From positions 162,612 through 226,611 of the forward strand of contig CAVRNT010000001.1 of assembly GCA_963722655.1 (NCBI GenBank): DNA of 64,000 nucleotides, read 5' to 3'. A model generated the notes under the pieces. It was not told the DNA's origin. It ran no database searches and worked only from the letters and a program-made list of their open reading frames with translations. This stretch comes from an uncultured bacterium. Its GTDB lineage: Bacteria > Patescibacteriota > Minisyncoccia > UBA6257 > GWB1-50-10. Of the stretch, positions 1 through 64,000 are shown one piece after another (the first letter of the stretch is position 1; each line of letters opens with the position of its first letter). The translations under genes and the position numbers were made by a program.

Positions 1-76
1 ACTTGAAATAAAGAAAGACCCTATAGCGGCAAGCGAAAGCTTGCCGCTTTCTTTTTCGGCGGTTATATTTAAGTCC

Positions 77-1348
77 ATGAACAAACCCCTCAAGTTCAAA
101 TTGAAGAACGGTCTCCGGGTCATCATGATTCCGCAGCCGCAAAGTTTGACCGCGACGGCGATGGTCTCGGTCGAGGCCGGCTCCAAGTACGAGACGAAGG
201 GTATAAACGGCCTCTCGCACTTCTTGGAGCATATGTGCTTCAAGGGAACGACCAAGCGCCCAACGGCCCTTGCCATATCGGCCGAGCTCGACGGTCTCGG
301 CGCCCAGTACAACGCCTTCACCTCCCAAGAATACACGAGCTATTACGCCAAAGTGAAGAAGGATAATTTCGGCGAGATTTTGGACGTCGTCGCGGACATG
401 TACCTCGACCCGAAGTTCGAAAAGAACGAGATCGAGAAGGAACGCGGCGTGATCGTCCAAGAGCTCAATATGTACGAGGATACGCCGATGCGGCGGGTGC
501 AGGACCTTTTCTTGGAGCTCGTTTACGGCGACCAGCCGGCCGGCTGGAACATCGGGGGCCGCAAGGAGGTCATTCGGAAGCTCAACCGCGAAGATTTCAT
601 CGCCTACCGCAAGAAACATTACCTCCCCCAGGCGACGATCGTCACCGTGGCGGGGAAGTTCGAGCCGCAGCAGGCGCTTAAGCGTATCGAAAGATATTTT
701 TCGGTCCTGAAACCGGGGAAAAAGGGTAGGAAGTTGTCCGTCAAGGAATCCCAAGCCAAACCCAAGGAACTTGTCCACTTCAAGGACGTGGACCAGTCGC
801 ACGTCGTGCTCGGTTTCCGCGCCTTTGACGCCAAGGACGAGCGGAAGTACGCTCTCCAGCTCGCCGCTGAGATCTTGGGCGGGGGAATGAGCTCACGCCT
901 CTTCCAAACGGTGCGCGAAGAGCTCGGGGCCGCCTATTACGTCCGGTGCGAACCCGACCTCTACACCGACCACGGCCTCATCGCGATGTCCGCCGGCTTG
1001 GACCACACGAAGATCGAACCGGCCATCAAGGTGACCCTCGGGGAGTTCGCCCGCCTCAAGAAGGAGAAGGTAAGCGAGCGCGACCTCAAGAAGGCCAAAG
1101 AGCACTTCATCGGCGACCTTTTCCTCTCCCTTGAGGGAACGGACGATATCGCCGGCTTCTACGCCGGCCAGGAACTTTTGGGCCTCGGGACCCTCAAGAC
1201 CCCGGAAGAGGCGGCCAAGAGGATAAACGCCGTGACGGCCGCGGAGATCCAGGCCGTCGCGAAGCAGGTCTTCACGAGGCGGGGGCTCAATCTCGCCGTC
1301 ATCGGGCCCTTCAAGAAGCGAAGCTTTCTTGATATATTAAAGGTGTGA
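77..1348 (+). CDS. M16 family zinc metallopeptidase (insulinase-like)
   Basis: HxxEH zinc motif (HFLEHM) near the N-terminus. The ORF opens at 41, but the ATG at 77 has a TATATT box 8 nt upstream. Confidence 0.85.
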   Translation: MNKPLKFKLKNGLRVIMIPQPQSLTATAMVSVEAGSKYETKGINGLSHFLEHMCFKGTTKRPTALAISAELDGLGAQYNAFTSQEYTSYYAKVKKDNFGEILDVVADMYLDPKFEKNEIEKERGVIVQELNMYEDTPMRRVQDLFLELVYGDQPAGWNIGGRKEVIRKLNREDFIAYRKKHYLPQATIVTVAGKFEPQQALKRIERYFSVLKPGKKGRKLSVKESQAKPKELVHFKDVDQSHVVLGFRAFDAKDERKYALQLAAEILGGGMSSRLFQTVREELGAAYYVRCEPDLYTDHGLIAMSAGLDHTKIEPAIKVTLGEFARLKKEKVSERDLKKAKEHFIGDLFLSLEGTDDIAGFYAGQELLGLGTLKTPEEAAKRINAVTAAEIQAVAKQVFTRRGLNLAVIGPFKKRSFLDILKV

Positions 1349-2343
1349 ACCCCTCGAAGTTCGAGATCGGTTGGACCACCCTTTGGCGGATCTTCCTTTT
1401 CGTCGTCGCCATCGCCGTCTTTTATTTTGCCCGTGGCGCCTTTGCCGCGATCCTCGTCGGCGTCGTACTCTCGCTCGGGCTCGATCCCATCGTGAGCTTC
1501 GTCGCCGAGCGGCTTCGCATCGGCCGTCTCCTCGGCACGCTCGCTGTCGTCCTCGTCGCCATCATCCTCCTTATCGCCGCCTTGTACTTCATCGTGCCGG
1601 TCGTCGCCGGCGAGGTCGGCGGCTTCTTCACCCTCTTCAACGTGAGCGTTCCGATACCGTTGATCGCGACCCTCGGTAACGGGGTCGGGCAGATCATCAC
1701 GAGCTATCTCGGGACGAACGGCTCGGTGCCGATCGTGATCACCCGTATCCTGGAGAACCTCCTCTTGATCCTCGCCGCCTTCGTCATCACTCTTTACCTC
1801 ACGATCGAAAAGGACGGCGCCGACAAGATGTTGCGGCTCATCCTGCCGCAGGTCTACGAACGGCCGGTCGTCGCGATCTTCGATCGCTTCAAGCTCAAAA
1901 TGAGGCGCTGGCTTGGGACCCAGCTGGTCCTCAGCATCTTCATCGGACTCGCCGTGGGCCTCGGGATGTGGCTCATCGGCGTCCGGTATCCCCTGATCTT
2001 GGGCGTCATCGCCGCCATTCTCGAGGTCGTCCCCATCATCGGTCCCATCGTGACGGGAATCATCGCCTTCCTCATCGCCATCTCCGACTCGGTCGTCCTC
2101 GCGGTCTACGCCATCATCTTCTTCTTCGTCGTCCAGCAGTTCGAGAACCACGTCCTCGTGCCGCTCGTAATGGGTAAGAGCATGCGGGTCCATCCGGTGA
2201 TCGTCGTCTTCGCCCTCTTGGCCGGCGGCGAACTGGCCGGTTTCGTCGGTATCGTCCTGGCCGTCCCGATCTCGGTCCTCATCCAGGAGATCTTCGACTA
2301 TATGGCGGAACAGAAGGAAAAAAGGTCCGGATTGGAGCTCTAA
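1345..2343 (+). CDS. AI-2E family transporter (PerM/YhhT-like membrane protein)
   Basis: Eight predicted TM helices. C-terminal GKSMRVHPVIVVFALLAGGELAGFVGIVLAVPI block typical of UPF0118/AI-2E. GTG start overlaps the upstream stop. Confidence 0.75.
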   Translation: MNPSKFEIGWTTLWRIFLFVVAIAVFYFARGAFAAILVGVVLSLGLDPIVSFVAERLRIGRLLGTLAVVLVAIILLIAALYFIVPVVAGEVGGFFTLFNVSVPIPLIATLGNGVGQIITSYLGTNGSVPIVITRILENLLLILAAFVITLYLTIEKDGADKMLRLILPQVYERPVVAIFDRFKLKMRRWLGTQLVLSIFIGLAVGLGMWLIGVRYPLILGVIAAILEVVPIIGPIVTGIIAFLIAISDSVVLAVYAIIFFFVVQQFENHVLVPLVMGKSMRVHPVIVVFALLAGGELAGFVGIVLAVPISVLIQEIFDYMAEQKEKRSGLEL

Positions 2344-2346
2344 CAA

Positions 2347-3807
2347 ATGGACAGGAAACGTTTCTACATCACGACCACTTTGCCGTACGTGAACTCCGCG
2401 CCGCACATCGGCTTCGCCTTGGAGATCGTCCAAGCGGACGCGATCGCCCGTGAGCGCCGGGCGCTCGGCGACGAGGTCGTCTTTAACACCGGCACGGACG
2501 AGCACGGGCTCAAGATCTACCGGAGCGCCCAAGAGGCGGGACAGGACGTCCAATCCTACGTCGACGAGAACGCCGCTAAGTTCGACCGCCTCAAAGAGGC
2601 CTTGAATTTGAGCTACACGAACTTCATCCGCACGACCGATCCGCGCCATGTCGCGGCCGCCCAGGAGTTTTGGAGGCGGTGCGACAAAAACGGCGATATC
2701 TACAAGAAGAACTATGAGGTCAAATACTGCGTCGGTTGCGAGCTCGAAAAGACCGAATCGGAGCTCGTGGACGGCCGGTGTCCCATCCACCCGAATTTGC
2801 AGATCGAGGTCATCGAGGAGGAGAACTATTTCTTCCGCTTTTCCAAATACCAAAAGCCGCTTCTCGCGCTCTACGAGAAACGCCCCGATTTCGTCGTGCC
2901 GGCCCACCGCCTCGCGGAGATCCGGAACTTCGTCTCTTCCGGTCTCCAGGATTTCAGCGTCTCGCGCTTGGCGTCCAAGATGCCTTGGGGCGTGCCGGTG
3001 CCGGGCGATGAGGCGCACGTGATGTACGTCTGGTTCGACGCTTTAGTCAATTACATCTCCACGCTGGGCTGGCCGGACGACGAGAAGAATTTTAGTGCTT
3101 TCTGGCCCGGTGTTCAGATCGCCGGCAAGGATAACCTCCGCCAGCAATCGGCGATGTGGCAGGCGATGCTCATGTCGGCGGGCTTGCCGAACTCGAAACA
3201 GATCATCATCCACGGTTTCATCAACTCCGGCGGGGCGAAGATGTCCAAGAGCTTGGGGAACGTGGTGGACCCCTTCGCCATCGTTGAAAAATATGGGACG
3301 GACACTCTGCGGTTTTGGTTGCTGCACGACCTGAATCCCTTCGAGGACGGCAACTTCACCTGGGAGAAATTCAGCGAGGGCTACAACGCTTACCTTGCGA
3401 ACGGTCTGGGGAACTTCGCCGCGCGCGTTTTGACCTTGGGCGAGAAACTGAACGACGGCAACTTCAAATCGGGCGAAATAGACCCGGAGATAGACCGGCT
3501 CATCGGCGAGACCAAGAAGAAAGTCGCGGCTAAATTGGAGGCATACGCGTTCAACGAGGCGCTCGCCGCCATTTGGAACCTGATTTCCTTTGGCGACCGG
3601 TACGTGAACGAGAAAAAGCCCTGGGAGAAGTTCGACGGCCGGGTGGTCTGGGGTCTCATCGTCATACTGGACAACGTCGCCGCGCTCCTCGAACCCTTCC
3701 TCCCGGGCACGGCCGAGAAGATCACCGCCTCCATCTCCTGGGAGGGGAAGGATTTGAAGATCAAGAAACCGGCGATCCTTTTCCCGCGGATAAATTATCG
3801 AGGTTGA
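2347..3807 (+). CDS. metG: methionyl-tRNA synthetase
   Basis: Class I aaRS motifs: N-terminal TTTLPYVNSAPHIGF (HIGH-type) and KMSKS (KMSKSLGN). Zn knuckle CxxC...CP. Confidence 0.95.
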   Translation: MDRKRFYITTTLPYVNSAPHIGFALEIVQADAIARERRALGDEVVFNTGTDEHGLKIYRSAQEAGQDVQSYVDENAAKFDRLKEALNLSYTNFIRTTDPRHVAAAQEFWRRCDKNGDIYKKNYEVKYCVGCELEKTESELVDGRCPIHPNLQIEVIEEENYFFRFSKYQKPLLALYEKRPDFVVPAHRLAEIRNFVSSGLQDFSVSRLASKMPWGVPVPGDEAHVMYVWFDALVNYISTLGWPDDEKNFSAFWPGVQIAGKDNLRQQSAMWQAMLMSAGLPNSKQIIIHGFINSGGAKMSKSLGNVVDPFAIVEKYGTDTLRFWLLHDLNPFEDGNFTWEKFSEGYNAYLANGLGNFAARVLTLGEKLNDGNFKSGEIDPEIDRLIGETKKKVAAKLEAYAFNEALAAIWNLISFGDRYVNEKKPWEKFDGRVVWGLIVILDNVAALLEPFLPGTAEKITASISWEGKDLKIKKPAILFPRINYRG

Positions 3808-3840
3808 ACCTCGATAATTTCTAGGGATAACTTTATAAGA

Positions 3841-4632
3841 ATGCTGAAATTCTTTGACGCCCATACGCACGCGAACCTAGCGGAGTTCAAGGATGACTAC
3901 AAAGAAGTCATCGGCCGAGCCTTGGCCGCCGGCGTCGGTCTGGTGAATGTGGGTACGGATATCAACGACTCTCGCCGGGCGCTGGAAATCGCGCGCGAAT
4001 TCGAGAAAGAACCGGTATATGCCGCCGTCGGCTTCCACCCGGAATATGCCGCCGACAGATATTTCAATTACGAGGCCTTCAAAAAGCTCGCTCTGGACCA
4101 GAAAACGGTTGCGATAGGAGAATGCGGACTGGACTACTACAGAGAAATAAGCGACAAGAAACAAGAGACAAGAGGAAAGCAAAAGGCGGTTTTTATTGAG
4201 CAAATAAAGCTCGCCCATGAAGTTCAAAAGCCGTTAATGGTCCACTGCCGCGAAGCGTTCAACGATTTAATTAATATTCTTGTCTCTTGTCGCACGTCGC
4301 TTGTCGCCGATAACCCCGGGATCATCCATTTCTTCTCCGGCACGAAGGATGAGGCCCAAAAACTCATTGATCTCGGCTTCAGCTTCACTTTCGGCGGCGT
4401 AATTACTTTTGCCCGCGATCACGACGAGGTTATTAAATCAATGCCGCTAGACCGCATTCTTTCCGAGACCGACGCGCCTTTCGTTGCGCCCGTACCGTAC
4501 CGCGGCAAGCGCAACGAACCGGCCTACGTCGTCAAGACCGTGAAAAAGCTCGCGGAGATTAAGAATGTGAGTGTTGACGAAATGGCGGTGCGAACTTTGG
4601 AGAACGCCCGGCGGGTGTTCGCCGCCAGTTGA
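3841..4632 (+). CDS. tatD: TatD family metal-dependent hydrolase/DNase
   Basis: N-terminal FDAHTHAN motif, conserved E/H/D metal ligands, ~263 aa. Confidence 0.9.
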   Translation: MLKFFDAHTHANLAEFKDDYKEVIGRALAAGVGLVNVGTDINDSRRALEIAREFEKEPVYAAVGFHPEYAADRYFNYEAFKKLALDQKTVAIGECGLDYYREISDKKQETRGKQKAVFIEQIKLAHEVQKPLMVHCREAFNDLINILVSCRTSLVADNPGIIHFFSGTKDEAQKLIDLGFSFTFGGVITFARDHDEVIKSMPLDRILSETDAPFVAPVPYRGKRNEPAYVVKTVKKLAEIKNVSVDEMAVRTLENARRVFAAS

Positions 4633-4664
4633 GAACGCCGATTTTTTCAGCTAGAATCTAGTTA

Positions 4665-7046
4665 ATGAAGCGCTATGATTTCGGCAAGGCCGAAAAGAAA
4701 TGGCAGGCGGAATGGGACAAGGAGAATGTCTACGTCGCTAAAGATAAAAGTCCCAAGGACAAAAAATACGTCCTCATAGAGTTCCCGTACCCTTCGGGTG
4801 AGGGCCTCCACATGGGTCACCTTCGCCCCTACACGGCGGGCGACACCTACAGCCGCTTCCTCCGGATGAACGGATTTGAGGTAATGTATCCGATAGGGTG
4901 GGACGCCTTCGGTCTCCCGGCCGAGAACTATGCCATCAAGAAAGGCATCCAGCCGAAGATCACGACGGCCCAGAACATCGAGAACGCCAAGCGCCAGGTC
5001 AAAAGTTGGGGGATCGGCTTCGACTGGTCGCGCGAGGTGGTGACCACCGACCCCGAGTACTACAAATGGACCCAGTGGATCTTTCTGCAATTCTTCAAGG
5101 CCGGTTTGGCCTACGAGGCGACCGGTCTCATCAACTGGTGCCCCAAGGACAAGACCGGCCTCGCGAACGAGGAGGTGGTCGGCGGTAAGTGCGAGCGCTG
5201 CGGCACTGAGGTGGTGCAGAAGGAGGTGCGCCAGTGGTATTTGAAGATAACGGCCTACGCTGAAAAACTGATAAACGGTCTCAAGAAACTGGACTGGCCG
5301 GAGAGCGTGAAGGTCCAGCAGGAAAACTGGATAGGGAAGAGCGAAGGGGCGTTGATAGATTTTGAGATACAAGGGACAAGGGACAAGATACGGGTTTTCA
5401 CGACGCGGCCGGACACGCTCTTCGGTGCGACGTATATGGTCCTCGCGCCGGAGCACAAGCTGGTGCGTGAGTTGAGCGGCAAGATCACGAATCTAAAAGA
5501 AGTTGACGATTACGTCAAAAAAACCAAGGCGAAGACGGAAGAGGAAAGATTGACGGAAGGCAAAGCGAAAACCGGAGCGGAGCTCAAGGGTATTAAGGCG
5601 ATAAACCCTGCCAACAACGAAAAAATTTCGGTCTTCATTGCCGACTATGTTCTTTCCTCATACGGCACGGGCGCCATCATGGCCGTCCCGGCGCACGACG
5701 AGCGGGATTTTGAGTTCGCCAAGAAGTTCAAGCTACCGATAATCGATGTCATCTCCGGTGGAAAACCAGGCGAACTTTGGGAAGGGAACGGCGTTTTGCA
5801 AAATTCCGGTGAGTTCGACGGCATGGATTCCGAAAAGGCGAGATGGAAGATAACGGATTTCATCCACGGCGAAAGAAAAACGCAGTACAAACTCCGCGAC
5901 TGGGTCTTCTCGCGCCAAAGGTATTGGGGAGAACCAATACCCTTGATACATTGCTCCAAATGCGGAGTGGTTCCCGTGCCCGATGACGAGCTGCCGGTCA
6001 AGTTACCGGAGGTGGAGAAGTATGAGCCGACCGGAACGGGCGAGTCGCCTCTCGCGGCCATCAAATCTTGGGTGAACGTGGAATGTCCCCAGTGTGGCGG
6101 CCCGGCGAAACGCGAAACGAACACCATGCCCCAGTGGGCGGGGAGTTCTTGGTACTATCTGCGTTACTGCGACCCCAAAAACGGAAGAGAACTGGCCTCC
6201 GAAAAACTTTTGGGGCATTGGTTGCCGGTGGATGTCTATTTCGGCGGCATTGAGCATACGACCCTCCATCTTCTGTATTCCCGCTTTTGGCACCAGTTCC
6301 TTTACGACCAAAAGATCGTGCCGACGCCGGAACCATACGCCAAGCGGGTGACGCACGGCATCATCTTGGGGCCCGACGGCGAAAAGATGTCCAAGAGCCG
6401 CGGCAACGTCGTGAACCCGGACGAGATCGTTAAAGAGTTCGGCGCGGACGCTCTCCGGATGTACGAAATGTTCCTCGGACCGCACGAGGCGACCGTGAGT
6501 TGGAACAGCCAGGGCATTTTGGGCATCAGCCGTTTCTTGGACCGCGTTTGGAAGTTCTACGGCGACAAGGAACAAGAGACGGGCGACAAGGAGGTTGAGC
6601 GAGCGGTCCACAGGGCGATCAAGAAGGTGACGGAAGACGTCCAGGCCTTCAAGTTCAACACGGCCATTTCGTCATTGATGATCTGCCTGAATACGATCGA
6701 GGGGAAACCGATCGCAAAGGATCCGAAAGAAAGGTTCCTGAAACTCCTCGCGCCATTCGCGCCGCACATCGCGGAGGAATTGTGGCACGAGCTGGGGAGC
6801 AAAACCTTGATCCATATTGAAAAATGGCCGCAGTACGACGAAAAACTAGTCAAAGAAGAGACCATCGACCTCGTGGTGCAGGTGAACGGCAAGTATCGTG
6901 GTACAGTTAAGATGGAAGCCGGCTTGGTCCAAAGAGAGATCGAAGCGGCGGCGCTCGGTCTCCCGACCGTTCAGGCGGCCATCGGCGGCGGGAAACCCCG
7001 CAAGGTCGTCTACGTCAAAGATCGTTTAATAAACTTCGTCCTATGA
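4665..7046 (+). CDS. leuS: leucyl-tRNA synthetase
   Basis: HMGH (GEGLHMGHLRPYT) and KMSKS (KMSKSRGN) motifs, CP1 editing-domain signature, 793 aa. TAGAAT box 8 nt upstream of the ATG. Confidence 0.95.
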   Translation: MKRYDFGKAEKKWQAEWDKENVYVAKDKSPKDKKYVLIEFPYPSGEGLHMGHLRPYTAGDTYSRFLRMNGFEVMYPIGWDAFGLPAENYAIKKGIQPKITTAQNIENAKRQVKSWGIGFDWSREVVTTDPEYYKWTQWIFLQFFKAGLAYEATGLINWCPKDKTGLANEEVVGGKCERCGTEVVQKEVRQWYLKITAYAEKLINGLKKLDWPESVKVQQENWIGKSEGALIDFEIQGTRDKIRVFTTRPDTLFGATYMVLAPEHKLVRELSGKITNLKEVDDYVKKTKAKTEEERLTEGKAKTGAELKGIKAINPANNEKISVFIADYVLSSYGTGAIMAVPAHDERDFEFAKKFKLPIIDVISGGKPGELWEGNGVLQNSGEFDGMDSEKARWKITDFIHGERKTQYKLRDWVFSRQRYWGEPIPLIHCSKCGVVPVPDDELPVKLPEVEKYEPTGTGESPLAAIKSWVNVECPQCGGPAKRETNTMPQWAGSSWYYLRYCDPKNGRELASEKLLGHWLPVDVYFGGIEHTTLHLLYSRFWHQFLYDQKIVPTPEPYAKRVTHGIILGPDGEKMSKSRGNVVNPDEIVKEFGADALRMYEMFLGPHEATVSWNSQGILGISRFLDRVWKFYGDKEQETGDKEVERAVHRAIKKVTEDVQAFKFNTAISSLMICLNTIEGKPIAKDPKERFLKLLAPFAPHIAEELWHELGSKTLIHIEKWPQYDEKLVKEETIDLVVQVNGKYRGTVKMEAGLVQREIEAAALGLPTVQAAIGGGKPRKVVYVKDRLINFVL

Positions 7047-7942
7047 GCAAGGTCCTCATCATCATCATTGCCCTCATCGTCATCGTTGCGATAGTGATGG
7101 TCGTCAAGCAATTTCAAGGCGTGAAGTTCGGTAGTTTGGGTCCGCTCTTTAAGGTGAACTACACCGTCCCGTCAGGTTTGAGCAATCAGAAAACGAACAT
7201 TTCGTATTCGACGGGCGGGGGCACGACGACGCAAGTGCTGCCAAAACCGGGGCCGACGCCGCCCGCGGGATTCACTGCCGCCCAACTCTCGCCCTACTAC
7301 GGCGAAGTGAAGATCGGGAACGTTTCCGCCGCCTCTTCTTGGAACGGCGTCGCGCAATTTTCTCTCAATGCTTCTTACGGCGGCCTCGCCGCCCCGATCG
7401 ACGTCACGGGCTGGCGTCTCACGTACAACAAGGGGCAGGTGATCGTCCCGACGGCCGCGGCGGATTACATGCCTTCGGGTTTCGAGTATCCGGGCGATGT
7501 CGCCTTGAGCTCTGGCGACGTGCTGAACGTTTACAGCAGTCAAAGCCCCCTAAACGTCAATTTTCGGATGAACCAATGTATTGGCTATTTGAACAACGCC
7601 TATACCTTCACTCCGACCCTGCCGCAAAATTGCGCGGCGGTCTATGACCGTTCCGAGATCGCGACCTTCTCGGGTGCTTGCCAGAACTACATCCTCTCCC
7701 TCTGGGGATGCAGCGTACCGTCGGCCGATCAGTTGAACAATTTTTCAGGTGAGCCGGCCTGTCAATCGGTCCTGAACCGTTTCAACTACACCTATTGTTA
7801 CAATCGGCACCGGTTCGATACCGGCTTTTTCACGAACGACTGGCGCGTTTGGCTGGGCGGGCAGATCGGTTTTGATCAGAGCCACGATCGAGTGCTTTTA
7901 TGGGATAAAAACGGGCTTTTGGTGGACGAGTATATCTACTAG
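7043..7942 (+). CDS. hypothetical membrane-anchored secreted protein, Cys-rich C-terminal half (possible lamin-tail-like beta domain)
   Basis: N-terminal hydrophobic anchor (ALIVIVAIVMVV), eight Cys in the C-terminal 120 aa. The LTD-like assignment is tentative. Confidence 0.45.
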   Translation: MSKVLIIIIALIVIVAIVMVVKQFQGVKFGSLGPLFKVNYTVPSGLSNQKTNISYSTGGGTTTQVLPKPGPTPPAGFTAAQLSPYYGEVKIGNVSAASSWNGVAQFSLNASYGGLAAPIDVTGWRLTYNKGQVIVPTAAADYMPSGFEYPGDVALSSGDVLNVYSSQSPLNVNFRMNQCIGYLNNAYTFTPTLPQNCAAVYDRSEIATFSGACQNYILSLWGCSVPSADQLNNFSGEPACQSVLNRFNYTYCYNRHRFDTGFFTNDWRVWLGGQIGFDQSHDRVLLWDKNGLLVDEYIY

Positions 7943-8983
7943 CTATTTCCTCTCCGCGAGCGTCACCCGCGTCTCGAACTCCTTGCCGCCGCGCCAAACC
8001 TTGAGTTTGACAGTCTCGCCGACCTCGCAATCGTCCAAGAAATCCTGGAGCGTCGTTTCCGGGCCTATCTTCTTCCCATTCCACTCCAAGACCACGTCCC
8101 GCTCCTTGATCTTTGCTTGGTCGGCCGGGCTCTTGGGCACGACGGCCGGTTCGAAAGGATGCTCGCTCGTGACGTAAGCGCCGTAGCTGATCGGCAGACG
8201 CATCTTCTCGCTGAGGTCGTGGTTCAAGATCAGGTAGCGAATGCCGAGGAGCGGGCGGCGGATGCGGCCGTGCTTTTTGAGATCGAAGAGGTCCTTCTCG
8301 GCCGCCTTGATGGGGATGGCGAAGCTGATGTTCTGGGCGCCGACGACGACCGCGGCGTTGATGCCGATCGCCCGGCCGAAGATGTCGACGAGCGGCCCGC
8401 CGGAATTTCCCGGATTGATGGCGGCGTCGGTCTGGATGAGGCCGCGCAGTTCCTGGGCGCGGGAATTTTCCTCCTCCTTCGCCTCGACGGCGCGGGAAAG
8501 CCCGGAGATGATGCCGAGCGAGACCGTATTTTTGAAAATTCCCAGAGCATTCCCGATCGCGAGGACCGTTTGCCCGAGGACCGCCTCGTCCGAATCGCCG
8601 AGCGCGACGACCGGCAATCGCCCCTTCGGCTTGATGCGCAAGATGGCGACGTCGTCCACCGGGTCGCGGGCGAGCACCTCGGCGGCGTAGGTCGCGCCAT
8701 CGCTCGTTTGGACAAAGCACTTCGCGCCGCTTTCGGAGATGACGTGCTTGTTCGTCAAAATTATGCCGCTTTCGTCGACGACGAAGCCCGAACCACCGCC
8801 CACTTGGACCATACCGTGGGCGTCGATTTTCTCTGGCGGGATGTTGAGCGCCCCCTTCTTGCCCTTTCTGTCCGAGGCGAAATCGCCCTTGATGTCAGCG
8901 GCACTCTTTTCCAAAATGACGGAGACGACGGCGGGCATCACTTGAGCGGTCGTTTTGATGATGCGCGATCTTTCCTTCCTCAT
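7943..8983 (-). CDS. HtrA/DegP family trypsin-like serine protease with PDZ domain
   Basis: GNSGGPL catalytic Ser motif, His/Asp context, C-terminal PDZ-like region. Confidence 0.85.
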   Translation of the reverse strand: MRKERSRIIKTTAQVMPAVVSVILEKSAADIKGDFASDRKGKKGALNIPPEKIDAHGMVQVGGGSGFVVDESGIILTNKHVISESGAKCFVQTSDGATYAAEVLARDPVDDVAILRIKPKGRLPVVALGDSDEAVLGQTVLAIGNALGIFKNTVSLGIISGLSRAVEAKEEENSRAQELRGLIQTDAAINPGNSGGPLVDIFGRAIGINAAVVVGAQNISFAIPIKAAEKDLFDLKKHGRIRRPLLGIRYLILNHDLSEKMRLPISYGAYVTSEHPFEPAVVPKSPADQAKIKERDVVLEWNGKKIGPETTLQDFLDDCEVGETVKLKVWRGGKEFETRVTLAERK

Positions 8984-9032
8984 ATATGCTTATTGTATCA
9001 AAAATCGAGCGGAACGGCGCTCGATGAAAGCT

Positions 9033-9056
9033 AAACCCCTCATTAGGAGGGGTTTA
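9033..9056 (-). terminator. perfect 9-bp stem hairpin (aaacccctc/attagg/gaggggttt) between the TauE-like gene and the htrA start
   Basis: Inverted repeat read directly from the sequence. Could act as a bidirectional terminator. Confidence 0.4.
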
Positions 9057-9258
9057 GTCCAAGAAATTATCTGTGGTGCTTCCTGGTCTTCTTGGTCTTC
9101 TTGGCCTTTTTGGCCGCTTTTCTTTTCTTTGCCATTTTTATTTTTATTTTTTGGGATCGGTGTTGGATCGTCGACCGTCGATCGCTCCCAATCCTCTTAC
9201 GCGTTCATCTACATTCATTATAGAAGAACTTTTTTCTGAAATCTGTGGATAACTTATT

Positions 9259-9978
9259 TCAGTGGACCAAAACGAAAACACCGACGCCGAGAATTATCGC
9301 CGCGACGACCTTTTGAAAGATTGGCGTGGGAATTTTCTTGAGAAGCCGGCTGCCGATGACCGTGCCGACGAGGACGCCGATCGTCGCGATCAAGATCAGT
9401 GGCTAAAGGGCGAGGATCTGCGGTCCTTGCACCGCCAAATACACCGGCATCCTCGCGACGTCGACCATCAAAGCGATGCCGGTCGCGGTCGCGACGAATT
9501 CCTGTGATTTGAGATCGAAGCCGAAGAGCGCCGCGGAACGGATGCCACCTTGATTGCCCACCAGCCCGCCGAAGAGTCCCGAAAGCGCTCCGGCGAGCCA
9601 CGCTCCCGGTCCCCGGAAGCGCATTCTCTGGGATAGCCCGGTGAGTCCGCTGATGCCCGCGAAGATCAAGAGGCAGCCGAAGATGATCGTGAGAACCTCG
9701 TTGTAGAGGACGTTATGGAGCAAGGCGCCGATCAACCCGCCGCCCGCGCTTGCGAGCCCGAAGCTTACCAGAACCTTTTTGTTGATCTTTTTCCAGAGGA
9801 GGGCGAAACGGAGCGCGGTCCCGCAGAAATGGACGATGGAAACCGCGGCGACGGCTATGCTCGTACCGGCCACTACGGCGAGCGTCGGCGTCACCAAGCT
9901 GCCGATGCCGAAACCGGCGATCGAGGCGATACCGCCCGCGAAGAGCGCCACTACTCCGAGTATCGCTTGGAAGATCAT
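9259..9978 (-). pseudogene. TauE/SafE (DUF81) family anion exporter interrupted by an in-frame TAG at 9403-9405
   Basis: The ORF track gives 191 aa (9403..9978). Translation continues in the same frame past the TAG for 47 more aa (PLILIATIGVLVGTVIGSRLLKKIPTPIFQKVVAAIILGVGVFVLVH), giving a TauE-typical 240-aa, 8-TM protein. Confidence 0.55.
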
Positions 9979-9982
9979 TTAG

Positions 9983-10069
9983 CGGAGGGGGTGAGATTCG
10001 AACTCACGAAAGGATCTCTCCTTTACCGCATTTCAAGTGCGGCGCGTTAGACCGCTCTGCCACCCCTCC
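9983..10069 (-). tRNA. tRNA-Ser (anticodon TGA), long variable arm
   Basis: Manual fold: acceptor GGAGGGG/CCCCTCC, anticodon loop CTTGAAA, T-loop GTTCGAATC. Confidence 0.8.
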
Positions 10070-10122
10070 GTGCGTTGAACGCCGCGTCATCATAAACCGG
10101 CTGGGACGTTTTAATCAAGATT

Positions 10123-10494
10123 TCAATAATGACTGAAAATGTGGAACACGCTCCCGATTAGCGCCGTGAAACCGAAGATAAGGCCGGCGGCGATTATAAC
10201 GATGGCCACGATGGTCAATATCTTGCCGGCGTGATCGACGGCCTTGATGAAGCCGTTGTATTCGTGCTGGTTCTCGAAGTGCCGGCTCGTCGCGGCCATC
10301 TCGTGGCCTTTAATACCAAGATAGATCATAAAGACGATCCAAAAGAAGAAGTTCACGACCGGCACGAGGTAGAGCAGATACCACCAAAGCATGTGGTACT
10401 TCTTGATGGCGATTAGAAACGGCGCTCCGAAGAGGAATGCGCCCCACGACCAACCCGGCGCGGCGGTGATGCCGCCTTTTTTGGTTTCTTCCAT
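10123..10494 (-). CDS. hypothetical small membrane protein (3-4 TM)
   Basis: 123-aa hydrophobic ORF wedged between tRNA genes. Confidence 0.4.
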   Translation of the reverse strand: MEETKKGGITAAPGWSWGAFLFGAPFLIAIKKYHMLWWYLLYLVPVVNFFFWIVFMIYLGIKGHEMAATSRHFENQHEYNGFIKAVDHAGKILTIVAIVIIAAGLIFGFTALIGSVFHIFSHY

Positions 10495-10519
10495 AGGGAA
10501 ATTATAACAAACTTCGTTG

Positions 10520-10590
10520 TGGACCTACGGGGAATCGAACCCCGACCTCCTCCATGCCATGGAGATGTAATACCGTTTTACTATAGGCCC
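10520..10590 (-). tRNA. tRNA-Ala (anticodon GGC)
   Basis: G3:U70 pair in the acceptor stem, anticodon loop ATGGCAT, T-loop TTCGATT. Confidence 0.75.
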
Positions 10591-10591
10591 G

Positions 10592-10663
10592 TGGGCGTTA
10601 GAGGGATTGAACCTCTGACCTTTTCAATGTCAATGAAACGCTCTACCACTGAGCTAAACGCCC
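10592..10663 (-). tRNA. tRNA-Val (anticodon GAC)
   Basis: Acceptor GGGCGTT/AACGCCC, anticodon loop TTGACAT, T-loop TTCAATC. Confidence 0.8.
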
Positions 10664-10732
10664 GCTGACACACAATATATCAGGAGATTTGTTGCGAGAC
10701 AAGGCGATTTACATTATAAATAAGACGCCCTC

Positions 10733-10804
10733 GCCCTCGTAGCTCAACGGATAGAGCTATTCCGTCCTAAGGAAGAGATGGGGGTTCAATTCCCTCCGAG
10801 GGCA
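10733..10804 (+). tRNA. tRNA-Arg (anticodon CCT)
   Basis: Acceptor GCCCTCG/CGAGGGC, anticodon loop GTCCTAA, T-loop TTCAATT. Confidence 0.75.
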
Positions 10805-10814
10805 CAGAGCAAGT

Positions 10815-10904
10815 GGAGGGTTCGCATAGTGGTCTAGTGCGGCGCACTCGAAATGCGCTTGGGGAGAAATCCCCTCACAGGTTCGAATCCTGTACCCTCC
10901 GCCA
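10815..10904 (+). tRNA. tRNA-Ser (anticodon CGA), long variable arm, CCA encoded
   Basis: Acceptor GGAGGGT/ACCCTCC, anticodon loop CTCGAAA, T-loop GTTCGAATC. Confidence 0.8.
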
Positions 10905-11250
10905 GACAGTTTCTTTTATCGCCCTACCGTCTCAGCTGAGGCAGTAGCACGACCGGGACAGCTACCTGAACGTGGTAAAATAAACACACGAGAACTTGTC
11001 ACAAAAATGTTTAGCCCCACCAAACTCAATAGTAGAGGTTTTAACGCAAAAGCCACTCTACCTTACGGCTGTAAGACCTTAAACATAAAATCTGCCATGC
11101 AGGATTTCCTGGATTTTTTAACATTTATTGACACCAGGTTGGTAGAGAAAAAACCCTTCATAAAGGCCGCCATGTCCTGCGGCGTCTTCAAATTGGCAAC
11201 CTTTCGCTGATATTCTTCGTACGTTGGTATCTTCATGTGTTTGTATTGTT

Positions 11251-11335
11251 TGTTGGTTTGTTTTTTCGACTTGCGGCGGGCGGGTTTCGATTGGGAGGCG
11301 GCGAGGGGTATGGTAGCGGAAGAGGTTAGGTTTTT
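11251..11335. repeat. direct repeat copy A (~85 bp, about 85% identical to 13380..13460)
   Basis: Shared core gttttttcgacttgcgg(c)gggcgggt...gggaggcggcgaggggtatggtagcgga(a/g)gag read in both places. Confidence 0.7.
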
Positions 11336-11350
11336 GGAAGGTTTCATCGT

Positions 11351-12037
11351 GTGTTAAACTGGACACAGATTATGAAACCCCGGCAAGCTCCCTTAAGCTA
11401 CATCAAGCAGTACTACGAAGCCGACATCGGTGAGTCGGAAATTCCCGAAAGCCGCTTCTATCAGAAATATCTGAGGAGGGTGAAAGGTAATAGTGTCCTT
11501 AGCGTCGCCTGCGGTCCCCAGTTCTATAACGACCTTGCGTTCTTCGGCTCTAAGCCGAAAGAATACATAGGTCTCGATATCAACAAGAACACGGTTAAGT
11601 TCCTGAAGACCTCTAGAAATAATTACCTCCTCAAAAGCAAGAAAAAGGCGAAAGGCATCAAGGCGGAGGCAATCGTTGGAAATATCCTTAAATACAACCC
11701 CAAGTTCAAGGGAAAGTTCGATTTTGTGATTGCACTGGCTGTTCTCGGAATGTTCAGGGAAAATGATTTCAGAAAAGCCGTCAAAAACATCCATTCATAC
11801 CTGAAGCTTGGAGGAATGTTCCTGGACATAGACTGGATGGATGCCGATCTTCCTAAGGGAGTCTATCTCGAGAAGGTCAAATACCGCTTTTGGACAAATA
11901 AGGGGCCGTCCGTGAAGACGCAAGGCAACATTATTAGGAACGCGGGCTTCAAGATCGTAGAATATGACCATTACTCCCCGGACAAGAAGACATACAAATG
12001 GGGCAAGATATTCGTGTATCTGGCGAGAGCAAAATAA
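11351..12037 (+). CDS. class I SAM-dependent methyltransferase-like protein
   Basis: Rossmann-like motif I region (VLSVACGPQFY ... GLDIN), lower GC than the backbone. The true start may be the internal Met at 11372. Confidence 0.5.
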   Translation: MLNWTQIMKPRQAPLSYIKQYYEADIGESEIPESRFYQKYLRRVKGNSVLSVACGPQFYNDLAFFGSKPKEYIGLDINKNTVKFLKTSRNNYLLKSKKKAKGIKAEAIVGNILKYNPKFKGKFDFVIALAVLGMFRENDFRKAVKNIHSYLKLGGMFLDIDWMDADLPKGVYLEKVKYRFWTNKGPSVKTQGNIIRNAGFKIVEYDHYSPDKKTYKWGKIFVYLARAK

Positions 12038-12066
12038 ACGCAAGCAATGAAAAGGAAGTGTTTTCT

Positions 12067-12621
12067 TTATGTTTTCTCCGGCGAGTAGAGGATCTTGGCT
12101 TGATAAATCGTCCCGATGGTCTGGATGACGCCCATGATCACGAAAAGGGCGGTGAATGAGAAGTAATTGATGATTAGTCCGCCGATTAGGATTGAGACAC
12201 CGGTTATAAGCTCCTCGGTTCCGTGCTCCAGCCCCCAAATAAACCCGGCCCTCTTTTTTTCCTCATACTGGGCGTAAAGGGCGTCCCAGGTCGGGTCGGC
12301 GAGCGCAAGAGCAACACCCAAGCCCGCCTCAACGGCGAAAAGGGCTAAGGGCGTGTGGACAAGAAGGTAGCAGAACGTGAAGACGGCATTCAAGGCGTAG
12401 CCGATAATCATGAGCCTGGCGTGGCCGATCTTATCGGATATGCGGCCGACGAAAACTTCCAGTCCGCCCGTCACGAGCAGGTATATCGCCCAGGCCCAGG
12501 CGATGTCCAGCACGTTCCCGCCGATGCGCCCGGCGAAGATCGCGAAAAGAGGGCCGAAGAGGCCCTCCCCGAACCACCAGAAGCTCGCACCGCCCAAGAG
12601 TATCTTTTCTTCCCGCTTCAT
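12067..12621 (-). CDS. MFS-type transporter fragment (six-helix half only)
   Basis: Six TM helices plus the MFS loop motif GRISDKIGHARLM. 184 aa is about half a normal MFS, so a remnant or split gene. Confidence 0.45.
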   Translation of the reverse strand: MKREEKILLGGASFWWFGEGLFGPLFAIFAGRIGGNVLDIAWAWAIYLLVTGGLEVFVGRISDKIGHARLMIIGYALNAVFTFCYLLVHTPLALFAVEAGLGVALALADPTWDALYAQYEEKKRAGFIWGLEHGTEELITGVSILIGGLIINYFSFTALFVIMGVIQTIGTIYQAKILYSPEKT

Positions 12622-12702
12622 TGAATTGATTATACAGAAAAACCAATCAGCATCCTAATATAAATCTACTGGTTGGTGTAAAATGGAGTAGCAAAGACAG
12701 CG

Positions 12703-13353
12703 ATGAGACCGCGATTTTTACAGTTCAGTTGTCGGGAGGGGAACAAGCCCGATTACCGCCAGGCCAATGCCGTGTTGAAATACAAGCCGGACATTATTCT
12801 TTTTGAGATGCCAGCCGAAGGCGGCAACCCGTCGCTTATCTTCAACAGGTATAAGCCGGACAAGAAGCCGTTTACCAAAGTTGAGAAAATAAAAAAATCG
12901 TTGCGCCGTGCCGCAAAAAAATACCCGTATGCCGCTTCGGATATCCGGGTTTGGGAGAACATAGAAAAGCTCTGGCGGGAGGGACGCGAAACACTCCTAT
13001 TCAACGTAGACGCCCCGCAGGAGTTGCGCGCGCATTACCATAAAATCTACGGGGATATTCCTTACACGCAGGTACGACACGAATGGTGGTTTTGGGCTTA
13101 TCTCTTAATAAGGGAGTGCCAGATGGCGGGTCACATCGAAAATATTCTCAAACACTATCGTGTAAAGAGGAAGCCGACCGTTGCCGTGTTCCTCCAAAGC
13201 ATTCATTGGGAACACGTTAAATTCTTGCTTAGGAAACCTTCGGAGAAAGGAATTTGGCGGTACTATTTTGGCAAGTTTCCGGAAATTAGTCCCGCGAACA
13301 TTAGGGGACCGATAAAAAAGAAGGATAAAATTCTGTATAAGTATTGGAAATAA
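12703..13353 (+). CDS. hypothetical protein
   Basis: 216-aa ORF in the low-GC island, followed by the hairpin terminator at 13370. No recognisable motifs. Confidence 0.4.
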   Translation: MRPRFLQFSCREGNKPDYRQANAVLKYKPDIILFEMPAEGGNPSLIFNRYKPDKKPFTKVEKIKKSLRRAAKKYPYAASDIRVWENIEKLWREGRETLLFNVDAPQELRAHYHKIYGDIPYTQVRHEWWFWAYLLIRECQMAGHIENILKHYRVKRKPTVAVFLQSIHWEHVKFLLRKPSEKGIWRYYFGKFPEISPANIRGPIKKKDKILYKYWK

Positions 13354-13369
13354 AAAGGATAGCTTCAAA

Positions 13370-13398
13370 CTGCCCGTTTTGAGGCAGTTTTGTTTTTT
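13370..13398 (+). terminator. rho-independent terminator-like hairpin (ctgcc-cgttttgag-ggcag) followed by a T-run
   Basis: Stem-loop plus ttttgttttttcg immediately 3' of the 12703..13353 ORF. Confidence 0.55.
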
Positions 13399-13460
13399 CG
13401 ACTTGCGGGCGGGTGGGGCTGGGAGGCGGCGAGGGGTATGGTAGCGGAGGAGTGGTAAAT
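13380..13460. repeat. direct repeat copy B (partner of 11251..11335)
   Basis: See copy A. Lies just 3' of the RT stop (minus strand). The minus-strand reading encodes a 36-aa peptide whose N-terminus matches the 94-aa ORF at 11063..11347. Confidence 0.7.
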
Positions 13461-13475
13461 AGGGACAGGGTTCAT

Positions 13476-14501
13476 CTAGGAAGCCCAGAATTTGTTCAAC
13501 AGTTCCTCGCGTACCCCATAAGCATCCGCATGGGATAGGACGCCGAGGTATGACTGCATGGATTGCTCAAAATTCAGCTTGCTGATTTCCCCGGCCTCGT
13601 ATTCTTCCATTCGTTTTTCCAGCTTCCTGAACATCCGGCGCTTGGTTTTCAACCGGATAAGCCTGTGGTGAGGGAAAACGACGTATCCGAGGAAATCTAT
13701 GCCTTGACAAACGGAACTGAGTATGCTTTTATTAGGATGTAGTTTGAGAGCTAGTTCGTTTTCAAAGAATTCAGAGATGAACGGCAGAAGTCCTTCGAGA
13801 TATTTTCTGTCTTCGGAGATTATGACGAAGTCATCGGTGTAGCGAACATAATATTTCACCCGTAATTTATGTTTCACAAACTGATCAAATTCGTTCATGT
13901 AGATATTGGCGAAGAGCTGGGAGGTAAGATTCCCTATCGGGATGCCTCTCCCCGGCGCGCTTTCGTAGCTCTTCACAATGGATTCCAAAAGCCATACCGC
14001 ATCAACGTCCTTGATGCGTTTTTTGATTATGGAAAGGAGAATTTTGTGGTCCACGCTATCGAAAAACTTCCGTACGTCGCACTTCAGGACATAAGAACGG
14101 CGGGTATTGTTCCTACTCACCTTCCTTATCATATTTCCGAGAGCCTCTACTCCCTTATGGTTGCCGTATCCGACCCGGCAGGAAAAAGAGGTCGGGATGA
14201 ATGTCGGCTCGAAGATTGGGTTCAAGACAGAGAAGACGGCGTGGTGGATGATACGGTCCCGCACGGTCGCCTTGTGGATGTGTCGCGGTTTGGGATCGCT
14301 GATGTAGAAGCCTTTGTAGGGGCCGTGAATGTAGGTTTTGTTTGCAAGCTCGCGGTGAAGCTTGAAAATATTCTCCTCCAGATTCCATTCGAAATACCGG
14401 ACGTCTTTCTTGCCAGTCTTCCCGCGCCGGAATTCGTCCCAGGCCGAAAAGAGGTTTTCGGAGGAAATCATCCGTTCGAAGATATTGGCGTATGTTTTCA
14501 T
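13476..14501 (-). CDS. DGR-type reverse transcriptase
   Basis: RT motifs: N-terminal SENLFSAWDEFRRGK, IPIGNLTSQLFANIYM (the DGR-specific IGxxxSQ motif 4 rather than the group II QGxxxSP), and a YVRYTDDFVI catalytic box. 341 aa with no maturase or endonuclease domain. Confidence 0.9.
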   Translation of the reverse strand: MKTYANIFERMISSENLFSAWDEFRRGKTGKKDVRYFEWNLEENIFKLHRELANKTYIHGPYKGFYISDPKPRHIHKATVRDRIIHHAVFSVLNPIFEPTFIPTSFSCRVGYGNHKGVEALGNMIRKVSRNNTRRSYVLKCDVRKFFDSVDHKILLSIIKKRIKDVDAVWLLESIVKSYESAPGRGIPIGNLTSQLFANIYMNEFDQFVKHKLRVKYYVRYTDDFVIISEDRKYLEGLLPFISEFFENELALKLHPNKSILSSVCQGIDFLGYVVFPHHRLIRLKTKRRMFRKLEKRMEEYEAGEISKLNFEQSMQSYLGVLSHADAYGVREELLNKFWAS

Positions 14502-14515
14502 AGATTTAAAAACTA

Positions 14516-14863
14516 ATGGACGACTTCGACATCCCCATCTTCAAAAAGACCTACGACCTCTACAAGACCTTTTACGAATATCGGAATCTCGTCCCAAAGC
14601 TGGACCGGCACACGATCTGGCAGAAATCGGAAGACCTGATACTCGGCATCCTCGAGGGGATTCTCACGGCGAGCAAACTGTATAAGGCGGCTAAGGCGCC
14701 AGTTCTTGAAAATGCGAGCGTCAAACTGAATCTCCTGCGCGTTTTCGTACGTCTCATGAAAGAGGTGAAAACTATCGACAATAAGAAGTACGCGGCGCTG
14801 GAAGAGATGATCGATGAGATTGGCCGGATGCTCGGTGGGTGGATCAAGTCAGCGAAAGAGTGA
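14516..14863 (+). CDS. avd: Avd-like accessory variability determinant (four-helix bundle)
   Basis: 115-aa basic helical protein. C-terminus EEMIDEIGRMLGGWIKSAKE closely matches the Bordetella phage bAvd C-terminus (AEVGRILGSWIARV, recalled from memory). Confidence 0.8.
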   Translation: MDDFDIPIFKKTYDLYKTFYEYRNLVPKLDRHTIWQKSEDLILGILEGILTASKLYKAAKAPVLENASVKLNLLRVFVRLMKEVKTIDNKKYAALEEMIDEIGRMLGGWIKSAKE

Positions 14864-14877
14864 GCGATGGAACAATG

Positions 14878-14895
14878 CCCCGGTATAAGCCGGGG
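14878..14895. terminator. GC hairpin ccccgg-tataag-ccgggg between the avd stop and the TR
   Basis: Perfect 6-bp GC stem. Possible avd terminator or part of the TR RNA 3' structure. Confidence 0.4.
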
Positions 14896-14921
14896 CATTC
14901 CCATTCATTGAAGAGTAACTT

Positions 14922-15048
14922 CGGGACGAAACCCGAGGCCGAACCATAGTTGTCGTTGGCATTGCTGACCCAGTTCGTGTCGAGCTTGACCTTGCCGTCG
15001 TTGAAGTTGAAGTTCGGGGCCTTGGAGAAATCGCCATCGGCATCGGGA
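14922..15048 (-). repeat. DGR template repeat (TR), sense on minus strand
   Basis: 127 bp homologous to the 3' ends of both target genes. Its translation in the target frame is NDGKVKLDTNWVSNANDNYGSASGFVPK, with Asn (AAC) at the variable positions. All TR/VR mismatches fall on TR adenines. Confidence 0.85.
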
Positions 15049-15432
15049 ATCATTGCTCTCGCCCGTCCGTGTCACCGGAAATCGAGGTTTGCCGCTCAAA
15101 AAGGAGCTTATATCCTCTCAATCCTGAATTTTATCCGGCAGCATCCTTTTTAGGGGAATCTGCACTAGACAAGAGCAAGCAGTGATCTCCTCAACACAAC
15201 GCGCTCTTAGAAACCTTGGTCGCTAAGATTCCGGTTGCTTTTCTCTTCCTTGAAGAGAGAGTTCGGTGGCGGCAATCCGTGGACGGCCGTGCATGAACCT
15301 AATCTCATCTTGAATTATACAAAAATAAAGAGGTTGTCCACAATGAAGCGGATAACCTCTCAAAAATGACGGACGAAAGGATCAAAAATGAAATATCAAA
15401 AGATCCAAGCGTTCAATGTGCAACGTTCAGCA

Positions 15433-16341
15433 TCACTGCGGGACGAAACCCGAGGCCGAACCAAAGTAGTCGCCGGCATAGCCGACCCAGCTCGCGCCGA
15501 GCCCGACCCTGCCGTCGCGGAAGTCGAAGCCCGGGGCCCTGGAGAAAACGCCAACGGCAACGGGAGAGAATTCATCGCCCGGGCAATCAACATCCAACTC
15601 CTCGTAACGGACGAGGCGCTCGGGGTGAACCAGTATCTGGCATCCCGTATGGAATGCACCAAGACCAAATTCTGGTGGATCCATGACTTCCCAGGCCCTG
15701 CGAGTCGAACGGCCCGCGTGGCGCTTGCCGAACTGGAACGGGAAGATAAGGATGTCGCCCTTCTGTTTCTCGGCGATGAGTTCAAGCGCTTGAGCCGTGC
15801 GAGCGTGCTCGCGGAACCGATCCGGCAGGATTTCGCCTTCGCGATAGTTGTAGAACTTGCGCGAGGCGGCGATCTTCTCGAGGACGAGATGCGTCGCTCG
15901 GCAGTACCGTTCTTTCGGGTCTTTGACCTCCGGGAAAAACCGGGCGGCCACCGCATCAATCGAGGGAAATGCTCCCCAGCCCTCGGCCCATTCTGGAAGA
16001 GCGAGCGTCGGCAGGACCTTTTCCATGAAGTCCGTAACGTATCCGAGCGAAAGTTGGAAGATACCCGCGAGGATATCGACCTGCTTCCCGATGGGCTTCA
16101 GACCCTTGTACTCCGGAGGGTATGCGTAGCCGGAATGAACTTCCTCATCCGCATATTTGTTGGAGGTGGTGAGTTCCTCGATGATCTTTTTGAGACCATC
16201 TTGTAGTTCTCCACCCCGCTCATTGAGCATTTGAGCGCGGGCGTCGTCGAGCCCGGCTTTGTTGTAGACCGCTTCACAGAGGCCTACGCAATGGAGACCC
16301 TTCGGATCTCTGGACGTGATCAATGTCTTAGACATCGTCAT
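15433..16341 (-). CDS. DGR target protein 1 (variable C-terminal ligand-binding domain, CLec/FGE-like inferred)
   Basis: C-terminus ...DGRVGLGASWVGYAGDYFGSASGFVPQ is encoded by VR1. It is a paralog of the 16559..17440 protein. No signal peptide. Confidence 0.85.
   Translation of the reverse strand: MTMSKTLITSRDPKGLHCVGLCEAVYNKAGLDDARAQMLNERGGELQDGLKKIIEELTTSNKYADEEVHSGYAYPPEYKGLKPIGKQVDILAGIFQLSLGYVTDFMEKVLPTLALPEWAEGWGAFPSIDAVAARFFPEVKDPKERYCRATHLVLEKIAASRKFYNYREGEILPDRFREHARTAQALELIAEKQKGDILIFPFQFGKRHAGRSTRRAWEVMDPPEFGLGAFHTGCQILVHPERLVRYEELDVDCPGDEFSPVAVGVFSRAPGFDFRDGRVGLGASWVGYAGDYFGSASGFVPQ
15436..15565 (-). repeat. variable repeat VR1 (cognate to TR 14922..15048)
   Basis: About 20 substitutions relative to the TR, every one at a TR adenine (seen as T on the plus strand). 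The 3' 23 nt gggacgaaacccgaggccgaacc is identical to the TR (IMH-like). Confidence 0.85.
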
Positions 16342-16408
16342 CGTCTCCTTTCTTTGTTAGTGGATTAAATTGTTTAAGTGCACGTTCCTGAATTTCAGGA
16401 ACTTTTGG

Positions 16409-16437
16409 AGTATACCATAAGAATACTTGTATGTCAA
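16409..16437 (-). promoter_or_regulatory. sigma70-like promoter for target gene 1 (TTGACA-17 bp-TATACT)
   Basis: Read on the minus strand: tttgacatacaagtattcttatggtatact. It is followed by a 9-bp inverted repeat (gttcctgaa/attcaggaac) before the RBS AAAGGAG. Confidence 0.55.
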
Positions 16438-16445
16438 ACTAGATT

Positions 16446-16486
16446 TGAAATAAAAAGAGGGTTGCCAACAAGTGTTGGTAACCCTC
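16446..16486 (-). terminator. rho-independent terminator of target gene 2 (gagggttaccaac-actt-gttggcaaccctc + T-run)
   Basis: 12-bp stem with one mismatch, then ctttttatttc on the minus strand. Confidence 0.55.
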
Positions 16487-16558
16487 AAAAATAACGCGGA
16501 CTAAAGGAGCAAACGACCAGACGTCAAAAGATCCAAGCGTTCAATTTGCAATGTTCGA

Positions 16559-17440
16559 TCACTGCGGGACGAAACCCGAGGCCGAACCATAGTAGTCGCT
16601 GGCAGCGCTGACCCAGCGCGCGCCGAGCCCGACCCTGCCGTCGCTGAAGCGGAAGCTCGGGGCCCCGGAGAAATCGCCATCGGCATCGGGAGCGTATTCG
16701 TCTCCTCCGCAGTCGACGTGCAATTGCTCCCAGCGGACGAGCCGATTATGGGTCAGCACTCTGCATCCTTCGGCGACGCTTCCCAAGCCGAACTCGTTTT
16801 GGTCGTAGAGGACTCTGCCGCGACGGACAGATTTTCCCCTCCAACGCAATCCGGCTTGACTCGGGATGATGATGAGATCACCCGGTTGGTCCTTCTTGAT
16901 TTTTGCCTCAAGCCCGGCCGTCTTTTTCGACTGTTGCAAGCGCCCCGGCCCAAGCTGGCCGTTCCGGTAATTCACGAAGTTTTGATATTTCTTTCCCAGG
17001 GCGGCAAGCACTTGTTCCGTTGCGGCGTTGTAATTGCCGAACGCTTCCCACCACACATAGACCAGCGGGCTTTCAATCCAATCCGGCAGATTCTTTAAGC
17101 TGTCGTACCAGGCCCCTCCCTTAGTTAGAGCCCATGTTGCGTTCAATCCGGGGAAATACTCCAAAAGAATGTCGATCTGCTCTCGGATTGATTTCCGCTT
17201 GTATTCCTTGGGGTAAGTGTAGTCGGACGATTTTTCCTCATCCGCGTAGAGATACTTGATGAATATCTCCTTGCGGGAAATTCGGACTGCCGTTTGCAGC
17301 ATGTCGCCGTGCTTTAGAAGACACTGAGCTTCGTCGTTTGTGGGTTTCGGCGTAAAGAGTTCGTCCTCCATTACGACGCGACTCAGTTGCTTTTCTTGAC
17401 CATCTGTCATTGGCATGATCGATGTGGTATTCATCGTCAT
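16559..17440 (-). CDS. DGR target protein 2 (paralog of target 1)
   Basis: C-terminus ...DGRVGLGARWVSAASDYYGSASGFVPQ is encoded by VR2. The 5' UTR architecture matches target 1. Confidence 0.85.
   Translation of the reverse strand: MTMNTTSIMPMTDGQEKQLSRVVMEDELFTPKPTNDEAQCLLKHGDMLQTAVRISRKEIFIKYLYADEEKSSDYTYPKEYKRKSIREQIDILLEYFPGLNATWALTKGGAWYDSLKNLPDWIESPLVYVWWEAFGNYNAATEQVLAALGKKYQNFVNYRNGQLGPGRLQQSKKTAGLEAKIKKDQPGDLIIIPSQAGLRWRGKSVRRGRVLYDQNEFGLGSVAEGCRVLTHNRLVRWEQLHVDCGGDEYAPDADGDFSGAPSFRFSDGRVGLGARWVSAASDYYGSASGFVPQ
16562..16691 (-). repeat. variable repeat VR2
   Basis: About 19 substitutions relative to the TR, all at TR adenines. Identical 3' IMH-like block. Confidence 0.85.
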
Positions 17441-17509
17441 TGCCTCCTTTCTTTGGTTTAGTGAATATGAAGTTTTTAAGTTGCGTTCTTGGGTTTCAAG
17501 AATGCCATA

Positions 17510-17538
17510 ATATTACCATAATACGGTATAAAAGTCAA
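17510..17538 (-). promoter_or_regulatory. sigma70-like promoter for target gene 2 (TTGACT-17 bp-TAATAT)
   Basis: Minus strand: tttgacttttataccgtattatggtaatat. It is followed by an inverted repeat (gcattcttg/caagaacgc) and the RBS AAAGGAGG. Confidence 0.5.
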
Positions 17539-17779
17539 ATGTGCGTAATGTCCCAATAGCTTGGAATAGCCCCATTGTAGCGTCTCATTTGTCTCATTTG
17601 ATTCGACCGAAACCCCAGAAAGTGACACTTCCCCAATAACCGTTCCACTGTCACTTTTGTAACCTGTCACTTTCCATATAGCCCGACCCGTAGGCCTCGG
17701 AGCGGCTTTTCGGACTCGCGCTCCGAAAATGCTTACACTGATTAAAAGGAAAAAGTCCACAACCGGGGCACACCGCCAG

Positions 17780-17814
17780 TGCAAAAGAGCGACCCGTTGG
17801 GTCGCTCTTTTGCA
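17780..17814. terminator. 16-bp perfect hairpin (tgcaaaagagcgaccc-gtt-gggtcgctcttttgca) just 3' of tRNA-Gly
   Basis: Perfect inverted repeat adjacent to the tRNA 3' end. Confidence 0.45.
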
Positions 17815-17826
17815 TGCACTTTTGGG

Positions 17827-17897
17827 TGCGGGTAGGCGGAATCGGACCGCCGTCTCATCCTTGGCAAGGACGTGTTCTGCCACTAAACCATACCCGC
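17827..17897 (-). tRNA. tRNA-Gly (anticodon GCC)
   Basis: Acceptor GCGGGTA/TACCCGC, anticodon loop TTGCCAA, T-loop TCCGATT. Confidence 0.8.
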
Positions 17898-18064
17898 AGT
17901 CGTCACTCCGGAGGCGGACCGCTCGGCCCCTTCACGTAGGGGGCGCCGGTCGGTCCATGGAACGTTCCGGTGTATTTCGGCGTCGGCCAAAGCGCTAAAA
18001 CCAAATATATCATAAGGCCGAACAAGATGGCAATTAAAATCGAGTAGTGCCACGTTCTCATTTT

Positions 18065-18139
18065 TGGCGTCCCTACGAGGAATCGAACCTCGATCCCAGG
18101 TTCCGCAAACCTGTACTCTATCCGTTGAGCTATAGGGAC
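18065..18139 (-). tRNA. tRNA-Arg (anticodon GCG by manual fold; isotype less certain), CCA encoded
   Basis: Acceptor GTCCCTA/TAGGGAC, anticodon stem CAGGT/ACCTG with loop TTGCGGA. Confidence 0.65.
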
Positions 18140-18147
18140 AACTTTCT

Positions 18148-18657
18148 CTAGAATCCCAGGAACCGCGTGAAGATGTCCATGAAGGACTCTTCGTGTTCCA
18201 CTTCCGGCAACTTTCCTTCCAAGAACTCCCGCGCCTGCGCCGCCGTCTGGCCGTCCAAGAGGACTCGCAGGTACGGATTGAAGGACGTCTTGCGCTTCAG
18301 GACCATTTCGTCCAACCGGTTCGGCCGCTCGGTGATGCTGAAGTTCTCCAAAGCATCATAAGGGTAAAATTGCCTTTCGCCAAGATGGCAGCCGTCTTTG
18401 GTCAAGCGGCATTCCATCACCTCCGGCTTGCGCCGACCGAGCATGATCACCATCGCGGCGGCGAGGACGATGAAAACGGCGAAGAAGAAATCCTTCTGCC
18501 AAAGGGCGATCACGACGAGGAGGAGGGAAAAGGCGATGACCAAAAGATACCAGTTGAGGTCCTTTTCGTAATAGTCATGCTCCGCCGCCCGCCAGCTGAT
18601 CTCTTCGGGTGCCCGCCGCTCTGCGGTGACATTCGTTTGTTTTTTGGTCCTCGGCAT
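18148..18657 (-). CDS. hypothetical membrane protein (2 TM)
   Basis: 169-aa ORF between two tRNA genes. Hydrophobic segments at residues ~35-75. Confidence 0.45.
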   Translation of the reverse strand: MPRTKKQTNVTAERRAPEEISWRAAEHDYYEKDLNWYLLVIAFSLLLVVIALWQKDFFFAVFIVLAAAMVIMLGRRKPEVMECRLTKDGCHLGERQFYPYDALENFSITERPNRLDEMVLKRKTSFNPYLRVLLDGQTAAQAREFLEGKLPEVEHEESFMDIFTRFLGF

Positions 18658-18662
18658 TGTCT

Positions 18663-18737
18663 TGGTAGCCTCACCGGGAATCGAACCCGGATTTACGCCG
18701 TGAAAGGGCGCTGTCCTAACCGTTAGACGATAAGGCC
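18663..18737 (-). tRNA. tRNA-Glu (anticodon TTC), CCA encoded
   Basis: Anticodon stem GCGCC/GGCGT with loop CTTTCAC, T-loop TTCGATT. Confidence 0.75.
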
Positions 18738-18775
18738 TCGCTTCCCAATATACCCAAAACTCGAGCTTCGGGCAA

Positions 18776-19645
18776 TCAGACGGTGAAGCGCACGTATATT
18801 CCCGATGGCACGAGACGGCCGGAATGCGATTCCTTCACGTTCAACTCGCCGAACTCACCTTCGGTCCGAGCGGCGTCGGGGAAGGCGCCCTCGACGGTCT
18901 GACGGAAAGAGGTGGAGGAATACCCGGCGGCATAGCCGTTCAGAAGGAAGAACGAACTGGGCTTTTTCGAAAGCAGCGCGGTGAGAGTCTCGAGAAGCCG
19001 CGGCAGATCTTCCTCTATCTTCCAAACCTCACCTTTAGGCCCACGACCGAAGGCCGGCGGGTCTAAGATGATGCCGTCATAGACGGAGCCGCGGCGCTTT
19101 TCCCGTTCCGCGAACTTCAAAGCGTCGTCCAAAATGTATCGAATGCCGTCTGTCGGCGTCCCGGAAGACGCCGCGTTCTCCCTCGCCCAGGCGTTGGTCT
19201 GCTTCGAGGCGTCCACGTGCGTCACAAAGGCGCCGCTTTTCGCGGCGACGATGCTCGCGATACCGGTGTAGGCGAAGAGATTCAAGACCTGCGGACGCTC
19301 CATCTTCGGAACCCGATTCTTCAGCCACTGCCAGTTCGGCGATTGCTCCGGGAAAAGGCCGGTGTGCTTGAAGGACGTGAGGCGTACGGTGAAGCGCGCC
19401 TCGTTCCACTTGAGCCCCCACTCTTCGGGGACCCGACCTTCCTTCTTCCAGTCGCCCTTGCCGCCTGCGAAACTAAAATGCGCCGCCGCCTTCTTCCATT
19501 CCTCCGGGCGCGCCGGTTTCCAAATTGCTTGGGTTTCGGGACGGACGAGAAGAACGTCGCCGTAGCGCTCGAGCTTCTCGTTCCCGCCGGAGTCGATGAG
19601 CTCGTAATCGCTCCACGGCTCGGAGATGAGATCAAGTGCTTTCAT
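18776..19645 (-). CDS. class I SAM-dependent RNA methyltransferase (RlmI/COG1092-like)
   Basis: Motif I LNLFAYTGIASIVAA and motif IV ILDPPAFGRG, with a PUA-like N-terminal region. Confidence 0.6.
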   Translation of the reverse strand: MKALDLISEPWSDYELIDSGGNEKLERYGDVLLVRPETQAIWKPARPEEWKKAAAHFSFAGGKGDWKKEGRVPEEWGLKWNEARFTVRLTSFKHTGLFPEQSPNWQWLKNRVPKMERPQVLNLFAYTGIASIVAAKSGAFVTHVDASKQTNAWARENAASSGTPTDGIRYILDDALKFAEREKRRGSVYDGIILDPPAFGRGPKGEVWKIEEDLPRLLETLTALLSKKPSSFFLLNGYAAGYSSTSFRQTVEGAFPDAARTEGEFGELNVKESHSGRLVPSGIYVRFTV

Positions 19646-20440
19646 TTAGGACTTCAAATGATGCCGACTCCACTCGTAGAGGACGACGGCCGCCGAGATC
19701 GAGGCGTTCAGCGATTCGCATTCGGGGTTCATCGGGATGCGGAGCGCGACGTCGCAGTGCTCCAGCGTCTTTTGCCGGATACCCTCGCCTTCGTTGCCGA
19801 TGATGATGAGCGTTGGCGCCTCGAATCTCTCTTCGCGGACGTCGCGGCTCCCCGCCATGTCCAATCCGTAAGCCCGGAATCCTTTCTCCTTGAGGACGAG
19901 GACGGTCTGGTTGATGTTCCCGATTGCGACGAGCGGTATCGAAAAGACCATGCCGGCCGAGACCTTCACGACGGCGCCCGTGATCGGTGCCTGATGGTGC
20001 GGAGGGATGAGGACGCCCGCGGCGCCGAAGGCCACGGCGCTCCGGATGATGGCGCCGACGTTCTGTGGGTCGGTGAGCTCATCCAAAAGGACGAGCACGG
20101 TGTTCTCGTCAATTTTGATTCCGGCGAGGAAGATCCGAAAATCCACCATGAGTGACGTGGGGTCAATGAAGGCGATGACTCCTTGGTGCGTCGTCTCCCG
20201 GCCGACCATCTTTGAGGCGTCGTGCGATTTCATCGCCGAGGCCGTGATGCCGAGCTTCGAAAGAGCGCTCCGCAGCTCGTTATTCTCCGCGTCGGCGGAG
20301 AGGAAGACCTTCTTTATGGTGTGCGGCGCTTTCGCAAGGGCCTCCTCGAGGGCATGCTTGCCGTAGATGTATATTTTATTGCCGCGGTCGTTGCGGTCGA
20401 ACCTTTTGTGCTGTCTCGGGTTGAATCTTTTTTGGAACAT
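19646..20440 (-). CDS. TrmH/SpoU family RNA 2'-O-methyltransferase (RlmB-like)
   Basis: SpoU substrate-binding N-terminus and SPOUT motifs (LDELTDPQNVGAIIRSA, IIGNEGEGI, ESLNASISAAVVLYE). Start set at the internal Met to avoid overlapping tRNA-Ser. Confidence 0.8.
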   Translation of the reverse strand: MFQKRFNPRQHKRFDRNDRGNKIYIYGKHALEEALAKAPHTIKKVFLSADAENNELRSALSKLGITASAMKSHDASKMVGRETTHQGVIAFIDPTSLMVDFRIFLAGIKIDENTVLVLLDELTDPQNVGAIIRSAVAFGAAGVLIPPHHQAPITGAVVKVSAGMVFSIPLVAIGNINQTVLVLKEKGFRAYGLDMAGSRDVREERFEAPTLIIIGNEGEGIRQKTLEHCDVALRIPMNPECESLNASISAAVVLYEWSRHHLKS

Positions 20441-20451
20441 TGTTGAATTCT

Positions 20452-20542
20452 TGGCGGAGAGGGTGGGAGTCGAACCCACAAGAGGCTTTTAAAACCTCTA
20501 CAGTTTAGCAAACTGCTGGCTTACCATTCGCCGCACCTCTCC
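20452..20542 (-). tRNA. tRNA-Ser (anticodon GCT), long variable arm, CCA encoded
   Basis: Acceptor GGAGAGG/CCTCTCC, anticodon loop TTGCTAA, T-loop TTCGACT. Confidence 0.75.
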
Positions 20543-20597
20543 AAGATCACGCAAACGCCTTGTCTTTATATCATTCCTCTGGTAAGTTGACAACACG

Positions 20598-22004
20598 ATG
20601 CAGGAAAGACCGCCGGTCATAGTGGTGATGGGACACGTGGATCACGGGAAGACCACGCTTTTGGACTATATTCGGAAGACCGCCCTAGCCTCCCGCGAGG
20701 CGGGCGGCATTACCCAAGCGATTGGCGCCTACGAAGCGGAGTGGAAAGGGAAGAAGGTGACCTTCATTGACACGCCGGGTCACGAGGCCTTCCAGAACAT
20801 GCGCGCTTACGGCGCGCGCGTCGCCGACCTCGCGATCCTCGTCGTCGCGGCGGACGACGGCGTGAAACCCCAGACCAAGGAAGCGCTCCAGACGATCCTC
20901 ACGGCCAAGATCCCTTACGTCGTCGCTATCAATAAGATCGACAAGAACAACGCCGACCCGGAGCGCGCCAAGAAGGAGCTGCTCCAGAACGGCGTCCTTT
21001 TGGAGGGGATGGGCGGAGACGTTTCGTATCAGGAAATATCGGCCAAAACGGGTGAGGGCGTGCCGGAACTTCTGGACCTCGTGCTTCTCGCGACCGAGAT
21101 GGAAAGCTTGACGACCGACCCCGAAGCGCCCGCCTCCGGCATCGTGATGACAAGCCGACGGGATTCGCGGCGCGGCGTTTTGGTCGGCATCGTGATCAAA
21201 AACGGCGTTTTGAAAGAAGGTGACCCGATCCGGACCGCGACGGCGAGCGGCAAGGCGAAGATGATCGAGATCGGAAGTGGGGAGAAGGCGGAAGAGCTTT
21301 CACCTTGCGCTCCGGCGCTCATCATCGGTTTCGATTCTCTCCCGCGGGTGGGCGAAAGATTCACGACGGACCTGAACGAAAAGATGGATCAGTTGGAGGC
21401 TGGACCCGCCACGGCGGAGGTCGCCGAAGGCGTCGAGGCCTTAACGGTCGTCCTCAAGGCGGACGAGACCTCTTCGCTCGAGGCGCTCAAAGGCTTGGTC
21501 TTGAAATCGGCCGGCAAGTCGCCGCTCAAGGTGGTGGACGCGAGCGTGGGGAACATCACCGAGAACGACGTCAAGACCGCGGACGCGGCGAAGGCGCTCG
21601 TCATCGGCTTCAAGACGAAAATTGACCGGGCGGCCGAGAACCTCGCGGAGGGACGGCACGTCGAGATCGTGGAATCACCCATCATTTACGAACTCGAAAA
21701 GACGCTCACCGAGCGCTTGGGGAAGGTGAACCCGGCCGATCGCCGGCGGCTTGAAATCCTCGCGACCTTCGGCACGCCGAAGGGCGATGAGCAGGTCGTG
21801 GGCGGCCGCGTCGTCCTCGGGCCCATCAAGAATCAGGAAACCTTCGAAGTGTGGCAGAGCGAAGAAAAGATCGGCGAAGGGAAGATCTTGAACCTCCAAG
21901 CGCAAAAGAAGGACATCGCGGAAGCGAGCGAGGGGATGGAAGCGGGCCTCTTGGTCCAAAGCGCGACGTCCATTAAGCAGGGGAACGTGCTGATGTTCAA
22001 ATGA
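20598..22004 (+). CDS. infB: translation initiation factor IF-2 (minimal form, begins at the G domain)
   Basis: G1 VMGHVDHGKTTLLD, G3 DTPGH, G4 NKID, then the C-terminal beta-barrel domains. Only 468 aa. Followed by rbfA, the classic synteny. Confidence 0.9.
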   Translation: MQERPPVIVVMGHVDHGKTTLLDYIRKTALASREAGGITQAIGAYEAEWKGKKVTFIDTPGHEAFQNMRAYGARVADLAILVVAADDGVKPQTKEALQTILTAKIPYVVAINKIDKNNADPERAKKELLQNGVLLEGMGGDVSYQEISAKTGEGVPELLDLVLLATEMESLTTDPEAPASGIVMTSRRDSRRGVLVGIVIKNGVLKEGDPIRTATASGKAKMIEIGSGEKAEELSPCAPALIIGFDSLPRVGERFTTDLNEKMDQLEAGPATAEVAEGVEALTVVLKADETSSLEALKGLVLKSAGKSPLKVVDASVGNITENDVKTADAAKALVIGFKTKIDRAAENLAEGRHVEIVESPIIYELEKTLTERLGKVNPADRRRLEILATFGTPKGDEQVVGGRVVLGPIKNQETFEVWQSEEKIGEGKILNLQAQKKDIAEASEGMEAGLLVQSATSIKQGNVLMFK

Positions 22005-22285
22005 GGCCCTACCGTAATCTGAAGATGGCGAGTTTGATCCGGGAGGTCCTGAACGAACTTTTCCTCAAGGATTTCGATTTTAACGGCGCCCTGGTCACGA
22101 TTGCGGACGTCGAGATAGACGATAAGCTGGAGACGGCGCGGGTCAAGCTCGCGATCCTGCCGTTTGAAAAGGGGCCTGAAGCGTATAAAATGGTTGAAGA
22201 CCGGCGGCGGGAGCTCCAGTACAAGCTCGTCCGGAAGATGAACGTGAAGCCGATACCGCGTTTGAAGTTTGAAATAGCGCAATAG
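22001..22285 (+). CDS. rbfA: ribosome-binding factor A
   Basis: 94-aa KH-like protein directly downstream of infB. N-terminus RPYRNLKMASLIREVLNELF. Confidence 0.8.
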   Translation: MRPYRNLKMASLIREVLNELFLKDFDFNGALVTIADVEIDDKLETARVKLAILPFEKGPEAYKMVEDRRRELQYKLVRKMNVKPIPRLKFEIAQ

Positions 22286-22357
22286 GGCCGGATGGCGAAG
22301 AGGCAACGCGGCGGTCTGCAAAACCGCTATGCGAGGGTTCGAATCCCTCTCCGGCCT
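22286..22357 (+). tRNA. tRNA-Cys (anticodon GCA)
   Basis: Acceptor GGCCGGA/TCCGGCC, anticodon stem GCGGT/ACCGC with loop CTGCAAA. Confidence 0.75.
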
Positions 22358-22359
22358 CA

Positions 22360-22779
22360 ATGGAAATAAAACTTTTTGTGGCCACCAAAGCGTTCATACG
22401 ACACGGGGATAAGATACTTATTCTCCGTGAATCCGCCAAATACAGCGACGGTTCCAATGCCGGACGCTACGACGTCCCCGGCGGACGGGTGATTCCGGGG
22501 CAGCGTTTTGATGAAAGTATGCGTCGCGAAATAAAGGAAGAAACCGGGCTGGACGTTGATATCGGCGCACCATTCTTTGCCAACGAGTGGCGGCCGGTAG
22601 TACGCGGAGAACAGTGGCAGGTGATAGGTACGTTCTTCGTTTGCGAAAGTAAAACAAATAAGATTATCTTGAGCGAGGATCACGACGATTACCTTTGGAT
22701 AGACCCGGCCGGCTATAAGAGCTACCGGCTGATTGATAATCTAACGCCTGCGTTTGAAGCTTATCTTAAAACCATATAA
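22360..22779 (+). CDS. NUDIX hydrolase
   Basis: Nudix box GGRVIPGQRFDESMRREIKEETGL. Confidence 0.8.
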   Translation: MEIKLFVATKAFIRHGDKILILRESAKYSDGSNAGRYDVPGGRVIPGQRFDESMRREIKEETGLDVDIGAPFFANEWRPVVRGEQWQVIGTFFVCESKTNKIILSEDHDDYLWIDPAGYKSYRLIDNLTPAFEAYLKTI

Positions 22780-22800
22780 GCTTTTGTTAATGCCCGGGTG

Positions 22801-22884
22801 CTGTAACTGGTAGCCAGAGGGGACTTAAAATCCCCTGTCCGCAAGGGCGTGTGGGTTCGATTCCCACCCCGGGCACACTTCGAC
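22801..22884 (+). tRNA. tRNA-Leu (anticodon TAA), long variable arm
   Basis: Acceptor GCCCGGG/CCCGGGC, anticodon stem GGGGA/TCCCC with loop CTTAAAA. Confidence 0.8.
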
Positions 22885-22956
22885 AAGCTCAGTGCAGGCA
22901 CTTCAACTCCGACCAGTGCAAGCAAAACAAAAATCCGCCGATGAGGCGAATTTTCG

Positions 22957-24114
22957 TCATTTTACTTTTATCTTTATGAACTCTTTCTTCCCGATTTTTA
23001 TCATGTCACCGTCCTTTCTTTTCTCATCTGGGTCTTTGACGACCTCTCCGTTCACCTTGATCGCGCCTTGTTCCAAAAGCCTTCTCCATTCGCTATTACT
23101 TTTCCCTCCCAAAGCGATTAGGGTCGCCATTGTGCCGCTTGTCGGGGCTGTACTGGGAACGAATTTGATCTCTATCTCCTCCGGCGTCTCTCTTTTGGAG
23201 AAGGTCTTGATCCAATTTTCCTTCGCTTTGGCCGCGGATTTTTCGCCGTGATACATCCGAGTAACAGTCTCAGCTAGAAGCATCTTCGCCTCGTACGGAT
23301 TTCCCTTCGGCGGTTCCACCTCGGTAAAGTGCGTGAAGTATTTGGCGGTAAGCGAGTCGGGAATGGACATTAATTTTCCGAACATCTCCTCTGGCTTTTC
23401 GGTGAGGCCGACGTAGTTGCCATAACTCTTGCTCATTTTGCGGACGCCGTCTGTGCCCTCTACGAGCGGCATCGTCAAAATATCCTGTTCCGGCATTTTG
23501 AAATAGCGTTGGATGCGCCGGCCCATCAGCAAATTCAATTTCTGGTCTGCCCCGCCGAGCTCCACGTCGGCCTTGACCATCACGGAGTCGTATCCTTGGA
23601 GGATGGCATAAAGGGATTCCAAGACGGTCACGTCGCCGCCGGCATCGATCCGTTTCTGAAAATCCTCGCGCTTCATTATCTGGCTGATGCTCACGGCCTT
23701 GGTGACCGCTAGGAAATCCTTCAAGCTTTTTCCATGCCATTCGCTGTTGTATCGTACTTCTGTCTTTTTTACATCGATGACCTTCCCGGCCTGTTCAAGA
23801 TAGTGCTTCATGTTGGCCTTCACCTCCTTTTCGGTGAGCGGCTGACGTTCGGCCGACTGGCCGGAAGGATCGCCGATCTGGGCGGTGAAGTCGCCGATGA
23901 TGAGCACGGCCTGGTGCCCCAGGTCTTGGAACTCGCGGAGCTTTAGGAGGGGAACAGTGTGGCCGAGGTGGATGTCCGGTTTCGTCGGGTCGATGCCGAG
24001 CTTCACCCGTAGCTTCTGGCCGGAATTGAGCGCTTTTTCCAAATGTTCTCGATCGATCACCTCCTCCACTCCGCGGTTCAGGATTTTCTGGATTAGCACT
24101 TCTTTGTTTTCCAT
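22957..24114 (-). CDS. tyrS: tyrosyl-tRNA synthetase with C-terminal S4 domain
   Basis: HIGH-type motif (PDIHLGHTVPL), KMSKS (KMSKSYGN), C-terminal S4-like KVNGEVV. Confidence 0.9.
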   Translation of the reverse strand: MENKEVLIQKILNRGVEEVIDREHLEKALNSGQKLRVKLGIDPTKPDIHLGHTVPLLKLREFQDLGHQAVLIIGDFTAQIGDPSGQSAERQPLTEKEVKANMKHYLEQAGKVIDVKKTEVRYNSEWHGKSLKDFLAVTKAVSISQIMKREDFQKRIDAGGDVTVLESLYAILQGYDSVMVKADVELGGADQKLNLLMGRRIQRYFKMPEQDILTMPLVEGTDGVRKMSKSYGNYVGLTEKPEEMFGKLMSIPDSLTAKYFTHFTEVEPPKGNPYEAKMLLAETVTRMYHGEKSAAKAKENWIKTFSKRETPEEIEIKFVPSTAPTSGTMATLIALGGKSNSEWRRLLEQGAIKVNGEVVKDPDEKRKDGDMIKIGKKEFIKIKVK

Positions 24115-24185
24115 ATTATCTCCATTCTATCAATATTTCGACAATAAAAAAAACGCCCCTTGGGGGCGCCGGCGTCTATCAGGGT

Positions 24186-24770
24186 CTATTTTTTGGTCCT
24201 GATTATCTCGTCGATCAAGCCGTATTCCTTGGCTTCGGCGGTCGTCATATAGAAATCGCGGTCGGTGTCGTGCTCGATCTTATCCAGTTTCTGGCCGGTG
24301 TGTTTGGCGAGGATCTGGTTGATCTTGTCCTTGATCTTCACGATCTGCTTAGCGGTGATCTCGATCTCGATCGCTTGGCCTTCAGCGCCGCCCATCACCT
24401 GGTGGAGCAAGATCTCGGAGTTGGGGAGGGCGAAGCGCTTGCCCTTCGCGCCGCAACCGAGGAGCACCGCGCCCATCGAGGCGGCCATGCCGACGCAGAT
24501 CGTCGAGACCGGCGCCTTCACGTACTGCATCGTGTCGTAGATGGCCAGTCCCGCCGTAACCGAACCACCGGGAGTGTTCAGGTAAAGTTGGATGTCCTTC
24601 TTCTGGTCCTCGTGATCCAAAAAGAGAAGTTGGGCGATGACGGCGTTCGCCACGTCGTCCATTATCGGTCCGCCTAAAAAGATGATGCGCTCCTTGAGAA
24701 GACGCGAATAGATGTCGTAGGCCCGTTCGCCGTAGGACGACTTTTCTATTACGGTTGGTATCAAATTCAT
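24186..24770 (-). CDS. clpP: ATP-dependent Clp protease proteolytic subunit
   Basis: Ser-His-Asp triad context ([11 protein letters not shown], ...LHQVMGG...), 194 aa. Confidence 0.9.
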
Positions 24771-24775
24771 CTCCG

Positions 24776-25258
24776 CTACTTTACCAGATCAACCTCGGTC
24801 ACGTCAAACGTCGATGCGCTGAAGATGTTCTGTGCGCTCTGGACCACCACGGTGTCCCCGGCTTTTATGCTCGCGAGCGTAATCGCCGTACGGGTCGGGC
24901 TGCCATCGGGGTTCGGTTTCGTGTTGTCCACCGAGAAATATTTCGTGGCGGACGTTACGTTTGCGTTCCTACTCTGAGTTGCCTGCGGTAATCCATCTAG
25001 GTGAGGGAGGTAGTCAGAAGGATCGTTCACCGTCAGGGTTATGGTCGCGCCGTAGACGTTTGTCACCTGGCCCGTCAAGTTGTGGAGTGTTCCGGAGGGA
25101 GCTGGGAAACCGGCGTTGATTATCGGCATATATTTAGCAGTCGCCGTTTGATTTTCGGTCGCTTGGCCAATGAAGTAGCCGATGAGGCCGCCCGCAATGA
25201 GCGCTAAGATTGCGACGATGATGAAGACCGGTTTCTTGACTCCCGCTTGGTTTGCCAT
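24776..25258 (-). CDS. hypothetical membrane-anchored exported protein
   Basis: N-terminal TM anchor ([22 protein letters not shown]) followed by a Thr/Asn-rich beta-type sequence. Confidence 0.45.
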
Positions 25259-25344
25259 ATGCGTTCATTATAACAAATCGTTCGTGTGATATAATGGAAG
25301 AAAATCACAAGGTACCGTAAACCTTGTTTGCTATAATAAAAAGT

Positions 25345-26979
25345 ATGAAAAACTTGCGGCGGAGCCCCTTCTTCTACTTGAGCTTAATACTCGCTTTCGC
25401 GGTCGCTTTTGAAATAGCCAGCGTCGTGAGCGCCGCGTGGACCGCGCCGACGCAAAGCCCGCCGAACGGCAGTCCGGCCCAGCCGATTGATACTAGCGGC
25501 GACGCGCAGACAAAGACCGGCGGTTTGACGATCACCTCCAATGCGCCCGCGACAAATGGCGTGAAGATAGATCCTTACGGTCATGTCTGGTTCGGGTCCT
25601 CGAACGGAGATGGGACCATAAAAACGTCCCAGGGCGGGATTTATTTTGACGGAACTCAATTGCAGTATACGAATAATGGTGGCACAAGCTGGCAGCCAAT
25701 CGGGAGCGGAAGCGGATCGGCTTTCTGGGCGACGACCACTCCTTCTTCGATCTATGGCGGCATCTACTACACGGGAGGAGCTGTTGGTATCGGCAGTCAA
25801 CCGGAGTCTGAGTTCACGATATATCCTTCGTATGCGACTTGGCCGTTCAACTTCGGTAGCGGCGGTGGGGCCAACATCATTCGAAGTAATGCTTATTGGT
25901 CCGGTTCTCTTGGCACCGACGTATATGCCACCAGCGGACCGGCGGAAGAAATCGTCTTTGAGGGTGACGGTATCCATTTCGTGACCGCTCCGAGTGGCGT
26001 TGCCGGGAAGCCGGTTGCGCAGAATGGCGTATGGGCAGACCGTATGTCTTTTGATTCTATGGGCAATTTAACCCTCGATAATAGCATTAACTTGGTGACT
26101 AAAAGTATCACGGGCTTTTGGCTGGTTGCTTCGGATATGCCAACCTATGGGGATCCGTCCGAACGGTATTATGGCCCCGCAACCGACCTTGGTTGCGATA
26201 CGAATCAGGGGGATACCGTGACTTGGAATTCCGATAATTCCGCCACGTCCGATTGCAACATAGGCGCGCCTTATACTGATACCAGTGGTCAAGAACAGCG
26301 CATGGTGACCAATCCGGGTACAACCGGTTCAACTGACGGTTATTATTACGATGAATATCAAGATCAGGGTAATATAGTGGCTAATTATTTTCAATACAAA
26401 ACCATTACGGTTATTGACTCTAGTTCTGCGCCGGCCAGGCCAAATACAGCCACTCTGAACGTCGCCGACATCAACCTTAACGGCGGACTTTTTGATGGAG
26501 CGGTGGTGCTCCCAAATGGTACGAAAATATGCGCTGCCGACGTTAATACTACTGGTTCCACCGACAATGCGGCTTGTGCAAAGGTAGACAACGGCACGAT
26601 AGATATGTGGGTGAAAGGTAGCTCACAAAATAGCACGTGTAATAATAGTTATTATTGCGGAGCGGGCCGCAACCCTTCGGGGACAGGTGATTGGCAAACG
26701 TCCTGCACGGTTGGTTATCCTTTAATTGGATGGGTGGAGGACTCGGGGAACAGCAACACAATGTCAAGTGGGATAGTGCCCAAATTATCTTTAATCTGCA
26801 GCATGGAGAACACCAACGACAACCCGGAAATGAGATATGTAATCTGTCCGTTAGCCGGCGCTACGGGTCACGGGATCGCCGGAACGCCTATGATAAACGC
26901 AGGAGGACCAACCCCATTCGTAACTCGTAATACTGGGAGTGGTTTCTGTGAACCCTCAGCTTATGGATCGGCATTCTGA
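25345..26979 (+). CDS. hypothetical secreted Gly/Thr/Cys-rich surface protein
   Basis: N-terminal signal/anchor (FFYLSLILAFAVAF) and more than 10 Cys in the C-terminal third. Start set at the ATG 8 nt after the GCTATAAT box (the ORF opens at 25324). Confidence 0.5.
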   Translation: MKNLRRSPFFYLSLILAFAVAFEIASVVSAAWTAPTQSPPNGSPAQPIDTSGDAQTKTGGLTITSNAPATNGVKIDPYGHVWFGSSNGDGTIKTSQGGIYFDGTQLQYTNNGGTSWQPIGSGSGSAFWATTTPSSIYGGIYYTGGAVGIGSQPESEFTIYPSYATWPFNFGSGGGANIIRSNAYWSGSLGTDVYATSGPAEEIVFEGDGIHFVTAPSGVAGKPVAQNGVWADRMSFDSMGNLTLDNSINLVTKSITGFWLVASDMPTYGDPSERYYGPATDLGCDTNQGDTVTWNSDNSATSDCNIGAPYTDTSGQEQRMVTNPGTTGSTDGYYYDEYQDQGNIVANYFQYKTITVIDSSSAPARPNTATLNVADINLNGGLFDGAVVLPNGTKICAADVNTTGSTDNAACAKVDNGTIDMWVKGSSQNSTCNNSYYCGAGRNPSGTGDWQTSCTVGYPLIGWVEDSGNSNTMSSGIVPKLSLICSMENTNDNPEMRYVICPLAGATGHGIAGTPMINAGGPTPFVTRNTGSGFCEPSAYGSAF

Positions 26980-27065
26980 CCTTCAAGCTAAGATTTAGAC
27001 TCAAACTCCGATTAGCCGCCCTCCATTAGGCGGCTTTTTGTCAACCATCTGCTATAATAAAACCA

Positions 27066-29321
27066 ATGAAGAGAAAAATAATTTCTCTGTCTGTGATCTT
27101 TTGTGGAGCGGCCGTCGCGGTCTTTATATTAGTCGGATATATCCCCGGCGCGAAGGCCGATACTAGTAACTTTTCGGCAAACGCTCCATCGGCTTGCGCC
27201 ATAGGCTTCAACTGGACCGAGACCGGCAATTCCCTGAACTACGACTACTATCAGTACAAGGCCTGGATTGGGAGGGCGTCCCAAGGGAGCTTGATTAATT
27301 GGGCGACCCTCGACAAAAGCAATATCACCCTGAGCGGTACCGGCCGGAGTTTTCTCATCACCAACGCAGCGTACGGCGACAAAGGTCCGAAGCCGAACAC
27401 CAGCTACTACGTAATGCTTCAAGGATGCCTGAACGTCGGCGGCTGCACCCCAATTTCCTCCAAGAGCGAGCCCTATCCGGTAAGGACCTCTGACATCGCC
27501 TCGCCGCCTGCCCCGCCGACCAGCTTGTCAACTTTAGGTTGGCCGGGTGATCTACCGAACATCGCTTGGCAGCCGTCCGCGACGCCGAGCTACAGCGGCT
27601 TCCGGATCTACCGTTCGGATACCGACACGAACGCCTCTTCGTTTACGAACGTCGACACTAAAAGCTCGGACGATTTTTTGAGCCAGAAAAGCCAATGGCA
27701 GGACAATAGTTTGAGCGGCACGTCGATCGCCACCAGCAGCCCGCATTTCTACGAAATCCAGACGTACGAAACCGATCAATATTGCCAACCCGTCGATAAC
27801 ACGACCTCCCAGAGCGCAAATTGGGTTAAATTCAACAGCACGCTTTCGACCATCCTCACGGTGCCGCAGACGCCCAACAAAGTCGGCCCCAATTCCATCA
27901 CCCAAACCAGTGGCCAGTTCAACGTCGTTTTCGGTTGGCAAAACGTACTCAATAACACCGGCTACAATTTTGACATCGCGAGCGACAAGAATTTCACAAA
28001 CATCGTGAATTCCCAATCTTACTCCCAGAACACGAATTCAACCCAATCGTTCACTCTATCCCCTAATCAAATCTTCTATTACCGCATTAAGGCCTTGAAC
28101 TCGAGCGCCGGGAATTCTTCATTCTCCGATTACGCGGCGGGCGTGATTCAGACCGGCCTCGTGGCGCCAGTCAATCCCGTGGCCGCCATCCTTTCCGCCG
28201 ATCCGACGGCGAAAAAGGTGACGGTCAATTTAGCTTGGTCGGACACAGCGCAGTATCAGCGCCAGATCGACATTTACCGCGGCACGGACGGCGCCAATTT
28301 CTCTCTGGTAGCGACCCTAAGCCCCTCAAGCTGCATCGGGGGATCGTGCATCTATCCGACATCGTACGTGGATAACAACAAAGGCGCCAAATTGGACATC
28401 GGCCCGACCTACTATTACAAGGTTTCGTTCGTCTATACTGATCCCATAATAATCGGCAGCGGGAACACAGTTGAGGTACCGAGCAGCGTGTTCAGCATCG
28501 ACTCCAACGTGACACCCCTGACGAATTACGCTTGGTCGGGCCAGGCGGCGAACGGCGGGACGGATCCCGGCATCGGCTGGATCAGCTTCAGCGCTGCGAA
28601 CGAGACGGGAGCCACTGCTCCTTACGGCGTCTTTATGAACACGAGTACCGGTGTGCTTTCCGGCTACGCTTGGACGGAGTGGAATGGCTGGCTCTCATTC
28701 AACCCGGGCGATCTTACAGGGTGTCACAGCGGAAATTGCAACGCGCAAGTGAATTTGTCCACTGGCCAAGTGTCCGGTTGGGCGAAGTTCATAGGCGCGG
28801 ACAGCACGCAAGGTGCCTGGGACGGCTGGGTGAGCTTAAGCGGGAGCAACGGTTTACCGCCCGGTAACGCTAGAGCCGTTTCGTGGGGAGTTACGTACGA
28901 TCCTTCGACGGGGAAATTCTCCGGCGAGGGATGGGGCGGCGACGTTGCCGGTTGGATCTCTTGGTGCGACAGCGCTCCTTTCGCGAGCGGCGCCAACCGA
29001 TACTGCGTCACGACCGGCGCCGGTACGTTGCCGAGTGCGAACGCCCCGACAATTATAAGTACCTCATCGACCGCAAATTCCATCACGGTCACGTGGACGA
29101 ACCCGATTAGTTATAGTCAGATACAGATCGAACAAACTAACGCACCTAATATGAGCGCTCAACAAATACAAGATAAGGGGAATTACATAGTGGTGAGAAC
29201 ATTTAATTCTAGTAATCCTAGTGATGCTGCATATACTAAAGCCATATCATCGATCTCTTATACTATTCCTAACCTCAACGCAAGCAGTACGTACGGCATT
29301 TTCGTTAGGGGAACTCCATAG
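27066..29321 (+). CDS. large secreted surface protein with fibronectin type III-like repeats
   Basis: Signal peptide (SVIFCGAAVAVFILVG). Repeated W/Y-x-W beta-sandwich-like segments. 751 aa. Confidence 0.5.
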   Translation: MKRKIISLSVIFCGAAVAVFILVGYIPGAKADTSNFSANAPSACAIGFNWTETGNSLNYDYYQYKAWIGRASQGSLINWATLDKSNITLSGTGRSFLITNAAYGDKGPKPNTSYYVMLQGCLNVGGCTPISSKSEPYPVRTSDIASPPAPPTSLSTLGWPGDLPNIAWQPSATPSYSGFRIYRSDTDTNASSFTNVDTKSSDDFLSQKSQWQDNSLSGTSIATSSPHFYEIQTYETDQYCQPVDNTTSQSANWVKFNSTLSTILTVPQTPNKVGPNSITQTSGQFNVVFGWQNVLNNTGYNFDIASDKNFTNIVNSQSYSQNTNSTQSFTLSPNQIFYYRIKALNSSAGNSSFSDYAAGVIQTGLVAPVNPVAAILSADPTAKKVTVNLAWSDTAQYQRQIDIYRGTDGANFSLVATLSPSSCIGGSCIYPTSYVDNNKGAKLDIGPTYYYKVSFVYTDPIIIGSGNTVEVPSSVFSIDSNVTPLTNYAWSGQAANGGTDPGIGWISFSAANETGATAPYGVFMNTSTGVLSGYAWTEWNGWLSFNPGDLTGCHSGNCNAQVNLSTGQVSGWAKFIGADSTQGAWDGWVSLSGSNGLPPGNARAVSWGVTYDPSTGKFSGEGWGGDVAGWISWCDSAPFASGANRYCVTTGAGTLPSANAPTIISTSSTANSITVTWTNPISYSQIQIEQTNAPNMSAQQIQDKGNYIVVRTFNSSNPSDAAYTKAISSISYTIPNLNASSTYGIFVRGTP

Positions 29322-29516
29322 AAAGGTTCTGTTTGTATGTTTGGAAAAGGCCCGCAATATTGTGGGCCTTTTTAATTAAAAACCTAGATAAAATCTGCCT
29401 AATTTGACTTTTCCATATATTATGTGGTATAATAACTGTAGTTAAGGATCATCCTTAACCGCTAACTTTAAAACTAAACAATAGCTGAAACTAAAAAAAG
29501 AAAGGAGCGCTTTAGA

Positions 29517-30860
29517 ATGAAGCGTATGTTCTTCTTGGCGTTGGCGCTCCTTTTGAGCGTCGCGCCTTTGGCTTTCGGACAGCATTCCGACAGCGCTACA
29601 AAGACCGATTGGTCTTGGATATGGCCCGATGCGTCAGTAAGACGGGTATATCCCAATATCCACGCAATGGCTATTGACGGCGCAGGGGACATATTTGCAT
29701 CGATGATCGTTGATGACACAACCGATGGTTTATACATTTCACGCGATAACGGTCAGACATTTGCGAAAGTTCCAGCCTCGGCATTTGGCAATAAACTCGG
29801 TTCCAATGGTGCGTATGCAATTTGGACAATTTGTGCCAATACCAACGGAGTGTTTGTCGGAGCCGATCAGTATATTTTTAAGAGTACTGATTACGGGAAT
29901 AACTGGACGAAGGTGTTGTATAACTACAGCGAAGGTTACCACGCCCTAGTTTTTGACAGCAATAATACCGTATTTGCTGGTGGCGGCCGAGGGATCTACC
30001 GTTCAACAGATGGCGGGTTTACATGGATGAATGTTGATTCCAACGATTTATCTTCGGATAGAAAATTCTACTACGTAAACACTATGACCGTTTCGTCCAA
30101 CGGAACGATCTTCGCCGGTACTAGTTCCGGCCTCGGAGCCGGCGCTTACGGAATCCGCAGGTCAACAGACGGCGGGAACACCTGGGAATACGCCAATAAC
30201 GGTATCGGCAGTCACAACGACAGCACGTGGAACACCGACATCATCAGCATGGCGACATGCGGCAAGACGGTCTTCGCGGTCTCCAACCATCTCTATCGTT
30301 CAACTGACGGCGGGGATAGTTGGCAGATAGTCGGCGACTCTCTCTTCTACGGAGTTGAGAGCGGAGCGATCTTCGCCTCAAAAAAAGGCCTGATTGTCCC
30401 AACGCTGTATGCTCTTTGGATCACGACGGATCTCGGCGCTACTTGGCACGAACTCATCAACTTCTCGCTTCCCATTAACGTCTGGTCGGCAGCCCAATGG
30501 GATGCCGATAACAAGGTCCTTATGGGGATGTGGAACGGCCTCGCGGTCCTCACGATAGGGGATTTGACCCCCGTCATCGAGCACCAGCCGGTTGCGTCTA
30601 GTTTCCAGCTCTCCCAGAACTATCCGAACCCGTTCAATCCAACGACGACGATCAGTTACTCTCTGTCTCAGAGGACCTACGTAACCCTCAAGGTCTACAA
30701 CGTTCTCGGTCAGGAAGTAACGACTCTGGTTGACGGATATCAGTCACTCGGATCGCATCAGGTCACCTTTGACGGTTCGAAGCTTTCCTCCGGCACCTAT
30801 TTCTATAGGTTGCAGGCGGGAAGCTTCTCCGAGACGAAGAAGATGGTATTGATGAAGTAA
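29517..30860 (+). CDS. BNR/sortilin-type repeat protein with C-terminal T9SS (Por) sorting domain
   Basis: Signal peptide. Repeated S-x-D-x-G-x-(T/S)-W motifs ([32 protein letters not shown]). C-terminal 80 aa [17 protein letters not shown]...[22 protein letters not shown] matches the TIGR04183-type CTD. It has its own AAAGGAG RBS and lower GC. Confidence 0.7.
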
Positions 30861-30957
30861 TGAGTCATCAATAGAGCCCAATTTCTCGCAAGAGGATTGG
30901 GCTCTTATATTTTCGACCACCCAAATTGGCTATTTGCCAGCTGCCGGAAGCGATATA

Positions 30958-32766
30958 ATGAGGCGTATGGTTATTACCCCGAAAACTAAAAGACGCAAAC
31001 TCACGCGGGGGACATTCGTGAAAGGGGCGAAGACCATCGCGAGATACCTGAAGCCCCACCGGCGGCTTCTCATTGTACTCACGATTGCCGGGGTTCTGGA
31101 TGCGACAATCCAGGCGTTCGTTCCGCTCGTCTCCGGGAAGATATTTGACTCAATTATCGCAATCGCAAGAAACCCAGTAGTGTCGTTAACCACTTTCTTT
31201 TGGCTTATTGCCACCTGGACCGCACTCCAGCTCGGCGACAATATCATAAGCTGGAGAACAACTCTTGCGAACACCGCGCTCTCGGCGCGGCTTGAGGCGG
31301 AATACATCGCAAATGGGTTCGGGAAACTCATCATGATGCCGATAGCGTTCCACGTCTCGAAAAAACACGGCGATATCACCGACCGTATCAGCCGCGCCGC
31401 CAGCTGGATTGATAACCTCGTCAGCAACGTTATCCTTTATCTTTCCCCAATGTTCTTGAGCATTTTCGTCGCGCTCGCAATCGCGTTCACCATCAACATC
31501 GACCTTTCATTGGTTCTCATAGCTGCAATTCTGGTTTACGGCGTTGTCCTTTGGCGGGCGATGCCCCGGCTCGCCGACCTGAATCTCCGCATGAACAAAG
31601 CGTACGGTCGCGCATACGGCAGTTATTACGATGCGATTGACAATGTTCGCGAGATTAAACTTGCGGCGACCGAACATACAGAACAGCGAAACGTATGGCG
31701 GAATTTCGTGGATCGCGCGGCGGCGTTCTGGATAGACTTGAACAAGGTCCAACAGCGGCTATCGATCGGTCAACGAGTCGTCGTGACCGTCACCCAGCTA
31801 TCCATATTCGTCATCTCTGTGTTCTTCGTCCAGCAGGGATCACTTACCCCCGGTGAGCTCGTGGCGTTCAACGGCTATGCTGCAATGATGCTGGGGCCTT
31901 TCGTTACGCTCGGACGCAACTGGCAGACCGTTCAGAATGGGCTTGTTGCCATCGTCCGCGCCGAAAAGGTTCTCGAGACGCCGACAGAAAATTACCAACC
32001 AAGGAACGCCGTGATCCCGAGAAAACTTTCGGGTGAGGTGGTTTTCAATGATGTTTCATTCGGTTATAAAGGGGGGAACGAAATTTTAAAACATGTTTCG
32101 TTCCACGTGCGGCCGGGCGAGAAAATCGCGCTCGTCGGCGAATCCGGCGTCGGCAAAACCACGCTTATCGACCTACTTGTTGGATTTTATTTCCCGCAGA
32201 GCGGGAATATTTACATAGACGGCAACGATATCCGTAATCTCGATCTGGCCGCTTACCGTGCTCATCTTGGCGTCGTGCCACAGGAACCCACGCTCTTCAA
32301 CGACCAGGTTGGTAAAAATATCGCCTACGGCAACAGTGGCGCGAGTGAGCGGGATATCATCACGGCAGCGAAGGAAGCATACGCGGACGATTTCATATCC
32401 AGCTTCCCCAAAAAATATAAGCAGCTCGTCGGTTGGCGCGGCGTAAAACTCTCTATAGGCCAAAAGCAGCGTATTGCTTTGGCCCGCGCCTTCCTCCGCA
32501 AGCCCGACATTCTCATCCTTGATGAACCAACCTCAGCGCTCGATGCCAACTCCGAACATTACATTAAAGCTGCGCTCCGCAAGCTCATGGAAGGACGTAC
32601 TACAATCATAATCGCGCATCGTTTGAGCACCATCCGGGAGATCGATACCATCCTCGTTTTCAAAGACGGTAGGATCGCCGAACGCGGCAGCCACGCCGAG
32701 CTTCTCAAGATCCCGAACGGCATCTATCGGAATTTATATAAATTGCAAATAGGATTTACGAAGTGA
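30958..32766 (+). CDS. ABC transporter, fused permease/ATP-binding protein (MsbA-like exporter)
   Basis: 6-TM N-terminus, Walker A GESGVGKTT, signature LSIGQKQRIALARA, Walker B ILILDEPTSALD. A TATAAT box overlaps or immediately precedes the start. Confidence 0.85.
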   Translation: MRRMVITPKTKRRKLTRGTFVKGAKTIARYLKPHRRLLIVLTIAGVLDATIQAFVPLVSGKIFDSIIAIARNPVVSLTTFFWLIATWTALQLGDNIISWRTTLANTALSARLEAEYIANGFGKLIMMPIAFHVSKKHGDITDRISRAASWIDNLVSNVILYLSPMFLSIFVALAIAFTINIDLSLVLIAAILVYGVVLWRAMPRLADLNLRMNKAYGRAYGSYYDAIDNVREIKLAATEHTEQRNVWRNFVDRAAAFWIDLNKVQQRLSIGQRVVVTVTQLSIFVISVFFVQQGSLTPGELVAFNGYAAMMLGPFVTLGRNWQTVQNGLVAIVRAEKVLETPTENYQPRNAVIPRKLSGEVVFNDVSFGYKGGNEILKHVSFHVRPGEKIALVGESGVGKTTLIDLLVGFYFPQSGNIYIDGNDIRNLDLAAYRAHLGVVPQEPTLFNDQVGKNIAYGNSGASERDIITAAKEAYADDFISSFPKKYKQLVGWRGVKLSIGQKQRIALARAFLRKPDILILDEPTSALDANSEHYIKAALRKLMEGRTTIIIAHRLSTIREIDTILVFKDGRIAERGSHAELLKIPNGIYRNLYKLQIGFTK

Positions 32767-32815
32767 GGAAGTTTGGACAAATCATAAACGCCAAGGTTTT
32801 GCTATAATAGAAGTA

Positions 32816-34210
32816 TTGAAACCGGTATTCGGTCATAAGTCGATTGGCCTCACGGTGGCGCTTTTAGGAACGCTGGTTTTGAGTTTTCCCGCCGGAGCGG
32901 TCTTGGCCCAAACGCCGCCCTTCTACGACTCCCAGATCGTGACGGTGACGACGCTCGCGACGCCGCCGCCGGTCAATCTCGGCGCCGGTACCTACTCATT
33001 GGTATGCGCGCCTTCCCCGAACTCGGCGATATACCTCGGCTGGACGGCCAATGCATCGCCCGCCGTCGCTGGCACGGTTTATGCCTTTACCAACCCGACC
33101 TTTCGCCCGATAGACGGCACCGTGGTCACGACGGCCAACAGTTCCGGGAATTATTTGATGACCGTCACGTCCGGGGCGCCGAAATATTTTGAGATCCTTG
33201 GCAGCGGCTACAGCGCATTAAGCAACGTCGTCGGCCCGTGCAGTCCGCTCTCTCCGGTCTCGAGCGACGCGCCGACGCAGCTCAACGTCTTCACGAACGG
33301 TCCAGCCACCCTCTACCTGAACTGGAAGGACAACTCCACCTCCACCGCGACCTCAACCTTTGAGATCCAGCGCTTCCAAGTGACACCCGTCGCACCGTCG
33401 AATTTGAGCGTGACGCAAGCGGCAGGTTCGATGACGCTCCACTGGACCGACAATAATCCGACGGGAGGACCTCCCTTCTATGCGATCGTCGAGAGGAGTA
33501 ATGATACGAGCGCCGCCATGCGCTTCGACCCAATGAACGACCCGACACTCGTAACCTCCACCGTGAAGCAGGGGAACACATCCTTAACCGACGCCAATGG
33601 TCTGGTCATCGGCACGAACTATTACTACCGGGTGAAGGACGTTTCACAGCTCCCAGTGAGCAATTTCTATCAGATAGTCTCGGGGAGCACCGTCGCGAAG
33701 CCCGGGATCGCTTCGAGCACTTACGGAACACTTTTGCCGGTCACGTACACTCCGCCGGTCGGAATTAACCTCCTGAAGCAATCGCTCGGGAGCGTCATCG
33801 GCTGGCTCTTTGGGGCGCCGGTGGCCGAAGGCCAAACGTCACCGACCGTGAACTACGATAACTATTTCGCGACCATCGCGAGCAATGTCACCACGCCCTT
33901 TTACCCGGACTCCGGTCTTACACCCGGCACGGTCTATATGTACCGCGTCCGGCTCACGAAGGGGAGTTCAAGCACTTGGTCTAACATGGTCGCAGCCGTG
34001 ACGCTGCCGAGTGGCTCTTTGCCGAGTTGCCTTTCGGCTTCCCCGTCGAGTTGCGCCATAACGCCAATTTGTACTGCCTACGGTTACTGCGATCGCAGCG
34101 TCGCCGGCTATCGTTCTCCGGACTTCTCCCAGACGAGCGAATCGCAGTGCTCAGTCAACGCCGACTGCCGTAACGTCGGCCGGGCGAGCACGCAGACGCA
34201 GGAACAATAA
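32816..34210 (+). CDS. hypothetical secreted protein with FN3-like domains and a Cys-rich C-terminus
   Basis: Signal peptide (LTVALLGTLVLSFPAGAVLAQ), TTG start 7 nt after a GCTATAAT box, 12 Cys in the last 60 aa. Confidence 0.5.
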   Translation: MKPVFGHKSIGLTVALLGTLVLSFPAGAVLAQTPPFYDSQIVTVTTLATPPPVNLGAGTYSLVCAPSPNSAIYLGWTANASPAVAGTVYAFTNPTFRPIDGTVVTTANSSGNYLMTVTSGAPKYFEILGSGYSALSNVVGPCSPLSPVSSDAPTQLNVFTNGPATLYLNWKDNSTSTATSTFEIQRFQVTPVAPSNLSVTQAAGSMTLHWTDNNPTGGPPFYAIVERSNDTSAAMRFDPMNDPTLVTSTVKQGNTSLTDANGLVIGTNYYYRVKDVSQLPVSNFYQIVSGSTVAKPGIASSTYGTLLPVTYTPPVGINLLKQSLGSVIGWLFGAPVAEGQTSPTVNYDNYFATIASNVTTPFYPDSGLTPGTVYMYRVRLTKGSSSTWSNMVAAVTLPSGSLPSCLSASPSSCAITPICTAYGYCDRSVAGYRSPDFSQTSESQCSVNADCRNVGRASTQTQEQ

Positions 34211-34259
34211 TCACGTTCTCGCCGCTTCCGTCGCCGGAATGCTAGAATGAACTTACAGA

Positions 34260-35366
34260 ATGTTCAATCCGCTTCAATTCTTCCGGAATTTTTTTCAGGA
34301 TATTGGTAATTTTGTGAGTGCCCGGTCGGTCCTCGGCGTCGACATCGGCACCTCCTCTATCAAGATGGTGGAGCTCGCCCGAAAGGGCGACACCCTAACG
34401 CTTCTGAACTACGGTATCTTAGGGTCGAATGACTACCTGAACCATCCGAATCGGGCCATCCAGACGAGTTCCCTGAAGTTATCCGAAAAGGACGCGGCGG
34501 TGATGCTCAAAACGCTCATCGGCGAGACGCAACCGAAGAGTCGCCTCGCCGTCGCGACCATCCCGGCCTTCGCTTCGTTCCAAACCTTGATCGACATGCC
34601 ACTCCTTTCGCCCGCCGAGACCGCGAAGGCTGTGGAATTCCAGGCGCCCCAATACATTCCCTTGCCCTTGAGCGACGTCGCGGTCGACTGGCTCAAGGTG
34701 GACGAGTTCCAGACGGAGAACCGCGAGGCCTATCAGCGGATATTTTTGATCGGCCTCCCGAAGGACGTCCTTGAACGCTACAAAAGAACCTTCCGCGACG
34801 CGGGCTTGAAGCTCACAGCTCTCGAACTGGACGGCATCGCTATTTCGCGCGCCCTTCTCGCCAAAGAAACCGAACCGACACTTCTCATCGACCTTGGGGC
34901 GGTCGCTTCGGAGATTTTCGTCGTCCGGGAGGGCCGCTTGCTTTACGCGAGCCAGACGGATTATGGCGGTATTTACCTCACGCAGGCAATTGCGCGGAGC
35001 CTGGGACTAACGAACTCCCGGGCGGAAGAACTCAAGCGCCGCAAGGGTCTCACGGGCGGCGGCGCCGAGGCCGAGTTATCAACATTAACACTGCCTTTTT
35101 TGGATGTTATAATACAGGAGGTGAGCCACACGCGTGACGTCGTCGAGCGCCGGTACGGCCGCCCCATCAAACGAGCAATGCTCACGGGCGCGGGGGCGAA
35201 TCTCCTCGGGGTGGAGAAGTATTTCGGAAGCCAGCTAGACCTGCCTGTCGCGAAACCCAACCCCTTCCTCAACGTCAGCTACCCGGTGACCTTGGAACCA
35301 CTACTCCTGGAGCTCCAGAACGAACTGCCGGTCGCGATGGGGGCCGCGGAAAGATATTTTAGTTAG
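34260..35366 (+). CDS. pilM: type IV pilus assembly protein PilM (actin-like ATPase fold)
   Basis: N-terminal VLGVDIGTSSIKMVEL and the overall PilM pattern, 368 aa. Confidence 0.85.
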   Translation: MFNPLQFFRNFFQDIGNFVSARSVLGVDIGTSSIKMVELARKGDTLTLLNYGILGSNDYLNHPNRAIQTSSLKLSEKDAAVMLKTLIGETQPKSRLAVATIPAFASFQTLIDMPLLSPAETAKAVEFQAPQYIPLPLSDVAVDWLKVDEFQTENREAYQRIFLIGLPKDVLERYKRTFRDAGLKLTALELDGIAISRALLAKETEPTLLIDLGAVASEIFVVREGRLLYASQTDYGGIYLTQAIARSLGLTNSRAEELKRRKGLTGGGAEAELSTLTLPFLDVIIQEVSHTRDVVERRYGRPIKRAMLTGAGANLLGVEKYFGSQLDLPVAKPNPFLNVSYPVTLEPLLLELQNELPVAMGAAERYFS

Positions 35367-35927
35367 ATGCCGGAACAATCCAATCAGCCAGTTTTCAGGG
35401 AACAGTTTGTGACCGAGCCGGTCGCGGTGGGTTTCCCGTGGCGGCTTTTCGTCTTCTCGCTCGTCCTCTTTCTTCTCTCCCTCCTCATCTATTTCGGCTT
35501 GAAGTTCGGCTACGAAAATTATCTCCAGAATCAGGCGACGAGCGTGGATGGCCAGTTGAACCAGCTTTCAAACGCGGTGAGCCAGCAGGATCAGCAGCAG
35601 TTCGTGGGTTTCTATTCCCAGCTCGTGAATTTGAAGACAATCTTCGCTTCGCACGTCTTCTCCGCCAACAGCCTTCCGTTCCTCGAGAGGGACACCTTGC
35701 CGCAGGTCTACTACACCGACGCAAAATTCTCGGCGGGCGGTGACGCCCTTACCTTGACCGGCCAAGCCTCGTCGCTCCAGGTCCTCGCCGAGCAGATGGC
35801 GGAGTTCGAGCAGGCACCGGAGCTCCAGTCGGCGACGCTCTCGAGCACCGCCTTCAACCCGGGCGGCGCCGTGAGTTTCTCGGTCGATCTCGTTTTCAAA
35901 CCAACCTACCTCACCCAACCCCAATAA
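35367..35927 (+). CDS. pilN: type IV pilus assembly protein PilN-like
   Basis: Single TM near the N-terminus, then a coiled region. Position between pilM and pilO. Confidence 0.6.
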   Translation: MPEQSNQPVFREQFVTEPVAVGFPWRLFVFSLVLFLLSLLIYFGLKFGYENYLQNQATSVDGQLNQLSNAVSQQDQQQFVGFYSQLVNLKTIFASHVFSANSLPFLERDTLPQVYYTDAKFSAGGDALTLTGQASSLQVLAEQMAEFEQAPELQSATLSSTAFNPGGAVSFSVDLVFKPTYLTQPQ

Positions 35928-35928
35928 A

Positions 35929-36516
35929 ATGAAGGCTTCGTCCAAAAGAATATTGAGCATCTTGTTCTCGGCGGTCTTCCTCCTCGGGACGCTCATCGTG
36001 TACGGCAATCTGATCCAGCCCGAGATTACCGCCGCGAGCGCACTGCAATCCCTCGTCGCTTCGAAGACCAACCTCTTGAACAGCCAAAAGACCGCCGTCG
36101 CCCAGGTCTCGCAGCTCATCGGCCAGTTCCAAAACGCCGCGGCCCTCCAGCGGACGGTCTCACTCGCCATCCCAATCGGCCCGAACACGACGCAGATCCT
36201 GAACCAGTGGCAGGCCATGGCCCAGGCCGCCGGCGTCAGCCTCCAGTCGCTGAACGTCCAACCGGCGCCGCCCGCGGGGCCGGTCGCCGCGACGAGCACC
36301 CTCGTCAAGAATCCTGGCAGCGTCGCGATCACGGTCACCGCCGTCGGACCCTACACCTCGCTCAAGCAGTTCCTGCAATCCTTGGAGACGAACGTCCGGG
36401 TGACGAACGTGAACTCCTTTGAATTGAACGCCCTCCAAGGCAGCGGTCAGGGCGGGCCGGGGAACGGGGTTTACGCCCTCCAAGCGAGCGTCGCCGCTTT
36501 CTATCAAATCAACTAA
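35929..36516 (+). CDS. pilO: type IV pilus assembly protein PilO-like
   Basis: N-terminal TM (ILSILFSAVFLLGTLIV), a Q/A-rich coiled coil, synteny. Confidence 0.55.
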   Translation: MKASSKRILSILFSAVFLLGTLIVYGNLIQPEITAASALQSLVASKTNLLNSQKTAVAQVSQLIGQFQNAAALQRTVSLAIPIGPNTTQILNQWQAMAQAAGVSLQSLNVQPAPPAGPVAATSTLVKNPGSVAITVTAVGPYTSLKQFLQSLETNVRVTNVNSFELNALQGSGQGGPGNGVYALQASVAAFYQIN

Positions 36517-36517
36517 C

Positions 36518-36811
36518 ATGGCCATCGTAATGGAACAAGAGAAAAAGAAGGTGAACTGGTTCAATCTGATCCTCGTTGCGCTCTTCATCATCGTCCTCTT
36601 CCTCGTCACCTATTTCATCTTCTTCAAAAAACCGGAACTGATCGACGTCGTCGCGCCCGGTTCCCTCCAAAGCATCAGCCAGATCTCGCAGATCCAGCTC
36701 GATCCGACGCCGGTCGTCCAGACCTTGAACAAGTACTTCACGGGCAACTACGGCGGGACGCTCACTATCCCGACGCCGGGCAGAACGAACCCGTTCGCGC
36801 CGTACCAGTAA
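36518..36811 (+). CDS. small single-TM protein in the pilus operon (PilP-like role possible)
   Basis: 97 aa with TM LILVALFIIVLFLVTYFIFF. Start codons overlap those of pilO and pilB. Confidence 0.35.
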   Translation: MAIVMEQEKKKVNWFNLILVALFIIVLFLVTYFIFFKKPELIDVVAPGSLQSISQISQIQLDPTPVVQTLNKYFTGNYGGTLTIPTPGRTNPFAPYQ

Positions 36812-36818
36812 AATCCGC

Positions 36819-38549
36819 ATGACCGACCAGGAATTAATCCAAGCGCTTCAGAAGAAGGGTCTGCTCCCCGCCGCCTCGGCTGCGAAGCTCGTCAAGGAGG
36901 CCGGACTGCGCGAGCGGAGCGCGGAGGACCTCATCTATGAAGAGCGCCTCGTACCAGACGCCGAAGTGGCGGCGGTCAAAAGCGAGCTCTTGAAGATCCC
37001 GTACAAGAAGATCGACCCCGCTGCGATCGGCGAAGACCTCTTGAAGATCATCCCCAAGGACACCTCCCGGGCTTACCAGGTGGTCCCGCTCGAAAAGCGG
37101 CGAGACCTCCTCGTCGTCGGAATGCTCCATCCGGACAATCTGCAGGCGCAGGAGGTGCTCCGCTTCATCGCCAAGCAGAATCGGGTGAGCTTGGGCGTCT
37201 ACATCGTGACGCCGACCGATCTTCAGGCGGTGTGGCGCAAGTACGCCCCTTACCGGACGGAGATCGAAGCGGCCGTGAAGGAAATCGGGCCGTCGCGCCC
37301 AGTGGACGATCTGATGGTGACCCTCGAAGAGGGCGCTCGCACGGCCGAGGACGCCCCTATCATCCAGATCGTCGCCTCGACGCTCCGGGAAGCGGTCGAG
37401 GCCAAGGTCTCCGACATCCACATCGAGCCGGAGAAGGACCGGGTGCGCATTCGCTTCCGGTTGGACGGCAAGCTCGAGGAAACCGCCTCGGTGCCATCCG
37501 CCTTGGGCCAACCCATCATCTCGCGCATCAAGGTCCTCGCCAAATTACGGCTCGACGAGACGCGCGTGCCGCAGGACGGCCGTTTTCGGACAGTCGTGGG
37601 TGGCCGCGACATCGACTACCGTGTTTCCACCTTCCCGACGCCATCGGGCGAGAAGGTGGCCATCCGCGTCTTGGACCCCGCGACCGGCCTCAAGGGTCTT
37701 AAAGAGTTGGGACTGAACGACTACAACTTTGGACTTTTGGAAAAAGCGGCCGAGGCGCCTTACGGCATGATTCTCATCACCGGCCCCACGGGCTCGGGCA
37801 AGACGACGACCCTCTATGCGGTGATGCAGAAATTGAACCGCGACGACGTGAACATCGTAACCCTCGAAGACCCGGTGGAATATTTTATGGACGGCATCAA
37901 CCAGTCCCAAGTGAAACCCGAGATCGGCTACGATTTCGCCTCGGGACTCCGGCAGATCCTCCGCCAGGATCCGGACGTCATCATGGTGGGCGAGGTGCGG
38001 GACGAAGAGACGGCGAGCCTCGCCGTCCAATCCGCCTTGACCGGCCACTTGATGCTCTCCACCCTCCACACCAATAACGCGATCGGCGTCATCCCGCGCC
38101 TCGTCGACCTCAAGGTGCCGGGCTTTCTCCTCTCCGCTTCGCTCAATCTGATGCTCTCCCAGCGCCTCGTCGGCCGTCTCTGCCCGGATTGCAAGAAACC
38201 GGTCCCGGCGCCCGAAGCGGCGACGAAGTTCATCGACGAAGCGTTCCAAACGCTCCCGCCGATGCTCAAAGAGAAGCTGGACGCGAAGAGACCATATCAG
38301 GTCTACCGGAGCGAACCCAAACCAGACTGCAAGATCTGCAAAGGGAAGGGAATGGTCGGCCGAGTGGCGATCTTCGAGATCTTCCGAATGACCCGGGAGC
38401 TCGGCAATCTTTTGAACAAGGGCTACAGCGAGAGCGACCTAATGGACGAAGCCAAGCGCCAGGGAATGGTCCCGATGCGCGCGGACGGCATTCTCAAAGC
38501 GCTCCAAGGGGAGGTGCTCCTCGAAGAGGTGCTGCGCGAGACGGAGTGA
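36819..38549 (+). CDS. pilB: type IV pilus extension ATPase PilB (GspE family)
   Basis: Walker A GPTGSGKTT, Asp/His boxes, tetracysteine CPDC...CKICKGKG, N-terminal GSPII-like domain. Confidence 0.9.
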   Translation: MTDQELIQALQKKGLLPAASAAKLVKEAGLRERSAEDLIYEERLVPDAEVAAVKSELLKIPYKKIDPAAIGEDLLKIIPKDTSRAYQVVPLEKRRDLLVVGMLHPDNLQAQEVLRFIAKQNRVSLGVYIVTPTDLQAVWRKYAPYRTEIEAAVKEIGPSRPVDDLMVTLEEGARTAEDAPIIQIVASTLREAVEAKVSDIHIEPEKDRVRIRFRLDGKLEETASVPSALGQPIISRIKVLAKLRLDETRVPQDGRFRTVVGGRDIDYRVSTFPTPSGEKVAIRVLDPATGLKGLKELGLNDYNFGLLEKAAEAPYGMILITGPTGSGKTTTLYAVMQKLNRDDVNIVTLEDPVEYFMDGINQSQVKPEIGYDFASGLRQILRQDPDVIMVGEVRDEETASLAVQSALTGHLMLSTLHTNNAIGVIPRLVDLKVPGFLLSASLNLMLSQRLVGRLCPDCKKPVPAPEAATKFIDEAFQTLPPMLKEKLDAKRPYQVYRSEPKPDCKICKGKGMVGRVAIFEIFRMTRELGNLLNKGYSESDLMDEAKRQGMVPMRADGILKALQGEVLLEEVLRETE

Positions 38550-38600
38550 GCGCGCCGAGACTTTTTCGTGTATGATTAGTAGAAGTCAGCGCGCGACCAT

Positions 38601-39680
38601 ATGCCAACGACGAACTATAAGGACAAACTGAACGACCTCTTGCTCCAGACCGCGAAGCAGAACGCCTCGGACCTTCACCTCGCGGTCGGGCGGCGGCCCA
38701 CGATCCGGGTGGACAGCGTCCTCATCCCCTTGGCCCAAGAGGCCATCTTGACCAAAGAAGACACGGAGGGCTTGATCTTTTCGCTCCTCACCGAGGAACA
38801 AAAACAGACCTTCCTCACCGAGAAACAGCTGGACTTCTCTTTCAACTACGAGGACAAGGCCCGCTTCCGGGTGAACACCTATTACCAGCGCGGCTTCATG
38901 GCTGCCGCTTTGCGTTTGATCCCGGCCCAGATCCGGACGGTGGAGGAACTGAACCTGCCGCCGCTCCTCCACGATTTCACGAAACTGAATCAGGGTTTCA
39001 TCTTGGTCGTGGGGCCTGCCGGCCACGGCAAGTCCACGACCTTGGCCGCCCTCCTCGACGAGGTGAACCACAAGCGGAATGACCACATCATCACGGTCGA
39101 GGACCCAATCGAATACGTCTTCTCCCAGGACCGCTGCATCGTCTCCCAAAGGGAAGTGGGGGCTGACACCCTCTCTTTCCATGACGCGTTGCGGGCGGTC
39201 CTCCGCCAGGACCCGGATGTCATCATGATCGGCGAGATGCGCGACCCGGAAACGATCGCGACGGCGATGACGGCCGCCGAGACTGGCCACCTGGTCTTCT
39301 CAACGCTCCACACTAACTCCGCCTCCCAGACCATCGACCGCATCATCGACAGCTTCCCGCCGAACCAACAAGGCCAGGTCATCTCCCAGCTCGCCTCGAC
39401 CTTAGTGGCCATCATTTCAGAGCGCCTCGTGCCGCGCCTCGGCGGCGGGCGGATTCCCTCGATAGAAATAATGCTCGTGAACCCGGCCATCCGGAACCTC
39501 ATCCGCGAAAAGAAGATCTACCAGATCGACCTCGTCATCGAGACGAGCATCCAGGAAGGGATGATGTCCTTGAACCGTTCGCTCGTGAACCTCGTGAAGC
39601 GCAAGGAGGTATCGCTCGAGGAAGCTGAGACCTACTCCCTGAACCCGGCGGAACTGCGCATCCTCCTCGAGCGCACTTAG
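38601..39680 (+). CDS. pilT: type IV pilus retraction ATPase PilT
   Basis: Walker A GPAGHGKST, PilT signature ...HLVFSTLHTNSA..., 359 aa. Confidence 0.9.
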   Translation: MPTTNYKDKLNDLLLQTAKQNASDLHLAVGRRPTIRVDSVLIPLAQEAILTKEDTEGLIFSLLTEEQKQTFLTEKQLDFSFNYEDKARFRVNTYYQRGFMAAALRLIPAQIRTVEELNLPPLLHDFTKLNQGFILVVGPAGHGKSTTLAALLDEVNHKRNDHIITVEDPIEYVFSQDRCIVSQREVGADTLSFHDALRAVLRQDPDVIMIGEMRDPETIATAMTAAETGHLVFSTLHTNSASQTIDRIIDSFPPNQQGQVISQLASTLVAIISERLVPRLGGGRIPSIEIMLVNPAIRNLIREKKIYQIDLVIETSIQEGMMSLNRSLVNLVKRKEVSLEEAETYSLNPAELRILLERT

Positions 39681-39696
39681 GTTATAATTAAAGGAA

Positions 39697-40902
39697 ATGA
39701 AGTTCGATTATAAGGCCAGAACCAAAGAGGGGGAACTCCAAGTGGGGAACGTCGAGGCCTCGAACCGCGACGCGGCTTTGAGTATCCTTTTGGGCCACCA
39801 GCTCTTCGTTCTGAGCTTGGAAGAGGAACAGAATGCCGCGTGGTACACGCGCCTTCTCGACATCTTCAAGCGGGTCAAATCCCAGGATATCATGATCTTC
39901 ACGCGGCAGTTCGCGACGCTCCTCGCCTCTCAAGTGCCCCTTTCGGACAGCTTGGCCAATTTGTACAAACAGACGACGAAACCGGTCCTCAAGGAGGCCA
40001 TCTATGAGATTGCGAACGACATCGACGCCGGTTTCTCGCTCTCGCAATCCTTGGAGCGGCACAAAGCCATCTTTTCCGAGTTCTACGTGAACATGGTGAA
40101 ATCGGCCGAGGTGACCGGGCGCTTGAGCGAGGTCTTAGACTTCCTCGCCGATTACTCCGAGAAGCAGGCGACACTGATCGCCAAGGTGAAGAACGCCCTG
40201 ACCTACCCGGCCTTCGTCATAGTCCTCTTCATCGTCGTCGTGGCGGTGATGGTCACGATGGTCTTCCCGCAGATCACGCCGATCTTCGCCGAGTCGCACG
40301 TGGCGTTGCCCTTCTTCACCCAGGTCCTCTTGGGCATCAGCCAGTTCATGGCCGCCTGGTGGTGGGTCCTTGCGATCGCCCTTGTGGCCGTTGTCGTGCT
40401 CCTTTTGGATTACTTTCAGACGAACGAAGGCAAAGCGGTCTTGGACACCTTGGTCCTCAGGACCCCCATCATCGGTCCGCTCTTCCAGAAGCTTTACATC
40501 GCCCGTTTCGCCGAATCCGCCCGGGTGCTCATCAAAGGCGGGCTCACCATCCCCCAGGCCGTCGAGATCTCATCGCACACAATCGGCAACACCATCTACG
40601 CCGAGCTCCTGCGCGATGCCGCCGAGCAGATCCGTAAAGGCAAGCTTCTCTCCCAAGCCCTCGCGCCGATGTCGGAATTCCCGCCCCTCGTCTCCCAGCT
40701 CGTCGCCGTTGGGGAATCGACCGGTCGGTTGGAGGACCTTTTGGGCAAGATCAACGACTTCTATAGCCGCGAGGTGGACAACACCGTGAGCAATTTGGTG
40801 GAACTCATTCAGCCAATTCTAATGGTTGTAATCGGCGTCATCATCGCCATTCTCTTTGCCTCCATACTTCTGCCGATCTATAACCTGTCGCAGGCGTTCT
40901 AA
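39697..40902 (+). CDS. pilC: type IV pilus inner-membrane platform protein PilC (GspF family)
   Basis: Two GspF-like repeats, 3 TM regions, 401 aa. Confidence 0.9.
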   Translation: MKFDYKARTKEGELQVGNVEASNRDAALSILLGHQLFVLSLEEEQNAAWYTRLLDIFKRVKSQDIMIFTRQFATLLASQVPLSDSLANLYKQTTKPVLKEAIYEIANDIDAGFSLSQSLERHKAIFSEFYVNMVKSAEVTGRLSEVLDFLADYSEKQATLIAKVKNALTYPAFVIVLFIVVVAVMVTMVFPQITPIFAESHVALPFFTQVLLGISQFMAAWWWVLAIALVAVVVLLLDYFQTNEGKAVLDTLVLRTPIIGPLFQKLYIARFAESARVLIKGGLTIPQAVEISSHTIGNTIYAELLRDAAEQIRKGKLLSQALAPMSEFPPLVSQLVAVGESTGRLEDLLGKINDFYSREVDNTVSNLVELIQPILMVVIGVIIAILFASILLPIYNLSQAF

Positions 40903-40964
40903 AATCAAGATAGTCGCCTAAACTTAACTGTAAACCTTAAGAACGTCGCTATAATAAAAAACAA

Positions 40965-41435
40965 ATGGTCGATAATTTCGGAAACAAAATGCTTAATAGG
41001 AAAGGAGGTTTCACGCTCATTGAAATGCTCGTCGTGATCGCGATGATCGGCATCCTGTCGGCCGTCGTCTTGACCGCCCTCGGCCCTTCCCGCAATAAAG
41101 CGAAAGATACGAGGATTATTTCCGATGTGAACCAAGTCAGGGCTTTAGGCGAAATCGATTATAACGCCACGACCGGCGAGTATACCGATTGCGCTAATAC
41201 CGCCGCTGGTTTTAGTGCACTTGTTACCGATATATCCTCTCAAGGCGGGTCCCTATCGGTTAGTTGTAATAGTGGTGATACTCAAGCCGCCTACTCTTCG
41301 AAATTAGCTTCGAATAGCTCGACATATTTCTGCGTGGATTCCACGGGTGTAACCTCTGCTAACGCAGATTCCGTGGGGTCTTGCTCTACGGTCTCAATCC
41401 CGCCACCATATACAACTGGCTGGGACGAGGAGTGA
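40965..41435 (+). CDS. pilA: type IV pilin (pilin 1), C-terminus fused to IS-derived sequence
   Basis: Prepilin signal ...RKGG/FTLIEMLVVIAMIGIL with E+5. Disulfide-loop cysteines. The last ~16 codons (IPPPYTTGWDEE) come from a truncated IS3 orfA read in another frame. Confidence 0.75.
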   Translation: MVDNFGNKMLNRKGGFTLIEMLVVIAMIGILSAVVLTALGPSRNKAKDTRIISDVNQVRALGEIDYNATTGEYTDCANTAAGFSALVTDISSQGGSLSVSCNSGDTQAAYSSKLASNSSTYFCVDSTGVTSANADSVGSCSTVSIPPPYTTGWDEE

Positions 41436-42371
41436 AAGGCAACCCCACCATTGGTGAACTCGTTCGTCTCAAGCGCCAGAACGATGAGCTTCTCGCTCTC
41501 GTGGGCGAGCTCACTCTTGCCTCCTCCCGGACTCAAAAAAAGCGTTGATCAAGAAGCAGAAGAAGACGAAGCGAGCACTGGCCCGTGAGCTTGGTATTTC
41601 GAGATCGAGTCTGTACTACGCCTCAAAGCAAATACCAAAGGATTGGGAACTCAAAACAAAGATAGAGGAGGTGCTCTCGAAGGATCCGAGCTACGGCTAC
41701 CCGAGAGTGGCGCTCGCTCTTCATGTGAACCGGAAGAGAGCTCAGAGAGTGATGAGACTCTTCGGGATAAAGGCATATCGGAGAAGAGGAAGAAAGCCAA
41801 GAAAAATGGGCGTGGCGAGAACCCCGTACCCAAATCTCCTCAAAACCAATTATCCGAGATTTCCCAATGACATCTGGGTGGCAGACTTCACGTACATTCC
41901 GTATCAGGGAAAGTTCCTGTATCTGGCGACCGTACTAGATCTCTTCACGAGAGAGATTGTGGGCTCCGCGGTGATGAATGTTCATTCAGTGCCATTGATT
42001 CTTCAAGCTTTCTTCTCTGCGGTGGAGTTCCATCCCAGGCCGAACATCTTTCATTCGGACAACGGAAGAGAATATGGATCCAAGGTCTTTGAAGGAACTC
42101 TCATGGAGTTTGGCATCCGGATATCCCGGAGCGCAAAAGCCTCTCCCTGGGAAAACGGATACCAAGAGTCTTTCTATGACAAATTCAAAGTGGACCTGGG
42201 AGACCCGGAGAGATTCAAGACGTTGGGAGAACTGGTCTATGAGATTCATCGCCTTGTCTGGCATTACAATCACCAGAGGATTCATTCCATCCTCAAGATG
42301 CCACCACTCTTATTCGCAGAACGTTACCAAAAACTTGTCGAAAAAGTGTCTTAACTTTGGGGGTATTGCCA
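41388..42371 (+). mobile_element. IS3-family insertion sequence, 5'-truncated copy (last 52 codons of orfA + complete orfB + right IR)
   Basis: Identical to the interior of the full copy at 59991..61135 from acggtctcaat onward. Right end ...gggggtattgcca. Lacks the left IR and the 5' part of orfA. Confidence 0.85.
41545..42354 (+). CDS. IS3-family transposase OrfB (DDE integrase core)
   Basis: DDE residues in WVADFTYIP, IFHSDNGREY and SPWENGYQESF. Overlaps the orfA remnant in the -1 frame just after an A AAA AAG slippery site. Protein identical to 60017..60826. Confidence 0.9.
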   Translation: MIKKQKKTKRALARELGISRSSLYYASKQIPKDWELKTKIEEVLSKDPSYGYPRVALALHVNRKRAQRVMRLFGIKAYRRRGRKPRKMGVARTPYPNLLKTNYPRFPNDIWVADFTYIPYQGKFLYLATVLDLFTREIVGSAVMNVHSVPLILQAFFSAVEFHPRPNIFHSDNGREYGSKVFEGTLMEFGIRISRSAKASPWENGYQESFYDKFKVDLGDPERFKTLGELVYEIHRLVWHYNHQRIHSILKMPPLLFAERYQKLVEKVS

Positions 42372-42373
42372 TT

Positions 42374-42418
42374 GGGATCATCGGGATCATTGGGATCATC
42401 GGGATCATCGGGATCGAC
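42374..42418. repeat. 9-bp tandem repeat (GGGATCATY) x5 immediately outside the IS right end
   Basis: Read directly: gggatcatc gggatcatt gggatcatc gggatcatc gggatcg. Confidence 0.7.
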
Positions 42419-42721
42419 CGTCACTATTGATAGGCCGACAGAGTTTGATTTCCCTATTTGTTCTGGTAGTGCTGACGAATGGTGTAAAGAGAACGGTTAT
42501 TCTGCTGGCGGCTCCGACAGCGCGCCATATGGTGGTGGTACTTGCCAAACATACACAGGAGGCAATTGGCATGCCGGCAACAATGCGTGGGTAGGTGCGA
42601 TTTGCAACGAGTAATCTGTGCGCGTTCGTTGCTCTTGTCTTCACATCTATTTACATCACGATCCAAAAATTCTTCTACATCCTAACCGAGATGTTGATTA
42701 TGTTATAATGTAAGTAAGTAA

Positions 42722-43144
42722 ATGGTCGATAAACTCAGCAAATCATCAATGTTAAAAAACGAAAGAGGTTTCACGCTCATTGAAATGCTCGTCGTGATCG
42801 CGATGATCGGCATCCTGTCGGCCGTCGTCTTGACCGCCCTCGGCCCTTCCCGCAATAAAGCGAAAGATACGAGGATTATTTCCGATGTGAACCAAGTCAG
42901 GGCTTTAGGTGAAACCGATTATAATGCAACCGCAGGCACTTATGCCGATTGCAGTAATAGTGCTACCGCTGCCATTAGTAATTTGGCAACGGATATCACC
43001 AGTCAAGGAGGGGCGCTAACGGTGAACTGTAACACTGGTAGTACTCAAGCTGCTTATTCCTCGAGCTTGAACGCTGGTGGAAATTATTGCGTCGACACGA
43101 CCGGCAAAACGTCCAGCAATGCGGCGACCGGCGGGGGCTGCTAA
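42722..43144 (+). CDS. pilA: type IV pilin (pilin 2)
   Basis: Prepilin signal and first ~55 codons are nucleotide-identical to pilin 1 (~150 bp). Divergent C-terminal half ending in the Cys-loop ...YCVDTTGKTSSNAATGGGC. TGNTATAAT extended -10 box 12 nt upstream. Confidence 0.8.
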   Translation: MVDKLSKSSMLKNERGFTLIEMLVVIAMIGILSAVVLTALGPSRNKAKDTRIISDVNQVRALGETDYNATAGTYADCSNSATAAISNLATDITSQGGALTVNCNTGSTQAAYSSSLNAGGNYCVDTTGKTSSNAATGGGC

Positions 43145-43235
43145 ATTGAATTCGTCAAAAAGGGAAGATCGGCGGTGGAAAACCGCCGGTCTTTTCTTTG
43201 ATTTTGCGCGGCGATTTGGTATGATTAACGTAGAT

Positions 43236-43703
43236 ATGCGCAGAGAAACATCCGGTTTCACCTTGATCGAGATGCTGATCGTCGTCGCAATTATCGGCAT
43301 CCTCTCATCCGTCATCCTCACGGCCTTGGGGCCGGCCCGCGACAAGGCCAAGGATGCCAGAATCATCCAGGAGGTGAACCAGGCCCGAGCCATCGCCGAA
43401 TCATTGGGCGCGAACGGGACCTACGGCGGCGTGCCGACCGTGACCGCCGACTCGGTCTCGTCCATCACCGACCCCGATTTGCAGTCGCTCGCCTCGGACA
43501 TTAAGACCCAAGGCGGCGGTCTTTACATGGAAAAGGCCCTCTCTTCTCCTTATAACTGGTACATTGTCTTCTCGGCCCTGAACACGCTGGTCGGGCCGCA
43601 GAGTGACCAGACTCAGTATTATTGCGTGGACAGCTCTGGTCACGCGGTCTACACGACGACGAACCCGGACGGGTCGCAGAACAGTTGCCCGACTGGTTCT
43701 TAG
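43236..43703 (+). CDS. type IV pilin-like protein (pilin 3)
   Basis: Leader MRRETSG/FTLIEMLIVVAIIGIL, C-terminal YYCVDSSG...SCPTGS disulfide loop. The ORF track opens upstream at 43077. Confidence 0.7.
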   Translation: MRRETSGFTLIEMLIVVAIIGILSSVILTALGPARDKAKDARIIQEVNQARAIAESLGANGTYGGVPTVTADSVSSITDPDLQSLASDIKTQGGGLYMEKALSSPYNWYIVFSALNTLVGPQSDQTQYYCVDSSGHAVYTTTNPDGSQNSCPTGS

Positions 43704-43708
43704 GTGGA

Positions 43709-44611
43709 ATGACGATTCAGGTTTACGTCCTGCTTTTTATCTTCGGGACCGCCATCGGCAGTTTTTTGAACGTTCTGATCTTCCGCTACGCGCCGGACCG
43801 GAAGCTCTTCGATTTAAAACGTCTCGGCGGCCGTTCCCACTGCCTTTATTGCGGCCACGAGCTCGGCGCTTTGGAGCTCGTCCCGATCTTGAGTTTCCTC
43901 TTCCAAGGCGGTAAGTGCCGCGTCTGTGGCCACCGGCTTTCGGTCCAGTATCCTATCGTCGAGGTCTTGAGTGGAGCGGTCTTCGCCGGGATACCGCTTT
44001 TTTTGAACTTTTTCTATGTCAAAAGCGGCGTTCTCTTCGCGGCCTTCGGCTTGCCGGTTTGGTATTACCTTTTGGCGCTGGCTTGGGTCATTGTCTTCCT
44101 CGTCTGGCTCACGATGGTCGTGATCGACCTCCGGCATTACGTGATCCCGAACGAACTGAATCTGCTTCTGGTCCTTTTGGGCGTCGTCATCGTGTTCTTG
44201 AACGTCCATTACGGCAGCGCGCTCTTTCCTTTCCGGCAGTCCTTCTTGGAACAATACCAACTGGTCTTCTCGCCCTTTCAAGACATCCTCGCGAACCACT
44301 TGCTCGGCTCGGCCTTCGGCGCGGCCCTCTTCGGCCTCTTGGTCTTTGTGAGCCGGGGCCGCGGGATGGGTCTCGGGGACGTGAAGCTCGCCGCCGTTGC
44401 CGGCTTTCTCCTCGGCTGGCCGGATATCGCTCTCGCCACCATGCTCTCCTTCATCTTAGGCGGTCTTTTTAGCTTGGTTTTGATAGCGCTGCATAAGAAG
44501 ACCATGCGTGACCGGATACCCTTCGCGCCTTTTATGGTCTTGGGATTCATTTTGACCGTCTTTTTCGGTGCGGCGGTCATCACCGGTTATTTCCACCTCT
44601 TCTCGCTCTGA
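43709..44611 (+). CDS. pilD: prepilin peptidase PilD (A24 family)
   Basis: N-terminal zinc-binding CLYCGHEL...CRVCGHRL, 8 TM helices, conserved Asp residues (DLRHYVIPNE ... GLGDVKL). Confidence 0.85.
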   Translation: MTIQVYVLLFIFGTAIGSFLNVLIFRYAPDRKLFDLKRLGGRSHCLYCGHELGALELVPILSFLFQGGKCRVCGHRLSVQYPIVEVLSGAVFAGIPLFLNFFYVKSGVLFAAFGLPVWYYLLALAWVIVFLVWLTMVVIDLRHYVIPNELNLLLVLLGVVIVFLNVHYGSALFPFRQSFLEQYQLVFSPFQDILANHLLGSAFGAALFGLLVFVSRGRGMGLGDVKLAAVAGFLLGWPDIALATMLSFILGGLFSLVLIALHKKTMRDRIPFAPFMVLGFILTVFFGAAVITGYFHLFSL

Positions 44612-44636
44612 CGGATCCGGCCTATAATTAAGTCCG

Positions 44637-45167
44637 ATGGCGGATCTAAAGCCTTCAGAATCGGGGTTTACGCTTATTGAGACGCTGGTCGTCATCGCCA
44701 TTATGGCGATCCTTTCCGCGATGCTCATCGCTTTCAACCATTCGAGCACGACGGAGATCGCGCTCACGACCGACACGGCGACCGTGGCCGGGGCTCTGAA
44801 CCGCGCCAAGGCTCTAGCGCTCGAGAAATACAATCCGAGCTCGAGCGGCGGCGTCCCCGCCTGTGCCTACGGTGTCCATTTTAACAGCGGGACGGGCACC
44901 TATTTCATCTACGGTGTGTTCGCCAGCGATTGCAGCGGGGTCAGTTATTCGTACGATCCGAGCGCCGCGAACCAGCTCAAGGTGGAAACCTTCCAATTGG
45001 ACAATGGCATCGCCTTCGTGAACCTGACTCCGTCGGACATCTACTTCATCCCGCCATATCTCGAGGCGAGCAGTGCGGGCGGTAGGATGAGGGTGTTCCT
45101 GACAGTGGCCAAAACCGGCCAACCGGCGTCGGTCAGCGTGAGCCCCGGCGGGGGAGTGAGCTTTTAA
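44637..45167 (+). CDS. minor pilin / pseudopilin (FimT/GspH-like)
   Basis: Prepilin N-terminus SESG/FTLIETLVVIAIMAILSAML. CCTATAAT box 8 nt upstream. Confidence 0.65.
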   Translation: MADLKPSESGFTLIETLVVIAIMAILSAMLIAFNHSSTTEIALTTDTATVAGALNRAKALALEKYNPSSSGGVPACAYGVHFNSGTGTYFIYGVFASDCSGVSYSYDPSAANQLKVETFQLDNGIAFVNLTPSDIYFIPPYLEASSAGGRMRVFLTVAKTGQPASVSVSPGGGVSF

Positions 45168-45171
45168 ATCA

Positions 45172-45678
45172 ATGCGCGGATCTTTCCCCAAAGACGATAA
45201 AGGCAGTTTGATGATCGAGTCCATCGTCGCGACGAGCTTGGTCGTGGTCGGCGTTCTGGGTATCATGTCGCTTTTGATCAGCTCATCGCATCAGAGCATA
45301 AGCGCGAACGACAAATTGATCGCCGTCTATCTCGCTGCGGAGGATGTGGAGATAGTTAAGAATGCCATCGATAATTATTACGTCCTCGCCGAACCAAGTG
45401 GGACGAATTATTTCGCCCAATTGCCGACAGGGGATTTTTACATAGATTATACGTCGGAAAGTTTTACAGAGAACGCTCCCGCCCAGGTCTACGAAATGCC
45501 GGACGGCTCTTTCGTGCAGAGTGCCGCCGGCAACACGGCGACGATATTCAATCGTAAGGTCAATATCCAGTACCTCTCTCCGTCCAGCGTTCAGGTCAAG
45601 GCGACCGTCTGGTGGAATGAGAACGGCGTTCCGGCCAGCACGACCATCGTCGACATCTTCACTGGTTGGCGTTACTGA
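45172..45678 (+). CDS. minor pilin PilV-like (non-canonical +1 residue)
   Basis: N-terminus KG/SLMIESIVATSLVVVGVLGI with E+5. Confidence 0.5.
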   Translation: MRGSFPKDDKGSLMIESIVATSLVVVGVLGIMSLLISSSHQSISANDKLIAVYLAAEDVEIVKNAIDNYYVLAEPSGTNYFAQLPTGDFYIDYTSESFTENAPAQVYEMPDGSFVQSAAGNTATIFNRKVNIQYLSPSSVQVKATVWWNENGVPASTTIVDIFTGWRY

Positions 45679-45682
45679 ACGA

Positions 45683-46252
45683 ATGAAACAAGCACAAAAC
45701 AACAACGATCGAGGCGGCTTCACTTTGGCCGAGCTTTTGGTCGCCATGTCGGTCTTCATCGTCGTCACGGTCGTCGCCGTCGGTGCCTTCATCCAATCCC
45801 TGAAGAGCGAGCGGCACATCGTGACGGAGATCGCCGTCGCGAACGACGTCCAAACCGCTTTGGAGCAGATGGCGCGCGAGGTCCGGACCGGCTTTCTTTT
45901 TGACGTCTCGCCGGCGATGGACTCTTTGTTCTTCTATAATGCCAATAACGCCTCGACCACCTACGGTGTTTCGGCGGACGGCCTCTTGACCCGGACGGAC
46001 CAAAACGGCGTTACGTCAGCGATCACGTCGGACAACGTCATCGTGAAAGACCTACACTTCATTGTTTCGCAGGCGAACGACAACGCTTGCTATCCTTGGC
46101 GGATTACCATCCTTTTGGGCATCGGGGCCAAGGGAGCGGACGCGAGCGTCGCGCCGACCTACGTCCAAACGACCGTGAGCTCCCGGACGCTGCCCAAGGA
46201 CGTCCCGCCGGCCTTCAAATACACCTCCCCGCAAATATCCGGCTGCAATTAA
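45683..46252 (+). CDS. minor pilin PilW-like
   Basis: Prepilin N-terminus RGG/FTLAELLVAMSVFIVVTVVAVG. The ORF track opens at 45521; start set at the Met preceding the leader. Confidence 0.55.
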   Translation: MKQAQNNNDRGGFTLAELLVAMSVFIVVTVVAVGAFIQSLKSERHIVTEIAVANDVQTALEQMAREVRTGFLFDVSPAMDSLFFYNANNASTTYGVSADGLLTRTDQNGVTSAITSDNVIVKDLHFIVSQANDNACYPWRITILLGIGAKGADASVAPTYVQTTVSSRTLPKDVPPAFKYTSPQISGCN

Positions 46253-46253
46253 C

Positions 46254-48726
<2,473 letters not shown>

Positions 48727-48762
48727 TTTTGCGCTCGGCCGCCGTTTGCCTGTATAATCCCA

Positions 48763-49059
48763 TTGATGCTCACTAAAAAAGATCTGGAAAAACTGGCCGA
48801 GCTTTCCCGAATGGAGATCGGCGCCGGTGAGGAAAAGCTTTTGAAGGACTTGGAGAAGATTCTCGCTCATTTCGATGAGCTCAAGACCGTTCCGACCGAA
48901 GGCGTCGCGCCGATGACGGGCGGAACGGATGCCAAGAACGTCTTTCGGGAGGATGAGACCGGCAACGGCCTCTCGGGGGAGGCAGCCAAAGGCGAATTTC
49001 CGGAAAAGGAAAGAGGCTATTTGAAGGTCCCGCCGGTCTTTGACGCGGGAACGGATTGA
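48763..49059 (+). CDS. gatC: Asp/Glu-tRNA amidotransferase subunit C
   Basis: 98-aa helical protein immediately upstream of and overlapping gatA. TATAAT box 14 nt upstream. Confidence 0.75.
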   Translation: MMLTKKDLEKLAELSRMEIGAGEEKLLKDLEKILAHFDELKTVPTEGVAPMTGGTDAKNVFREDETGNGLSGEAAKGEFPEKERGYLKVPPVFDAGTD

Positions 49060-50510
49060 CGTATATGAACTTTGAAGAACTGACGATAAAAAAGGTCCGC
49101 GATGGTCTGACGAAGAAAACATTCTCCGCCGCCGAAGTTGCGGGGGAGTATTTGGAGCGGATCAAGGAAAAGGATGGCGATATCGGCGCCTATCTCTCAG
49201 TTTTTGATGAGCGGGCGCTCAAGACGGCCGCGGATGTGGACGAGCGGCGCGTCGCGGGCGAAAAATTGCCGCCCTTGGCAGGCGTGCCGGTGGCCTTGAA
49301 GGACAATCTGCTCGTCGCGGGGACGCGGGCGACGTCCGCTTCCAAAATTCTTGAGCATTACGTTTCTTCTTACGACGCGACGGTCGTGCGCAAGCTCGAG
49401 AACGCCGGTGCGGTGGTCATCGGTAAAACGAACATGGATGAGTTCGCGATGGGCTCCTCGACCGAGAACTCCGGTTTCCATCCGACGAAAAATCCTCACG
49501 ATCAAAGCCGCGTGCCCGGGGGTTCCTCCGGCGGCTCGGCCGCGGCGGTCGCCGCGGATACGGCCCTCGGCGCTTTCGGTTCGGATACCGGCGGGTCCAT
49601 CCGTCAGCCGGCGGCCTTCTGCGGCGTCGTCGGCTTCAAGCCGACCTACGGTGCGGTCTCGCGCTTCGGTTTGATGGCGATGTCCTCCAGCTTGGACCAG
49701 ATCGGGCCTTTTGCGAAGACCGTCGAGGACGCCGAGGCCCTCTTCGATGTCATCCGCGGTCGGGACGAGTTCGATGCAACGAGCGCGGACCTGCCGGAGC
49801 GCGAGCCGCTCGCGCGGGAGGCGCTCAAGGGATTGCGCGTCGGATTACCGAAGGAATACTTCTACACCGAAGGTTTGAGCGCCGAGGTCCAGCGCGGCGT
49901 CGATGAGGCGATCGATAAGTTCAAGAAGCTCGGCTTGAAGTTCAAGGAGATCAGTTTGCCCCACACCCGCTACGCCCTCTCGACCTACTACATCGTGATG
50001 CCGGCCGAGGTCTCGGCCAACCTCGCCCGCTTCGACGGCGTACGTTACCCAGGCCTGCCGCAAGTGAATGACAGCGCTGGTTCTTTGAAGGAGCTCTACT
50101 TCAAGACGCGCGGCGCGGGTTTTGGGACCGAAGTGCGCCGGCGCATCTTGCTCGGCACCTTCGTCCTCTCCGCCGGTTATTACGACGCTTATTATGCCAA
50201 GGCCCAGAAGGTGCGGCGTTTGATCAGCGAGGATTTCGAGAAGGCCTGGAACGAGGTGGACGCGATATTGACCCCGGTCACGCCCACGACCGCCTTCAAG
50301 TTCGGCGAGAAGACCGGCGACCCGCTCCAAATGTACCTATCGGACGTTTTCACCATCCCGGCCAACCTCGCGGGACTGCCGGCGCTTTCAATACCGATCA
50401 AGAAATATCCACTGGGTGGGAAAGAATTGCCGGTCGGATTCCAACTTATGGGTCCACGCCTCGCCGACAAGCTTATCCTCCATATCGGGAAGTTTTACGA
50501 GCAGGCGTAG
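49056..50510 (+). CDS. gatA: Asp/Glu-tRNA amidotransferase subunit A (amidase signature family)
   Basis: Amidase signature GGSSGGSAAAVAA...GSDTGGSIRQPAAFCGVVGFKPTYG, 484 aa. Confidence 0.9.
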   Translation: MTYMNFEELTIKKVRDGLTKKTFSAAEVAGEYLERIKEKDGDIGAYLSVFDERALKTAADVDERRVAGEKLPPLAGVPVALKDNLLVAGTRATSASKILEHYVSSYDATVVRKLENAGAVVIGKTNMDEFAMGSSTENSGFHPTKNPHDQSRVPGGSSGGSAAAVAADTALGAFGSDTGGSIRQPAAFCGVVGFKPTYGAVSRFGLMAMSSSLDQIGPFAKTVEDAEALFDVIRGRDEFDATSADLPEREPLAREALKGLRVGLPKEYFYTEGLSAEVQRGVDEAIDKFKKLGLKFKEISLPHTRYALSTYYIVMPAEVSANLARFDGVRYPGLPQVNDSAGSLKELYFKTRGAGFGTEVRRRILLGTFVLSAGYYDAYYAKAQKVRRLISEDFEKAWNEVDAILTPVTPTTAFKFGEKTGDPLQMYLSDVFTIPANLAGLPALSIPIKKYPLGGKELPVGFQLMGPRLADKLILHIGKFYEQA

Positions 50511-50548
50511 CTCATCGGAAAACAAAACCGCCATTTAGGCGGTTCTTG

Positions 50549-50623
50549 CGCTCGCGACGGGATTTGAACCCGTGATCTTCCCCGTGACAGGGGGACGTGT
50601 TAACCAGGCTACACCACACGAGC
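50549..50623 (-). tRNA. tRNA-Asp (anticodon GTC)
   Basis: Acceptor GCTCGTG/CGCGAGC, anticodon stem TCCCC/GGGGA with loop CTGTCAC. Confidence 0.75.
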
Positions 50624-50770
50624 AGGACCTACTCAGGTTAATTGATGTTAAAGTATTTTTCAAATACGGCAACTTGTTGCGGCTACCCGCAACCAGAAGA
50701 GAGGTCGGTGGAAGGCGGAAGCCGTCCTCCGTATTGGAAAAGATTAGAAACCGAGGGTTTCTAAAACGCA

Positions 50771-50794
50771 GAAAAACTGCGTAAGCAGTTTTTC
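50771..50794. terminator. 10-bp perfect hairpin gaaaaactgc-gtaa-gcagtttttc between the tRNA genes
   Basis: Perfect inverted repeat with flanking A/T runs on both sides, so it could terminate in either direction. Confidence 0.5.
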
Positions 50795-50799
50795 AAGTT

Positions 50800-50873
<74 letters not shown>

Positions 50874-50935
50874 GCCGACATAATATCAGGAAATTTGAAA
50901 AAAAGCAAAGTAAATCCTATAATCTTTTCAAATAG

Positions 50936-51009
50936 GGCTGGGTAGCTCAGTTGGTAAGAGCGTGGCACTCATAACGCCAAGGTCGTGGGTCCGACTCCCA
51001 CCCCAGCCA
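50936..51009 (+). tRNA. tRNA with CAT anticodon (elongator Met or Ile2-lysidine; cannot be distinguished)
   Basis: Acceptor GGCTGGG/CCCAGCC, anticodon loop CTCATAA. Confidence 0.7.
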
Positions 51010-51022
51010 CTAAAGAAATTTT

Positions 51023-52213
51023 ATGCAGGTCTATCGTGACGAATATTCGAAAAAAGGAGCACCCACGGGAGGGGACATCGTAGGATATAAGGATCCTGCG
51101 GAGTTAGAGGCACTCTCCGTATTCAAAAAGCGCGACGATTTTGAGGCAATGAGGATACAGCGCCTACTGGAATTGCCAGACCTTACCCGTAAGGAAAACT
51201 CTCCGGTAAAATTTGTCATCGACCAGATTTTAAAGATTCCCGAATTCCGTGGATTCGATGTTTTAAAGATACCTGAGACGGTCAGCGTGGAAACAGGATT
51301 TGACCTATTAAATGTTCCTGCCGATCATCCAAGTCGCCAGTCGACAGATTCTTATTTTGTCGACCGGAACAGAGTACTAAGGACCCAGACGACGGCCATG
51401 TGGCCTTATTACCTCAGTGATCCTGAAATCAGAACTTGTCTGCAAACCAGAGGATATTTAGGGGCCCTTTGTTATGGGAAGGTCTATAGGAAGGACGAAA
51501 TCGATAGGAGTCATTTCCCGGTGTTTCACCAAATCGACGGATTGTATATCAGCAGGCGGAACGACAAAAAAATTACATTGGAGACATTACAGGGCGTCCT
51601 CTCCGATATTATTAAGTCCGTTTTCGGAGCCAATATAGAATTTAGGTTTTTGGAGGATACCTTTCCGTTCACGCATCCTAGCACCCAAGTGGAAATCAAG
51701 CGCGGCGAGGGTTGGCTGGAAGTTGTCGGTGGGGGTCTGGTGCACGACAATGTTTTGAAAAACCTCAATCTCGACCCGGGAATTTATAACGGCTGGGCTT
51801 TTGGCTTTGGCTTGGAGCGGCTGGCGATGATTAAAAATAACATTCCGGACATTCGCATTCTATGGTCAACCGATCCACGTATAGTTAAGCAGTTCGTGGG
51901 TATAGATAGTCAATTCAAGGAGGTGAGCAAATACCCGGCCATCATGCGCGATATTTCCTTCGTCGTCGATTCCTCTTTCGTCCCCAACGACTATTTTGAC
52001 CTCATCCGCGACATCGGCGGCGATCTGGTGGAGGAGGTTTCCTTGCTGGATAAGTACGAGAACGCGGCGAAGTTCGGTGCAGGGAAAGTGAGCTATACCT
52101 ACCGTATCGTCTATCGCTCGACCGACCGGACGCTCAAGACCGAAGAAATCAATCCCATCCAGGACAAAATAGTGGAAGAGACGAAGAAACAGTTCAAGGC
52201 GGAGGTTAGATAA
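51023..52213 (+). CDS. pheS: phenylalanyl-tRNA synthetase, single-chain type: PheS catalytic core fused to a C-terminal FDX-ACB anticodon-binding domain
   Basis: Class II motifs (HPSRQSTDSYFV, FHQIDGL, GWAFGFGLERLAMI). C-terminal ~95 aa ISFVVD...RIVYRS... is a ferredoxin-fold ACB-like domain. Low GC. Confidence 0.65.
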   Translation: MQVYRDEYSKKGAPTGGDIVGYKDPAELEALSVFKKRDDFEAMRIQRLLELPDLTRKENSPVKFVIDQILKIPEFRGFDVLKIPETVSVETGFDLLNVPADHPSRQSTDSYFVDRNRVLRTQTTAMWPYYLSDPEIRTCLQTRGYLGALCYGKVYRKDEIDRSHFPVFHQIDGLYISRRNDKKITLETLQGVLSDIIKSVFGANIEFRFLEDTFPFTHPSTQVEIKRGEGWLEVVGGGLVHDNVLKNLNLDPGIYNGWAFGFGLERLAMIKNNIPDIRILWSTDPRIVKQFVGIDSQFKEVSKYPAIMRDISFVVDSSFVPNDYFDLIRDIGGDLVEEVSLLDKYENAAKFGAGKVSYTYRIVYRSTDRTLKTEEINPIQDKIVEETKKQFKAEVR

Positions 52214-54346
52214 CTATTCCGGGTGGACTTGGCTCGTGAACCGAGCCATCTCTTTTTGAAGCAGAGGGTGGGATTTTAAATGACGGTCCTCCTTGAGGAT
52301 TGCCCAAGCCTCCTCGCGCGCCTCCTTCACGAGCTCTGGGTTCTGAATGGCCTTCATCGCGAGGTCCGGCATCCCGGTCTGGGCGTTGCCCAGAAATTCA
52401 CCGGGTCCGCGCATCTTGAGGTCCCGCTCGGCGAGCTCGAAACCGTTTTTAGCCTCAACGATCGCCTTAATGCGCTCCTTCACTGTTTTCGATGAGGCGT
52501 CGGAGAAGAGGAAACAGTACGACTGATACTCGCCCCGGCCGACCCGGCCGCGGAACTGGTAAAGTTGGGCGAGGCCGAATCGATCCGCACCCTCGATGAG
52601 CATAATGGTCGCGTTCGGCACGTCGACGCCGACCTCAATGACGGCCGTCGTGACCAGAATGTCCGTTTTCCCGTCGACGAAATCACGCATCGTCCTTTCC
52701 TTCTCCGTCGCTTTTAGGCGGCCGTGAAGCATTGCGATCTTGAGGTCGGGGAATATCTTCTTCTTCAACTTTTCATGCTCTTCCTTGACCGACTTGAGTT
52801 CCAGCTTCTGGATCTCCGCCGGCGTCTCTTCCGTGGTCGGCTCGATGCGGGGACAGACGACAAAGACCTGGCGGCCGGATTTGATCTCCTCGCGGATGAA
52901 GGCGTAGGTCTTGGTCCGCTCCGCCGGCGCGACGGCCTTGGTGACGATCGTCTTGCGGCCCTTTGGCATCTCGGAGACGAGCGAGATGTCCAGGTCGCCG
53001 AAGAGCGTGAGGGAGAGCGTGCGGGGAATGGGAGTGGCAGACATCGAAAGGAAATGCGGGATCTCTTGCCTCTTGTCACTCATCTCTTGTCGCGTCAATT
53101 GGGCGCGCTGCTTCACGCCGAAACGATGCTGCTCGTCGACGATCACCAGAGCCAAATCGTTGAAAGTTATGCCTTTCTGAATGAGGGCTTGCGTGCCGAT
53201 TGCGACCTTCACCCGGCTGGAGCCGATCTCAGTGAGTGCTTTCTCTTTGGTTATAGTGCTTTCCAAGTTGTGGCCGTAAAAGAGACGCCGGTCGGACGAA
53301 GTGACGAGCGCCACACCGCCCTCGAACTCCGGGAAGAACTTCCGGAAGGTCAGGTAATGCTGGCGGGCGAGGATCTCGGTCGGCGCCATCAAGGTCGTCT
53401 GGAGACCCTGGTGGGCGGAGGAAAGCGCCGCGATTGCGGCGATGACCGTCTTCCCAGAACCAACGTCCCCTTGGAGCAGGCGGTTCATCGGCCGGACCGC
53501 CTCCATATCCTTCAAGATCTCCCAGAGCGCCTGTTTCTGTGAGCTCGTGAGCTCGAAAGGCAAATGTCCGAGCAGGTCCTTAATGAACGGCAGATCGATC
53601 TTTATCTCCAGCGCCTTTTGCTCGGCCAAGGCGATCTTCTGCTCCAGGTTCCAGAGCTGGAGGCAAAAGAGGTCGTTGAAGGCGAAGCGTTTTTTGGCGC
53701 GGAGTGCCTCCTCGATCGTCGAGGGGAAATGGATTTGCCGCAAAGCGGCGTTCAACTCCGGCAGGTCGTTCTTGGTGAGAATCGCGGCGGGGATCGGGTC
53801 GGGGAGCGCCCTCGAATCATCTAAGATCGGTTTCACGATGAATCGCAGGCCCTTGGAGGTGAGGCCGCGGGTCTCGGGATAGACCGGGACGATGCGGGCG
53901 GTGTGTTTGGTTTCTTGGAACTCACTCGTCATCTCATAGGTCGGGCTCGCAAGGTGGATTTCGCCGCCGTGGGAGGTCGCTACCTTTCCGGAGAAGTTGA
54001 ATGCCCGGCCGGGCTGGAGGATGTTGCGGACGTAGGGCTGATTGAACCAGACGGCGCGGATGGAACCGGAATCGTCAGAAATGATGGCCTCCACAATGTA
54101 GAGGTTCTTGCGGAAAGCGCGCCGGCCCTCGATCTCATCCACCGTTCCTTGGACCGTCGCCTCTTGGTTGGGGATGAGGTCGGCGATCTTGTAGACCTGG
54201 GAAAAATCCTCGTACCGAGCGGGAAAATGGAAGAGAAGGTCACGTACGGTCAAGAGACCGAGGCGTTTGAGGCGCGGGGCGAAGCGCGCGACGTTGCGGA
54301 TCTCGGCGAGCGGCGTTTCGGGTGAAAGAGCGCCCATTTGCGCCAT
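52214..54346 (-). CDS. recG: ATP-dependent DNA helicase RecG
   Basis: Wedge/OB N-terminus, helicase motifs GDVGSGKT, DEQHRFG, QFRGRVGRG, 710 aa. Confidence 0.9.
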   Translation of the reverse strand: MAQMGALSPETPLAEIRNVARFAPRLKRLGLLTVRDLLFHFPARYEDFSQVYKIADLIPNQEATVQGTVDEIEGRRAFRKNLYIVEAIISDDSGSIRAVWFNQPYVRNILQPGRAFNFSGKVATSHGGEIHLASPTYEMTSEFQETKHTARIVPVYPETRGLTSKGLRFIVKPILDDSRALPDPIPAAILTKNDLPELNAALRQIHFPSTIEEALRAKKRFAFNDLFCLQLWNLEQKIALAEQKALEIKIDLPFIKDLLGHLPFELTSSQKQALWEILKDMEAVRPMNRLLQGDVGSGKTVIAAIAALSSAHQGLQTTLMAPTEILARQHYLTFRKFFPEFEGGVALVTSSDRRLFYGHNLESTITKEKALTEIGSSRVKVAIGTQALIQKGITFNDLALVIVDEQHRFGVKQRAQLTRQEMSDKRQEIPHFLSMSATPIPRTLSLTLFGDLDISLVSEMPKGRKTIVTKAVAPAERTKTYAFIREEIKSGRQVFVVCPRIEPTTEETPAEIQKLELKSVKEEHEKLKKKIFPDLKIAMLHGRLKATEKERTMRDFVDGKTDILVTTAVIEVGVDVPNATIMLIEGADRFGLAQLYQFRGRVGRGEYQSYCFLFSDASSKTVKERIKAIVEAKNGFELAERDLKMRGPGEFLGNAQTGMPDLAMKAIQNPELVKEAREEAWAILKEDRHLKSHPLLQKEMARFTSQVHPE

Positions 54347-54385
54347 ATTCTAGTGCATTTTGGCGGATTTTAAAAGTTTATTTTG

Positions 54386-54458
54386 TCCACCCCCCGGGAA
54401 TCGAACCCGGAACCGTCTCCTTAAGAGGGAGCTGCTCTGCCAATTGAGCTAGAGGTGG
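54386..54458 (-). tRNA. tRNA-Lys (anticodon CTT)
   Basis: Acceptor CCACCTC/GGGGTGG (one G-U pair), anticodon loop CTCTTAA, T-loop TTCGATT. Confidence 0.7.
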
Positions 54459-54511
54459 GTGGCGTATTTATACTATCCGAAATGCCACTGTCTTTTCAAC
54501 TTTAATCAACT

Positions 54512-54832
54512 TTAACTGGCTTGCCAAAGAATTAGCGTTATGGCTATTACGCCGAGGATCATACCGACAACTTCCATCGTCGAAACCTTTTCGTGGTAAA
54601 GAAATACTCCCAGTCCGACGGCGATGACGGCCGAGGCGACGGAAAATATCATCGCGCCGCGAGCGAGACCGGAGCCGTCCTTAAGGGCGAAAAGCCAGAA
54701 AACGTTCGCGATAATGTAACCCAGGATCGCCCCGACGAATCGTATAGCCAAGCCATGGAGCGCCCATTCTTTTGAAAGCACATCCGCAAGCAATTCGAAG
54801 GTAATAAGTAAGCTTAAGGGTATGATCCACAT
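54512..54832 (-). CDS. SMR family small multidrug-resistance / Gdx-like 4-TM transporter
   Basis: 106 aa, 4 TM, conserved membrane Glu in helix 1 (ITFELLADVLSKEWA). Confidence 0.7.
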   Translation of the reverse strand: MWIIPLSLLITFELLADVLSKEWALHGLAIRFVGAILGYIIANVFWLFALKDGSGLARGAMIFSVASAVIAVGLGVFLYHEKVSTMEVVGMILGVIAITLILWQAS

Positions 54833-55125
54833 ATTCTGTGCCCTTCAGAGGTCTCCACACTTCGTGGGCGAGACCCCACAAGCGTTCTTTGGGATCCCCT
54901 TCACTTTTCCCGCGAAGCACCTCGGTCGCGGACTGTGCAGATAGTGTAATGAGTCCTGGATGTTAATTCAAGAAAACAAAGCACCTCGGTCTGGGTAAAT
55001 GAGACAAACAAGAATTCCCAGGCCTACTTTTTAGTGTCTCATTCATTACCGTCAAATATGGGTCAGCCTTCCACTCGCGGAGGTGAAGAGATTGTCATAG
55101 CCGTATTTGGGGTTATATTTAAGGT

Positions 55126-55737
55126 ATGAACGAGGGAGTCGAGGGCGGATGGAGTTCAGTCGGCAATTGGCTGCTTGAACAGAATAGGAGGTTCTCGCTT
55201 TTCCAAACGGGCCGATTAAGCAGGCTTGAGCTTCTTAGAAATTACGAAATATCATCCCTCTTTCCCTGGGGTCTTATTCTGCTCATATTTCTCGGCTCGT
55301 GGGCGGTTGGCGGCGATACAAACTGGCAGCAGATGATTGGGACATCCGGCTTTGTGATTATCACGATCATCACCATCGTGGTTTACGTTGGTGCCGGACT
55401 TATCGGAGTATTCGCCGCAATCCAGCGATTTCACGATTTAGGCAAGTCAGGATGGCGAACCCTACTGCTGCTTATTCCGTTCGCGGTTCTCACTTACCCA
55501 ACTAGAGAGACTCCGAAAATATTTTTAGGGTTAAAGATTAACCCGGATGGTTCATTCTTCGAGGTGTATAACGGGCCAGGGAGATATATAAAGAAATTAG
55601 TTGTGGGACGTAAAGAACCGTATAACCGTTTGCATATTCTATCCTTAAAAAAGTTAGCCGAAATCTCGAGCAAAATACCTGCACATGAAAAAGTAAAAAC
55701 AAGAAAAGGAAAACGACCACTCACCTTTCCTCTATGA
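55126..55737 (+). CDS. DUF805-like inner-membrane protein
   Basis: Signature RFHDLGKSGWRTLLLLIPF and 3-4 TM helices. Confidence 0.5.
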   Translation: MNEGVEGGWSSVGNWLLEQNRRFSLFQTGRLSRLELLRNYEISSLFPWGLILLIFLGSWAVGGDTNWQQMIGTSGFVIITIITIVVYVGAGLIGVFAAIQRFHDLGKSGWRTLLLLIPFAVLTYPTRETPKIFLGLKINPDGSFFEVYNGPGRYIKKLVVGRKEPYNRLHILSLKKLAEISSKIPAHEKVKTRKGKRPLTFPL

Positions 55738-56291
55738 ATTTTCTAGATTTAAAATTCGAAATTGGGTTCTGGCATCCGTTTGGTCCGCATGGGGGAGAAA
55801 CCCCTGAAGAGATTATAAAAAGAAAACGGGGCGAGATTGGGAGAAACGGTTGGACTCTCTGGTCATTTCAATTCAGGAATACTCTCGGGCCCTGGTATCA
55901 GGAGATTGAGAAAATAGACCCAGGGAACGTCTTAGTCTTTTGCTCCGAAGGAAAAGGCGCGCGTGATCCCATAGGAGAGCGCAAGTATTGTAGCTATTAC
56001 ATACCCGTGGGAGAAGTTGCGCCTAGGAAGATTCCAATGGGAATACAAATCCCTCATCCTATGGGGAAGAAGACTAGGGGTTCCGCATTCATTGTTAAAA
56101 ACATTATTTGCCCCGCTGTTTACGAAGCGACGCCAATCGTATGGTTAAAGGGTAGCGGGTGGCAAACCGCACCGCTACCAACCCGGCCTGAGTATCTTAT
56201 AAAACCAGGGCAAGGTCAGCCCATGAGGAGGTTCCGGGCAGTACTTGAGCTTAAATGGCCATATCTTGCTGAGGTTGGTATTGCACATTAA
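55734..56291 (+). CDS. hypothetical protein (low-GC island)
   Basis: 185-aa ORF with no recognisable motifs. Confidence 0.3.
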   Translation: MNFLDLKFEIGFWHPFGPHGGETPEEIIKRKRGEIGRNGWTLWSFQFRNTLGPWYQEIEKIDPGNVLVFCSEGKGARDPIGERKYCSYYIPVGEVAPRKIPMGIQIPHPMGKKTRGSAFIVKNIICPAVYEATPIVWLKGSGWQTAPLPTRPEYLIKPGQGQPMRRFRAVLELKWPYLAEVGIAH

Positions 56292-56419
56292 GGCAATGTT
56301 TTCTTAATGCCTCATTTTCTATCAAGTATTTATTGGTTTGCCACATAGTCACCATGAATCCATCTAGACCCCCGAACATGGCCGATGGTAAATACCGGGA
56401 GCTAGATAATCTTTTGCTA

Positions 56420-57064
56420 TTATAGGTATCTGATTTCTCTGAGCTTTTCTAATAATTCCTTATCTGTCAAAACCGTCGTTTCGATCCTCTTGAGTCTAGT
56501 AGCGACCGCCCTAAGAAATGGCCTAGCCTCATTCCTCGTCTTGGGCTTAGCCCGTTCAATTTTTGTGATAACCCAATCTAAAACTCTTTTATCGCTGAAT
56601 ACTTTATAGGTGAGAATCTCTCTCCATAGCGCCCATAAACCAATTTTCTGTAATTTTTTCAGGGGGTTTTTGGCTAAAGTTGACGCTATCCTGAAATCAT
56701 TTCTTGTCTTGCTAATTTTGCTCCTGGGCATGTCCTTGCCTATAAGCGATGATCGTCCATAGAGTTGATTCCAAAAAATATTCTCTTCCTCAGAAGAAAC
56801 GCTGTTTTTCTCTAAAAACTTGTTGATTTTTGTACCTATAAGATACCACGCCCCTAGCATATCGTATTTGCGAGCATGGGGCGAAAGCATATTTTCTTTC
56901 ACTAAAATTCTCTCGATTTCTTTTATCTCTTTTCCTAACCTAGCGTCAAAACGATCCGCTTCCTTTATGTCTCGAGATGTAAGAATTCTTTTCGAACTTT
57001 TATATCCTTGGGATTTATCCGCCTTCTTGATTTTTATGGTCATTTTTGCTTTTTGAGATCCCAA
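56420..57064 (-). CDS. hypothetical protein, downstream partner of the GHKL ATPase gene (25-nt overlap)
   Basis: 214 aa, Lys/Arg-rich, AT-rich codons. Translationally coupled to 57040..59061. Confidence 0.5.
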   Translation of the reverse strand: MGSQKAKMTIKIKKADKSQGYKSSKRILTSRDIKEADRFDARLGKEIKEIERILVKENMLSPHARKYDMLGAWYLIGTKINKFLEKNSVSSEEENIFWNQLYGRSSLIGKDMPRSKISKTRNDFRIASTLAKNPLKKLQKIGLWALWREILTYKVFSDKRVLDWVITKIERAKPKTRNEARPFLRAVATRLKRIETTVLTDKELLEKLREIRYL

Positions 57065-59061
57065 ATGAATTCACTATAGCGCCTCAGGAATAACTGCCAC
57101 ACACCCGACACATCTTTTGATTTAACAAGATGACTAAATTCTTGGTCACTGTCGTCATCGTCGGCGATTGATTCTTCTAGTTTGATCTGAAAGGCAATGA
57201 ATATTGCTTGCTCCATTAGATATTCCGTCAGTTTTTCGAGATCACTAAGGAGTGGCTTGATACGCGGGTGAAGTTCATTGTAAAAAATGACGTGACCATC
57301 TCCCTCCGGCACCCATTCGAGTAAATAGTTCTTGTCGTCCCGCTCAACGCCCCGAAAATCGAACGGGCCTGATTCTGGTGGGTCTACCTCTACATAAAAT
57401 TTTTGATTTATCCGGTCGTACAAAATAGTGCCCTTCTCAATTTTTTTGCCGTCAGACAAAACAAGATCTTTTTTGTCTTCGAGCGAGACCATCCTTGCTC
57501 TCAATGAGTATCCGCCGGGGGTATATTTCTTGGATATCAAAATTGACCCTGCTCCTATTTCCGGCCCTCTTCCAGGGCGAAGATTTATTTCTTTTTCCTG
57601 CAAGAGTTCGGTTTTGCCTTCCGGGGAAACGACGAAAACGCGTACTAGGATATTTATATCTTCATTGATATCACTAATCGGTATCACATATGTCCCGTCA
57701 ATTTTCTCACCATAATTTACCCGCTTATTATCTCTTGGAAACTCTATGTCCGGAATCGACAGTCTCAATGGCTCCTTCTCCCTCCGAAAATGATCTTCTC
57801 GCTTTTTCTTTCCTATGTGCTTTCCAAACAATCCAAGCTTCTTAAATAATGGCGTTAAAAGCTTCAGTGCCTCAGCCTCGGCGTCTTTTTGGATTTTGTT
57901 CTTTTTTGACTGCTCCGACTCTATGATTTTTAATTCCTTAGCAAACTCTCTCGTTTTCGCTCTAAGATAATCTCTTAAGTATTTTGCTGGTTTCTGGGTC
58001 CAGCTAAAGTCGAAGTGCTCCGGCCCCTCGCATAGAATTTTCATTTCTTCCTCCAGTGGCTTGCCCTCCATTTCGAGCCATCCATAGATATCAACCATTC
58101 CCTTCTCATTAACAAGCTCATCCGCTCGAACCCTTTCGATCGTCATCCCTCCACGTTGTATGCCAATACCCCTCACCGACTCAGGAAGATTGAGATTGGG
58201 AGCATATCTCAGGACAAGGCGCTTCGTTTTATATAACGTACTTTCCTTGATGGCTTCTGGCTTGAACTCTAAACCCTCGACTCCCTTTACACTATCCTCA
58301 TACCAATAAGGAGTGCTTGCATATTTTTTACCATGTCCGTCATCAACAAAGATTTTTGATTCATATTTTTTAATAGTTTCCCAGCGCGAGCTGCTCACAA
58401 AGGAAAGCATTTGTCCTGTTTTGATAGCTTCGATCACGGACTGATCGGGATTAGTGATAAAGATCCTTGTTCCGCATGATACAAGGGGGGTTATTCCACG
58501 ATTAACACTCTCCTTAAATTCCTCTTTACCCTCTTGATCGTAATGTACCCTGAACTTGATTTGCTTGTCGCTATCCAAATAGATTTCCCCAAAGACATAC
58601 GAATTATCCGATGATCTCACAGAATCAAAAAACACTCTCCTTTTTTTTGAAGCGACTAGAAATAGTGTTTTGCCCCGTCCTCTGTTGCCCCCCTCCTCTC
58701 CTGATTTATCACTCCAATTTGAATTCAGAAAATTCGCTAGATCTTCACGCTTATCAGCCCCACTAAGAAGAATTTTATCCAACTCGCTGTCGCTAAAAAA
58801 TTTCGTCCCATTTAAGCCGCTCGTTCCCTGATCGGAGATGCAAATGACCTGCCCCTCCTTGGTGCTCATCAATGAAAAACCACACTCCCAATTCTTGCCG
58901 TGTTTTTTGTCTATTCTTGCGTCCCAGCTATTTTGAATGGCGTCTTTCTGTAAACCATCGGCCAGCCAAAGCTCATGGCCTATCTTTGTCCTATAGCCGT
59001 CAGCCAGAGCTTCTATGGCTTTTTCATTATTTGTCCTCTGGGTATATATTTTTCGTTCCAT
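57040..59061 (-). CDS. GHKL-superfamily (HATPase_c / Hsp90-MORC-like) ATPase-domain protein with a large uncharacterised C-terminal region
   Basis: Bergerat-fold motifs near the N-terminus: N-box HELWLADGLQKDAIQNSWDARIDK, G1 ISDQGTSGLNG, G2 GGNRGRGKTLF. 673 aa. Low GC. Confidence 0.65.
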   Translation of the reverse strand: MERKIYTQRTNNEKAIEALADGYRTKIGHELWLADGLQKDAIQNSWDARIDKKHGKNWECGFSLMSTKEGQVICISDQGTSGLNGTKFFSDSELDKILLSGADKREDLANFLNSNWSDKSGEEGGNRGRGKTLFLVASKKRRVFFDSVRSSDNSYVFGEIYLDSDKQIKFRVHYDQEGKEEFKESVNRGITPLVSCGTRIFITNPDQSVIEAIKTGQMLSFVSSSRWETIKKYESKIFVDDGHGKKYASTPYWYEDSVKGVEGLEFKPEAIKESTLYKTKRLVLRYAPNLNLPESVRGIGIQRGGMTIERVRADELVNEKGMVDIYGWLEMEGKPLEEEMKILCEGPEHFDFSWTQKPAKYLRDYLRAKTREFAKELKIIESEQSKKNKIQKDAEAEALKLLTPLFKKLGLFGKHIGKKKREDHFRREKEPLRLSIPDIEFPRDNKRVNYGEKIDGTYVIPISDINEDINILVRVFVVSPEGKTELLQEKEINLRPGRGPEIGAGSILISKKYTPGGYSLRARMVSLEDKKDLVLSDGKKIEKGTILYDRINQKFYVEVDPPESGPFDFRGVERDDKNYLLEWVPEGDGHVIFYNELHPRIKPLLSDLEKLTEYLMEQAIFIAFQIKLEESIADDDDSDQEFSHLVKSKDVSGVWQLFLRRYSEFIWDLKKQK

Positions 59062-59063
59062 TT

Positions 59064-59300
59064 TTACAATTTAAACTCCTTGCTCTTGGGGAAGTGAAAT
59101 TTTGATTTTATTTCACGACCCCGACGTTCAATTTCGGAAAAGATTTTTCCGACATCTTCCTCGGAATAGTCATACGCGCTCCTATTTGAACAATTACCCA
59201 AGACCTTAAGCTTTTGGAGAACAGCGTTGGTACGTTGGGTTGCTAACCTCTTGAAACGTTCCCTTTTTTCTTCGTTATTATTTTTCATATACTTAGTCAA
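59064..59300 (-). CDS. hypothetical small basic protein upstream of the GHKL gene
   Basis: 78-aa ORF ending 3 nt before the GHKL start. Could be a regulator. Confidence 0.3.
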   Translation of the reverse strand: MTKYMKNNNEEKRERFKRLATQRTNAVLQKLKVLGNCSNRSAYDYSEEDVGKIFSEIERRGREIKSKFHFPKSKEFKL

Positions 59301-59489
59301 TAACTATTATCCTTATAAGGGTACTCTACCCTTATAAAATAGTCAATACCCTTATTTATGGATATTAAAGGAGATTCTAGTGTATTCAAAAACTTGCCCT
59401 TTTCGCCCACTTATCGCCTTGTAGCGCCCTTTTAGTTATCAACTCGACTATCCTGGACGCCCTAGCGGGGTTGCGTCATCCCTTGTGGC

Positions 59490-59990
59490 ATGACCAACCA
59501 AAGTAAGGGGTCGGCAGGAGCGGCGACCCGAGTAAGCCAACCGCTCCCAGTAAAGGTCGCGTACTGCCTCTACGCGAGGAAGAGCACGGAAAGCGAGGAA
59601 CAGCAGGTCCTCTCGATCGAGAGCCAGGTGAAGGAAATGCTCCAGATTGCCGAGCGGGACGGGCTCGTAATCACCGAGATCAGGAAGGAGAGTCACTCGG
59701 CCAAGGCGACCGGGGAGCGGGAGGTGTTCAACGGGCTCCTGAAGGACATCAAGGGCGGCAAGTTCAACGGCATCCTAACCTGGGCTCCTGACCGCCTGAG
59801 CCGGAATGCAGGTGACCTCGGGTCGCTGGTCGACCTCATGGATCAGAAGCTCCTCATCGAGATACGGACCTTCAGCCAGAAGTTCACCAATAGCCCGAGC
59901 GAGAAGTTCATGCTCATGATCCTCTGCTCAACGGCCAAACTCGAGAATGACAATAAGTCCGAGAACGTGAAGCGAGGCCTCCGAACCCGG
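59490..59990 (+). pseudogene. serine recombinase (resolvase/invertase or large serine recombinase) N-terminal catalytic domain, truncated by the IS3 insertion
   Basis: Catalytic YCLYARKSTESEEQQ..SIESQ, then ILTWAPDRLSRN and LENDNKSENVKRGL. The reading frame runs into the IS right end at 59991 and stops (…EQWQYPQS*). Confidence 0.7.
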
Positions 59991-60016
59991 TGTGAGCAGT
60001 GGCAATACCCCCAAAG

Positions 60017-60826
60017 TTAAGACACTTTTTCGACAAGTTTTTGGTAACGTTCTGCGAATAAGAGTGGTGGCATCTTGAGGATGGAATGAATCCTCTGGTG
60101 ATTGTAATGCCAGACAAGGCGATGAATCTCATAGACCAGTTCTCCCAACGTCTTGAATCTCTCCGGGTCTCCCAGGTCCACTTTGAATTTGTCATAGAAA
60201 GACTCTTGGTATCCGTTTTCCCAGGGAGAGGCTTTTGCGCTCCGGGATATCCGGATGCCAAACTCCATGAGAGTTCCTTCAAAGACCTTGGATCCATATT
60301 CTCTTCCGTTGTCCGAATGAAAGATGTTCGGCCTGGGATGGAACTCCACCGCAGAGAAGAAAGCTTGAAGAATCAATGGCACTGAATGAACATTCATCAC
60401 CGCGGAGCCCACAATCTCTCTCGTGAAGAGATCTAGTACGGTCGCCAGATACAGGAACTTTCCCTGATACGGAATGTACGTGAAGTCTGCCACCCAGATG
60501 TCATTGGGAAATCTCGGATAATTGGTTTTGAGGAGATTTGGGTACGGGGTTCTCGCCACGCCCATTTTTCTTGGCTTTCTTCCTCTTCTCCGATATGCCT
60601 TTATCCCGAAGAGTCTCATCACTCTCTGAGCTCTCTTCCGGTTCACATGAAGAGCGAGCGCCACTCTCGGGTAGCCGTAGCTCGGATCCTTCGAGAGCAC
60701 CTCCTCTATCTTTGTTTTGAGTTCCCAATCCTTTGGTATTTGCTTTGAGGCGTAGTACAGACTCGATCTCGAAATACCAAGCTCACGGGCCAGTGCTCGC
60801 TTCGTCTTCTTCTGCTTCTTGATCAA
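60017..60826 (-). CDS. IS3-family transposase OrfB (DDE)
   Basis: Identical 269-aa product to 41545..42354. Confidence 0.9.
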   Translation of the reverse strand: MIKKQKKTKRALARELGISRSSLYYASKQIPKDWELKTKIEEVLSKDPSYGYPRVALALHVNRKRAQRVMRLFGIKAYRRRGRKPRKMGVARTPYPNLLKTNYPRFPNDIWVADFTYIPYQGKFLYLATVLDLFTREIVGSAVMNVHSVPLILQAFFSAVEFHPRPNIFHSDNGREYGSKVFEGTLMEFGIRISRSAKASPWENGYQESFYDKFKVDLGDPERFKTLGELVYEIHRLVWHYNHQRIHSILKMPPLLFAERYQKLVEKVS

Positions 60827-61080
60827 CGCTTTTTTTGAGTCCGGGAGGAGGCAAGAGTGAGCTCGCCCACGAGAGCGAGAAGCTCATCGTTCTGGCGCTT
60901 GAGACGAACGAGTTCACCAATGGTGGGGTTGCCTTTCACTCCTCGTCCCAGCCAGTTGTATATGGTGGCGGGATTGAGACCGTGTTCTTTGGCAGCCTGA
61001 GCGACCGGTATGCCTTCTTCCTTGATCCTCTTCAATATCTGCTCCTTCACCTCGGGAGCGATGCGGTATGTTTTCTTCAT
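60823..61080 (-). CDS. IS3-family transposase OrfA (HTH DNA-binding)
   Basis: 85-aa protein with an HTH (GIPVAQAAKEHGLNPATIYNWL) and a leucine-zipper-like C-terminus. Ends at the slippery site. Confidence 0.85.
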   Translation of the reverse strand: MKKTYRIAPEVKEQILKRIKEEGIPVAQAAKEHGLNPATIYNWLGRGVKGNPTIGELVRLKRQNDELLALVGELTLASSRTQKKR

Positions 61081-61187
61081 GACACAAGGTTATATTATCT
61101 TCGACCTTTGTGTCTAATATATGGGGTTAATGCCACCACGCAAATCGAGGAGCCCCTCTTCAAGCATCGAAAGTTCGTGACGGGAAC

Positions 61188-61475
61188 TTGTTAGCCTTTT
61201 ACAACGAAAAGAAACCGTCAACACACTATGACAAAATAGCAGTTTTCGCGTATTACATAAATGAAAACGGAAAGAAGGTTTTTTCGGAGAGCGACGTCAA
61301 GGGTTGTTATGACGAGCTGCGGCGAGTCACTAAAATACCTGGAAACTTACGGGTAACACTCCAGGACACAATTCGATATACTGGATATATCAAACGAGTG
61401 AAAAAGATGAATTACGAACTCACTTCCGCGGGCAGTAACTATGTCAACTTCCAATTACCCGGCAGTGTTAAGTGA
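61188..61475 (+). CDS. hypothetical protein
   Basis: 95-aa ORF, low GC, overlaps the next ORF. Confidence 0.3.
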   Translation: MLAFYNEKKPSTHYDKIAVFAYYINENGKKVFSESDVKGCYDELRRVTKIPGNLRVTLQDTIRYTGYIKRVKKMNYELTSAGSNYVNFQLPGSVK

Positions 61476-62238
61476 GTTGAGAGCCCGTCTCAACGCGTTT
61501 CTCGAAAAGTTACCTACCCCTCTCGAGGACCTACCCGATAACTACTCTCGTATTGGGGTTTTTATTTACTTCCTCACAATTCTTGAGGGAGAAGGGGTAG
61601 CTCTGAAAAGTTCGATATTACAGCTCTTTGACCTCGCAGACATAAATAGACCAGCTAATGTAGACAGAGACTTCCGAGAGCTGCGGAGGGTAGGAAGAAT
61701 TATTCCTCTCGATGAGGGGTTCCGCCTTCATCGTCGGGAGCAAAGGAAAATTGAGGACGATATCAGGGGAAGACAGAAAACAGTAGACCTACGAAAGGAT
61801 CTTCTAGCGTTAACGAAAAAGATTCCAAACCAACTTGAGCGAGAGTTCATTGAAGAGGCAGTTCGATGTTTTGCGACAAGACCACCGTCTAAGCGCGCGA
61901 CTGTGGTTCTCACTTGGATAACCTGCGTTGACCACCTACAAAACTTCGTCTTGGGAAGTAGGAAAAACTTAACTAAATTCAACTCAGCGCTTATAACGAC
62001 GAAACAGAGGGTCCAAAGAATATCGAAAAAGGAGAACTTCTCAGACTTAGACGAAAGTGTGTTCATTCAAAAACTGAGAGAGGCGAGGCTTATCGATACG
62101 AATATCCACAAGCAATTAAACCGCCATCTCGGCTTCCGGGATTCGTGTGCCCACCCAAACACCTTTTATGTCTCCGATCCTGCTGTGGAGGCCTACATAG
62201 AAGACTCAATCAAAAATATCCTCGTGAAATTCAAGTGA
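61441..62238 (+). CDS. hypothetical protein
   Basis: 265-aa ORF, low GC, followed by a hairpin (caaaacggcga...tcgccgtcttg) and a T-run at ~62310-62345. Confidence 0.35.
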   Translation: MSTSNYPAVLSELRARLNAFLEKLPTPLEDLPDNYSRIGVFIYFLTILEGEGVALKSSILQLFDLADINRPANVDRDFRELRRVGRIIPLDEGFRLHRREQRKIEDDIRGRQKTVDLRKDLLALTKKIPNQLEREFIEEAVRCFATRPPSKRATVVLTWITCVDHLQNFVLGSRKNLTKFNSALITTKQRVQRISKKENFSDLDESVFIQKLREARLIDTNIHKQLNRHLGFRDSCAHPNTFYVSDPAVEAYIEDSIKNILVKFK

Positions 62239-62413
62239 GATGTTAATTGAGGTACCCGCATCCACCGGTACCAAGTACTAACTGCGGACGGTGGTGATCT
62301 GGAAAAACAAAACGGCGATCGCTCGCCGTCTTGTTTTGCGCCCTTGCTTGGTGGGTTCTTAAGTCGCTCTAGCGAGGCGGGGACCCTTGTCCCTCCAACC
62401 TCGCCCTGGTCTG

Positions 62414-62487
62414 TGCCCTCGGCAGGAATTGAACCTGCAACCTCTTGGTTCGAAGCCAAGCACTCTATCCAATTGAGCTACGAGGGC
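62414..62487 (-). tRNA. tRNA-Arg (anticodon TCG)
   Basis: Acceptor GCCCTCG/CGAGGGC, anticodon stem CTTGG/CCAAG with loop CTTCGAA. Confidence 0.75.
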
Positions 62488-62560
62488 GTTCGCTTCATTA
62501 TCGGCCGATGGGAGAAAAAAATAAACCCCGCGCTGGATTGCGGGGTTCAATAAACGAGAC

Positions 62561-62782
62561 TCAGGTTAATGGGATAGCTAACTGTTCTTCCTTGTAGAAT
62601 AGGTCGCCTTGTTGGCTATTCCGCTTCTCCATCGTCAACTTCAGTTTGGCGTTGGCGGTCAATCGCTCCACTCGGTCCTTGAATTCTTCCGGCGGGACTG
62701 GTGGATTAGCACGCAACATCGCATTTATCTCTTCCACCAACCCATTAATGATTTCGTCCGAATCCTTCATTTTTAACCCCAA
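62561..62782 (-). CDS. hypothetical small protein
   Basis: 73-aa ORF with no motifs. Confidence 0.25.
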   Translation of the reverse strand: MGLKMKDSDEIINGLVEEINAMLRANPPVPPEEFKDRVERLTANAKLKLTMEKRNSQQGDLFYKEEQLAIPLT

Positions 62783-62860
62783 TTTTTAGTTATCTGCCGG
62801 AAGCATAGACCCGAAGGAAGGAAATTTCAATATGCGACCGTTTCGGTTAGAATTAATCTG

Positions 62861-64000
62861 ATGAAGCCGAAGATACCGAAGGTCGTTCATGAGACCGGCG
62901 CCGTTTTGGGGAAGGCCGGCTTTAAGGCCTATCTCGTCGGCGGTTGCGTCCGCGACCTCTATCTCGGCCGGGAGCCGAAGGATTGGGACATCGCGACGGA
63001 CGCTTTGCCGGAGAAGATCCAAAAGCTCTTCCCCGAGAGCGTTTATGAAAATACGTTCGGGACCGTGGGGGTGAAGACGGATTCCAAGGATGAGCGTTTG
63101 AAGATAATCGAGATCACCACCTTCCGCTCCGAGGGCCGGTACACCGATAAACGCCACCCGGACGAGGTGAAGTTCGCGAAGACCATCGAAAAAGACCTCT
63201 CCCGCCGCGACTTCACGATCAACGCTATCGCGATGGACCTCGCCGACCCGAAGGAGGCGTTTATCGATCCCTATGGCGGGGAAGCGGACCTTAAAAAGAA
63301 AGTGATCCGCACAGTGCGCGAGCCGCGCGAACGCTTCAACGAGGACGCCTTACGATTGATGCGAGCCGTCCGTTTCGCAGTGGAGCTGGGGTTTGCGATA
63401 GACGGACTGACGCTCAAGGCCGTGAAGGAACAGGCAGGGCTCTTGGAAATGATCGCCAAGGAGCGCATCCGCGACGAGCTCGTTAAGATTGTGATGGCCG
63501 ACCGTGCGGCCGAGGGTATCATCCTCTTGGAGGACGTCGGTCTTTTGAAGTTCATCATCTCCGAGCTTAGGGAGGGGATCGGCTGCGGCCAGAACAAGCA
63601 CCACATCTATACCGTCTTCGAACACAACGTCCGTGCTTTGAACTACACCGCCGAGAAGGGCTACTCGCTCGTCGTCCGCCTCGCTGCCCTCCTCCACGAC
63701 GTGGGCAAGCCCCGTTCCAAACGGGGGGATGGCCCCGATTCCACTTTCCATGGCCACGAGGTCGTGGGCGCGCGGATGACCGTGAAGATAATGGACCGCC
63801 TGCGTTTCGGCAAGGAGATCGCGGATAAGGTCGTCCACCTCGTCCGCTGCCATCTTTTCTATTACAACGTGGGCGAAGTGACCGAGGCCGGCGTACGGCG
63901 CTTCCTCGTCCGGGTGAGGCCGGAGAATGTGGATGACCTCTTGAAGGTCCGCGAGGCCGACCGCATCGGCTCGGGCGTGCCCAAGGCCTTCCCGTACAAA
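62861..64000 (+). CDS. cca: CCA-adding enzyme / poly(A) polymerase family nucleotidyltransferase with HD domain (3' end outside the window)
   Basis: Pol-beta NTase motif GGCVRDLYLG...DWDIATD, RxxRxxxF RNA-binding region, HD motif HDVGK. The ORF runs to the window edge. Confidence 0.8.
   Translation, partial: MKPKIPKVVHETGAVLGKAGFKAYLVGGCVRDLYLGREPKDWDIATDALPEKIQKLFPESVYENTFGTVGVKTDSKDERLKIIEITTFRSEGRYTDKRHPDEVKFAKTIEKDLSRRDFTINAIAMDLADPKEAFIDPYGGEADLKKKVIRTVREPRERFNEDALRLMRAVRFAVELGFAIDGLTLKAVKEQAGLLEMIAKERIRDELVKIVMADRAAEGIILLEDVGLLKFIISELREGIGCGQNKHHIYTVFEHNVRALNYTAEKGYSLVVRLAALLHDVGKPRSKRGDGPDSTFHGHEVVGARMTVKIMDRLRFGKEIADKVVHLVRCHLFYYNVGEVTEAGVRRFLVRVRPENVDDLLKVREADRIGSGVPKAFPYK

Follow-up and report, generated by a model that had tools for sequence, protein, structure and literature searches.

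The first survey of diversity-generating retroelements (DGRs) in CPR and DPANN genomes is reportedly that of Paul et al. 2017. Wu et al. 2018 (PMC5758913) reportedly assigned 90% of CPR DGRs to architecture B3, with the order TR-(avd)-RT, and the targets of CPR DGRs reportedly have neither transmembrane domains nor any other domain that could be recognised (PMC8144416). Among the closest known systems to the locus described here is clade 2 of the DGRs in Roux et al. 2021 (PMC8144416). We also compared the locus with the DGR of Bordetella phage BPP-1 (mtd-avd-TR-brt), taking its RNA from the description in Handa et al. (bioRxiv 10.1101/2023.10.23.563531). The two elements are alike in having a reverse transcriptase (RT) with an IGxxxSQ motif, an Avd protein, adenine-only changes between template repeat (TR) and variable repeat (VR), a GC-rich IMH, a target with a C-type-lectin fold and a stem-loop right after the TR.

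A CPR-type retroelement with two target genes

An earlier note had proposed a complete DGR with two paralogous targets within the stretch of DNA analysed here (64,000 nt; the window). The RT, Avd, TR and VRs were found where it had placed them, and all parts are present and intact: RT gene, avd, TR, two target genes ending in VRs, and IMH. The order is target(s)-TR-(avd)-RT, avd being encoded on the opposite strand, as in the published B3 architecture of CPR DGRs; the element therefore belongs to a known class, of which it is an ordinary representative. It agrees with CPR/DPANN B3 DGRs in gene order and orientation, in Avd, in its C-terminal VRs, in having more than one target, in targets without signal, transmembrane or known domains, in its Patescibacteria host and in being chromosomal; at the level of the cassette we saw no difference. 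Homologues bear Parcubacteria/Patescibacteria names, which together with the B3 layout fits the earlier suggestion that one RT with two paralogs follows the CPR pattern. The same architecture occurs in 20 GTDB loci and one further locus (L062), where TRs measure 126-137 nt and each VR carries 13-23 substitutions. We put at about 90% the probability that the locus is a chromosomal, apparently functional CPR-type DGR of this layout, working by the mechanism proposed below.

All features lie on the minus strand except avd. The RT gene (13476..14501) encodes 341 aa with the motifs IGNLTSQ and YVRYTDD, and thus has both the DGR-type motif 4 ([ILV]GxxxSQ) and a YxDD box; PIGNLxSQ and YTDD are invariant among 14 relatives. 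Against the general RT profile RVT_1 the protein matches at 4.9e-23. The avd gene (14516..14863, plus strand) encodes 115 aa that match the NCBI equivalog NF033474 DivGenRetAVD at 84.5 bits (cut-off 80) and Pfam PF22296 bAvd at 8.6e-19. Both proteins are therefore as first read from the sequence, and the two profile searches proposed at that time returned their expected matches. The avd gene diverges from the RT gene across a 14-nt gap, an order that recurs in 21 related loci and nearly all of 80 RT-seeded loci; compared with BPP-1, it is inverted and sits between TR and RT. This inversion had been missed earlier, as had the structured RNA between targets and TR and the VRs' lack of a Bordetella-type hairpin.

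An RT from a group II intron, retron or defence system beside coincidental repeats has a negligible chance of being correct: the top NCBIfam score is indeed a group II intron RT/maturase (TIGR04416), followed by weaker Drt and retron RT models, but all fall far below their cut-offs (154.3 bits against 300 for TIGR04416, on which group II membership was rejected), the window holds no intron or retron RNA family, the motif is IGNLTSQ and not QGxxxSP, the Avd equivalog is present, and the three repeats diverge at adenines only (p ~1e-13 to 1e-17).

Adenine-specific variation in two C-type-lectin-fold proteins

The 127-nt TR (14922..15048) aligns without gaps to VR1 (15439-15565, offset +517) and VR2 (16565-16691, offset +1643). 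Against a background of 29 A among 127 TR nt, 21 of 21 substitutions in VR1 (hypergeometric p = 8e-18) and 17 of 17 in VR2 (p = 1e-13) fall on TR adenines. The earlier note had counted about 20 and 19, all at adenines; our recount alters both numbers and leaves the restriction to adenine intact (38/38 in the proposed tabulation of mismatches by base). TR adenines occupy codon position 1 (12) and position 2 (17) and never position 3, and all changed codons (17 in VR1, 12 in VR2) are nonsynonymous. Read in the target frame, the TR gives ...TNWVSNANDNYGSASGFVP; six of its codons are AAC and one is AAT, in keeping with its description as Asn(AAC)-rich. Related elements behave likewise, with 415 of 421 TR/VR substitutions at A (23 pairs, 20 GTDB loci and L062).

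The GC-rich, IMH*-like end of the TR (14922-14945) includes a 23-mer, GGTTCGGCCTCGGGTTTCGTCCC, present in exactly three copies in the 64 kb (0 expected), as was noted before for the invariant, IMH-like 3' end of the repeats. Beyond it the TR continues GAAGTTA and both VRs GCAGTGA; this is the IMH*/IMH distinction, absent from the earlier note, and the same TR/VR difference recurs in relatives.

Both VRs terminate open reading frames, the target genes: T1 (15433..16341, 302 aa) ends in VR1 and T2 (16559..17440, 293 aa) in VR2, and the two share 40% identity. A consensus scan placed promoter-like sites before T1 (16409..16437; TTGACA-17-TATACT, with TG; 11/12 positions) and T2 (17510..17538; 9/12 positions). 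No Pfam domain was found in more than 650 T1 homologues, and the targets have no FGE-sulfatase Pfam match. Neither carries a signal-like or transmembrane-like segment: the maximal 19-residue Kyte-Doolittle means are 1.26 (T1) and 0.58 (T2), which agrees, as judged from this profile only, with the earlier statement that signal peptides are lacking.

Structure prediction, suggested earlier as a check, modelled the target C-termini as C-type-lectin folds that display the variable residues. Identity to solved DGR variable proteins, TvpA (2y3c) and Mtd (1yu0), and to the Bd2740 C-terminal domain (8oks) is 6-11%. Upstream of the VR the targets have a conserved basic motif, Q-x-G-x-R-H-x-G-[RK]-S-x-R-R-A, and their N-terminal helical domain (~170 aa) had no match among solved or viral structures. 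By analogy with other variable proteins, the targets would bind a variable ligand, here most likely intracellular; BPP-1, in contrast, diversifies a phage tail fibre, whereas this element has two cellular targets without secretion signals.

The VRs could instead record past adenine mutagenesis in a fossil element that no longer diversifies. In favour of such a fossil, no heterogeneity was seen in this element: the sole other VR1 copy found, on an independent contig of 1,154 nt (run ERR10755942), matches T1 and VR1 without a difference. In addition, about half of the related target genes lack a DGR within 8 kb. However, orphan copies can be targets in trans; in a Spechtbacteria genome three remote copies differ from a single TR mostly at A, suggesting that one RT serves several paralogues. 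All four open reading frames are intact, the RT catalytic motifs are conserved, and decay would bring non-A changes, yet all 38 TR/VR differences sit on A and the three IMH copies are identical. In the sister element, the nearest relative, copies from two samples (L062 and L143) show 11 differences over 8,981 aligned nt. All lie in the VR; ten are substitutions at positions of TR adenines and the eleventh is an indel next to an AAC. We regard a fossil as very doubtful; intactness and the sister element suggest current activity.

A structured RNA domain upstream of the template repeat

The 384-nt spacer between T1 and TR contains a terminator, a -10-like box and a covarying RNA domain of ~250 nt, the last found upstream of TR, avd and RT in 80 related loci. 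A terminator-like hairpin with T-run, GAGAGGTTATCC...GGACAACCTC TTTATTTTT, follows T1 (15320..15361) and has equivalent covarying hairpins in relatives. Next comes a TATAAT box (15314..15319), a putative promoter element with TATAMT at the same position in relatives; the consensus scan called no promoter ahead of the RNA domain. The domain itself (15049..15300), the structured 5' part of a putative DGR RNA, comprises H1 (15265-15300), H2 (15197-15237), the 5' strand of a helix that we call P-a (15181-15194), an invariant junction ACU-GC-UU (15177-15183), the 5' strand of H3 (15167-15178), H4 (15138-15163), an A-rich single strand (15124-15136), H5 (15077-15124) and the 3' strand of H3 (15053-15068).

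Compensatory changes occur in 44 of the 58 predicted pairs. The covariance model (R1) matched the window once (15047-15200, 135.7 bits), 58 of the 80 RT-seeded loci and 22 target-seeded loci. In an alignment of 58 sequences, fitted to the covariance model and so favouring the model's structure, 95.2% of cells are paired against 41-51% with partners slid, with a covariation score of 0.786 (shuffles, 0.226). An Rfam search at E<=10 returned no family for the domain beyond chance-level matches.

Could this region lie outside the retroelement RNA, as a target 3' UTR or terminator, an independent small RNA or an RT leader? It comes after a target gene in most loci; a long transcript through to the RT is plausible because the 14-nt gap to avd leaves no room for an RT promoter, and the region could be its leader. 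Against this, the region adjoins the TR in 81 of 81 instances, directly upstream on the RT strand save for one opposite-strand match (L092), and is absent at orphan-target loci. It accompanies TR, avd and RT where the target gene has the opposite orientation (L004, L029), is kept with targets of other families (L063, L077, L084, L107, L112), and is tied to both TR flanks by two covarying helices. These observations make such a separate role very improbable. The domain and its helices are conserved, covarying and confined to DGR neighbourhoods.

The two helices, P-a and H3, join the single strand ACU-GC-UU to both flanks of the TR. The 3' strand of P-a (AGUUACUCUUCAA; 14908..14920) directly follows the TR and pairs with 15181-15194. 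Across P-a and H3, 91% of cells are paired against ~50% when slid, a value that 0 of 500 shuffles reach, and 14 of 24 pairs show double changes. P-a covaries in 19 loci and across distant subclades (GAGGAG/CUCCUC, AAUGAAGA/UCUUCAUU and AGACAAGAC/GUCUUGUCU); an ungapped per-locus test of it is weak (p<=0.05 in 14 of 55 loci). The nearly invariant ACU at the 3' end of the P-a 5' strand pairs with an AGU adjoining the last TR/VR-homologous base, and H3 stops 4 nt short of the start of TR/VR homology. The linker is GC in the closest relatives only, and UC, UG or AC elsewhere.

After P-a lies a stem-loop (14869..14902; core AATGCCCCGG-CTTATA-CCGGGGCATT), a candidate for Avd binding and/or a terminator shared with avd. 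Its folding energy is -15.9 kcal/mol (z = -4.7), a stability that none of 200 shuffles attained, and a perfect hairpin of 10-17 bp, different in sequence, occupies the same place in 21 of 21 related loci. No T-run follows it in the window, and only 58 nt separate TR and avd end; it may be merely the avd terminator.

Each VR is followed by a periodic TTG array (15375..15432 beside VR1; 16500..16558 beside VR2) with an 8-nt period. Repeat D4 in the VR1 flank (15396-15428) shares 94% identity with the VR2 flank, and the VR1 flank does not fold into a hairpin. Whereas BPP-1 has a GC hairpin at this place, here the TTG array, a candidate target-side recognition element, would mark the VRs as recipients.

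A proposed model for priming and VR replacement

We propose that a noncoding RNA of ~430 nt would be transcribed from the -10-like box at ~15314; from 5' to 3' it would carry the structured domain (~250 nt), the TR (127 nt), a short conserved motif and the strong stem-loop. RT and Avd are predicted to associate with this transcript and to reverse-transcribe its TR, with misincorporation opposite adenines. The resulting cDNA would replace its homologous VR at the 3' terminus of either target gene, with the invariant GC-rich IMH as the 3' boundary, so that up to ~20 surface codons could be recoded in the C-type-lectin-fold tip of two ~300-aa paralogs without signal peptide.

The strand 5'-UUGAGGAGAUCACU-GC-UUGCUCUUGUCU-3' would pair with the nucleotides immediately 3' (P-a) and immediately 5' (H3) of the TR, and these helices may be the counterparts of the template:primer and cPRT-Stop duplexes of the Bordetella phage RNA. 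The likeness is topological: in both RNAs one strand is duplexed with the template's 3' flank, followed by a 2-nt linker (GC in both) and a 5'-flank duplex, past which come a stem-loop, an A-rich single strand and a further stem-loop. On this reading the cDNA would be primed from an internal 2'-OH at or beside U15181, and the post-TR hairpin would be the Avd-binding stem-loop. In BPP-1 the primer/stop strand and the elements after it occupy a 140-nt spacer 3' of the TR; here they are on its 5' side, an order suggestive of circular permutation of the DGR RNA.

The helices may alternatively be a structural clamp only, with priming elsewhere (a 3' site in antisense avd, or target DNA) and the hairpin a bidirectional terminator. 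The hairpin of AT-rich relatives has A-/T-tracts on its flanks, as in bidirectional terminators, with avd ending 5-10 nt away, and the linker nucleotides vary across subclades. The ACU/AGU pairing beside the last TR/VR-homologous base has, however, the geometry of a template:primer duplex, H3 ends 4 nt ahead of the homology as expected of a stop element, and the mere ~5-10 nt between hairpin and avd also count against a clamp alone, which we consider somewhat unlikely. The priming model, drawn by analogy with the Bordetella phage RNA, we extend tentatively, at slightly less than even odds, to CPR-type (B3) DGRs in general: a circularly permuted RNA with primer/stop strand and protein-binding elements in a ~250-nt 5' domain, priming at ACU-NN (here U15181/G15180), and VRs marked by an 8-nt-periodic TTG array, not a hairpin.

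The element resembles Bordetella-type DGR RNA in topology and is not a member of that family: neither sequence nor covariance models show similarity to RT-10 or another Rfam family. Membership (Rfam RT-10, other RT motifs) was rejected on the 58 nt between TR and avd and on the Rfam result.

Comparison with relatives thus revealed that the template is surrounded by a conserved structured RNA, absent from Rfam and apparently undescribed; in the DGR literature surveyed we found no description of the ~250-nt domain, the helices to the TR flanks or the TTG array. If the priming model is true, it would give the most abundant cellular class of DGRs its first mechanistic account, and the domain would be a new RNA family, here found beside 81 TR/avd/RT cassettes.

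A complete DGR with changes confined to template adenines

The diversity-generating retroelement (DGR) of the window comprises four open reading frames (ORFs), a template repeat (TR) and two variable repeats (VRs), all present in the ORF list and repeat search as the earlier note had claimed. The RT gene (13476-14501, minus strand) encodes 341 aa with the motifs IGNLTSQ and YVRYTDD, and avd (14516-14863, plus strand) encodes 115 aa. The two target genes, T1 (15433-16341, 302 aa) and T2 (16559-17440, 293 aa), lie on the minus strand and end in VR1 and VR2. A repeat finder placed the three copies of the direct repeat at window positions 14915, 15432 and 16558. In a gapless register, the TR (14922-15048) differed from VR1 (15439-15565) by 21 substitutions and from VR2 (16565-16691) by 17, correcting the approximate counts of 20 and 19 given before; the accompanying claim that every change falls on a TR adenine held for 38 of 38. 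Given 29 adenines in the 127-nt TR, A-only differences have chance probabilities of 8e-18 (VR1) and 1e-13 (VR2). No TR adenine occupies codon position 3, and the amino acid is altered in every changed codon.

The GC-rich 23-nt end, described earlier as invariant, is indeed the same in TR, VR1 and VR2 and has no further copy in the window. Right past it, the TR reads GAAGTTA whereas both VRs read GCAGTGA, which matches the difference expected between donor (IMH*) and recipient (IMH). Profile searches bore out both protein assignments: the RT matched RVT_1 (4.9e-23), its best NCBIfam match being a group II intron RT/maturase (154 bits, cut-off 300), and the 115-aa protein passed the NCBI equivalog model for DGR Avd (84.5 bits, cut-off 80).

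avd and RT are divergent, with start codons 14 nt apart in the window (14502-14515) and 0-60 nt apart in relatives. With this 14-nt gap, each promoter must sit within the neighbouring gene, unless transcription of the TR RNA continues, antisense to avd, into RT; an interplay of sense and antisense RNA may occur between avd and the TR-RT transcript. A-to-G accounted for 27 of the 38 changes in the window TR/VR pairs, and the spectrum over these pairs and those of 20 related loci was skewed, with A-to-G 265, A-to-T 90 and A-to-C 60. At eight related loci (L005, L007, L010, L015, L020, L030, L034 and L045) the RT match is split near residue 181-186 into two segments 20-60 nt apart; this split, between fingers and palm motifs, reflects a variable insertion or else a frameshift.

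Class membership and genomic setting

[quoted passage not shown] The same core (TR on the RT strand, avd opposite, then RT) is shared by 20 of 60 GTDB loci with a T1 relative and by the nearest relative, L062. TRs of related loci are 126-137 nt long with 13-23 substitutions per VR, and over 23 TR/VR pairs 415 of 421 differences sit at A. Such elements belong to the CPR-restricted clade 2, with targets lacking transmembrane or other known domains (Roux et al., PMC8144416). The DGR finding is real and its interpretation correct: the window element is an ordinary CPR B3 member, on its own one more CPR DGR beside thousands already catalogued.

T1 and T2 are paralogues, as claimed (40% identity), and tandem pairs of targets also occur at L003 and L020. 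In Spechtbacteria SB0662_bin_43 (L024, L029, L037, L038), one DGR is accompanied by three remote paralogous targets on other contigs, whose VRs differ from the single TR at A in 20/27, 21/22 and 24/27 cases. Of the target homologues in GTDB genomes, about half lack an RT within 8 kb; given the A bias of the remote Spechtbacteria VRs, some targets without a nearby DGR are trans targets. The window RT may have further targets beyond the 64 kb.

The window is chromosomal, with genes for LeuRS, an HtrA-like protease, a short IF-2 and TyrRS, and 16 tRNA genes. tRNA clusters at 9982-10904 and at 17823-18737 (Gly, Arg, Glu) bracket the DGR, and only housekeeping genes and tRNAs, with no integrase or other mobile-element gene, were found beside it. 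The DGR region (10500-18750) has a G+C content of 0.48-0.52 versus about 0.58, and could be an old insertion. For a 184-aa ORF (12067-12621), the MFS_1 match is confined to the first half of the profile. T1 was found at 100% identity on a public 379,531-bp contig, and a 1,154-nt contig from another run (ERR10755942) is identical across T1.

L062, on an 804,691-bp contig, has a T2 orthologue only, and its cassette flanks are unrelated to those of the window, which indicates that the cassette moves between contexts and that T1 was gained or lost as a unit. The L062 DGR has as neighbours (3917-7882 and 14079-16876) Replic_Relax, two TrwB/TraG-like coupling-protein genes and a large serine recombinase; in this sister genome the cassette seems to be carried by an integrative, conjugative-like element.

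A structured RNA domain 5' of the TR

The T1 stop codon and the TR are separated by 384 nt. Alignment of relatives placed in this spacer a terminator-like hairpin with a T-run (15320-15361, minus strand), a -10-like box (15314-15319, minus strand) and a strongly conserved stretch of ~250 nt in which many positions are invariant. RNAalifold predicted 58 pairs in the ~250-nt region, with compensatory changes in 44 of them. Rfam had no match to the region at gathering thresholds or at E<=10. This covered the motifs RT-1 to RT-19 (Weinberg et al.), where RT-10 represents the Bordetella TR-RT spacer.

To study the RNA independently of the target family, we gathered 80 metagenomic loci by RT similarity (46-66% identity), nearly all with a divergent avd, and built a covariance model on the 155-nt core. 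The model matched 58 of the 80 RT-seeded loci. Apart from L092, where the match is on the opposite strand, all matches lie on the RT strand, some 530-700 nt upstream of RT; most loci without a match were too short upstream. Several model-positive loci carry their VRs in unrelated genes. Among target-seeded loci, the model matched only those with RT/avd or with a contig ending at that point, and it had no match at orphan-target loci. The window has a single match (15047-15200, 135.7 bits). In the 58-sequence alignment, itself fitted to the model, 95.2% of cells were paired versus 41-51% with partners slid, and the covariation score was 0.786 versus 0.226 for shuffles.

The domain also contains CCGAACUCUCUCUUCAAGG (15243-15266, minus strand), a direct repeat closely resembling the post-TR motif CCGAAGUUACUCUUCAAUG (14906-14924, minus strand). 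The two are not complementary to each other, and the GAGGAG strand might pair with CCGAACUCUCUCUUCAAGG as an alternative.

Helices clamping the TR and a proposed permuted RNA

A core strand of the domain, 5'-UUGAGGAGAUCACU-GC-UUGCUCUUGUCU-3' (15194-15167), forms two helices, one at each edge of the TR. In P-a, its first part pairs with AGUUACUCUUCAA (14920-14908), directly past the last TR/VR-homologous base; in H3, its second part pairs with GGACGGGCGAGAGCAA (15068-15053), ending 4 nt before TR/VR homology starts. Over a 19-locus alignment, 91% of P-a and H3 cells were paired versus about 50% when slid, 14 of 24 pairs had both partners changed, and none of 500 shuffles attained the observed values. 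P-a sequences of distant subclades are wholly different, still complementary (AAUGAAGA/UCUUCAUU, GAUUUAGA/UCUAAAUC, AGACAAGAC/GUCUUGUCU), and the ACU:AGU end of P-a is constant across subclades. Tested without gaps, P-a had weak p-values at individual loci, and the window was missed owing to a 1-nt bulge; counting on the alignment is the better-suited test. Both helices are shown by covariation.

The H3 strand is followed in the window by helix H4, the A-rich GGAUAAAAUUCAG and helix H5. Past the TR lies a hairpin (14869-14902, z = -4.7), and a hairpin of different sequence occupies this position in 21 of 21 relatives. As a canonical intrinsic terminator the window hairpin was rejected, being neither called by the scan nor followed by a T-run; a terminator role is possible in AT-rich relatives.

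In the Bordetella phage RNA (bioRxiv 10.1101/2023.10.23.563531), the template:primer duplex is formed by Sp53-56 and the 3' portion of the TR; after the linker G57 and C58, Sp59-70 and a stretch upstream of the TR form the cPRT Stop. Next come a stem-loop, adenosines, a single-stranded thumb ring and an RT-binding stem-loop, and an Avd-binding stem-loop lies directly after the TR. P-a/GC/H3, H4, GGAUAAAAUUCAG, H5 and the post-TR hairpin of the window match this arrangement, and by this analogy we infer primer and stop roles for P-a and H3. The order along the RNA differs, however: the primer/stop strand of B3 elements, together with the parts after it, sits 5' of the TR, a placement that fits the presence of avd, on the other strand, in the spacer's place. 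From this Bordetella-like series with its primer/stop strand 5' of the TR, we propose that the DGR RNA of B3 elements would be circularly permuted, with cDNA priming predicted at or next to U15181. We found no description of such an RNA in the papers covered; an earlier one is possible.

A TTG array after the variable repeats

The first ~64 nt after the VR stop codons contain 4-8 YTTG(R) units with a period of 7-9 nt (15375-15432 and 16500-16558 in the window, minus strand). Over 24 target flanks, TTG occurred 134 times versus 47.4 expected, and spacing was 7-9 nt in 92 of 110 cases. In this DGR clade (L002-L062, L063-L142) the array is present downstream of each VR stop codon, also after the VRs of other, unrelated target families at RT-seeded loci; it is absent after the TR. 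It accounts for the 94% identity of the 33 nt downstream of both VRs even though the T1 and T2 proteins are 40% identical. We consider the array a candidate recognition element that may mark the recipient site. A Bordetella-style hairpin after the VRs was rejected (z = +0.35 and +1.6).

Activity

The window element shows indirect signs of activity: its genes are intact, none of the TR/VR differences is at a non-A base, and its IMH copies are identical. The sister element was available from different samples as L062 and L143. Over 8,981 aligned nt these assemblies have 11 differences, all inside the VR (8758-8842 in L062, 4764-4847 in L143). Ten are substitutions at TR-adenine positions, and the remaining one is a frameshifting 1-nt deletion beside AAC (product P0251, 326 aa). 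At the sequence level, this variation between samples is direct evidence of activity for the sister element.

A target family without secretion signal

Pfam and NCBIfam profile searches gave no match for T1 or T2. In line with the earlier view that both lack signal peptides, no hydrophobic segment of either came near transmembrane strength. Homologues of T1 number more than 650, are ~300 aa long and carry no Pfam domain; those with names belong to Jorgensen-, Falkow-, Pace-, Vogel-, Wolfe-, Uhr- and other Parcubacteria. Structure prediction was poor with a 26-sequence alignment of close homologues (pLDDT 56.8) and reached pLDDT 93.1 and pTM 0.85 with 99 sequences. Searching PDB sequences with profiles built from the target alignments returned chance-level matches only, Foldseek of the model against PDB and BFVD returned nothing below E = 0.5, and the helical N-terminal half had no structural match in either.

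Family alignments contain a nearly invariant basic motif, Q-x-G-x-R-H-x-G-[RK]-S-x-R-R-A (T1 residues 203-216, window ~15694-15735), which, like the invariant Y74, Q87, R242 and D252, is located outside the variable region. This conservation suggests a non-variable activity or binding site in the family. Three T1 homologues (P0011, P0026, P0051) are named 'ribosomal protein S16' by one source (JGI), a name their sequences do not support; ribosomal protein genes are mentioned as lying inside some CPR DGR cassettes (Wu et al., PMC5758913).

Beyond B3 membership, the analysis adds an RNA model, the TTG array and a defined target family without secretion signal. The T1/T2 family is a clean example for the question posed by Roux et al. 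(PMC8144416), whether CPR DGR targets are truly not membrane-bound and what an intracellular hypervariable lectin-fold protein would bind. The RNA model is testable for B3: it names helices, predicts a priming nucleotide and a stop helix, and offers a candidate element on the target side, all of which could guide reconstitution of a CPR DGR or its use as a mutagenesis tool.

Follow-up and report, generated by a model that had tools for sequence, protein, structure and literature searches.

The DGR cassette in the window (the whole 64,000-nt stretch of DNA that was analysed) has a gene order already catalogued for CPR genomes, and its template repeat (TR) most likely has a transcription unit of its own, as judged from conserved signals on both of its sides. 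We consider it likely that this DGR is run as three separate transcription units and not as one operon, with a structured 5′ leader of the TR RNA taking on Spacer-like functions. In this model, the target genes would end at their own terminator hairpin; the TR RNA would be a stand-alone non-coding RNA of ~440 nt, which starts ~7 nt after the TATAAT at 15314-15319, comprises a 260-nt structured leader, the 131-nt TR and a ~20-nt linker, and ends at a hairpin at 14874-14899; and avd and the reverse transcriptase (RT) would be expressed divergently from a 14-bp junction, with the avd transcript running towards this hairpin from the opposite side. What the 140-nt Spacer does 3′ of the template in Bordetella phage would be done by the leader 5′ of it. 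The RNA ends, termination at the hairpin, a duplex between leader and linker and the functional equivalence with the Spacer are the parts of the model that we infer.

The RT gene (13476-14501, minus strand; 341 aa) matches Pfam RVT_1 (E 4.9e-23), and its translation carries IGNLTSQ and YTDD, in agreement with the I/LGxxxSQ and YxDD motifs of the DGR clade. Its best solved relative is the bRT of Bordetella phage (8ub7_A, E 3.8e-48), with group II intron RTs behind (8.6e-26). The avd gene (accessory variability determinant; 14516-14863, plus strand; 115 aa; Pfam bAvd, E 8.6e-19) is divergent from RT, the two start codons being 14 bp apart (14502-14515), and the minus-sense TR (14918-15048) lies beyond the avd stop; in both respects the coordinates bear out the description given in the earlier note. 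The order target-avd-TR-RT on one strand, given there as canonical, matches the Bordetella phage prototype, from which the order at this locus differs.

The geometry had nevertheless been taken for unusual, and this does not hold for the lineage. In architecture B3 of Wu et al. 2018 (NAR 46:11, PMC5758913), which makes up 90% of their CPR set, the core is TR-(avd)-RT, with parentheses for the reverse strand. The core here is identical in order and strands, with avd reversed, no other accessory gene and the targets upstream; there is no difference in gene order, and the lineage (Patescibacteria/CPR) is the same. Among the 571 RT relatives found in genome contigs, the best 80 served as the comparison set and are nearly all from CPR or unclassified MAGs. 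The nearest, at 48-77% identity, are mostly Patescibacteria/CPR or unclassified MAGs, with two Nanoarchaeia contigs and a few Gammaproteobacteria-labelled bins also among them. Of these 80 related loci, avd is divergent from RT in all 76 in which it is detectable (RT/avd gap from −2 to 106 bp), and wherever a TR is detectable (~55 loci) it shares the strand of RT and comes directly beyond the avd stop. Compared with catalogued DGRs, the order is thus common: the cassette is the known CPR layout B3, target(s)-TR-(avd)-RT, and a divergent avd beside a DGR RT in a CPR genome becomes the norm, not an anomaly.

The 131-nt TR holds 31 adenines and six AAC. Two ORFs on the minus strand, target gene 1 (15433-16341; 302 aa) and target gene 2 (16559-17440; 293 aa), carry at their 3′ ends VR1 (15435-15565) and VR2 (16561-16691), respectively, both of which run to the stop codon of their gene. 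All of the mismatches to TR (22 of 22 in VR1 and 18 of 18 in VR2) are at TR adenines; of the 31 adenines, 26 differ in VR1, VR2 or both, and every one of the 31 occupies the first or second position of a codon. The locus is, on this sequence pattern, a working DGR, because the mismatches are adenine-specific, 26 of 31 adenines have been varied and none is at codon position 3. An identical GC-rich block (GGCCTCGGGTTTCGTCCCG) is followed by AAGTTA in TR and by CAGTGA in VR, which gives an IMH at the VR end and a non-identical IMH* at the TR end, and the single-base discriminator between TR and VR after this block recurs across loci. In a DGR the VR is expected within a C-type-lectin or Ig-like fold at the 3′ end of its target gene. 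Target 1, with no match in Pfam and no sequence match in PDB, is 64% identical to the target of a related locus (L008); target 2 is its paralogue, and homologues of it adjoin the DGRs of related loci.

Downstream of VR1 is a (C)TTG(A) repeat array with a period of ~8 nt (15375-15432, minus strand), a second copy of which follows VR2 (16500-16558), with 94% identity between the two (repeat family D4). In the tails of 64 VRs, the count of CTTG per 70 nt is 2.48 (expected, 0.33), with spacings peaking at 7-9 nt. For a GC-rich inverted repeat after the IMH, the folds of the two VR tails were not significant (z of −2.1 and −0.1); Wu et al. 2018 (PMC5758913) found such a repeat in just 34% of DGRs, and it is not universal in the family.

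On the minus strand between target gene 1 and TR, a terminator-like hairpin (15328-15361) followed by UUUAUUUUU folds at −18.7 kcal/mol (z −5.2; matched by none of 200 shuffles), and an equivalent hairpin plus T-run aligns in relatives. A putative promoter of the TR RNA (15314-15343, minus strand) consists of a −35 element TTGTGG (15338-15343), an 18-nt spacer and a −10 element TATAAT (15314-15319). The promoter-like element that the earlier note had placed ~260 nt upstream of TR is thus present, and the position of its −10 box is conserved in relatives. The −35 element is weak, and the promoter is missing from a consensus scan because TTGTGG matches only three of six positions. In 38 of 38 loci a TAnnnT hexamer was found in the interval searched upstream of TR (29 score at least 5/6), at a median of 264 nt from TR, and the −10 box falls in one alignment column in all 14 of the 14 loci printed. 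Loci with a divergent target gene, which cannot supply the TR transcript, have the hexamer as well (L008, L009, L016 and L052); in divergent-target loci, TTGnnn is found 17-18 nt upstream of the −10 box. The terminator-like hairpin of target gene 1 contains the TTGTGG of the window in its 3′ arm.

The ~260 nt 5′ of TR (15049-15309, minus strand) form the predicted structured leader of the TR RNA. In 5′ to 3′ order it comprises helices P1 (15270-15289), P2 (15242-15258) and P3 (15197-15237), a purine strand TTGAGGAG (15187-15194), an ACU (15181-15183), an 11-bp helix P4 (15167-15177 paired with 15054-15064) and, enclosed by the latter, P5 (15138-15163), an A-rich single strand (15125-15137), P6 (15077-15124) and a GGUGAC (15071-15076). 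RNAalifold on 36 loci predicted 48 leader pairs, of which 41 show compensatory changes. In a hand-drawn core, 92.9% of positions are paired, compared with 72.7% in shuffles and 40-51% with the partners slid, and 26 of 28 pairs covary; on 73 sequences the core is 94.6% paired and all 28 pairs covary. A covariance model of the leader matches the window once in 64 kb (15047-15204, minus strand; 133 bits, E 4e-29); in 72 of the 80 loci it matches exactly once for each DGR, at a site that always adjoins the 5′ end of TR, and it has no further match in 859 kb. An Rfam search of 13000-17800 at E ≤ 1 returned no RT or DGR motif; its matches to H19_2 and to sX6 (the latter on the hairpin at 14874-14899) were set aside as chance. 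By its covariation, the leader is a structured RNA outside Rfam. No description of it was found in the literature searched, a search that was not exhaustive, so that a prior description is possible. Wu et al. 2018 (PMC5758913) make no mention of RNA structure, promoter or terminator around TR, the analysis of Handa et al. (bioRxiv 10.1101/2023.10.23.563531) covers only the 40 nt before and the 100 nt after TR, and a 2022 review describes the structured RNA as ‘trailing’.

On the other side of TR, the GC hairpin ccccgg-tataag-ccgggg described earlier lies exactly at 14878-14895, between the avd stop and TR, and is the inner part of a full stem of 10 bp (14874-14899; 14874-14883 paired with 14890-14899). 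It folds at −26.4 kcal/mol, with a z of −4.4 for the minus strand (not one of 200 shuffles folding as well) and of −4.6 for the plus strand. Across 38 loci, the stem at this place is perfect, with a median of 13 bp (range 6-17), an A-rich 5′ arm and a T-rich 3′ arm; its sequence is not conserved, and the median distance between its end and the avd stop is 2 nt. The hairpin is likely, from these features, a terminator shared by the convergent TR RNA and avd mRNA. In the window no clean U-run accompanies it (CAUUGUUCC), so it may stop only part of the transcripts; in a more distant subclade, no hairpin was found between TR and avd.

With a conserved −10 box upstream of TR and a terminator-like hairpin of conserved structure downstream, the transcript through ~350 nt of antisense avd that the earlier note had regarded as necessary for a TR-RT RNA is not required, and transcription of TR from a local promoter is most likely what takes place. 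It appears unlikely to us that TR and RT are nonetheless carried on one long RNA reading through the hairpin and antisense avd, with the hairpin only structural or Avd-binding. Several observations are in line with such an RNA: the U-tract of the window hairpin is poor, the distant subclade is without any hairpin, and Handa et al. read stem-loops just 3′ of TR, those of CPR DGRs included, as Avd-binding. No recognisable RT promoter is present in the 14-bp gap between RT and avd, so read-through from the TR promoter is formally possible, although the flanks of this gap are constrained by the N-terminal codons of Avd and RT (GGTATATC and TTATAAAT) and thus do not permit a promoter call for either gene. 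Against one RNA stand the hairpins of 38 loci, whose long stems are perfect, carry U-rich 3′ arms and lie 2 nt from the avd stop, with the look of a classic bidirectional terminator, the head-on encounter of a TR-RT transcript with transcription of avd, and a putative RT-recruiting structured module that is already 5′ of TR. Moreover, TR and RT can even sit on different strands (Wu et al. 2018, PMC5758913), hence their co-transcription is not needed.

That the 260-nt region lies outside the TR RNA, as a 3′ UTR or terminator region of the target, a cis-regulatory leader or a small-protein gene, would agree with its place in the window, right after target gene 1, and with the short ORFs (33-46 aa) that overlap it. 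We regard this as improbable, since the region keeps its position and strand relative to TR where the target is inverted and ~1.3 kb away (L005, L008, L009, L011, L016, L035 and L052), the target terminator and the −10 box precede it, its substitutions are compensatory in helices and not codon-like, the ORFs of 33-46 aa are not conserved, and no protein gene comes after it on its strand. Least credible, at hardly any probability, is an artefact of geometry, whether by an inversion mis-assembled in the metagenome bin or by a wrong strand for avd, the true gene then being a minus-strand ORF of 110 aa (14572-14904) that covers the same DNA. This ORF is without a family match in Pfam, whereas the plus-strand ORF matches bAvd; the reading is refuted by that match together with the repetition of the divergent orientation in 76 independent assemblies and the published architecture B3.

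If the TR RNA is a separate unit, as favoured here, its 3′ end has to be considered with the leader. The linker after TR (14900-14920, minus strand) contains AGU (14918-14920, overlapping the last 3 nt of TR) and CUCUUCAA (14908-14915), which are complementary to the ACU and to UUGAGGAG of the leader, respectively. This pairing is a candidate closing duplex, template:primer-like in character: by pairing with the linker, the purine strand of the leader would bring the 3′ end of TR to the RT for self-primed cDNA synthesis. An ungapped 8-mer pairing test had little discriminating power (7.3 versus 6.9 pairs), since it admitted G-U pairs and there is a shared GGAG/CUCC core, and the pairing was judged by duplex energies in place of pair counts. 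The mean energy of the purine strand is −12.2 kcal/mol with the 3′ linker versus −6.3 with the 5′ flank of TR. The 3′ linker is the better partner in 37 of 37 loci, so the TR 5′ flank, the partner proposed by RNAfold on the window alone, was rejected. The pairing is locus-specific: in 30 of 37 loci, the cognate linker belongs to the best 5% of the windows from that locus. In the window analysed here the duplex is weak (−11.3 kcal/mol, with 12.8% of other windows as good), and the alternative of the purine strand with the 5′ end of TR is nearly equal (−10.7 kcal/mol).

The prototype for comparison is the BPP-1 DGR, with the order mtd-avd-TR-Spacer-brt and an RNA represented by Rfam RF03022 Phage_DGR, the RT-10 motif of Weinberg et al. 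2017. In its cryo-EM structure (Handa et al., bioRxiv 10.1101/2023.10.23.563531), an Avd-binding stem-loop comes right after TR, an 11-bp avd:Sp duplex lies beside the template:primer duplex, and further on are a stem-loop, adenosines, a single-stranded ‘thumb ring’ and a long stem with two interior loops. The two systems share homologous RTs (E 3.8e-48), an Avd and adenine-specific TR-to-VR transfer. In the folded model of the leader, an 11-bp helix likewise clamps the sequence just 5′ of TR, a stem-loop lies directly 3′ of TR (the hairpin at 14874-14899 being the positional equivalent of the Avd-binding stem-loop), and the same cyclic order is seen of primer strand, stop-duplex strand, stem-loop, A-rich single strand and long interrupted stem. 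P4 may thus act like the cDNA ‘stop’ duplex, and the stem-loop, A-rich strand and long interrupted stem may correspond to RT-binding elements. The topology of the leader as modelled is compatible with a BPP-1-like self-priming scaffold.

The differences are that all BPP-1 genes are on one strand with the Spacer 3′ of TR next to brt, whereas the module here is 5′ of TR; that the RNA here would end ~50 nt after TR, unlike that of BPP-1; that P1-P3 are three extra 5′ helices with no BPP-1 counterpart; and that the target site has a periodic CTTG array where BPP-1 has a GC-rich cruciform. RF03022 has no match in 13000-17800 at E ≤ 1, while the same search scores BPP-1 at 104.7 bits, and the leader covariance model run on BPP-1 with filters off reaches 3.7 bits at best, with no sequence-level link to the Spacer. 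As neither sequence nor profile links the two RNAs, the correspondence with the Spacer is one of order and topology. By this analogy, the chances are about even that the DGR RNA of CPR/DPANN B3 systems is a circular permutation of that of the Bordetella phage, with the entire module for RT and Avd recruitment, priming and stop placed 5′ of the template, in a retron-like order, on an independent ~440-nt RNA. Such a permutation, if true, would free avd and RT to form a divergent pair and thereby explain the B3 gene order.

In retrons (msr-msd), a structured module that recruits and primes the RT is 5′ of the template, the RNA is separate from the protein-coding parts, and a duplex of the 5′ and 3′ flanks brings the 3′ end of the template to the priming nucleotide. 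The topology proposed here, of 5′ module, template and closing duplex, resembles that arrangement, as an analogy with no claim of homology. Retrons differ in having an RT of another clade, no Avd and a product that is not for adenine-mutagenic retrohoming.

CPR and DPANN organisms account for a sizeable part of all DGRs, and to our knowledge the mechanism of DGRs is known only from one phage. The leader thus offers a concrete RNA for reconstitution with a CPR RT-Avd pair, as well as a way to ask if the arrangement for priming and stop in the cryo-EM structure is universal while open to permutation; if the permutation is true, it also gives a simple reason for the B3 gene order. Its covariance model locates TRs even where no VR is on the contig.

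At the other end of the cassette, the stop codon TAG of RT runs into the ATG of a 36-aa ORF (TAGATG at 13473-13478), a junction noticed earlier and confirmed in the sequence. A role of this ORF in the DGR was rejected: it has no homologue in the 80 related loci and is a by-product of a local 90-bp direct repeat, which makes its 5′ part a duplicate of the beginning of a 94-aa ORF.

The reverse transcriptase (RT) gene of the diversity-generating retroelement (DGR; 13476-14501, minus strand) was matched to Pfam RVT_1 (E 4.9e-23) and carries the motifs IGNLTSQ and YTDD; among solved structures its closest relative is bRT, the DGR enzyme of Bordetella phage (8ub7_A, E 3.8e-48), with group II intron RTs far behind. 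The accessory gene avd (14516-14863, plus strand) was matched to Pfam bAvd (E 8.6e-19), and a minus-strand ORF overlapping it had no family match in Pfam. The template repeat (TR; 14918-15048, minus strand; 131 nt) has counterparts at the 3′ ends of two paralogous genes on the minus strand, the variable repeats (VRs) VR1 (15435-15565, minus strand) and VR2 (16561-16691, minus strand). All 22 mismatches of VR1 and all 18 of VR2 fall at TR adenines, among which 26 of 31 are altered in at least one VR, and all 31 are located at codon position 1 or 2. Judged from its sequence, the DGR would be active now or have been so until recently. In all loci compared, a fixed one-base discriminator closes the TR/VR homology (14916-14921 against 15433-15438 and 16559-16564 in the window): in one subgroup of loci the TR reads G-A-AGU and the VR G-C-AG, while in the other this is reversed (G-C-AGU in TR, G-A-AGU in VR). 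As its polarity swaps between subgroups, the discriminator represents an IMH/IMH* mark and not adenine mutagenesis.

The divergence of RT (minus strand) and avd (plus strand) proposed in the earlier note was borne out, with start codons 14 bp apart, and the minus-sense TR does lie past the avd stop. That this geometry is unusual, as the note also suggested, holds only against the BPP-1 prototype from Bordetella phage, where mtd, avd, TR, Spacer and brt are all on the same strand. In the classification of 372 DGRs by Wu et al. 2018 (PMC5758913), architecture B3 is ‘TR-(avd)-RT' (parentheses denoting the reverse strand), and at least two transcription units are required by some DGRs. Scanning genome contigs with the RT yielded 571 relatives, among which the best 80 loci (48-77% identity) were examined; these are mostly from Patescibacteria/CPR or unclassified metagenome bins, plus two Nanoarchaeia contigs and a few bins labelled Gammaproteobacteria. 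avd was found in 76 of the 80 and was divergent from RT in all 76 (start-codon gap from -2 to 106 bp), with a contig end cutting two of the four loci that have no avd match. A TR/VR pair was detectable in ~57 loci; with two exceptions, the TR is on the RT strand just past the avd stop. Thus, the gene order is the rule in this clade and is common among catalogued DGRs; the cassette is a DGR of architecture B3, an already catalogued kind. In the two exceptions (L047, 4068-4311; L076, 113-387; both minus strand), the TR and the structured leader 5′ of it are found together on the strand opposite RT, away from the avd stop; therefore, the leader-TR unit moves as one module, independent of RT.

Across 46 close loci, the RT and avd start codons (14499-14518 in the window) are separated by -2 to +15 bp, and in several they overlap as CATG or CATATG. 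Neither a Shine-Dalgarno site nor a promoter fits in this gap, whose flanks are protein-constrained; each promoter would have to be within the coding sequence of the partner gene, unless the mRNAs are leaderless.

An alignment across loci of the DNA upstream of the TR brought out three conserved parts: a terminator of the target gene, a -10 hexamer and the hairpin between the TR and avd. The promoter-like TTGTGG-18 bp-TATAAT site described earlier is present (about 15315-15350, minus strand), its TTGTGG falling within the 3′ arm of the target-gene terminator hairpin (15328-15361, minus strand; −18.7 kcal mol−1, z −5.2), which is followed by UUUAUUUUU. A -10 hexamer (TAnnnT) was present in the search window in 38 of 38 loci (29 with a score of at least 5/6), lying a median of 264 nt upstream of the TR and 5-12 nt ahead of the conserved RNA start. 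The hexamer plus a TTGnnn -35 element is also found in L008, L009, L016 and L052, where the target gene points the other way and cannot supply a transcript. Between the TR and the avd stop, the perfect GC hairpin (14878-14895) was confirmed; across the 38 loci the structure, but not the sequence, is conserved (stem median 13 bp, range 6-17; loops 3-8 nt), with an A-rich 5′ arm and a U-rich 3′ arm. It begins a median of 14 nt past the end of the TR/VR homology, and its far end is a median of 2 nt away from the avd stop. This hairpin, of which the window's own copy has a poor U-run, resembles a bidirectional intrinsic terminator common to two convergent transcripts. An Avd-binding stem-loop immediately 3′ of the TR is reported to be widespread and to occur in CPR DGRs (Handa et al., bioRxiv 10.1101/2023.10.23.563531), and that of BPP-1 is at the same position as the hairpin here; the terminator and Avd-binding roles are compatible. 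The TR RNA would then be a stand-alone transcript of ~440 nt, with predicted ends at ~15309 and ~14866, so that read-through of antisense avd, invoked in the earlier note, would not be needed. A TR RNA with a probable promoter and terminator of its own and a strongly covarying 5′ leader gives a mechanistic reading of the B3 architecture, which is what is added beyond the B3 catalogue.

Between the -10 box and the TR lies a conserved structured RNA of 260 nt (the leader; 15049-15309, minus strand), for which RNAalifold predicted 48 pairs over 36 loci, 41 of them with compensatory changes. Core helices (P4, P5, P6a and P6b) were drawn by hand and scored on a plain MAFFT alignment: standard pairs occupied 92.9% of cells, versus 72.7% in column shuffles (0 of 500 reaching the observed value) and 40-51% when partners were slid by 1-3 columns, and 26 of 28 core pairs showed both-sided changes. 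A covariance model of the core (R1), searched over the window and the 80 loci (859 kb, both strands), gave 73 hits: each DGR has exactly one, which is on the TR strand and ends at the TR start; the single match in the window is at 15047-15204 (minus strand; 133 bits, E 4e-29). Loci without a VR on the contig, both relocated-TR loci and a distant hairpin-less subclade were matched as well. In the 73-sequence alignment fitted to R1, 94.6% of cells are paired and all 28 pairs covary, with P4 being 98.6% paired and harbouring up to six pair types per position. A search of Rfam 15 found no leader match at E ≤ 1, while the same search recovered RF03022 Phage_DGR on the BPP-1 Spacer (104.7 bits); R1 had no match in BPP-1. 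The leader is thus not in Rfam, and we did not find a description in the literature searched, though one may exist. In L069, a second strong R1 match (12803-12960, minus strand; 130 bits) at the far end of the locus implies a second DGR on that contig. The distant RT subclade (L050, L056 and L059-L079) retains both the TR-(avd)-RT order and the leader motif (23-60 bits), with no hairpin and with the avd stop 3-31 nt from the TR end after a conserved CAACTCTCTTCATTTCT.

From 5′ to 3′, the leader in the window (minus strand throughout) consists of P1-P3, a purine strand (TTGAGGAG; 15187-15194), an invariant ACU (15181-15183), the P4 5′ strand (15167-15177), the P5 hairpin, a conserved A-rich single strand (CGGAUAAAAUUCA), P6 (a long stem interrupted by two interior loops), GGUGAC and the P4 3′ strand (15054-15064), ~6 nt before the TR. 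On the 3′ side of the TR are AGU, a pyrimidine strand (CUCUUCAA; 14908-14915) and then the hairpin, also on the minus strand. Complementarity between the purine and pyrimidine strands is locus-specific: the pair is GGAUGGAG/CUCCAUCC in L002, GGAUAGAG/CUCUAUCC in L040, L042, L051 and L052, and AAGGAUU/AAUCUUU in L048, and differs between L027 (GUGAGGAG/CUCCUCAC) and L012 (GCGAGGAG/CUCCUUGC). Mean duplex energy of the purine strand is −12.2 kcal mol−1 with the 3′ linker versus −6.3 kcal mol−1 with the TR 5′ flank, the linker being better in 37 of 37 loci. Among all windows of its own locus, the cognate linker was among the best 5% in 30 of the 37 loci and among the best 1% in 17; the leader-linker duplex of the stretch studied here is a weak case (12.8%).

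In the BPP-1 RNA (Handa et al., bioRxiv 10.1101/2023.10.23.563531), Sp59-70 forms an 11-bp duplex with the segment immediately 5′ of the TR; the template:primer duplex stacks on it, and the TR is looped out between these two duplexes. They are followed by a small stem-loop, two adenosines, a single-stranded ‘thumb ring' of 13 nt and a long stem that contains two interior loops. The CPR TR RNA shows its elements in this same cyclic order, and the positions of the RNA ends alone differ: in CPR, the module is ahead of the TR and continues directly into the strand clamping the TR 5′ flank. With the same cyclic order and only the ends moved, the CPR DGR RNA can be read as a circularly permuted form of its phage counterpart, on the basis of topology and covariation and not of homology or biochemistry. 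Its order of structured module, template and closing duplex is likened to that of a retron.

Directly downstream of every VR (15375-15432 and 16500-16558 in the window, minus strand; loci L001-L079) is a (C)TTG(A) array of 4-6 motifs with a period of ~8 nt. In 64 VR tails, CTTG was observed 2.48 times per 70 nt versus 0.33 expected. The spacing of successive TTG motifs was 7-9 nt in 140 of 208 cases. The array, whose position is occupied in BPP-1 by a GC-rich cruciform, may be a target-site recognition element.

A direct repeat of ~90 bp (11254-11347 and 13386-13478) flanks a 2.1-kb segment directly after the RT stop, which encodes 228-aa, 184-aa membrane-like and 216-aa proteins; repeat and segment may be an insertion footprint. 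The TAGATG at the RT stop (13473-13478) was found as described, yet the 36-aa ORF that it opens was rejected as a DGR component: it is a by-product of the repeat, created by the right copy in which it lies (the left copy being the start of a 94-aa ORF), and has homologues in none of the 80 loci. The DGR and the inserted segment are located between two tRNA clusters (9982-10904 and 17823-18737), with Ser, Ala, Val, Arg and Ser on one side and Gly, Arg and Glu on the other, which may represent an island context.

Follow-up and report, generated by a model that had tools for sequence, protein, structure and literature searches.

Within the window, by which we mean the whole 64-kb stretch of DNA that was analysed, a forward-strand ORF encodes a protein of 447 aa (plus stop). 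Its domain order is a Sec signal peptide, a seven-bladed BNR/Ycf48-like beta-propeller and, after a flexible linker, a type-A T9SS C-terminal domain (CTD). This gene, hereafter the BNR-CTD gene, lies immediately downstream of a gene for a 751-aa protein, and the features of both are collected in Table 1.

Table 1. Features of the BNR-CTD locus, with positions numbered along the window.
Feature	Position	Strand	Basis or detail
Upstream partner gene, 751-aa protein	27066..29321	+	ORF; leaderless, TATAAT 8 nt before ATG
Terminator-like hairpin after the fn3 gene, GGCCCGC..GTGGGCC then T run	29344..29373	+	folding
Sigma-70-type promoter, TTGACT, 18 nt, TGgTATAAT (extended -10)	29404..29433	+	motif match
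Stem-loop shortly 3' of the -10 box	29438..29462	+	folding
Shine-Dalgarno box AAAGGAG	29501..29507	+	9 nt 5' of ATG
CDS, BNR propeller with T9SS CTD	29517..30860	+	ORF translation, HMM scores, AF2 model
Sec-type signal peptide, predicted, Q after cleavage mark	29517..29582	+	inspection of sequence
Seven-bladed BNR/Asp-box beta-propeller, aa ~30-348	29604..30560	+	AF2, Foldseek, Pfam
Flexible linker, propeller to CTD, aa ~349-368	30561..30620	+	pLDDT < 50 at residues 356-372
Type-A T9SS CTD, 7-strand beta-sandwich, aa 369-447	30621..30857	+	HMM scores, AF2, structural neighbours
Terminator-like hairpin then U-rich tract	30873..30905	+	folding

The predicted signal peptide is kept in the orthologs, and inspection of its sequence revealed no lipobox Cys. 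In the AF2 model, its residues 2-14 are helical and are followed by a disordered stretch. The propeller was modelled with seven blades at a mean pLDDT of 82 and exceeds the Pfam gathering scores of both BNR (30.2 bits against 27) and Sortilin-Vps10 (42.8 against 33), which agrees with the preliminary description of a BNR-repeat protein. That description had counted four SxDxGxTW repeats; such repeats are present, but the translation contains six Asp-box-like motifs, two of them strict and four with one deviating position. The propeller belongs to no recognisable catalytic family.

The last ~80 residues had been assigned to the type-A T9SS CTDs, an assignment borne out by two curated profiles, PF18962 (Por_Secre_tail; 46.2 bits, gathering score 27) and TIGR04183, which had been proposed as the check on this match (45.5 against a cut-off of 23), both over aa 369-444. 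The domain reaches the last residue of the protein and ends in the motif KKMVLMK-COOH. Modelled alone, it forms an Ig-like beta-sandwich of seven strands with a pLDDT of 87. Solved T9SS CTDs appear among the structural matches of this model, namely, mirolase 8QB1 at rank 6, RemZ 8GL8_D at rank 11 and RemA 8GL6_D at rank 25, with E-values that are modest (7e-3 to 2e-2) for a fold that is generic. There is also a weak profile match to the Flavobacterium johnsoniae CTD 8GLJ_D. The SGxY motif and K442 were both found, and 37 of the 96 columns in the CTD alignment of six CPR orthologs are invariant. CPR-type sequences carry K at position 442 in 7/9 cases and R in 2/9, the same mix as in FCB sequences (K in 98/113, R in 13/113). 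The near-C-terminal Lys of T9SS CTDs is almost invariant and functionally important, and it contacts PorV rather than specifying the fold; the conserved type-A motifs, by contrast, set the fold and not the translocon contacts (PMC10994853).

The BNR-CTD gene is predicted to form a transcription unit of its own, with a near-consensus promoter, a stem-loop, a strong Shine-Dalgarno box and flanking terminator-like hairpins. The promoter matches the consensus at 11 of 12 positions and is the sole promoter-like site between positions 26900 and 31100; near-identical copies occur in the orthologous loci L001, L003 and L084, and L167 and L172 have recognisable ones. Owing to its position just downstream of the -10 box, the stem-loop (-9.7 kcal/mol, z = -3.7) probably lies at the 5' end of a leader of ~77 nt, the transcription start site being unmapped. 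When folded separately, L001, L003, L084 and L172 each yield a hairpin at the equivalent position, and their stem sequences differ, which therefore implies compensatory changes. RNAalifold on the MAFFT-aligned 5'UTRs returned no structure, the hairpin arms being misaligned, and no Rfam family matched the stem-loop above threshold. The hairpins that end the fn3 gene (-20.9 kcal/mol, z = -5.3) and the BNR-CTD gene (-21.3 kcal/mol, z = -5.8) were equalled in stability by none of 200 shuffles each, and with terminator-like hairpins on both sides the gene would be monocistronic. The start-region pattern GAAAGGAGCGNTNNNAAATG, which is the window's own start region, recurs in every CPR-type locus but L167 and in 0 of ~160 FCB loci. 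Many neighbours in the window have TATAAT 5-9 nt ahead of the ATG and therefore look leaderless. Thus, the earlier contrast between a gene with its own canonical ribosome-binding site and SD-less TATAAT neighbours holds for AAAGGAG and for many of the neighbours; the Shine-Dalgarno box is not unique to this gene, since the two DGR target genes in the window also have one.

The window belongs to the core chromosome of a Patescibacteria (CPR) genome of Minisyncoccia/Jorgensenbacteria-like affiliation. It contains housekeeping genes, the BNR-CTD gene lies between CPR core genes, and among the 120 listed matches of TyrRS all named ones are CPR, with one labelled only 'bacterium'; one match, on a 379.5-kb contig, is 100% identical. 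Patescibacteria are described as monoderm and as having a monoderm-type T4SS (PMC11665869, PMC12102498), and the first impression of a monoderm genome fits both this description and the TyrRS matches. The type IV pilus locus at 34260-46250 comprises PilM/N/O-like/B/T/C, pilins and PilD; no secretin was found in it, as had already been remarked. To our knowledge, the T9SS is a machine known solely from double-membrane Bacteroidota relatives. It is very improbable that the protein is ordinary T9SS cargo in a lineage whose outer membrane and T9SS are encoded outside the window. Such a reading can appeal to the 64 kb over which the genome was read, but neither the ~54 ORFs scanned in the window nor the called genes of the related CPR contigs L001, L170 and L172 (~59 kb) include any T9SS or outer-membrane Pfam family. 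The secretin-less pilus locus and the monoderm envelope and monoderm-type T4SS described for Patescibacteria also speak against it, as does the scarcity of such proteins, given that the sampled CPR DNA holds one CTD protein per ~120 kb whereas FCB bacteria have many per genome. In addition, full-text literature searches found no paper linking CPR/Patescibacteria to the T9SS or to its sorting domain.

The 751-aa protein encoded upstream begins with a hydrophobic anchor or signal and carries an fn3-like domain at its C terminus. Pfam detects fn3 in its orthologs, while the window copy matches no Pfam or NCBIfam family. Its identity across loci (29-39%, tblastn in the ortholog loci) is lower than that of the BNR protein in the close clade (54-67%). 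A homolog search with this protein returned only itself and one weak match, a low yield that probably reflects word-based candidate selection on a low-complexity protein. The BNR-CTD gene itself occurs on at least eight other CPR-type contigs and is linked to the ~750-aa fn3 protein on seven of them. The fn3 gene is immediately upstream in six (L001, L084, L085, L086, L167 and L172) and ~2 kb upstream in L003, and the promoter, 5'-UTR hairpin and Shine-Dalgarno box are common to most of these contigs. Synteny of the order TyrRS-ClpP-...-fn3-BNR/CTD extends to L001 (TyrRS 81% identical) and L172 (TyrRS 68%); the related genome L170 (TyrRS 74%) has no BNR-CTD copy in the syntenic 10 kb. L167, with its short context, is CPR-type by its upstream fn3 tail and promoter.

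This repeated arrangement bears on whether the gene might be an artefact, carried by an FCB fragment that was wrongly assembled or binned. Chimeras arise easily in MAG data, and a contig of a MAG labelled Woesearchaeota (L073) also carries a CTD protein. Against this, the gene is flanked by CPR core genes on one contig, has a composition like that of its flanks and a CPR-specific start region, and at least seven other samples or assemblies yielded this arrangement independently. An artefact is thus extremely improbable, and contamination or chimerism was ruled out by the repeated independent assemblies.

The lower GC and different codon usage first attributed to the gene did not hold up. It has a GC of 0.51, the window one of 0.54; its GC3 of 0.62 falls within the range of its neighbours (0.54-0.68), and the codon comparison that had been suggested places it 38th of 50 genes by codon-usage distance, that is, more typical than most. 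In five orthologous loci, gene GC is likewise within ~0.03 of locus GC. Recent horizontal transfer as judged by composition was therefore rejected, GC and codon usage being unremarkable and gene GC close to locus GC. The BNR-CTD gene is not a recent arrival and has been vertically inherited in a CPR sub-lineage, in which synteny, promoter, hairpin and Shine-Dalgarno box are conserved; synonymous sites between its orthologs are saturated.

The preliminary description had proposed horizontal acquisition from an FCB-group bacterium; the direction from FCB to CPR is supported, although the compositional argument for it is not. The wider family is FCB-type and comprises 34,106 clusters at E<=1e-30. 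The best 150 of these consist almost entirely of proteins with more than one propeller and a length of 627 aa or more, and the CPR-type single-propeller form accounts for just two clusters (50% identity) among them. An exact-match search with the 447-aa sequence returned no entry. Scans of GTDB and JGI detected only FCB-type relatives at ~30% identity and no further close orthologs, and the most similar named relatives are of Ignavibacteria, Zixibacteria and KSB1 type. The CPR form appears to be a rare offshoot of this very large FCB family, a rarity from which an old FCB-to-CPR transfer, followed by domestication, would follow. Metagenome project VFSW, the source of L001, also contains an FCB-type homolog, L110, and a CTD protein is also found on L073, the Woesearchaeota-labelled MAG contig. 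In the phylogeny, 100 of 100 bootstraps recover the close clade as monophyletic, and the base tree adds L172 and P0065 to it. A grouping of L172 with this clade received bootstrap support of 31% in the full alignment and 6% with the body alone, values that leave room for a replacement of the gene at the same locus.

The CTD is kept by purifying selection and is at least as conserved as in FCB bacteria. Between orthologs, both body and CTD have a pN of ~0.27 and a pS of ~0.75, the latter saturated. At the widest CPR divergence, L172 versus the close clade, identity is 29% in the body and 62% in the CTD; FCB pairs of like body identity have a CTD identity of 51% (5th-95th percentile 42-60%). No loss, truncation or frameshift of the CTD was seen in any of the nine CPR-type sequences. 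We regard as unlikely the view that only the propeller matters and that the CTD is a functionless, inert passenger that has not decayed, its conservation reflecting the cost of misfolding. The near-equal pN/pS of CTD and body within the close clade (0.37 and 0.35) would suit such a relic, as would a CTD-only tree in which CPR CTDs are inseparable from FCB CTDs. Yet the CTD is intact in 9/9 sequences despite saturated synonymous sites, and at deep divergence its identity is twice that of the body. A useless domain of 80 residues would, moreover, be expected to vanish from strongly reduced CPR genomes. On the side of the relic stands the further point that type-A motifs specify fold rather than function (PMC10994853).

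Since inheritance and selection have preserved the tag intact, the CTD probably has some other job in the CPR bacterium. That a near-invariant Lys outside the fold-specifying residues has been retained hints that T9SS-type recognition may still matter. The CTD of a CPR episymbiont might be recognised by T9SS surface components of an FCB host (PorV as carrier, or PorU/PorZ as attachment complex), which would fasten the propeller, or the CPR cell itself, to the outer membrane of the host. CTDs attach to extracellular PorV loops, purified translocons accept them in vitro, and the near-C-terminal Lys kept here (K in 7/9, R in 2/9) is the sole conserved PorV-contacting residue that does not set the fold (PMC10994853). 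Equal conservation of the CTD in CPR and T9SS-bearing bacteria, the FCB origin of the gene, the project shared by FCB-type L110 and L001 and the strong-looking expression signals all accord with such host-directed mimicry. In the solved complexes, however, the CTD sits inside the SprA pore, more than half of its buried surface is with SprA, and low affinity for free PorV is expected by the authors (PMC10994853). The Lys could also have a structural role, there is a single CTD protein per ~120 kb of CPR DNA, and the proposal is wholly inferential. We consider this mimicry improbable, and its use as a grappling hook, through recognition of an intact CTD by PorV/PorU/PorZ on an FCB host, quite improbable. 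If true, the latter would point to Ignavibacteria-like FCB hosts of this Minisyncoccia lineage.

The explanation we consider fairly probable is that of a vertically inherited CPR gene, derived from an old transfer of FCB T9SS cargo, whose CTD now serves as a repurposed binding or anchoring beta-sandwich. A T9SS cargo gene would have passed long ago from an FCB-group bacterium to a Patescibacteria lineage, where the protein would cross the single membrane through Sec. Because a monoderm CPR cell would have no outer membrane or T9SS translocon, the CTD would not be a canonical export or attachment signal in cis. Instead, the folded CTD beta-sandwich may bind the propeller to the cell surface or tether it there, with the conserved membrane-anchored fn3 neighbour as the most obvious candidate partner, and the propeller would be a ligand-binding module (for glycan or protein) and not an enzyme. 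That the conserved motifs specify the fold (PMC10994853) fits retention of the CTD as a folded module. The repurposed anchoring domain raised in the preliminary description is supported indirectly, by purifying selection on the CTD. Weighing against this explanation are the lower conservation of the fn3 protein, the low bootstrap values for L172, the lack of a copy in the syntenic 10 kb of L170 and the retained near-C-terminal Lys.

A T9SS CTD is usually taken as a marker of FCB-group diderms and of outer-membrane export. Its long inheritance in a lineage described as monoderm, under its own conserved expression signals and under selection, would point to a T9SS-independent function or to a dialogue with the T9SS of another cell. 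For CTD matches in metagenomes, presence of the domain would then no longer equal T9SS cargo. The gene also offers a concrete lead for the hosts of this CPR group, with an FCB donor and perhaps an FCB host. Should the full genome encode a T9SS, that alone would be highly unexpected for the envelope of a CPR bacterium.

Among known systems, the best structural match of the full model is PorZ (PDB 5M11; Foldseek, E 5e-14), part of the Porphyromonas gingivalis T9SS attachment complex, in which propellers likewise precede a CTD. PorZ differs in having two propellers and in working with PorU, PorV and PorQ. Membership in PorZ was rejected on the single propeller, 14% identity and an rmsd of 15.9 over 483 alignment columns; PorZ was not matched in the PDB sequence search, and nothing indicates orthology. 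The only PDB sequence match for the body is Ycf48, and Ycf48/HCF136 is likewise a seven-bladed BNR-type propeller (target-normalised TM 0.71-0.73, Foldseek), although without a CTD. A role as the photosystem II assembly factor Ycf48 was rejected (PRK13684, 24.2 bits against a cut-off of 326), and we know of no photosystem in CPR bacteria. Assignment to the GH74-like/F510_1955 family glycosylhydrolases also failed (NF045728, 72.4 bits against a cut-off of 175); GH74 needs two propellers for its catalytic cleft where one is present here, and GH74 structures match as partial propellers only.

The CTD invites comparison with the type-A CTDs that have been studied, those of F. johnsoniae RemZ, RemA and NucA (SprA-PorV translocon), Tannerella forsythia mirolase and the gingipain type of P. 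gingivalis. It shares with them scores above the TIGR04183/PF18962 cut-offs, the seven-strand beta-sandwich and the fold motifs, as well as the near-C-terminal Lys and a flexible linker ahead of the domain (PMC10994853). In contrast to those systems, the CPR lineage has no known translocon, carrier or sortase and none turned up in the DNA scanned, and outer-membrane secretion and PorU processing are therefore not to be assumed. The closest counterparts are the FCB propellers of ~700 aa annotated as 'YCF48-related' or 'T9SS type A sorting domain-containing', from Ignavibacteria, Zixibacteria, KSB1, Bacteroidota and relatives. Homology with these extends over propeller and CTD, at 26-38% identity among the listed matches and 41-63% for the CTD in a CTD-focused alignment, and both forms consist of Asp-box blades with a signal peptide first and the CTD last. 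They differ in that the CPR form has one propeller (~447 aa) and the FCB form two, and in that the CPR form resides in a monoderm genome with a CPR-specific promoter, hairpin and Shine-Dalgarno box and a conserved fn3 neighbour.

The open reading frame of the BNR-CTD gene has exactly the limits assigned to it in the preliminary description, which had also recognized a type-A T9SS C-terminal domain (CTD) in its product. Profile searches bore this out: the C-terminal 76–80 residues clear the curated limits by a wide margin (46.2 bits for Pfam PF18962, gathering score 27; 45.5 for TIGR04183, cut-off 23). The body exceeds the Pfam gathering scores for BNR (30.2 vs 27) and Sortilin-Vps10 (42.8 vs 33), but instead of the four SxDxGxTW repeats described earlier it has six motifs resembling the Asp box: two fit SxDxGxTW strictly, and each of the other four departs from it by one substitution. 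The AlphaFold2 model (mean pLDDT 82) consists of an N-terminal helix, a seven-bladed propeller, a disordered linker, and a seven-strand beta-sandwich. By sequence, fold, and position, the protein belongs to the type-A CTD domain family and the BNR propeller superfamily. Its status as T9SS cargo is not demonstrated, because the machinery that defines such cargo is not expected in Patescibacteria.

The gene is a monocistronic unit. The promoter preceding it is the sole promoter-like site across the 4.2 kb scanned, and terminators were assigned by inspection and folding. As proposed, the gene has a canonical ribosome-binding site (AAAGGAG, 9 nt 5' of the ATG), and many neighboring genes, leaderless in appearance, carry TATAAT 5–9 nt before the start codon. 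Such SD-less genes include 27066, 32816, 39697, 40965 and, on the minus strand, 12621 and 25258; mRNAs without a leader seem to be the usual form here. Strong SD boxes mark a few leadered exceptions, namely the BNR-CTD gene and the two target genes of a diversity-generating retroelement (DGR, 13476–17440). Both DGR targets carry AAAGGAG and match no Pfam family; their 3' ends differ from the template almost exclusively at template adenines.

Features of the BNR-CTD gene and of the surrounding window
Feature	Position	Strand	Details
BNR-CTD gene	29517-30860	+	447 aa; ORF call
Signal peptide of BNR-CTD protein	N-terminal helix, 21 residues then Q		By inspection and AlphaFold2 model
Disordered linker, propeller to CTD	residues 356-372		AlphaFold2 model
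Terminator-like hairpin, 5' of gene	29344-29373		Strong; about -21 kcal/mol, z about -5.5
Promoter-like site	29404-29433		TTGACT-18-TGgTATAAT; 11/12 matches
Stem-loop directly after promoter	29438-29462		Folding
Terminator-like hairpin, 3' of gene	30873-30905		Strong; about -21 kcal/mol, z about -5.5
DGR reverse transcriptase (RVT_1)	13476-14501	-	
DGR template repeat	about 14915-15101		
DGR target genes, two paralogs	15433-16341; 16559-17440	both -	3' ends match template
fn3/purple-acid-phosphatase-N-like protein	32816-34210		464 aa; precedes pilus locus
Type IV pilus locus	34260-46250		PilM, PilN, PilO-like, PilB, PilT, PilC, four N_methyl (pilin-type) ORFs, PilD
IS3-family transposase ORFs (rve integrase core), two	41545-42354; 60017-60826	+; -	
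Low-GC island	~55100-62300		GC 0.38-0.48

The window is ordinary chromosome, encoding LeuRS, MetRS, TyrRS, PheRS, IF-2, ClpP, LigA, GatA, RecG, and 16 tRNAs. Its TyrRS is 100% identical to a copy on a 379,531-bp contig, and among the best 120 matches every lineage-named one is patescibacterial (Patescibacteria group, Minisyncoccia, Jorgensenbacteria, Brennerbacteria), with one labelled just "bacterium". IF-2 is a short form (468 aa, 20598–22004) without the long N-terminal region, as in two other Patescibacteria loci, L170 (472 aa) and L172 (471 aa). No window gene scanned matched a T9SS or outer-membrane family, and the pilus locus contains no secretin, as had been noted. That the protein is ordinary cargo of a T9SS encoded elsewhere in the genome is considered very unlikely.

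The preliminary description had further argued for horizontal acquisition from lower GC and different codon usage. This compositional argument is unsupported, because gene GC (0.51 vs 0.54 for the window), GC3 (0.62, the neighbors' level), codon-usage distance (38th of 50 genes), and gene GC in five orthologous loci (within about 0.03 of locus GC) are all unremarkable. The compositionally foreign DNA lies away from the gene, at 55–62 kb, in a low-GC island with the most deviant codon usage of the window, a resolvase (59490–60020), and several family-less ORFs. Flanked by tRNA-Lys (54385–54458) and tRNA-Arg (62413–62487), the island is therefore probably an integrated mobile element. The two IS3-family ORFs agree in length, GC content, and codon profile, as well as in the 40 nt preceding them. 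One of them interrupts the pilus locus, with the major pilin gene on one side of it and additional pilin genes on the other.

The gene is inherited within CPR. Six orthologs (445–452 aa, 54–67% identical) all lie on CPR-type contigs, and the next relatives drop to about 33% identity and are two-propeller proteins of about 700 aa. Locus L001 repeats the gene order of the window, TyrRS (81% identical)-ClpP-160 aa-...-fn3 (about 714 aa)-BNR/CTD. The fn3 gene is directly 5' in L084, L085, and L086 and 2 kb upstream in L003, and L172 (GCA_023380715.1, TyrRS 68% identical), a more distant Patescibacteria genome, has the pair at the syntenic place. P0065, the 34% identical protein of L167, follows an fn3 C-terminus and a matching TTGACT...TGTGGTAT promoter. 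The start region GAAAGGAGCGNTNNNAAATG is shared by the window, L001/L002, L003, L084, L085, L086, and L172, and has no occurrence among about 160 FCB loci; promoter and 5' hairpin position are conserved across CPR loci, with stems differing by compensatory changes. An assembly artefact is scarcely credible beside such recurrence. The L086 contig opens with a second CTD tail (1–123), almost the same in sequence as the tail encoded by the BNR gene of that contig, and then has an fn3 C-terminus fragment (373–765), reflecting either tandem duplication of the fn3-BNR/CTD module or a strain-level assembly artefact. Both the BNR-CTD copy and the fn3-BNR/CTD pair are absent from the syntenic 10 kb of L170 (TyrRS 74% identical); L170/L171 represent a second, related population of Patescibacteria (804,691-bp contig) sharing run ERR10755942 with the window organism.

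In neighbor-joining trees on a MAFFT alignment, the window protein and its close orthologs are monophyletic (100/100 bootstraps); in the base tree P0065 joins them, then L172, whose inclusion is weakly supported (31% full alignment, 6% body). An exhaustive profile search returned 34,106 clusters at E<=1e-30; two of the best 150 are CPR-type (about 447 aa) and the rest at least 627 aa. GTDB and JGI scans found relatives solely in Ignavibacteria, Zixibacteria, Bacteroidota, and similar groups (about 30% identity, CTD 50–63%). A CTD protein in a MAG labelled Woesearchaeota (L073, 3784–5676; context uninformative) could reflect mis-binning or another ultra-small symbiont with a T9SS-type tail. The simplest history is a single old FCB-to-CPR transfer, in agreement with the proposed FCB source; a recent arrival is not supported by the gene's composition. 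A propeller may then have been lost, or a single-propeller form captured, and CPR-specific expression signals would have been acquired before vertical descent with some losses.

Purifying selection acts on the CTD. Among six orthologs with DNA, pS is saturated at about 0.75, and pN is about 0.27 both for the body (pN/pS 0.35) and for the CTD (0.37). The CTD is complete in each of the nine CPR-type sequences, and 37 of 96 aligned columns are invariant in the close clade, including a 13-letter conserved motif set. L172 is 29% identical to the close clade in the body and 62% in the CTD, against 51% (5th–95th percentile 42–60%) for FCB CTDs at comparable body identity. According to Lauber et al., the conserved type-A motifs set the CTD fold without translocon contact (PMC10994853). 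Saturated pS with low pN, CTD identity, and conserved fold motifs therefore certainly place the fold under selection; that the CTD is an inert relic is unlikely. The one exception among the motifs, a Lys close to the C-terminus that hardly ever varies, contacts PorV (PMC10994853); at this position (K442), CPR-type sequences have K in 7/9 and R in 2/9, the same mix as the FCB set (98 K and 13 R of 113). Mimicry of host T9SS cargo, with the CTD docking on an FCB host, would accommodate this residue; we rate it as improbable as a relic.

We favor repurposing as a whole, with somewhat better than even confidence. Export would proceed by Sec, a canonical T9SS role in cis being presumably impossible in a monoderm lineage. 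The CTD may be kept as a beta-sandwich used for binding or anchoring, for which the fn3 neighbor, conserved and membrane-anchored, is a candidate partner; the propeller would be a ligand binder rather than an enzyme. Full-text literature searches found no paper tying CPR/Patescibacteria to T9SS or its sorting domain. Specialists on T9SS and on CPR should find the gene moderately surprising, and it offers a concrete starting point, open to testing, for asking what a CTD does outside T9SS and whether the host may be an FCB bacterium.

Structural neighbors of a CTD-only model (pLDDT 87) include the solved T9SS CTDs of mirolase (8QB1), RemZ (8GL8_D), and RemA (8GL6_D), the fold being generic and E-values modest; the CPR CTD profile gives a weak match to a CTD from F. 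johnsoniae, a chain in structure 8GLJ. Ycf48 is the best single-domain fold match (target-normalised TM 0.71–0.73), and PorZ is the top PDB match of the whole model. Identity as GH74, Ycf48 (score 24 vs cut-off 326), PorZ, or F510_1955 glycosylhydrolase (72 vs 175) was rejected. PorZ combines two propellers with a CTD, whereas the window protein is predicted to carry one seven-bladed propeller and a CTD.
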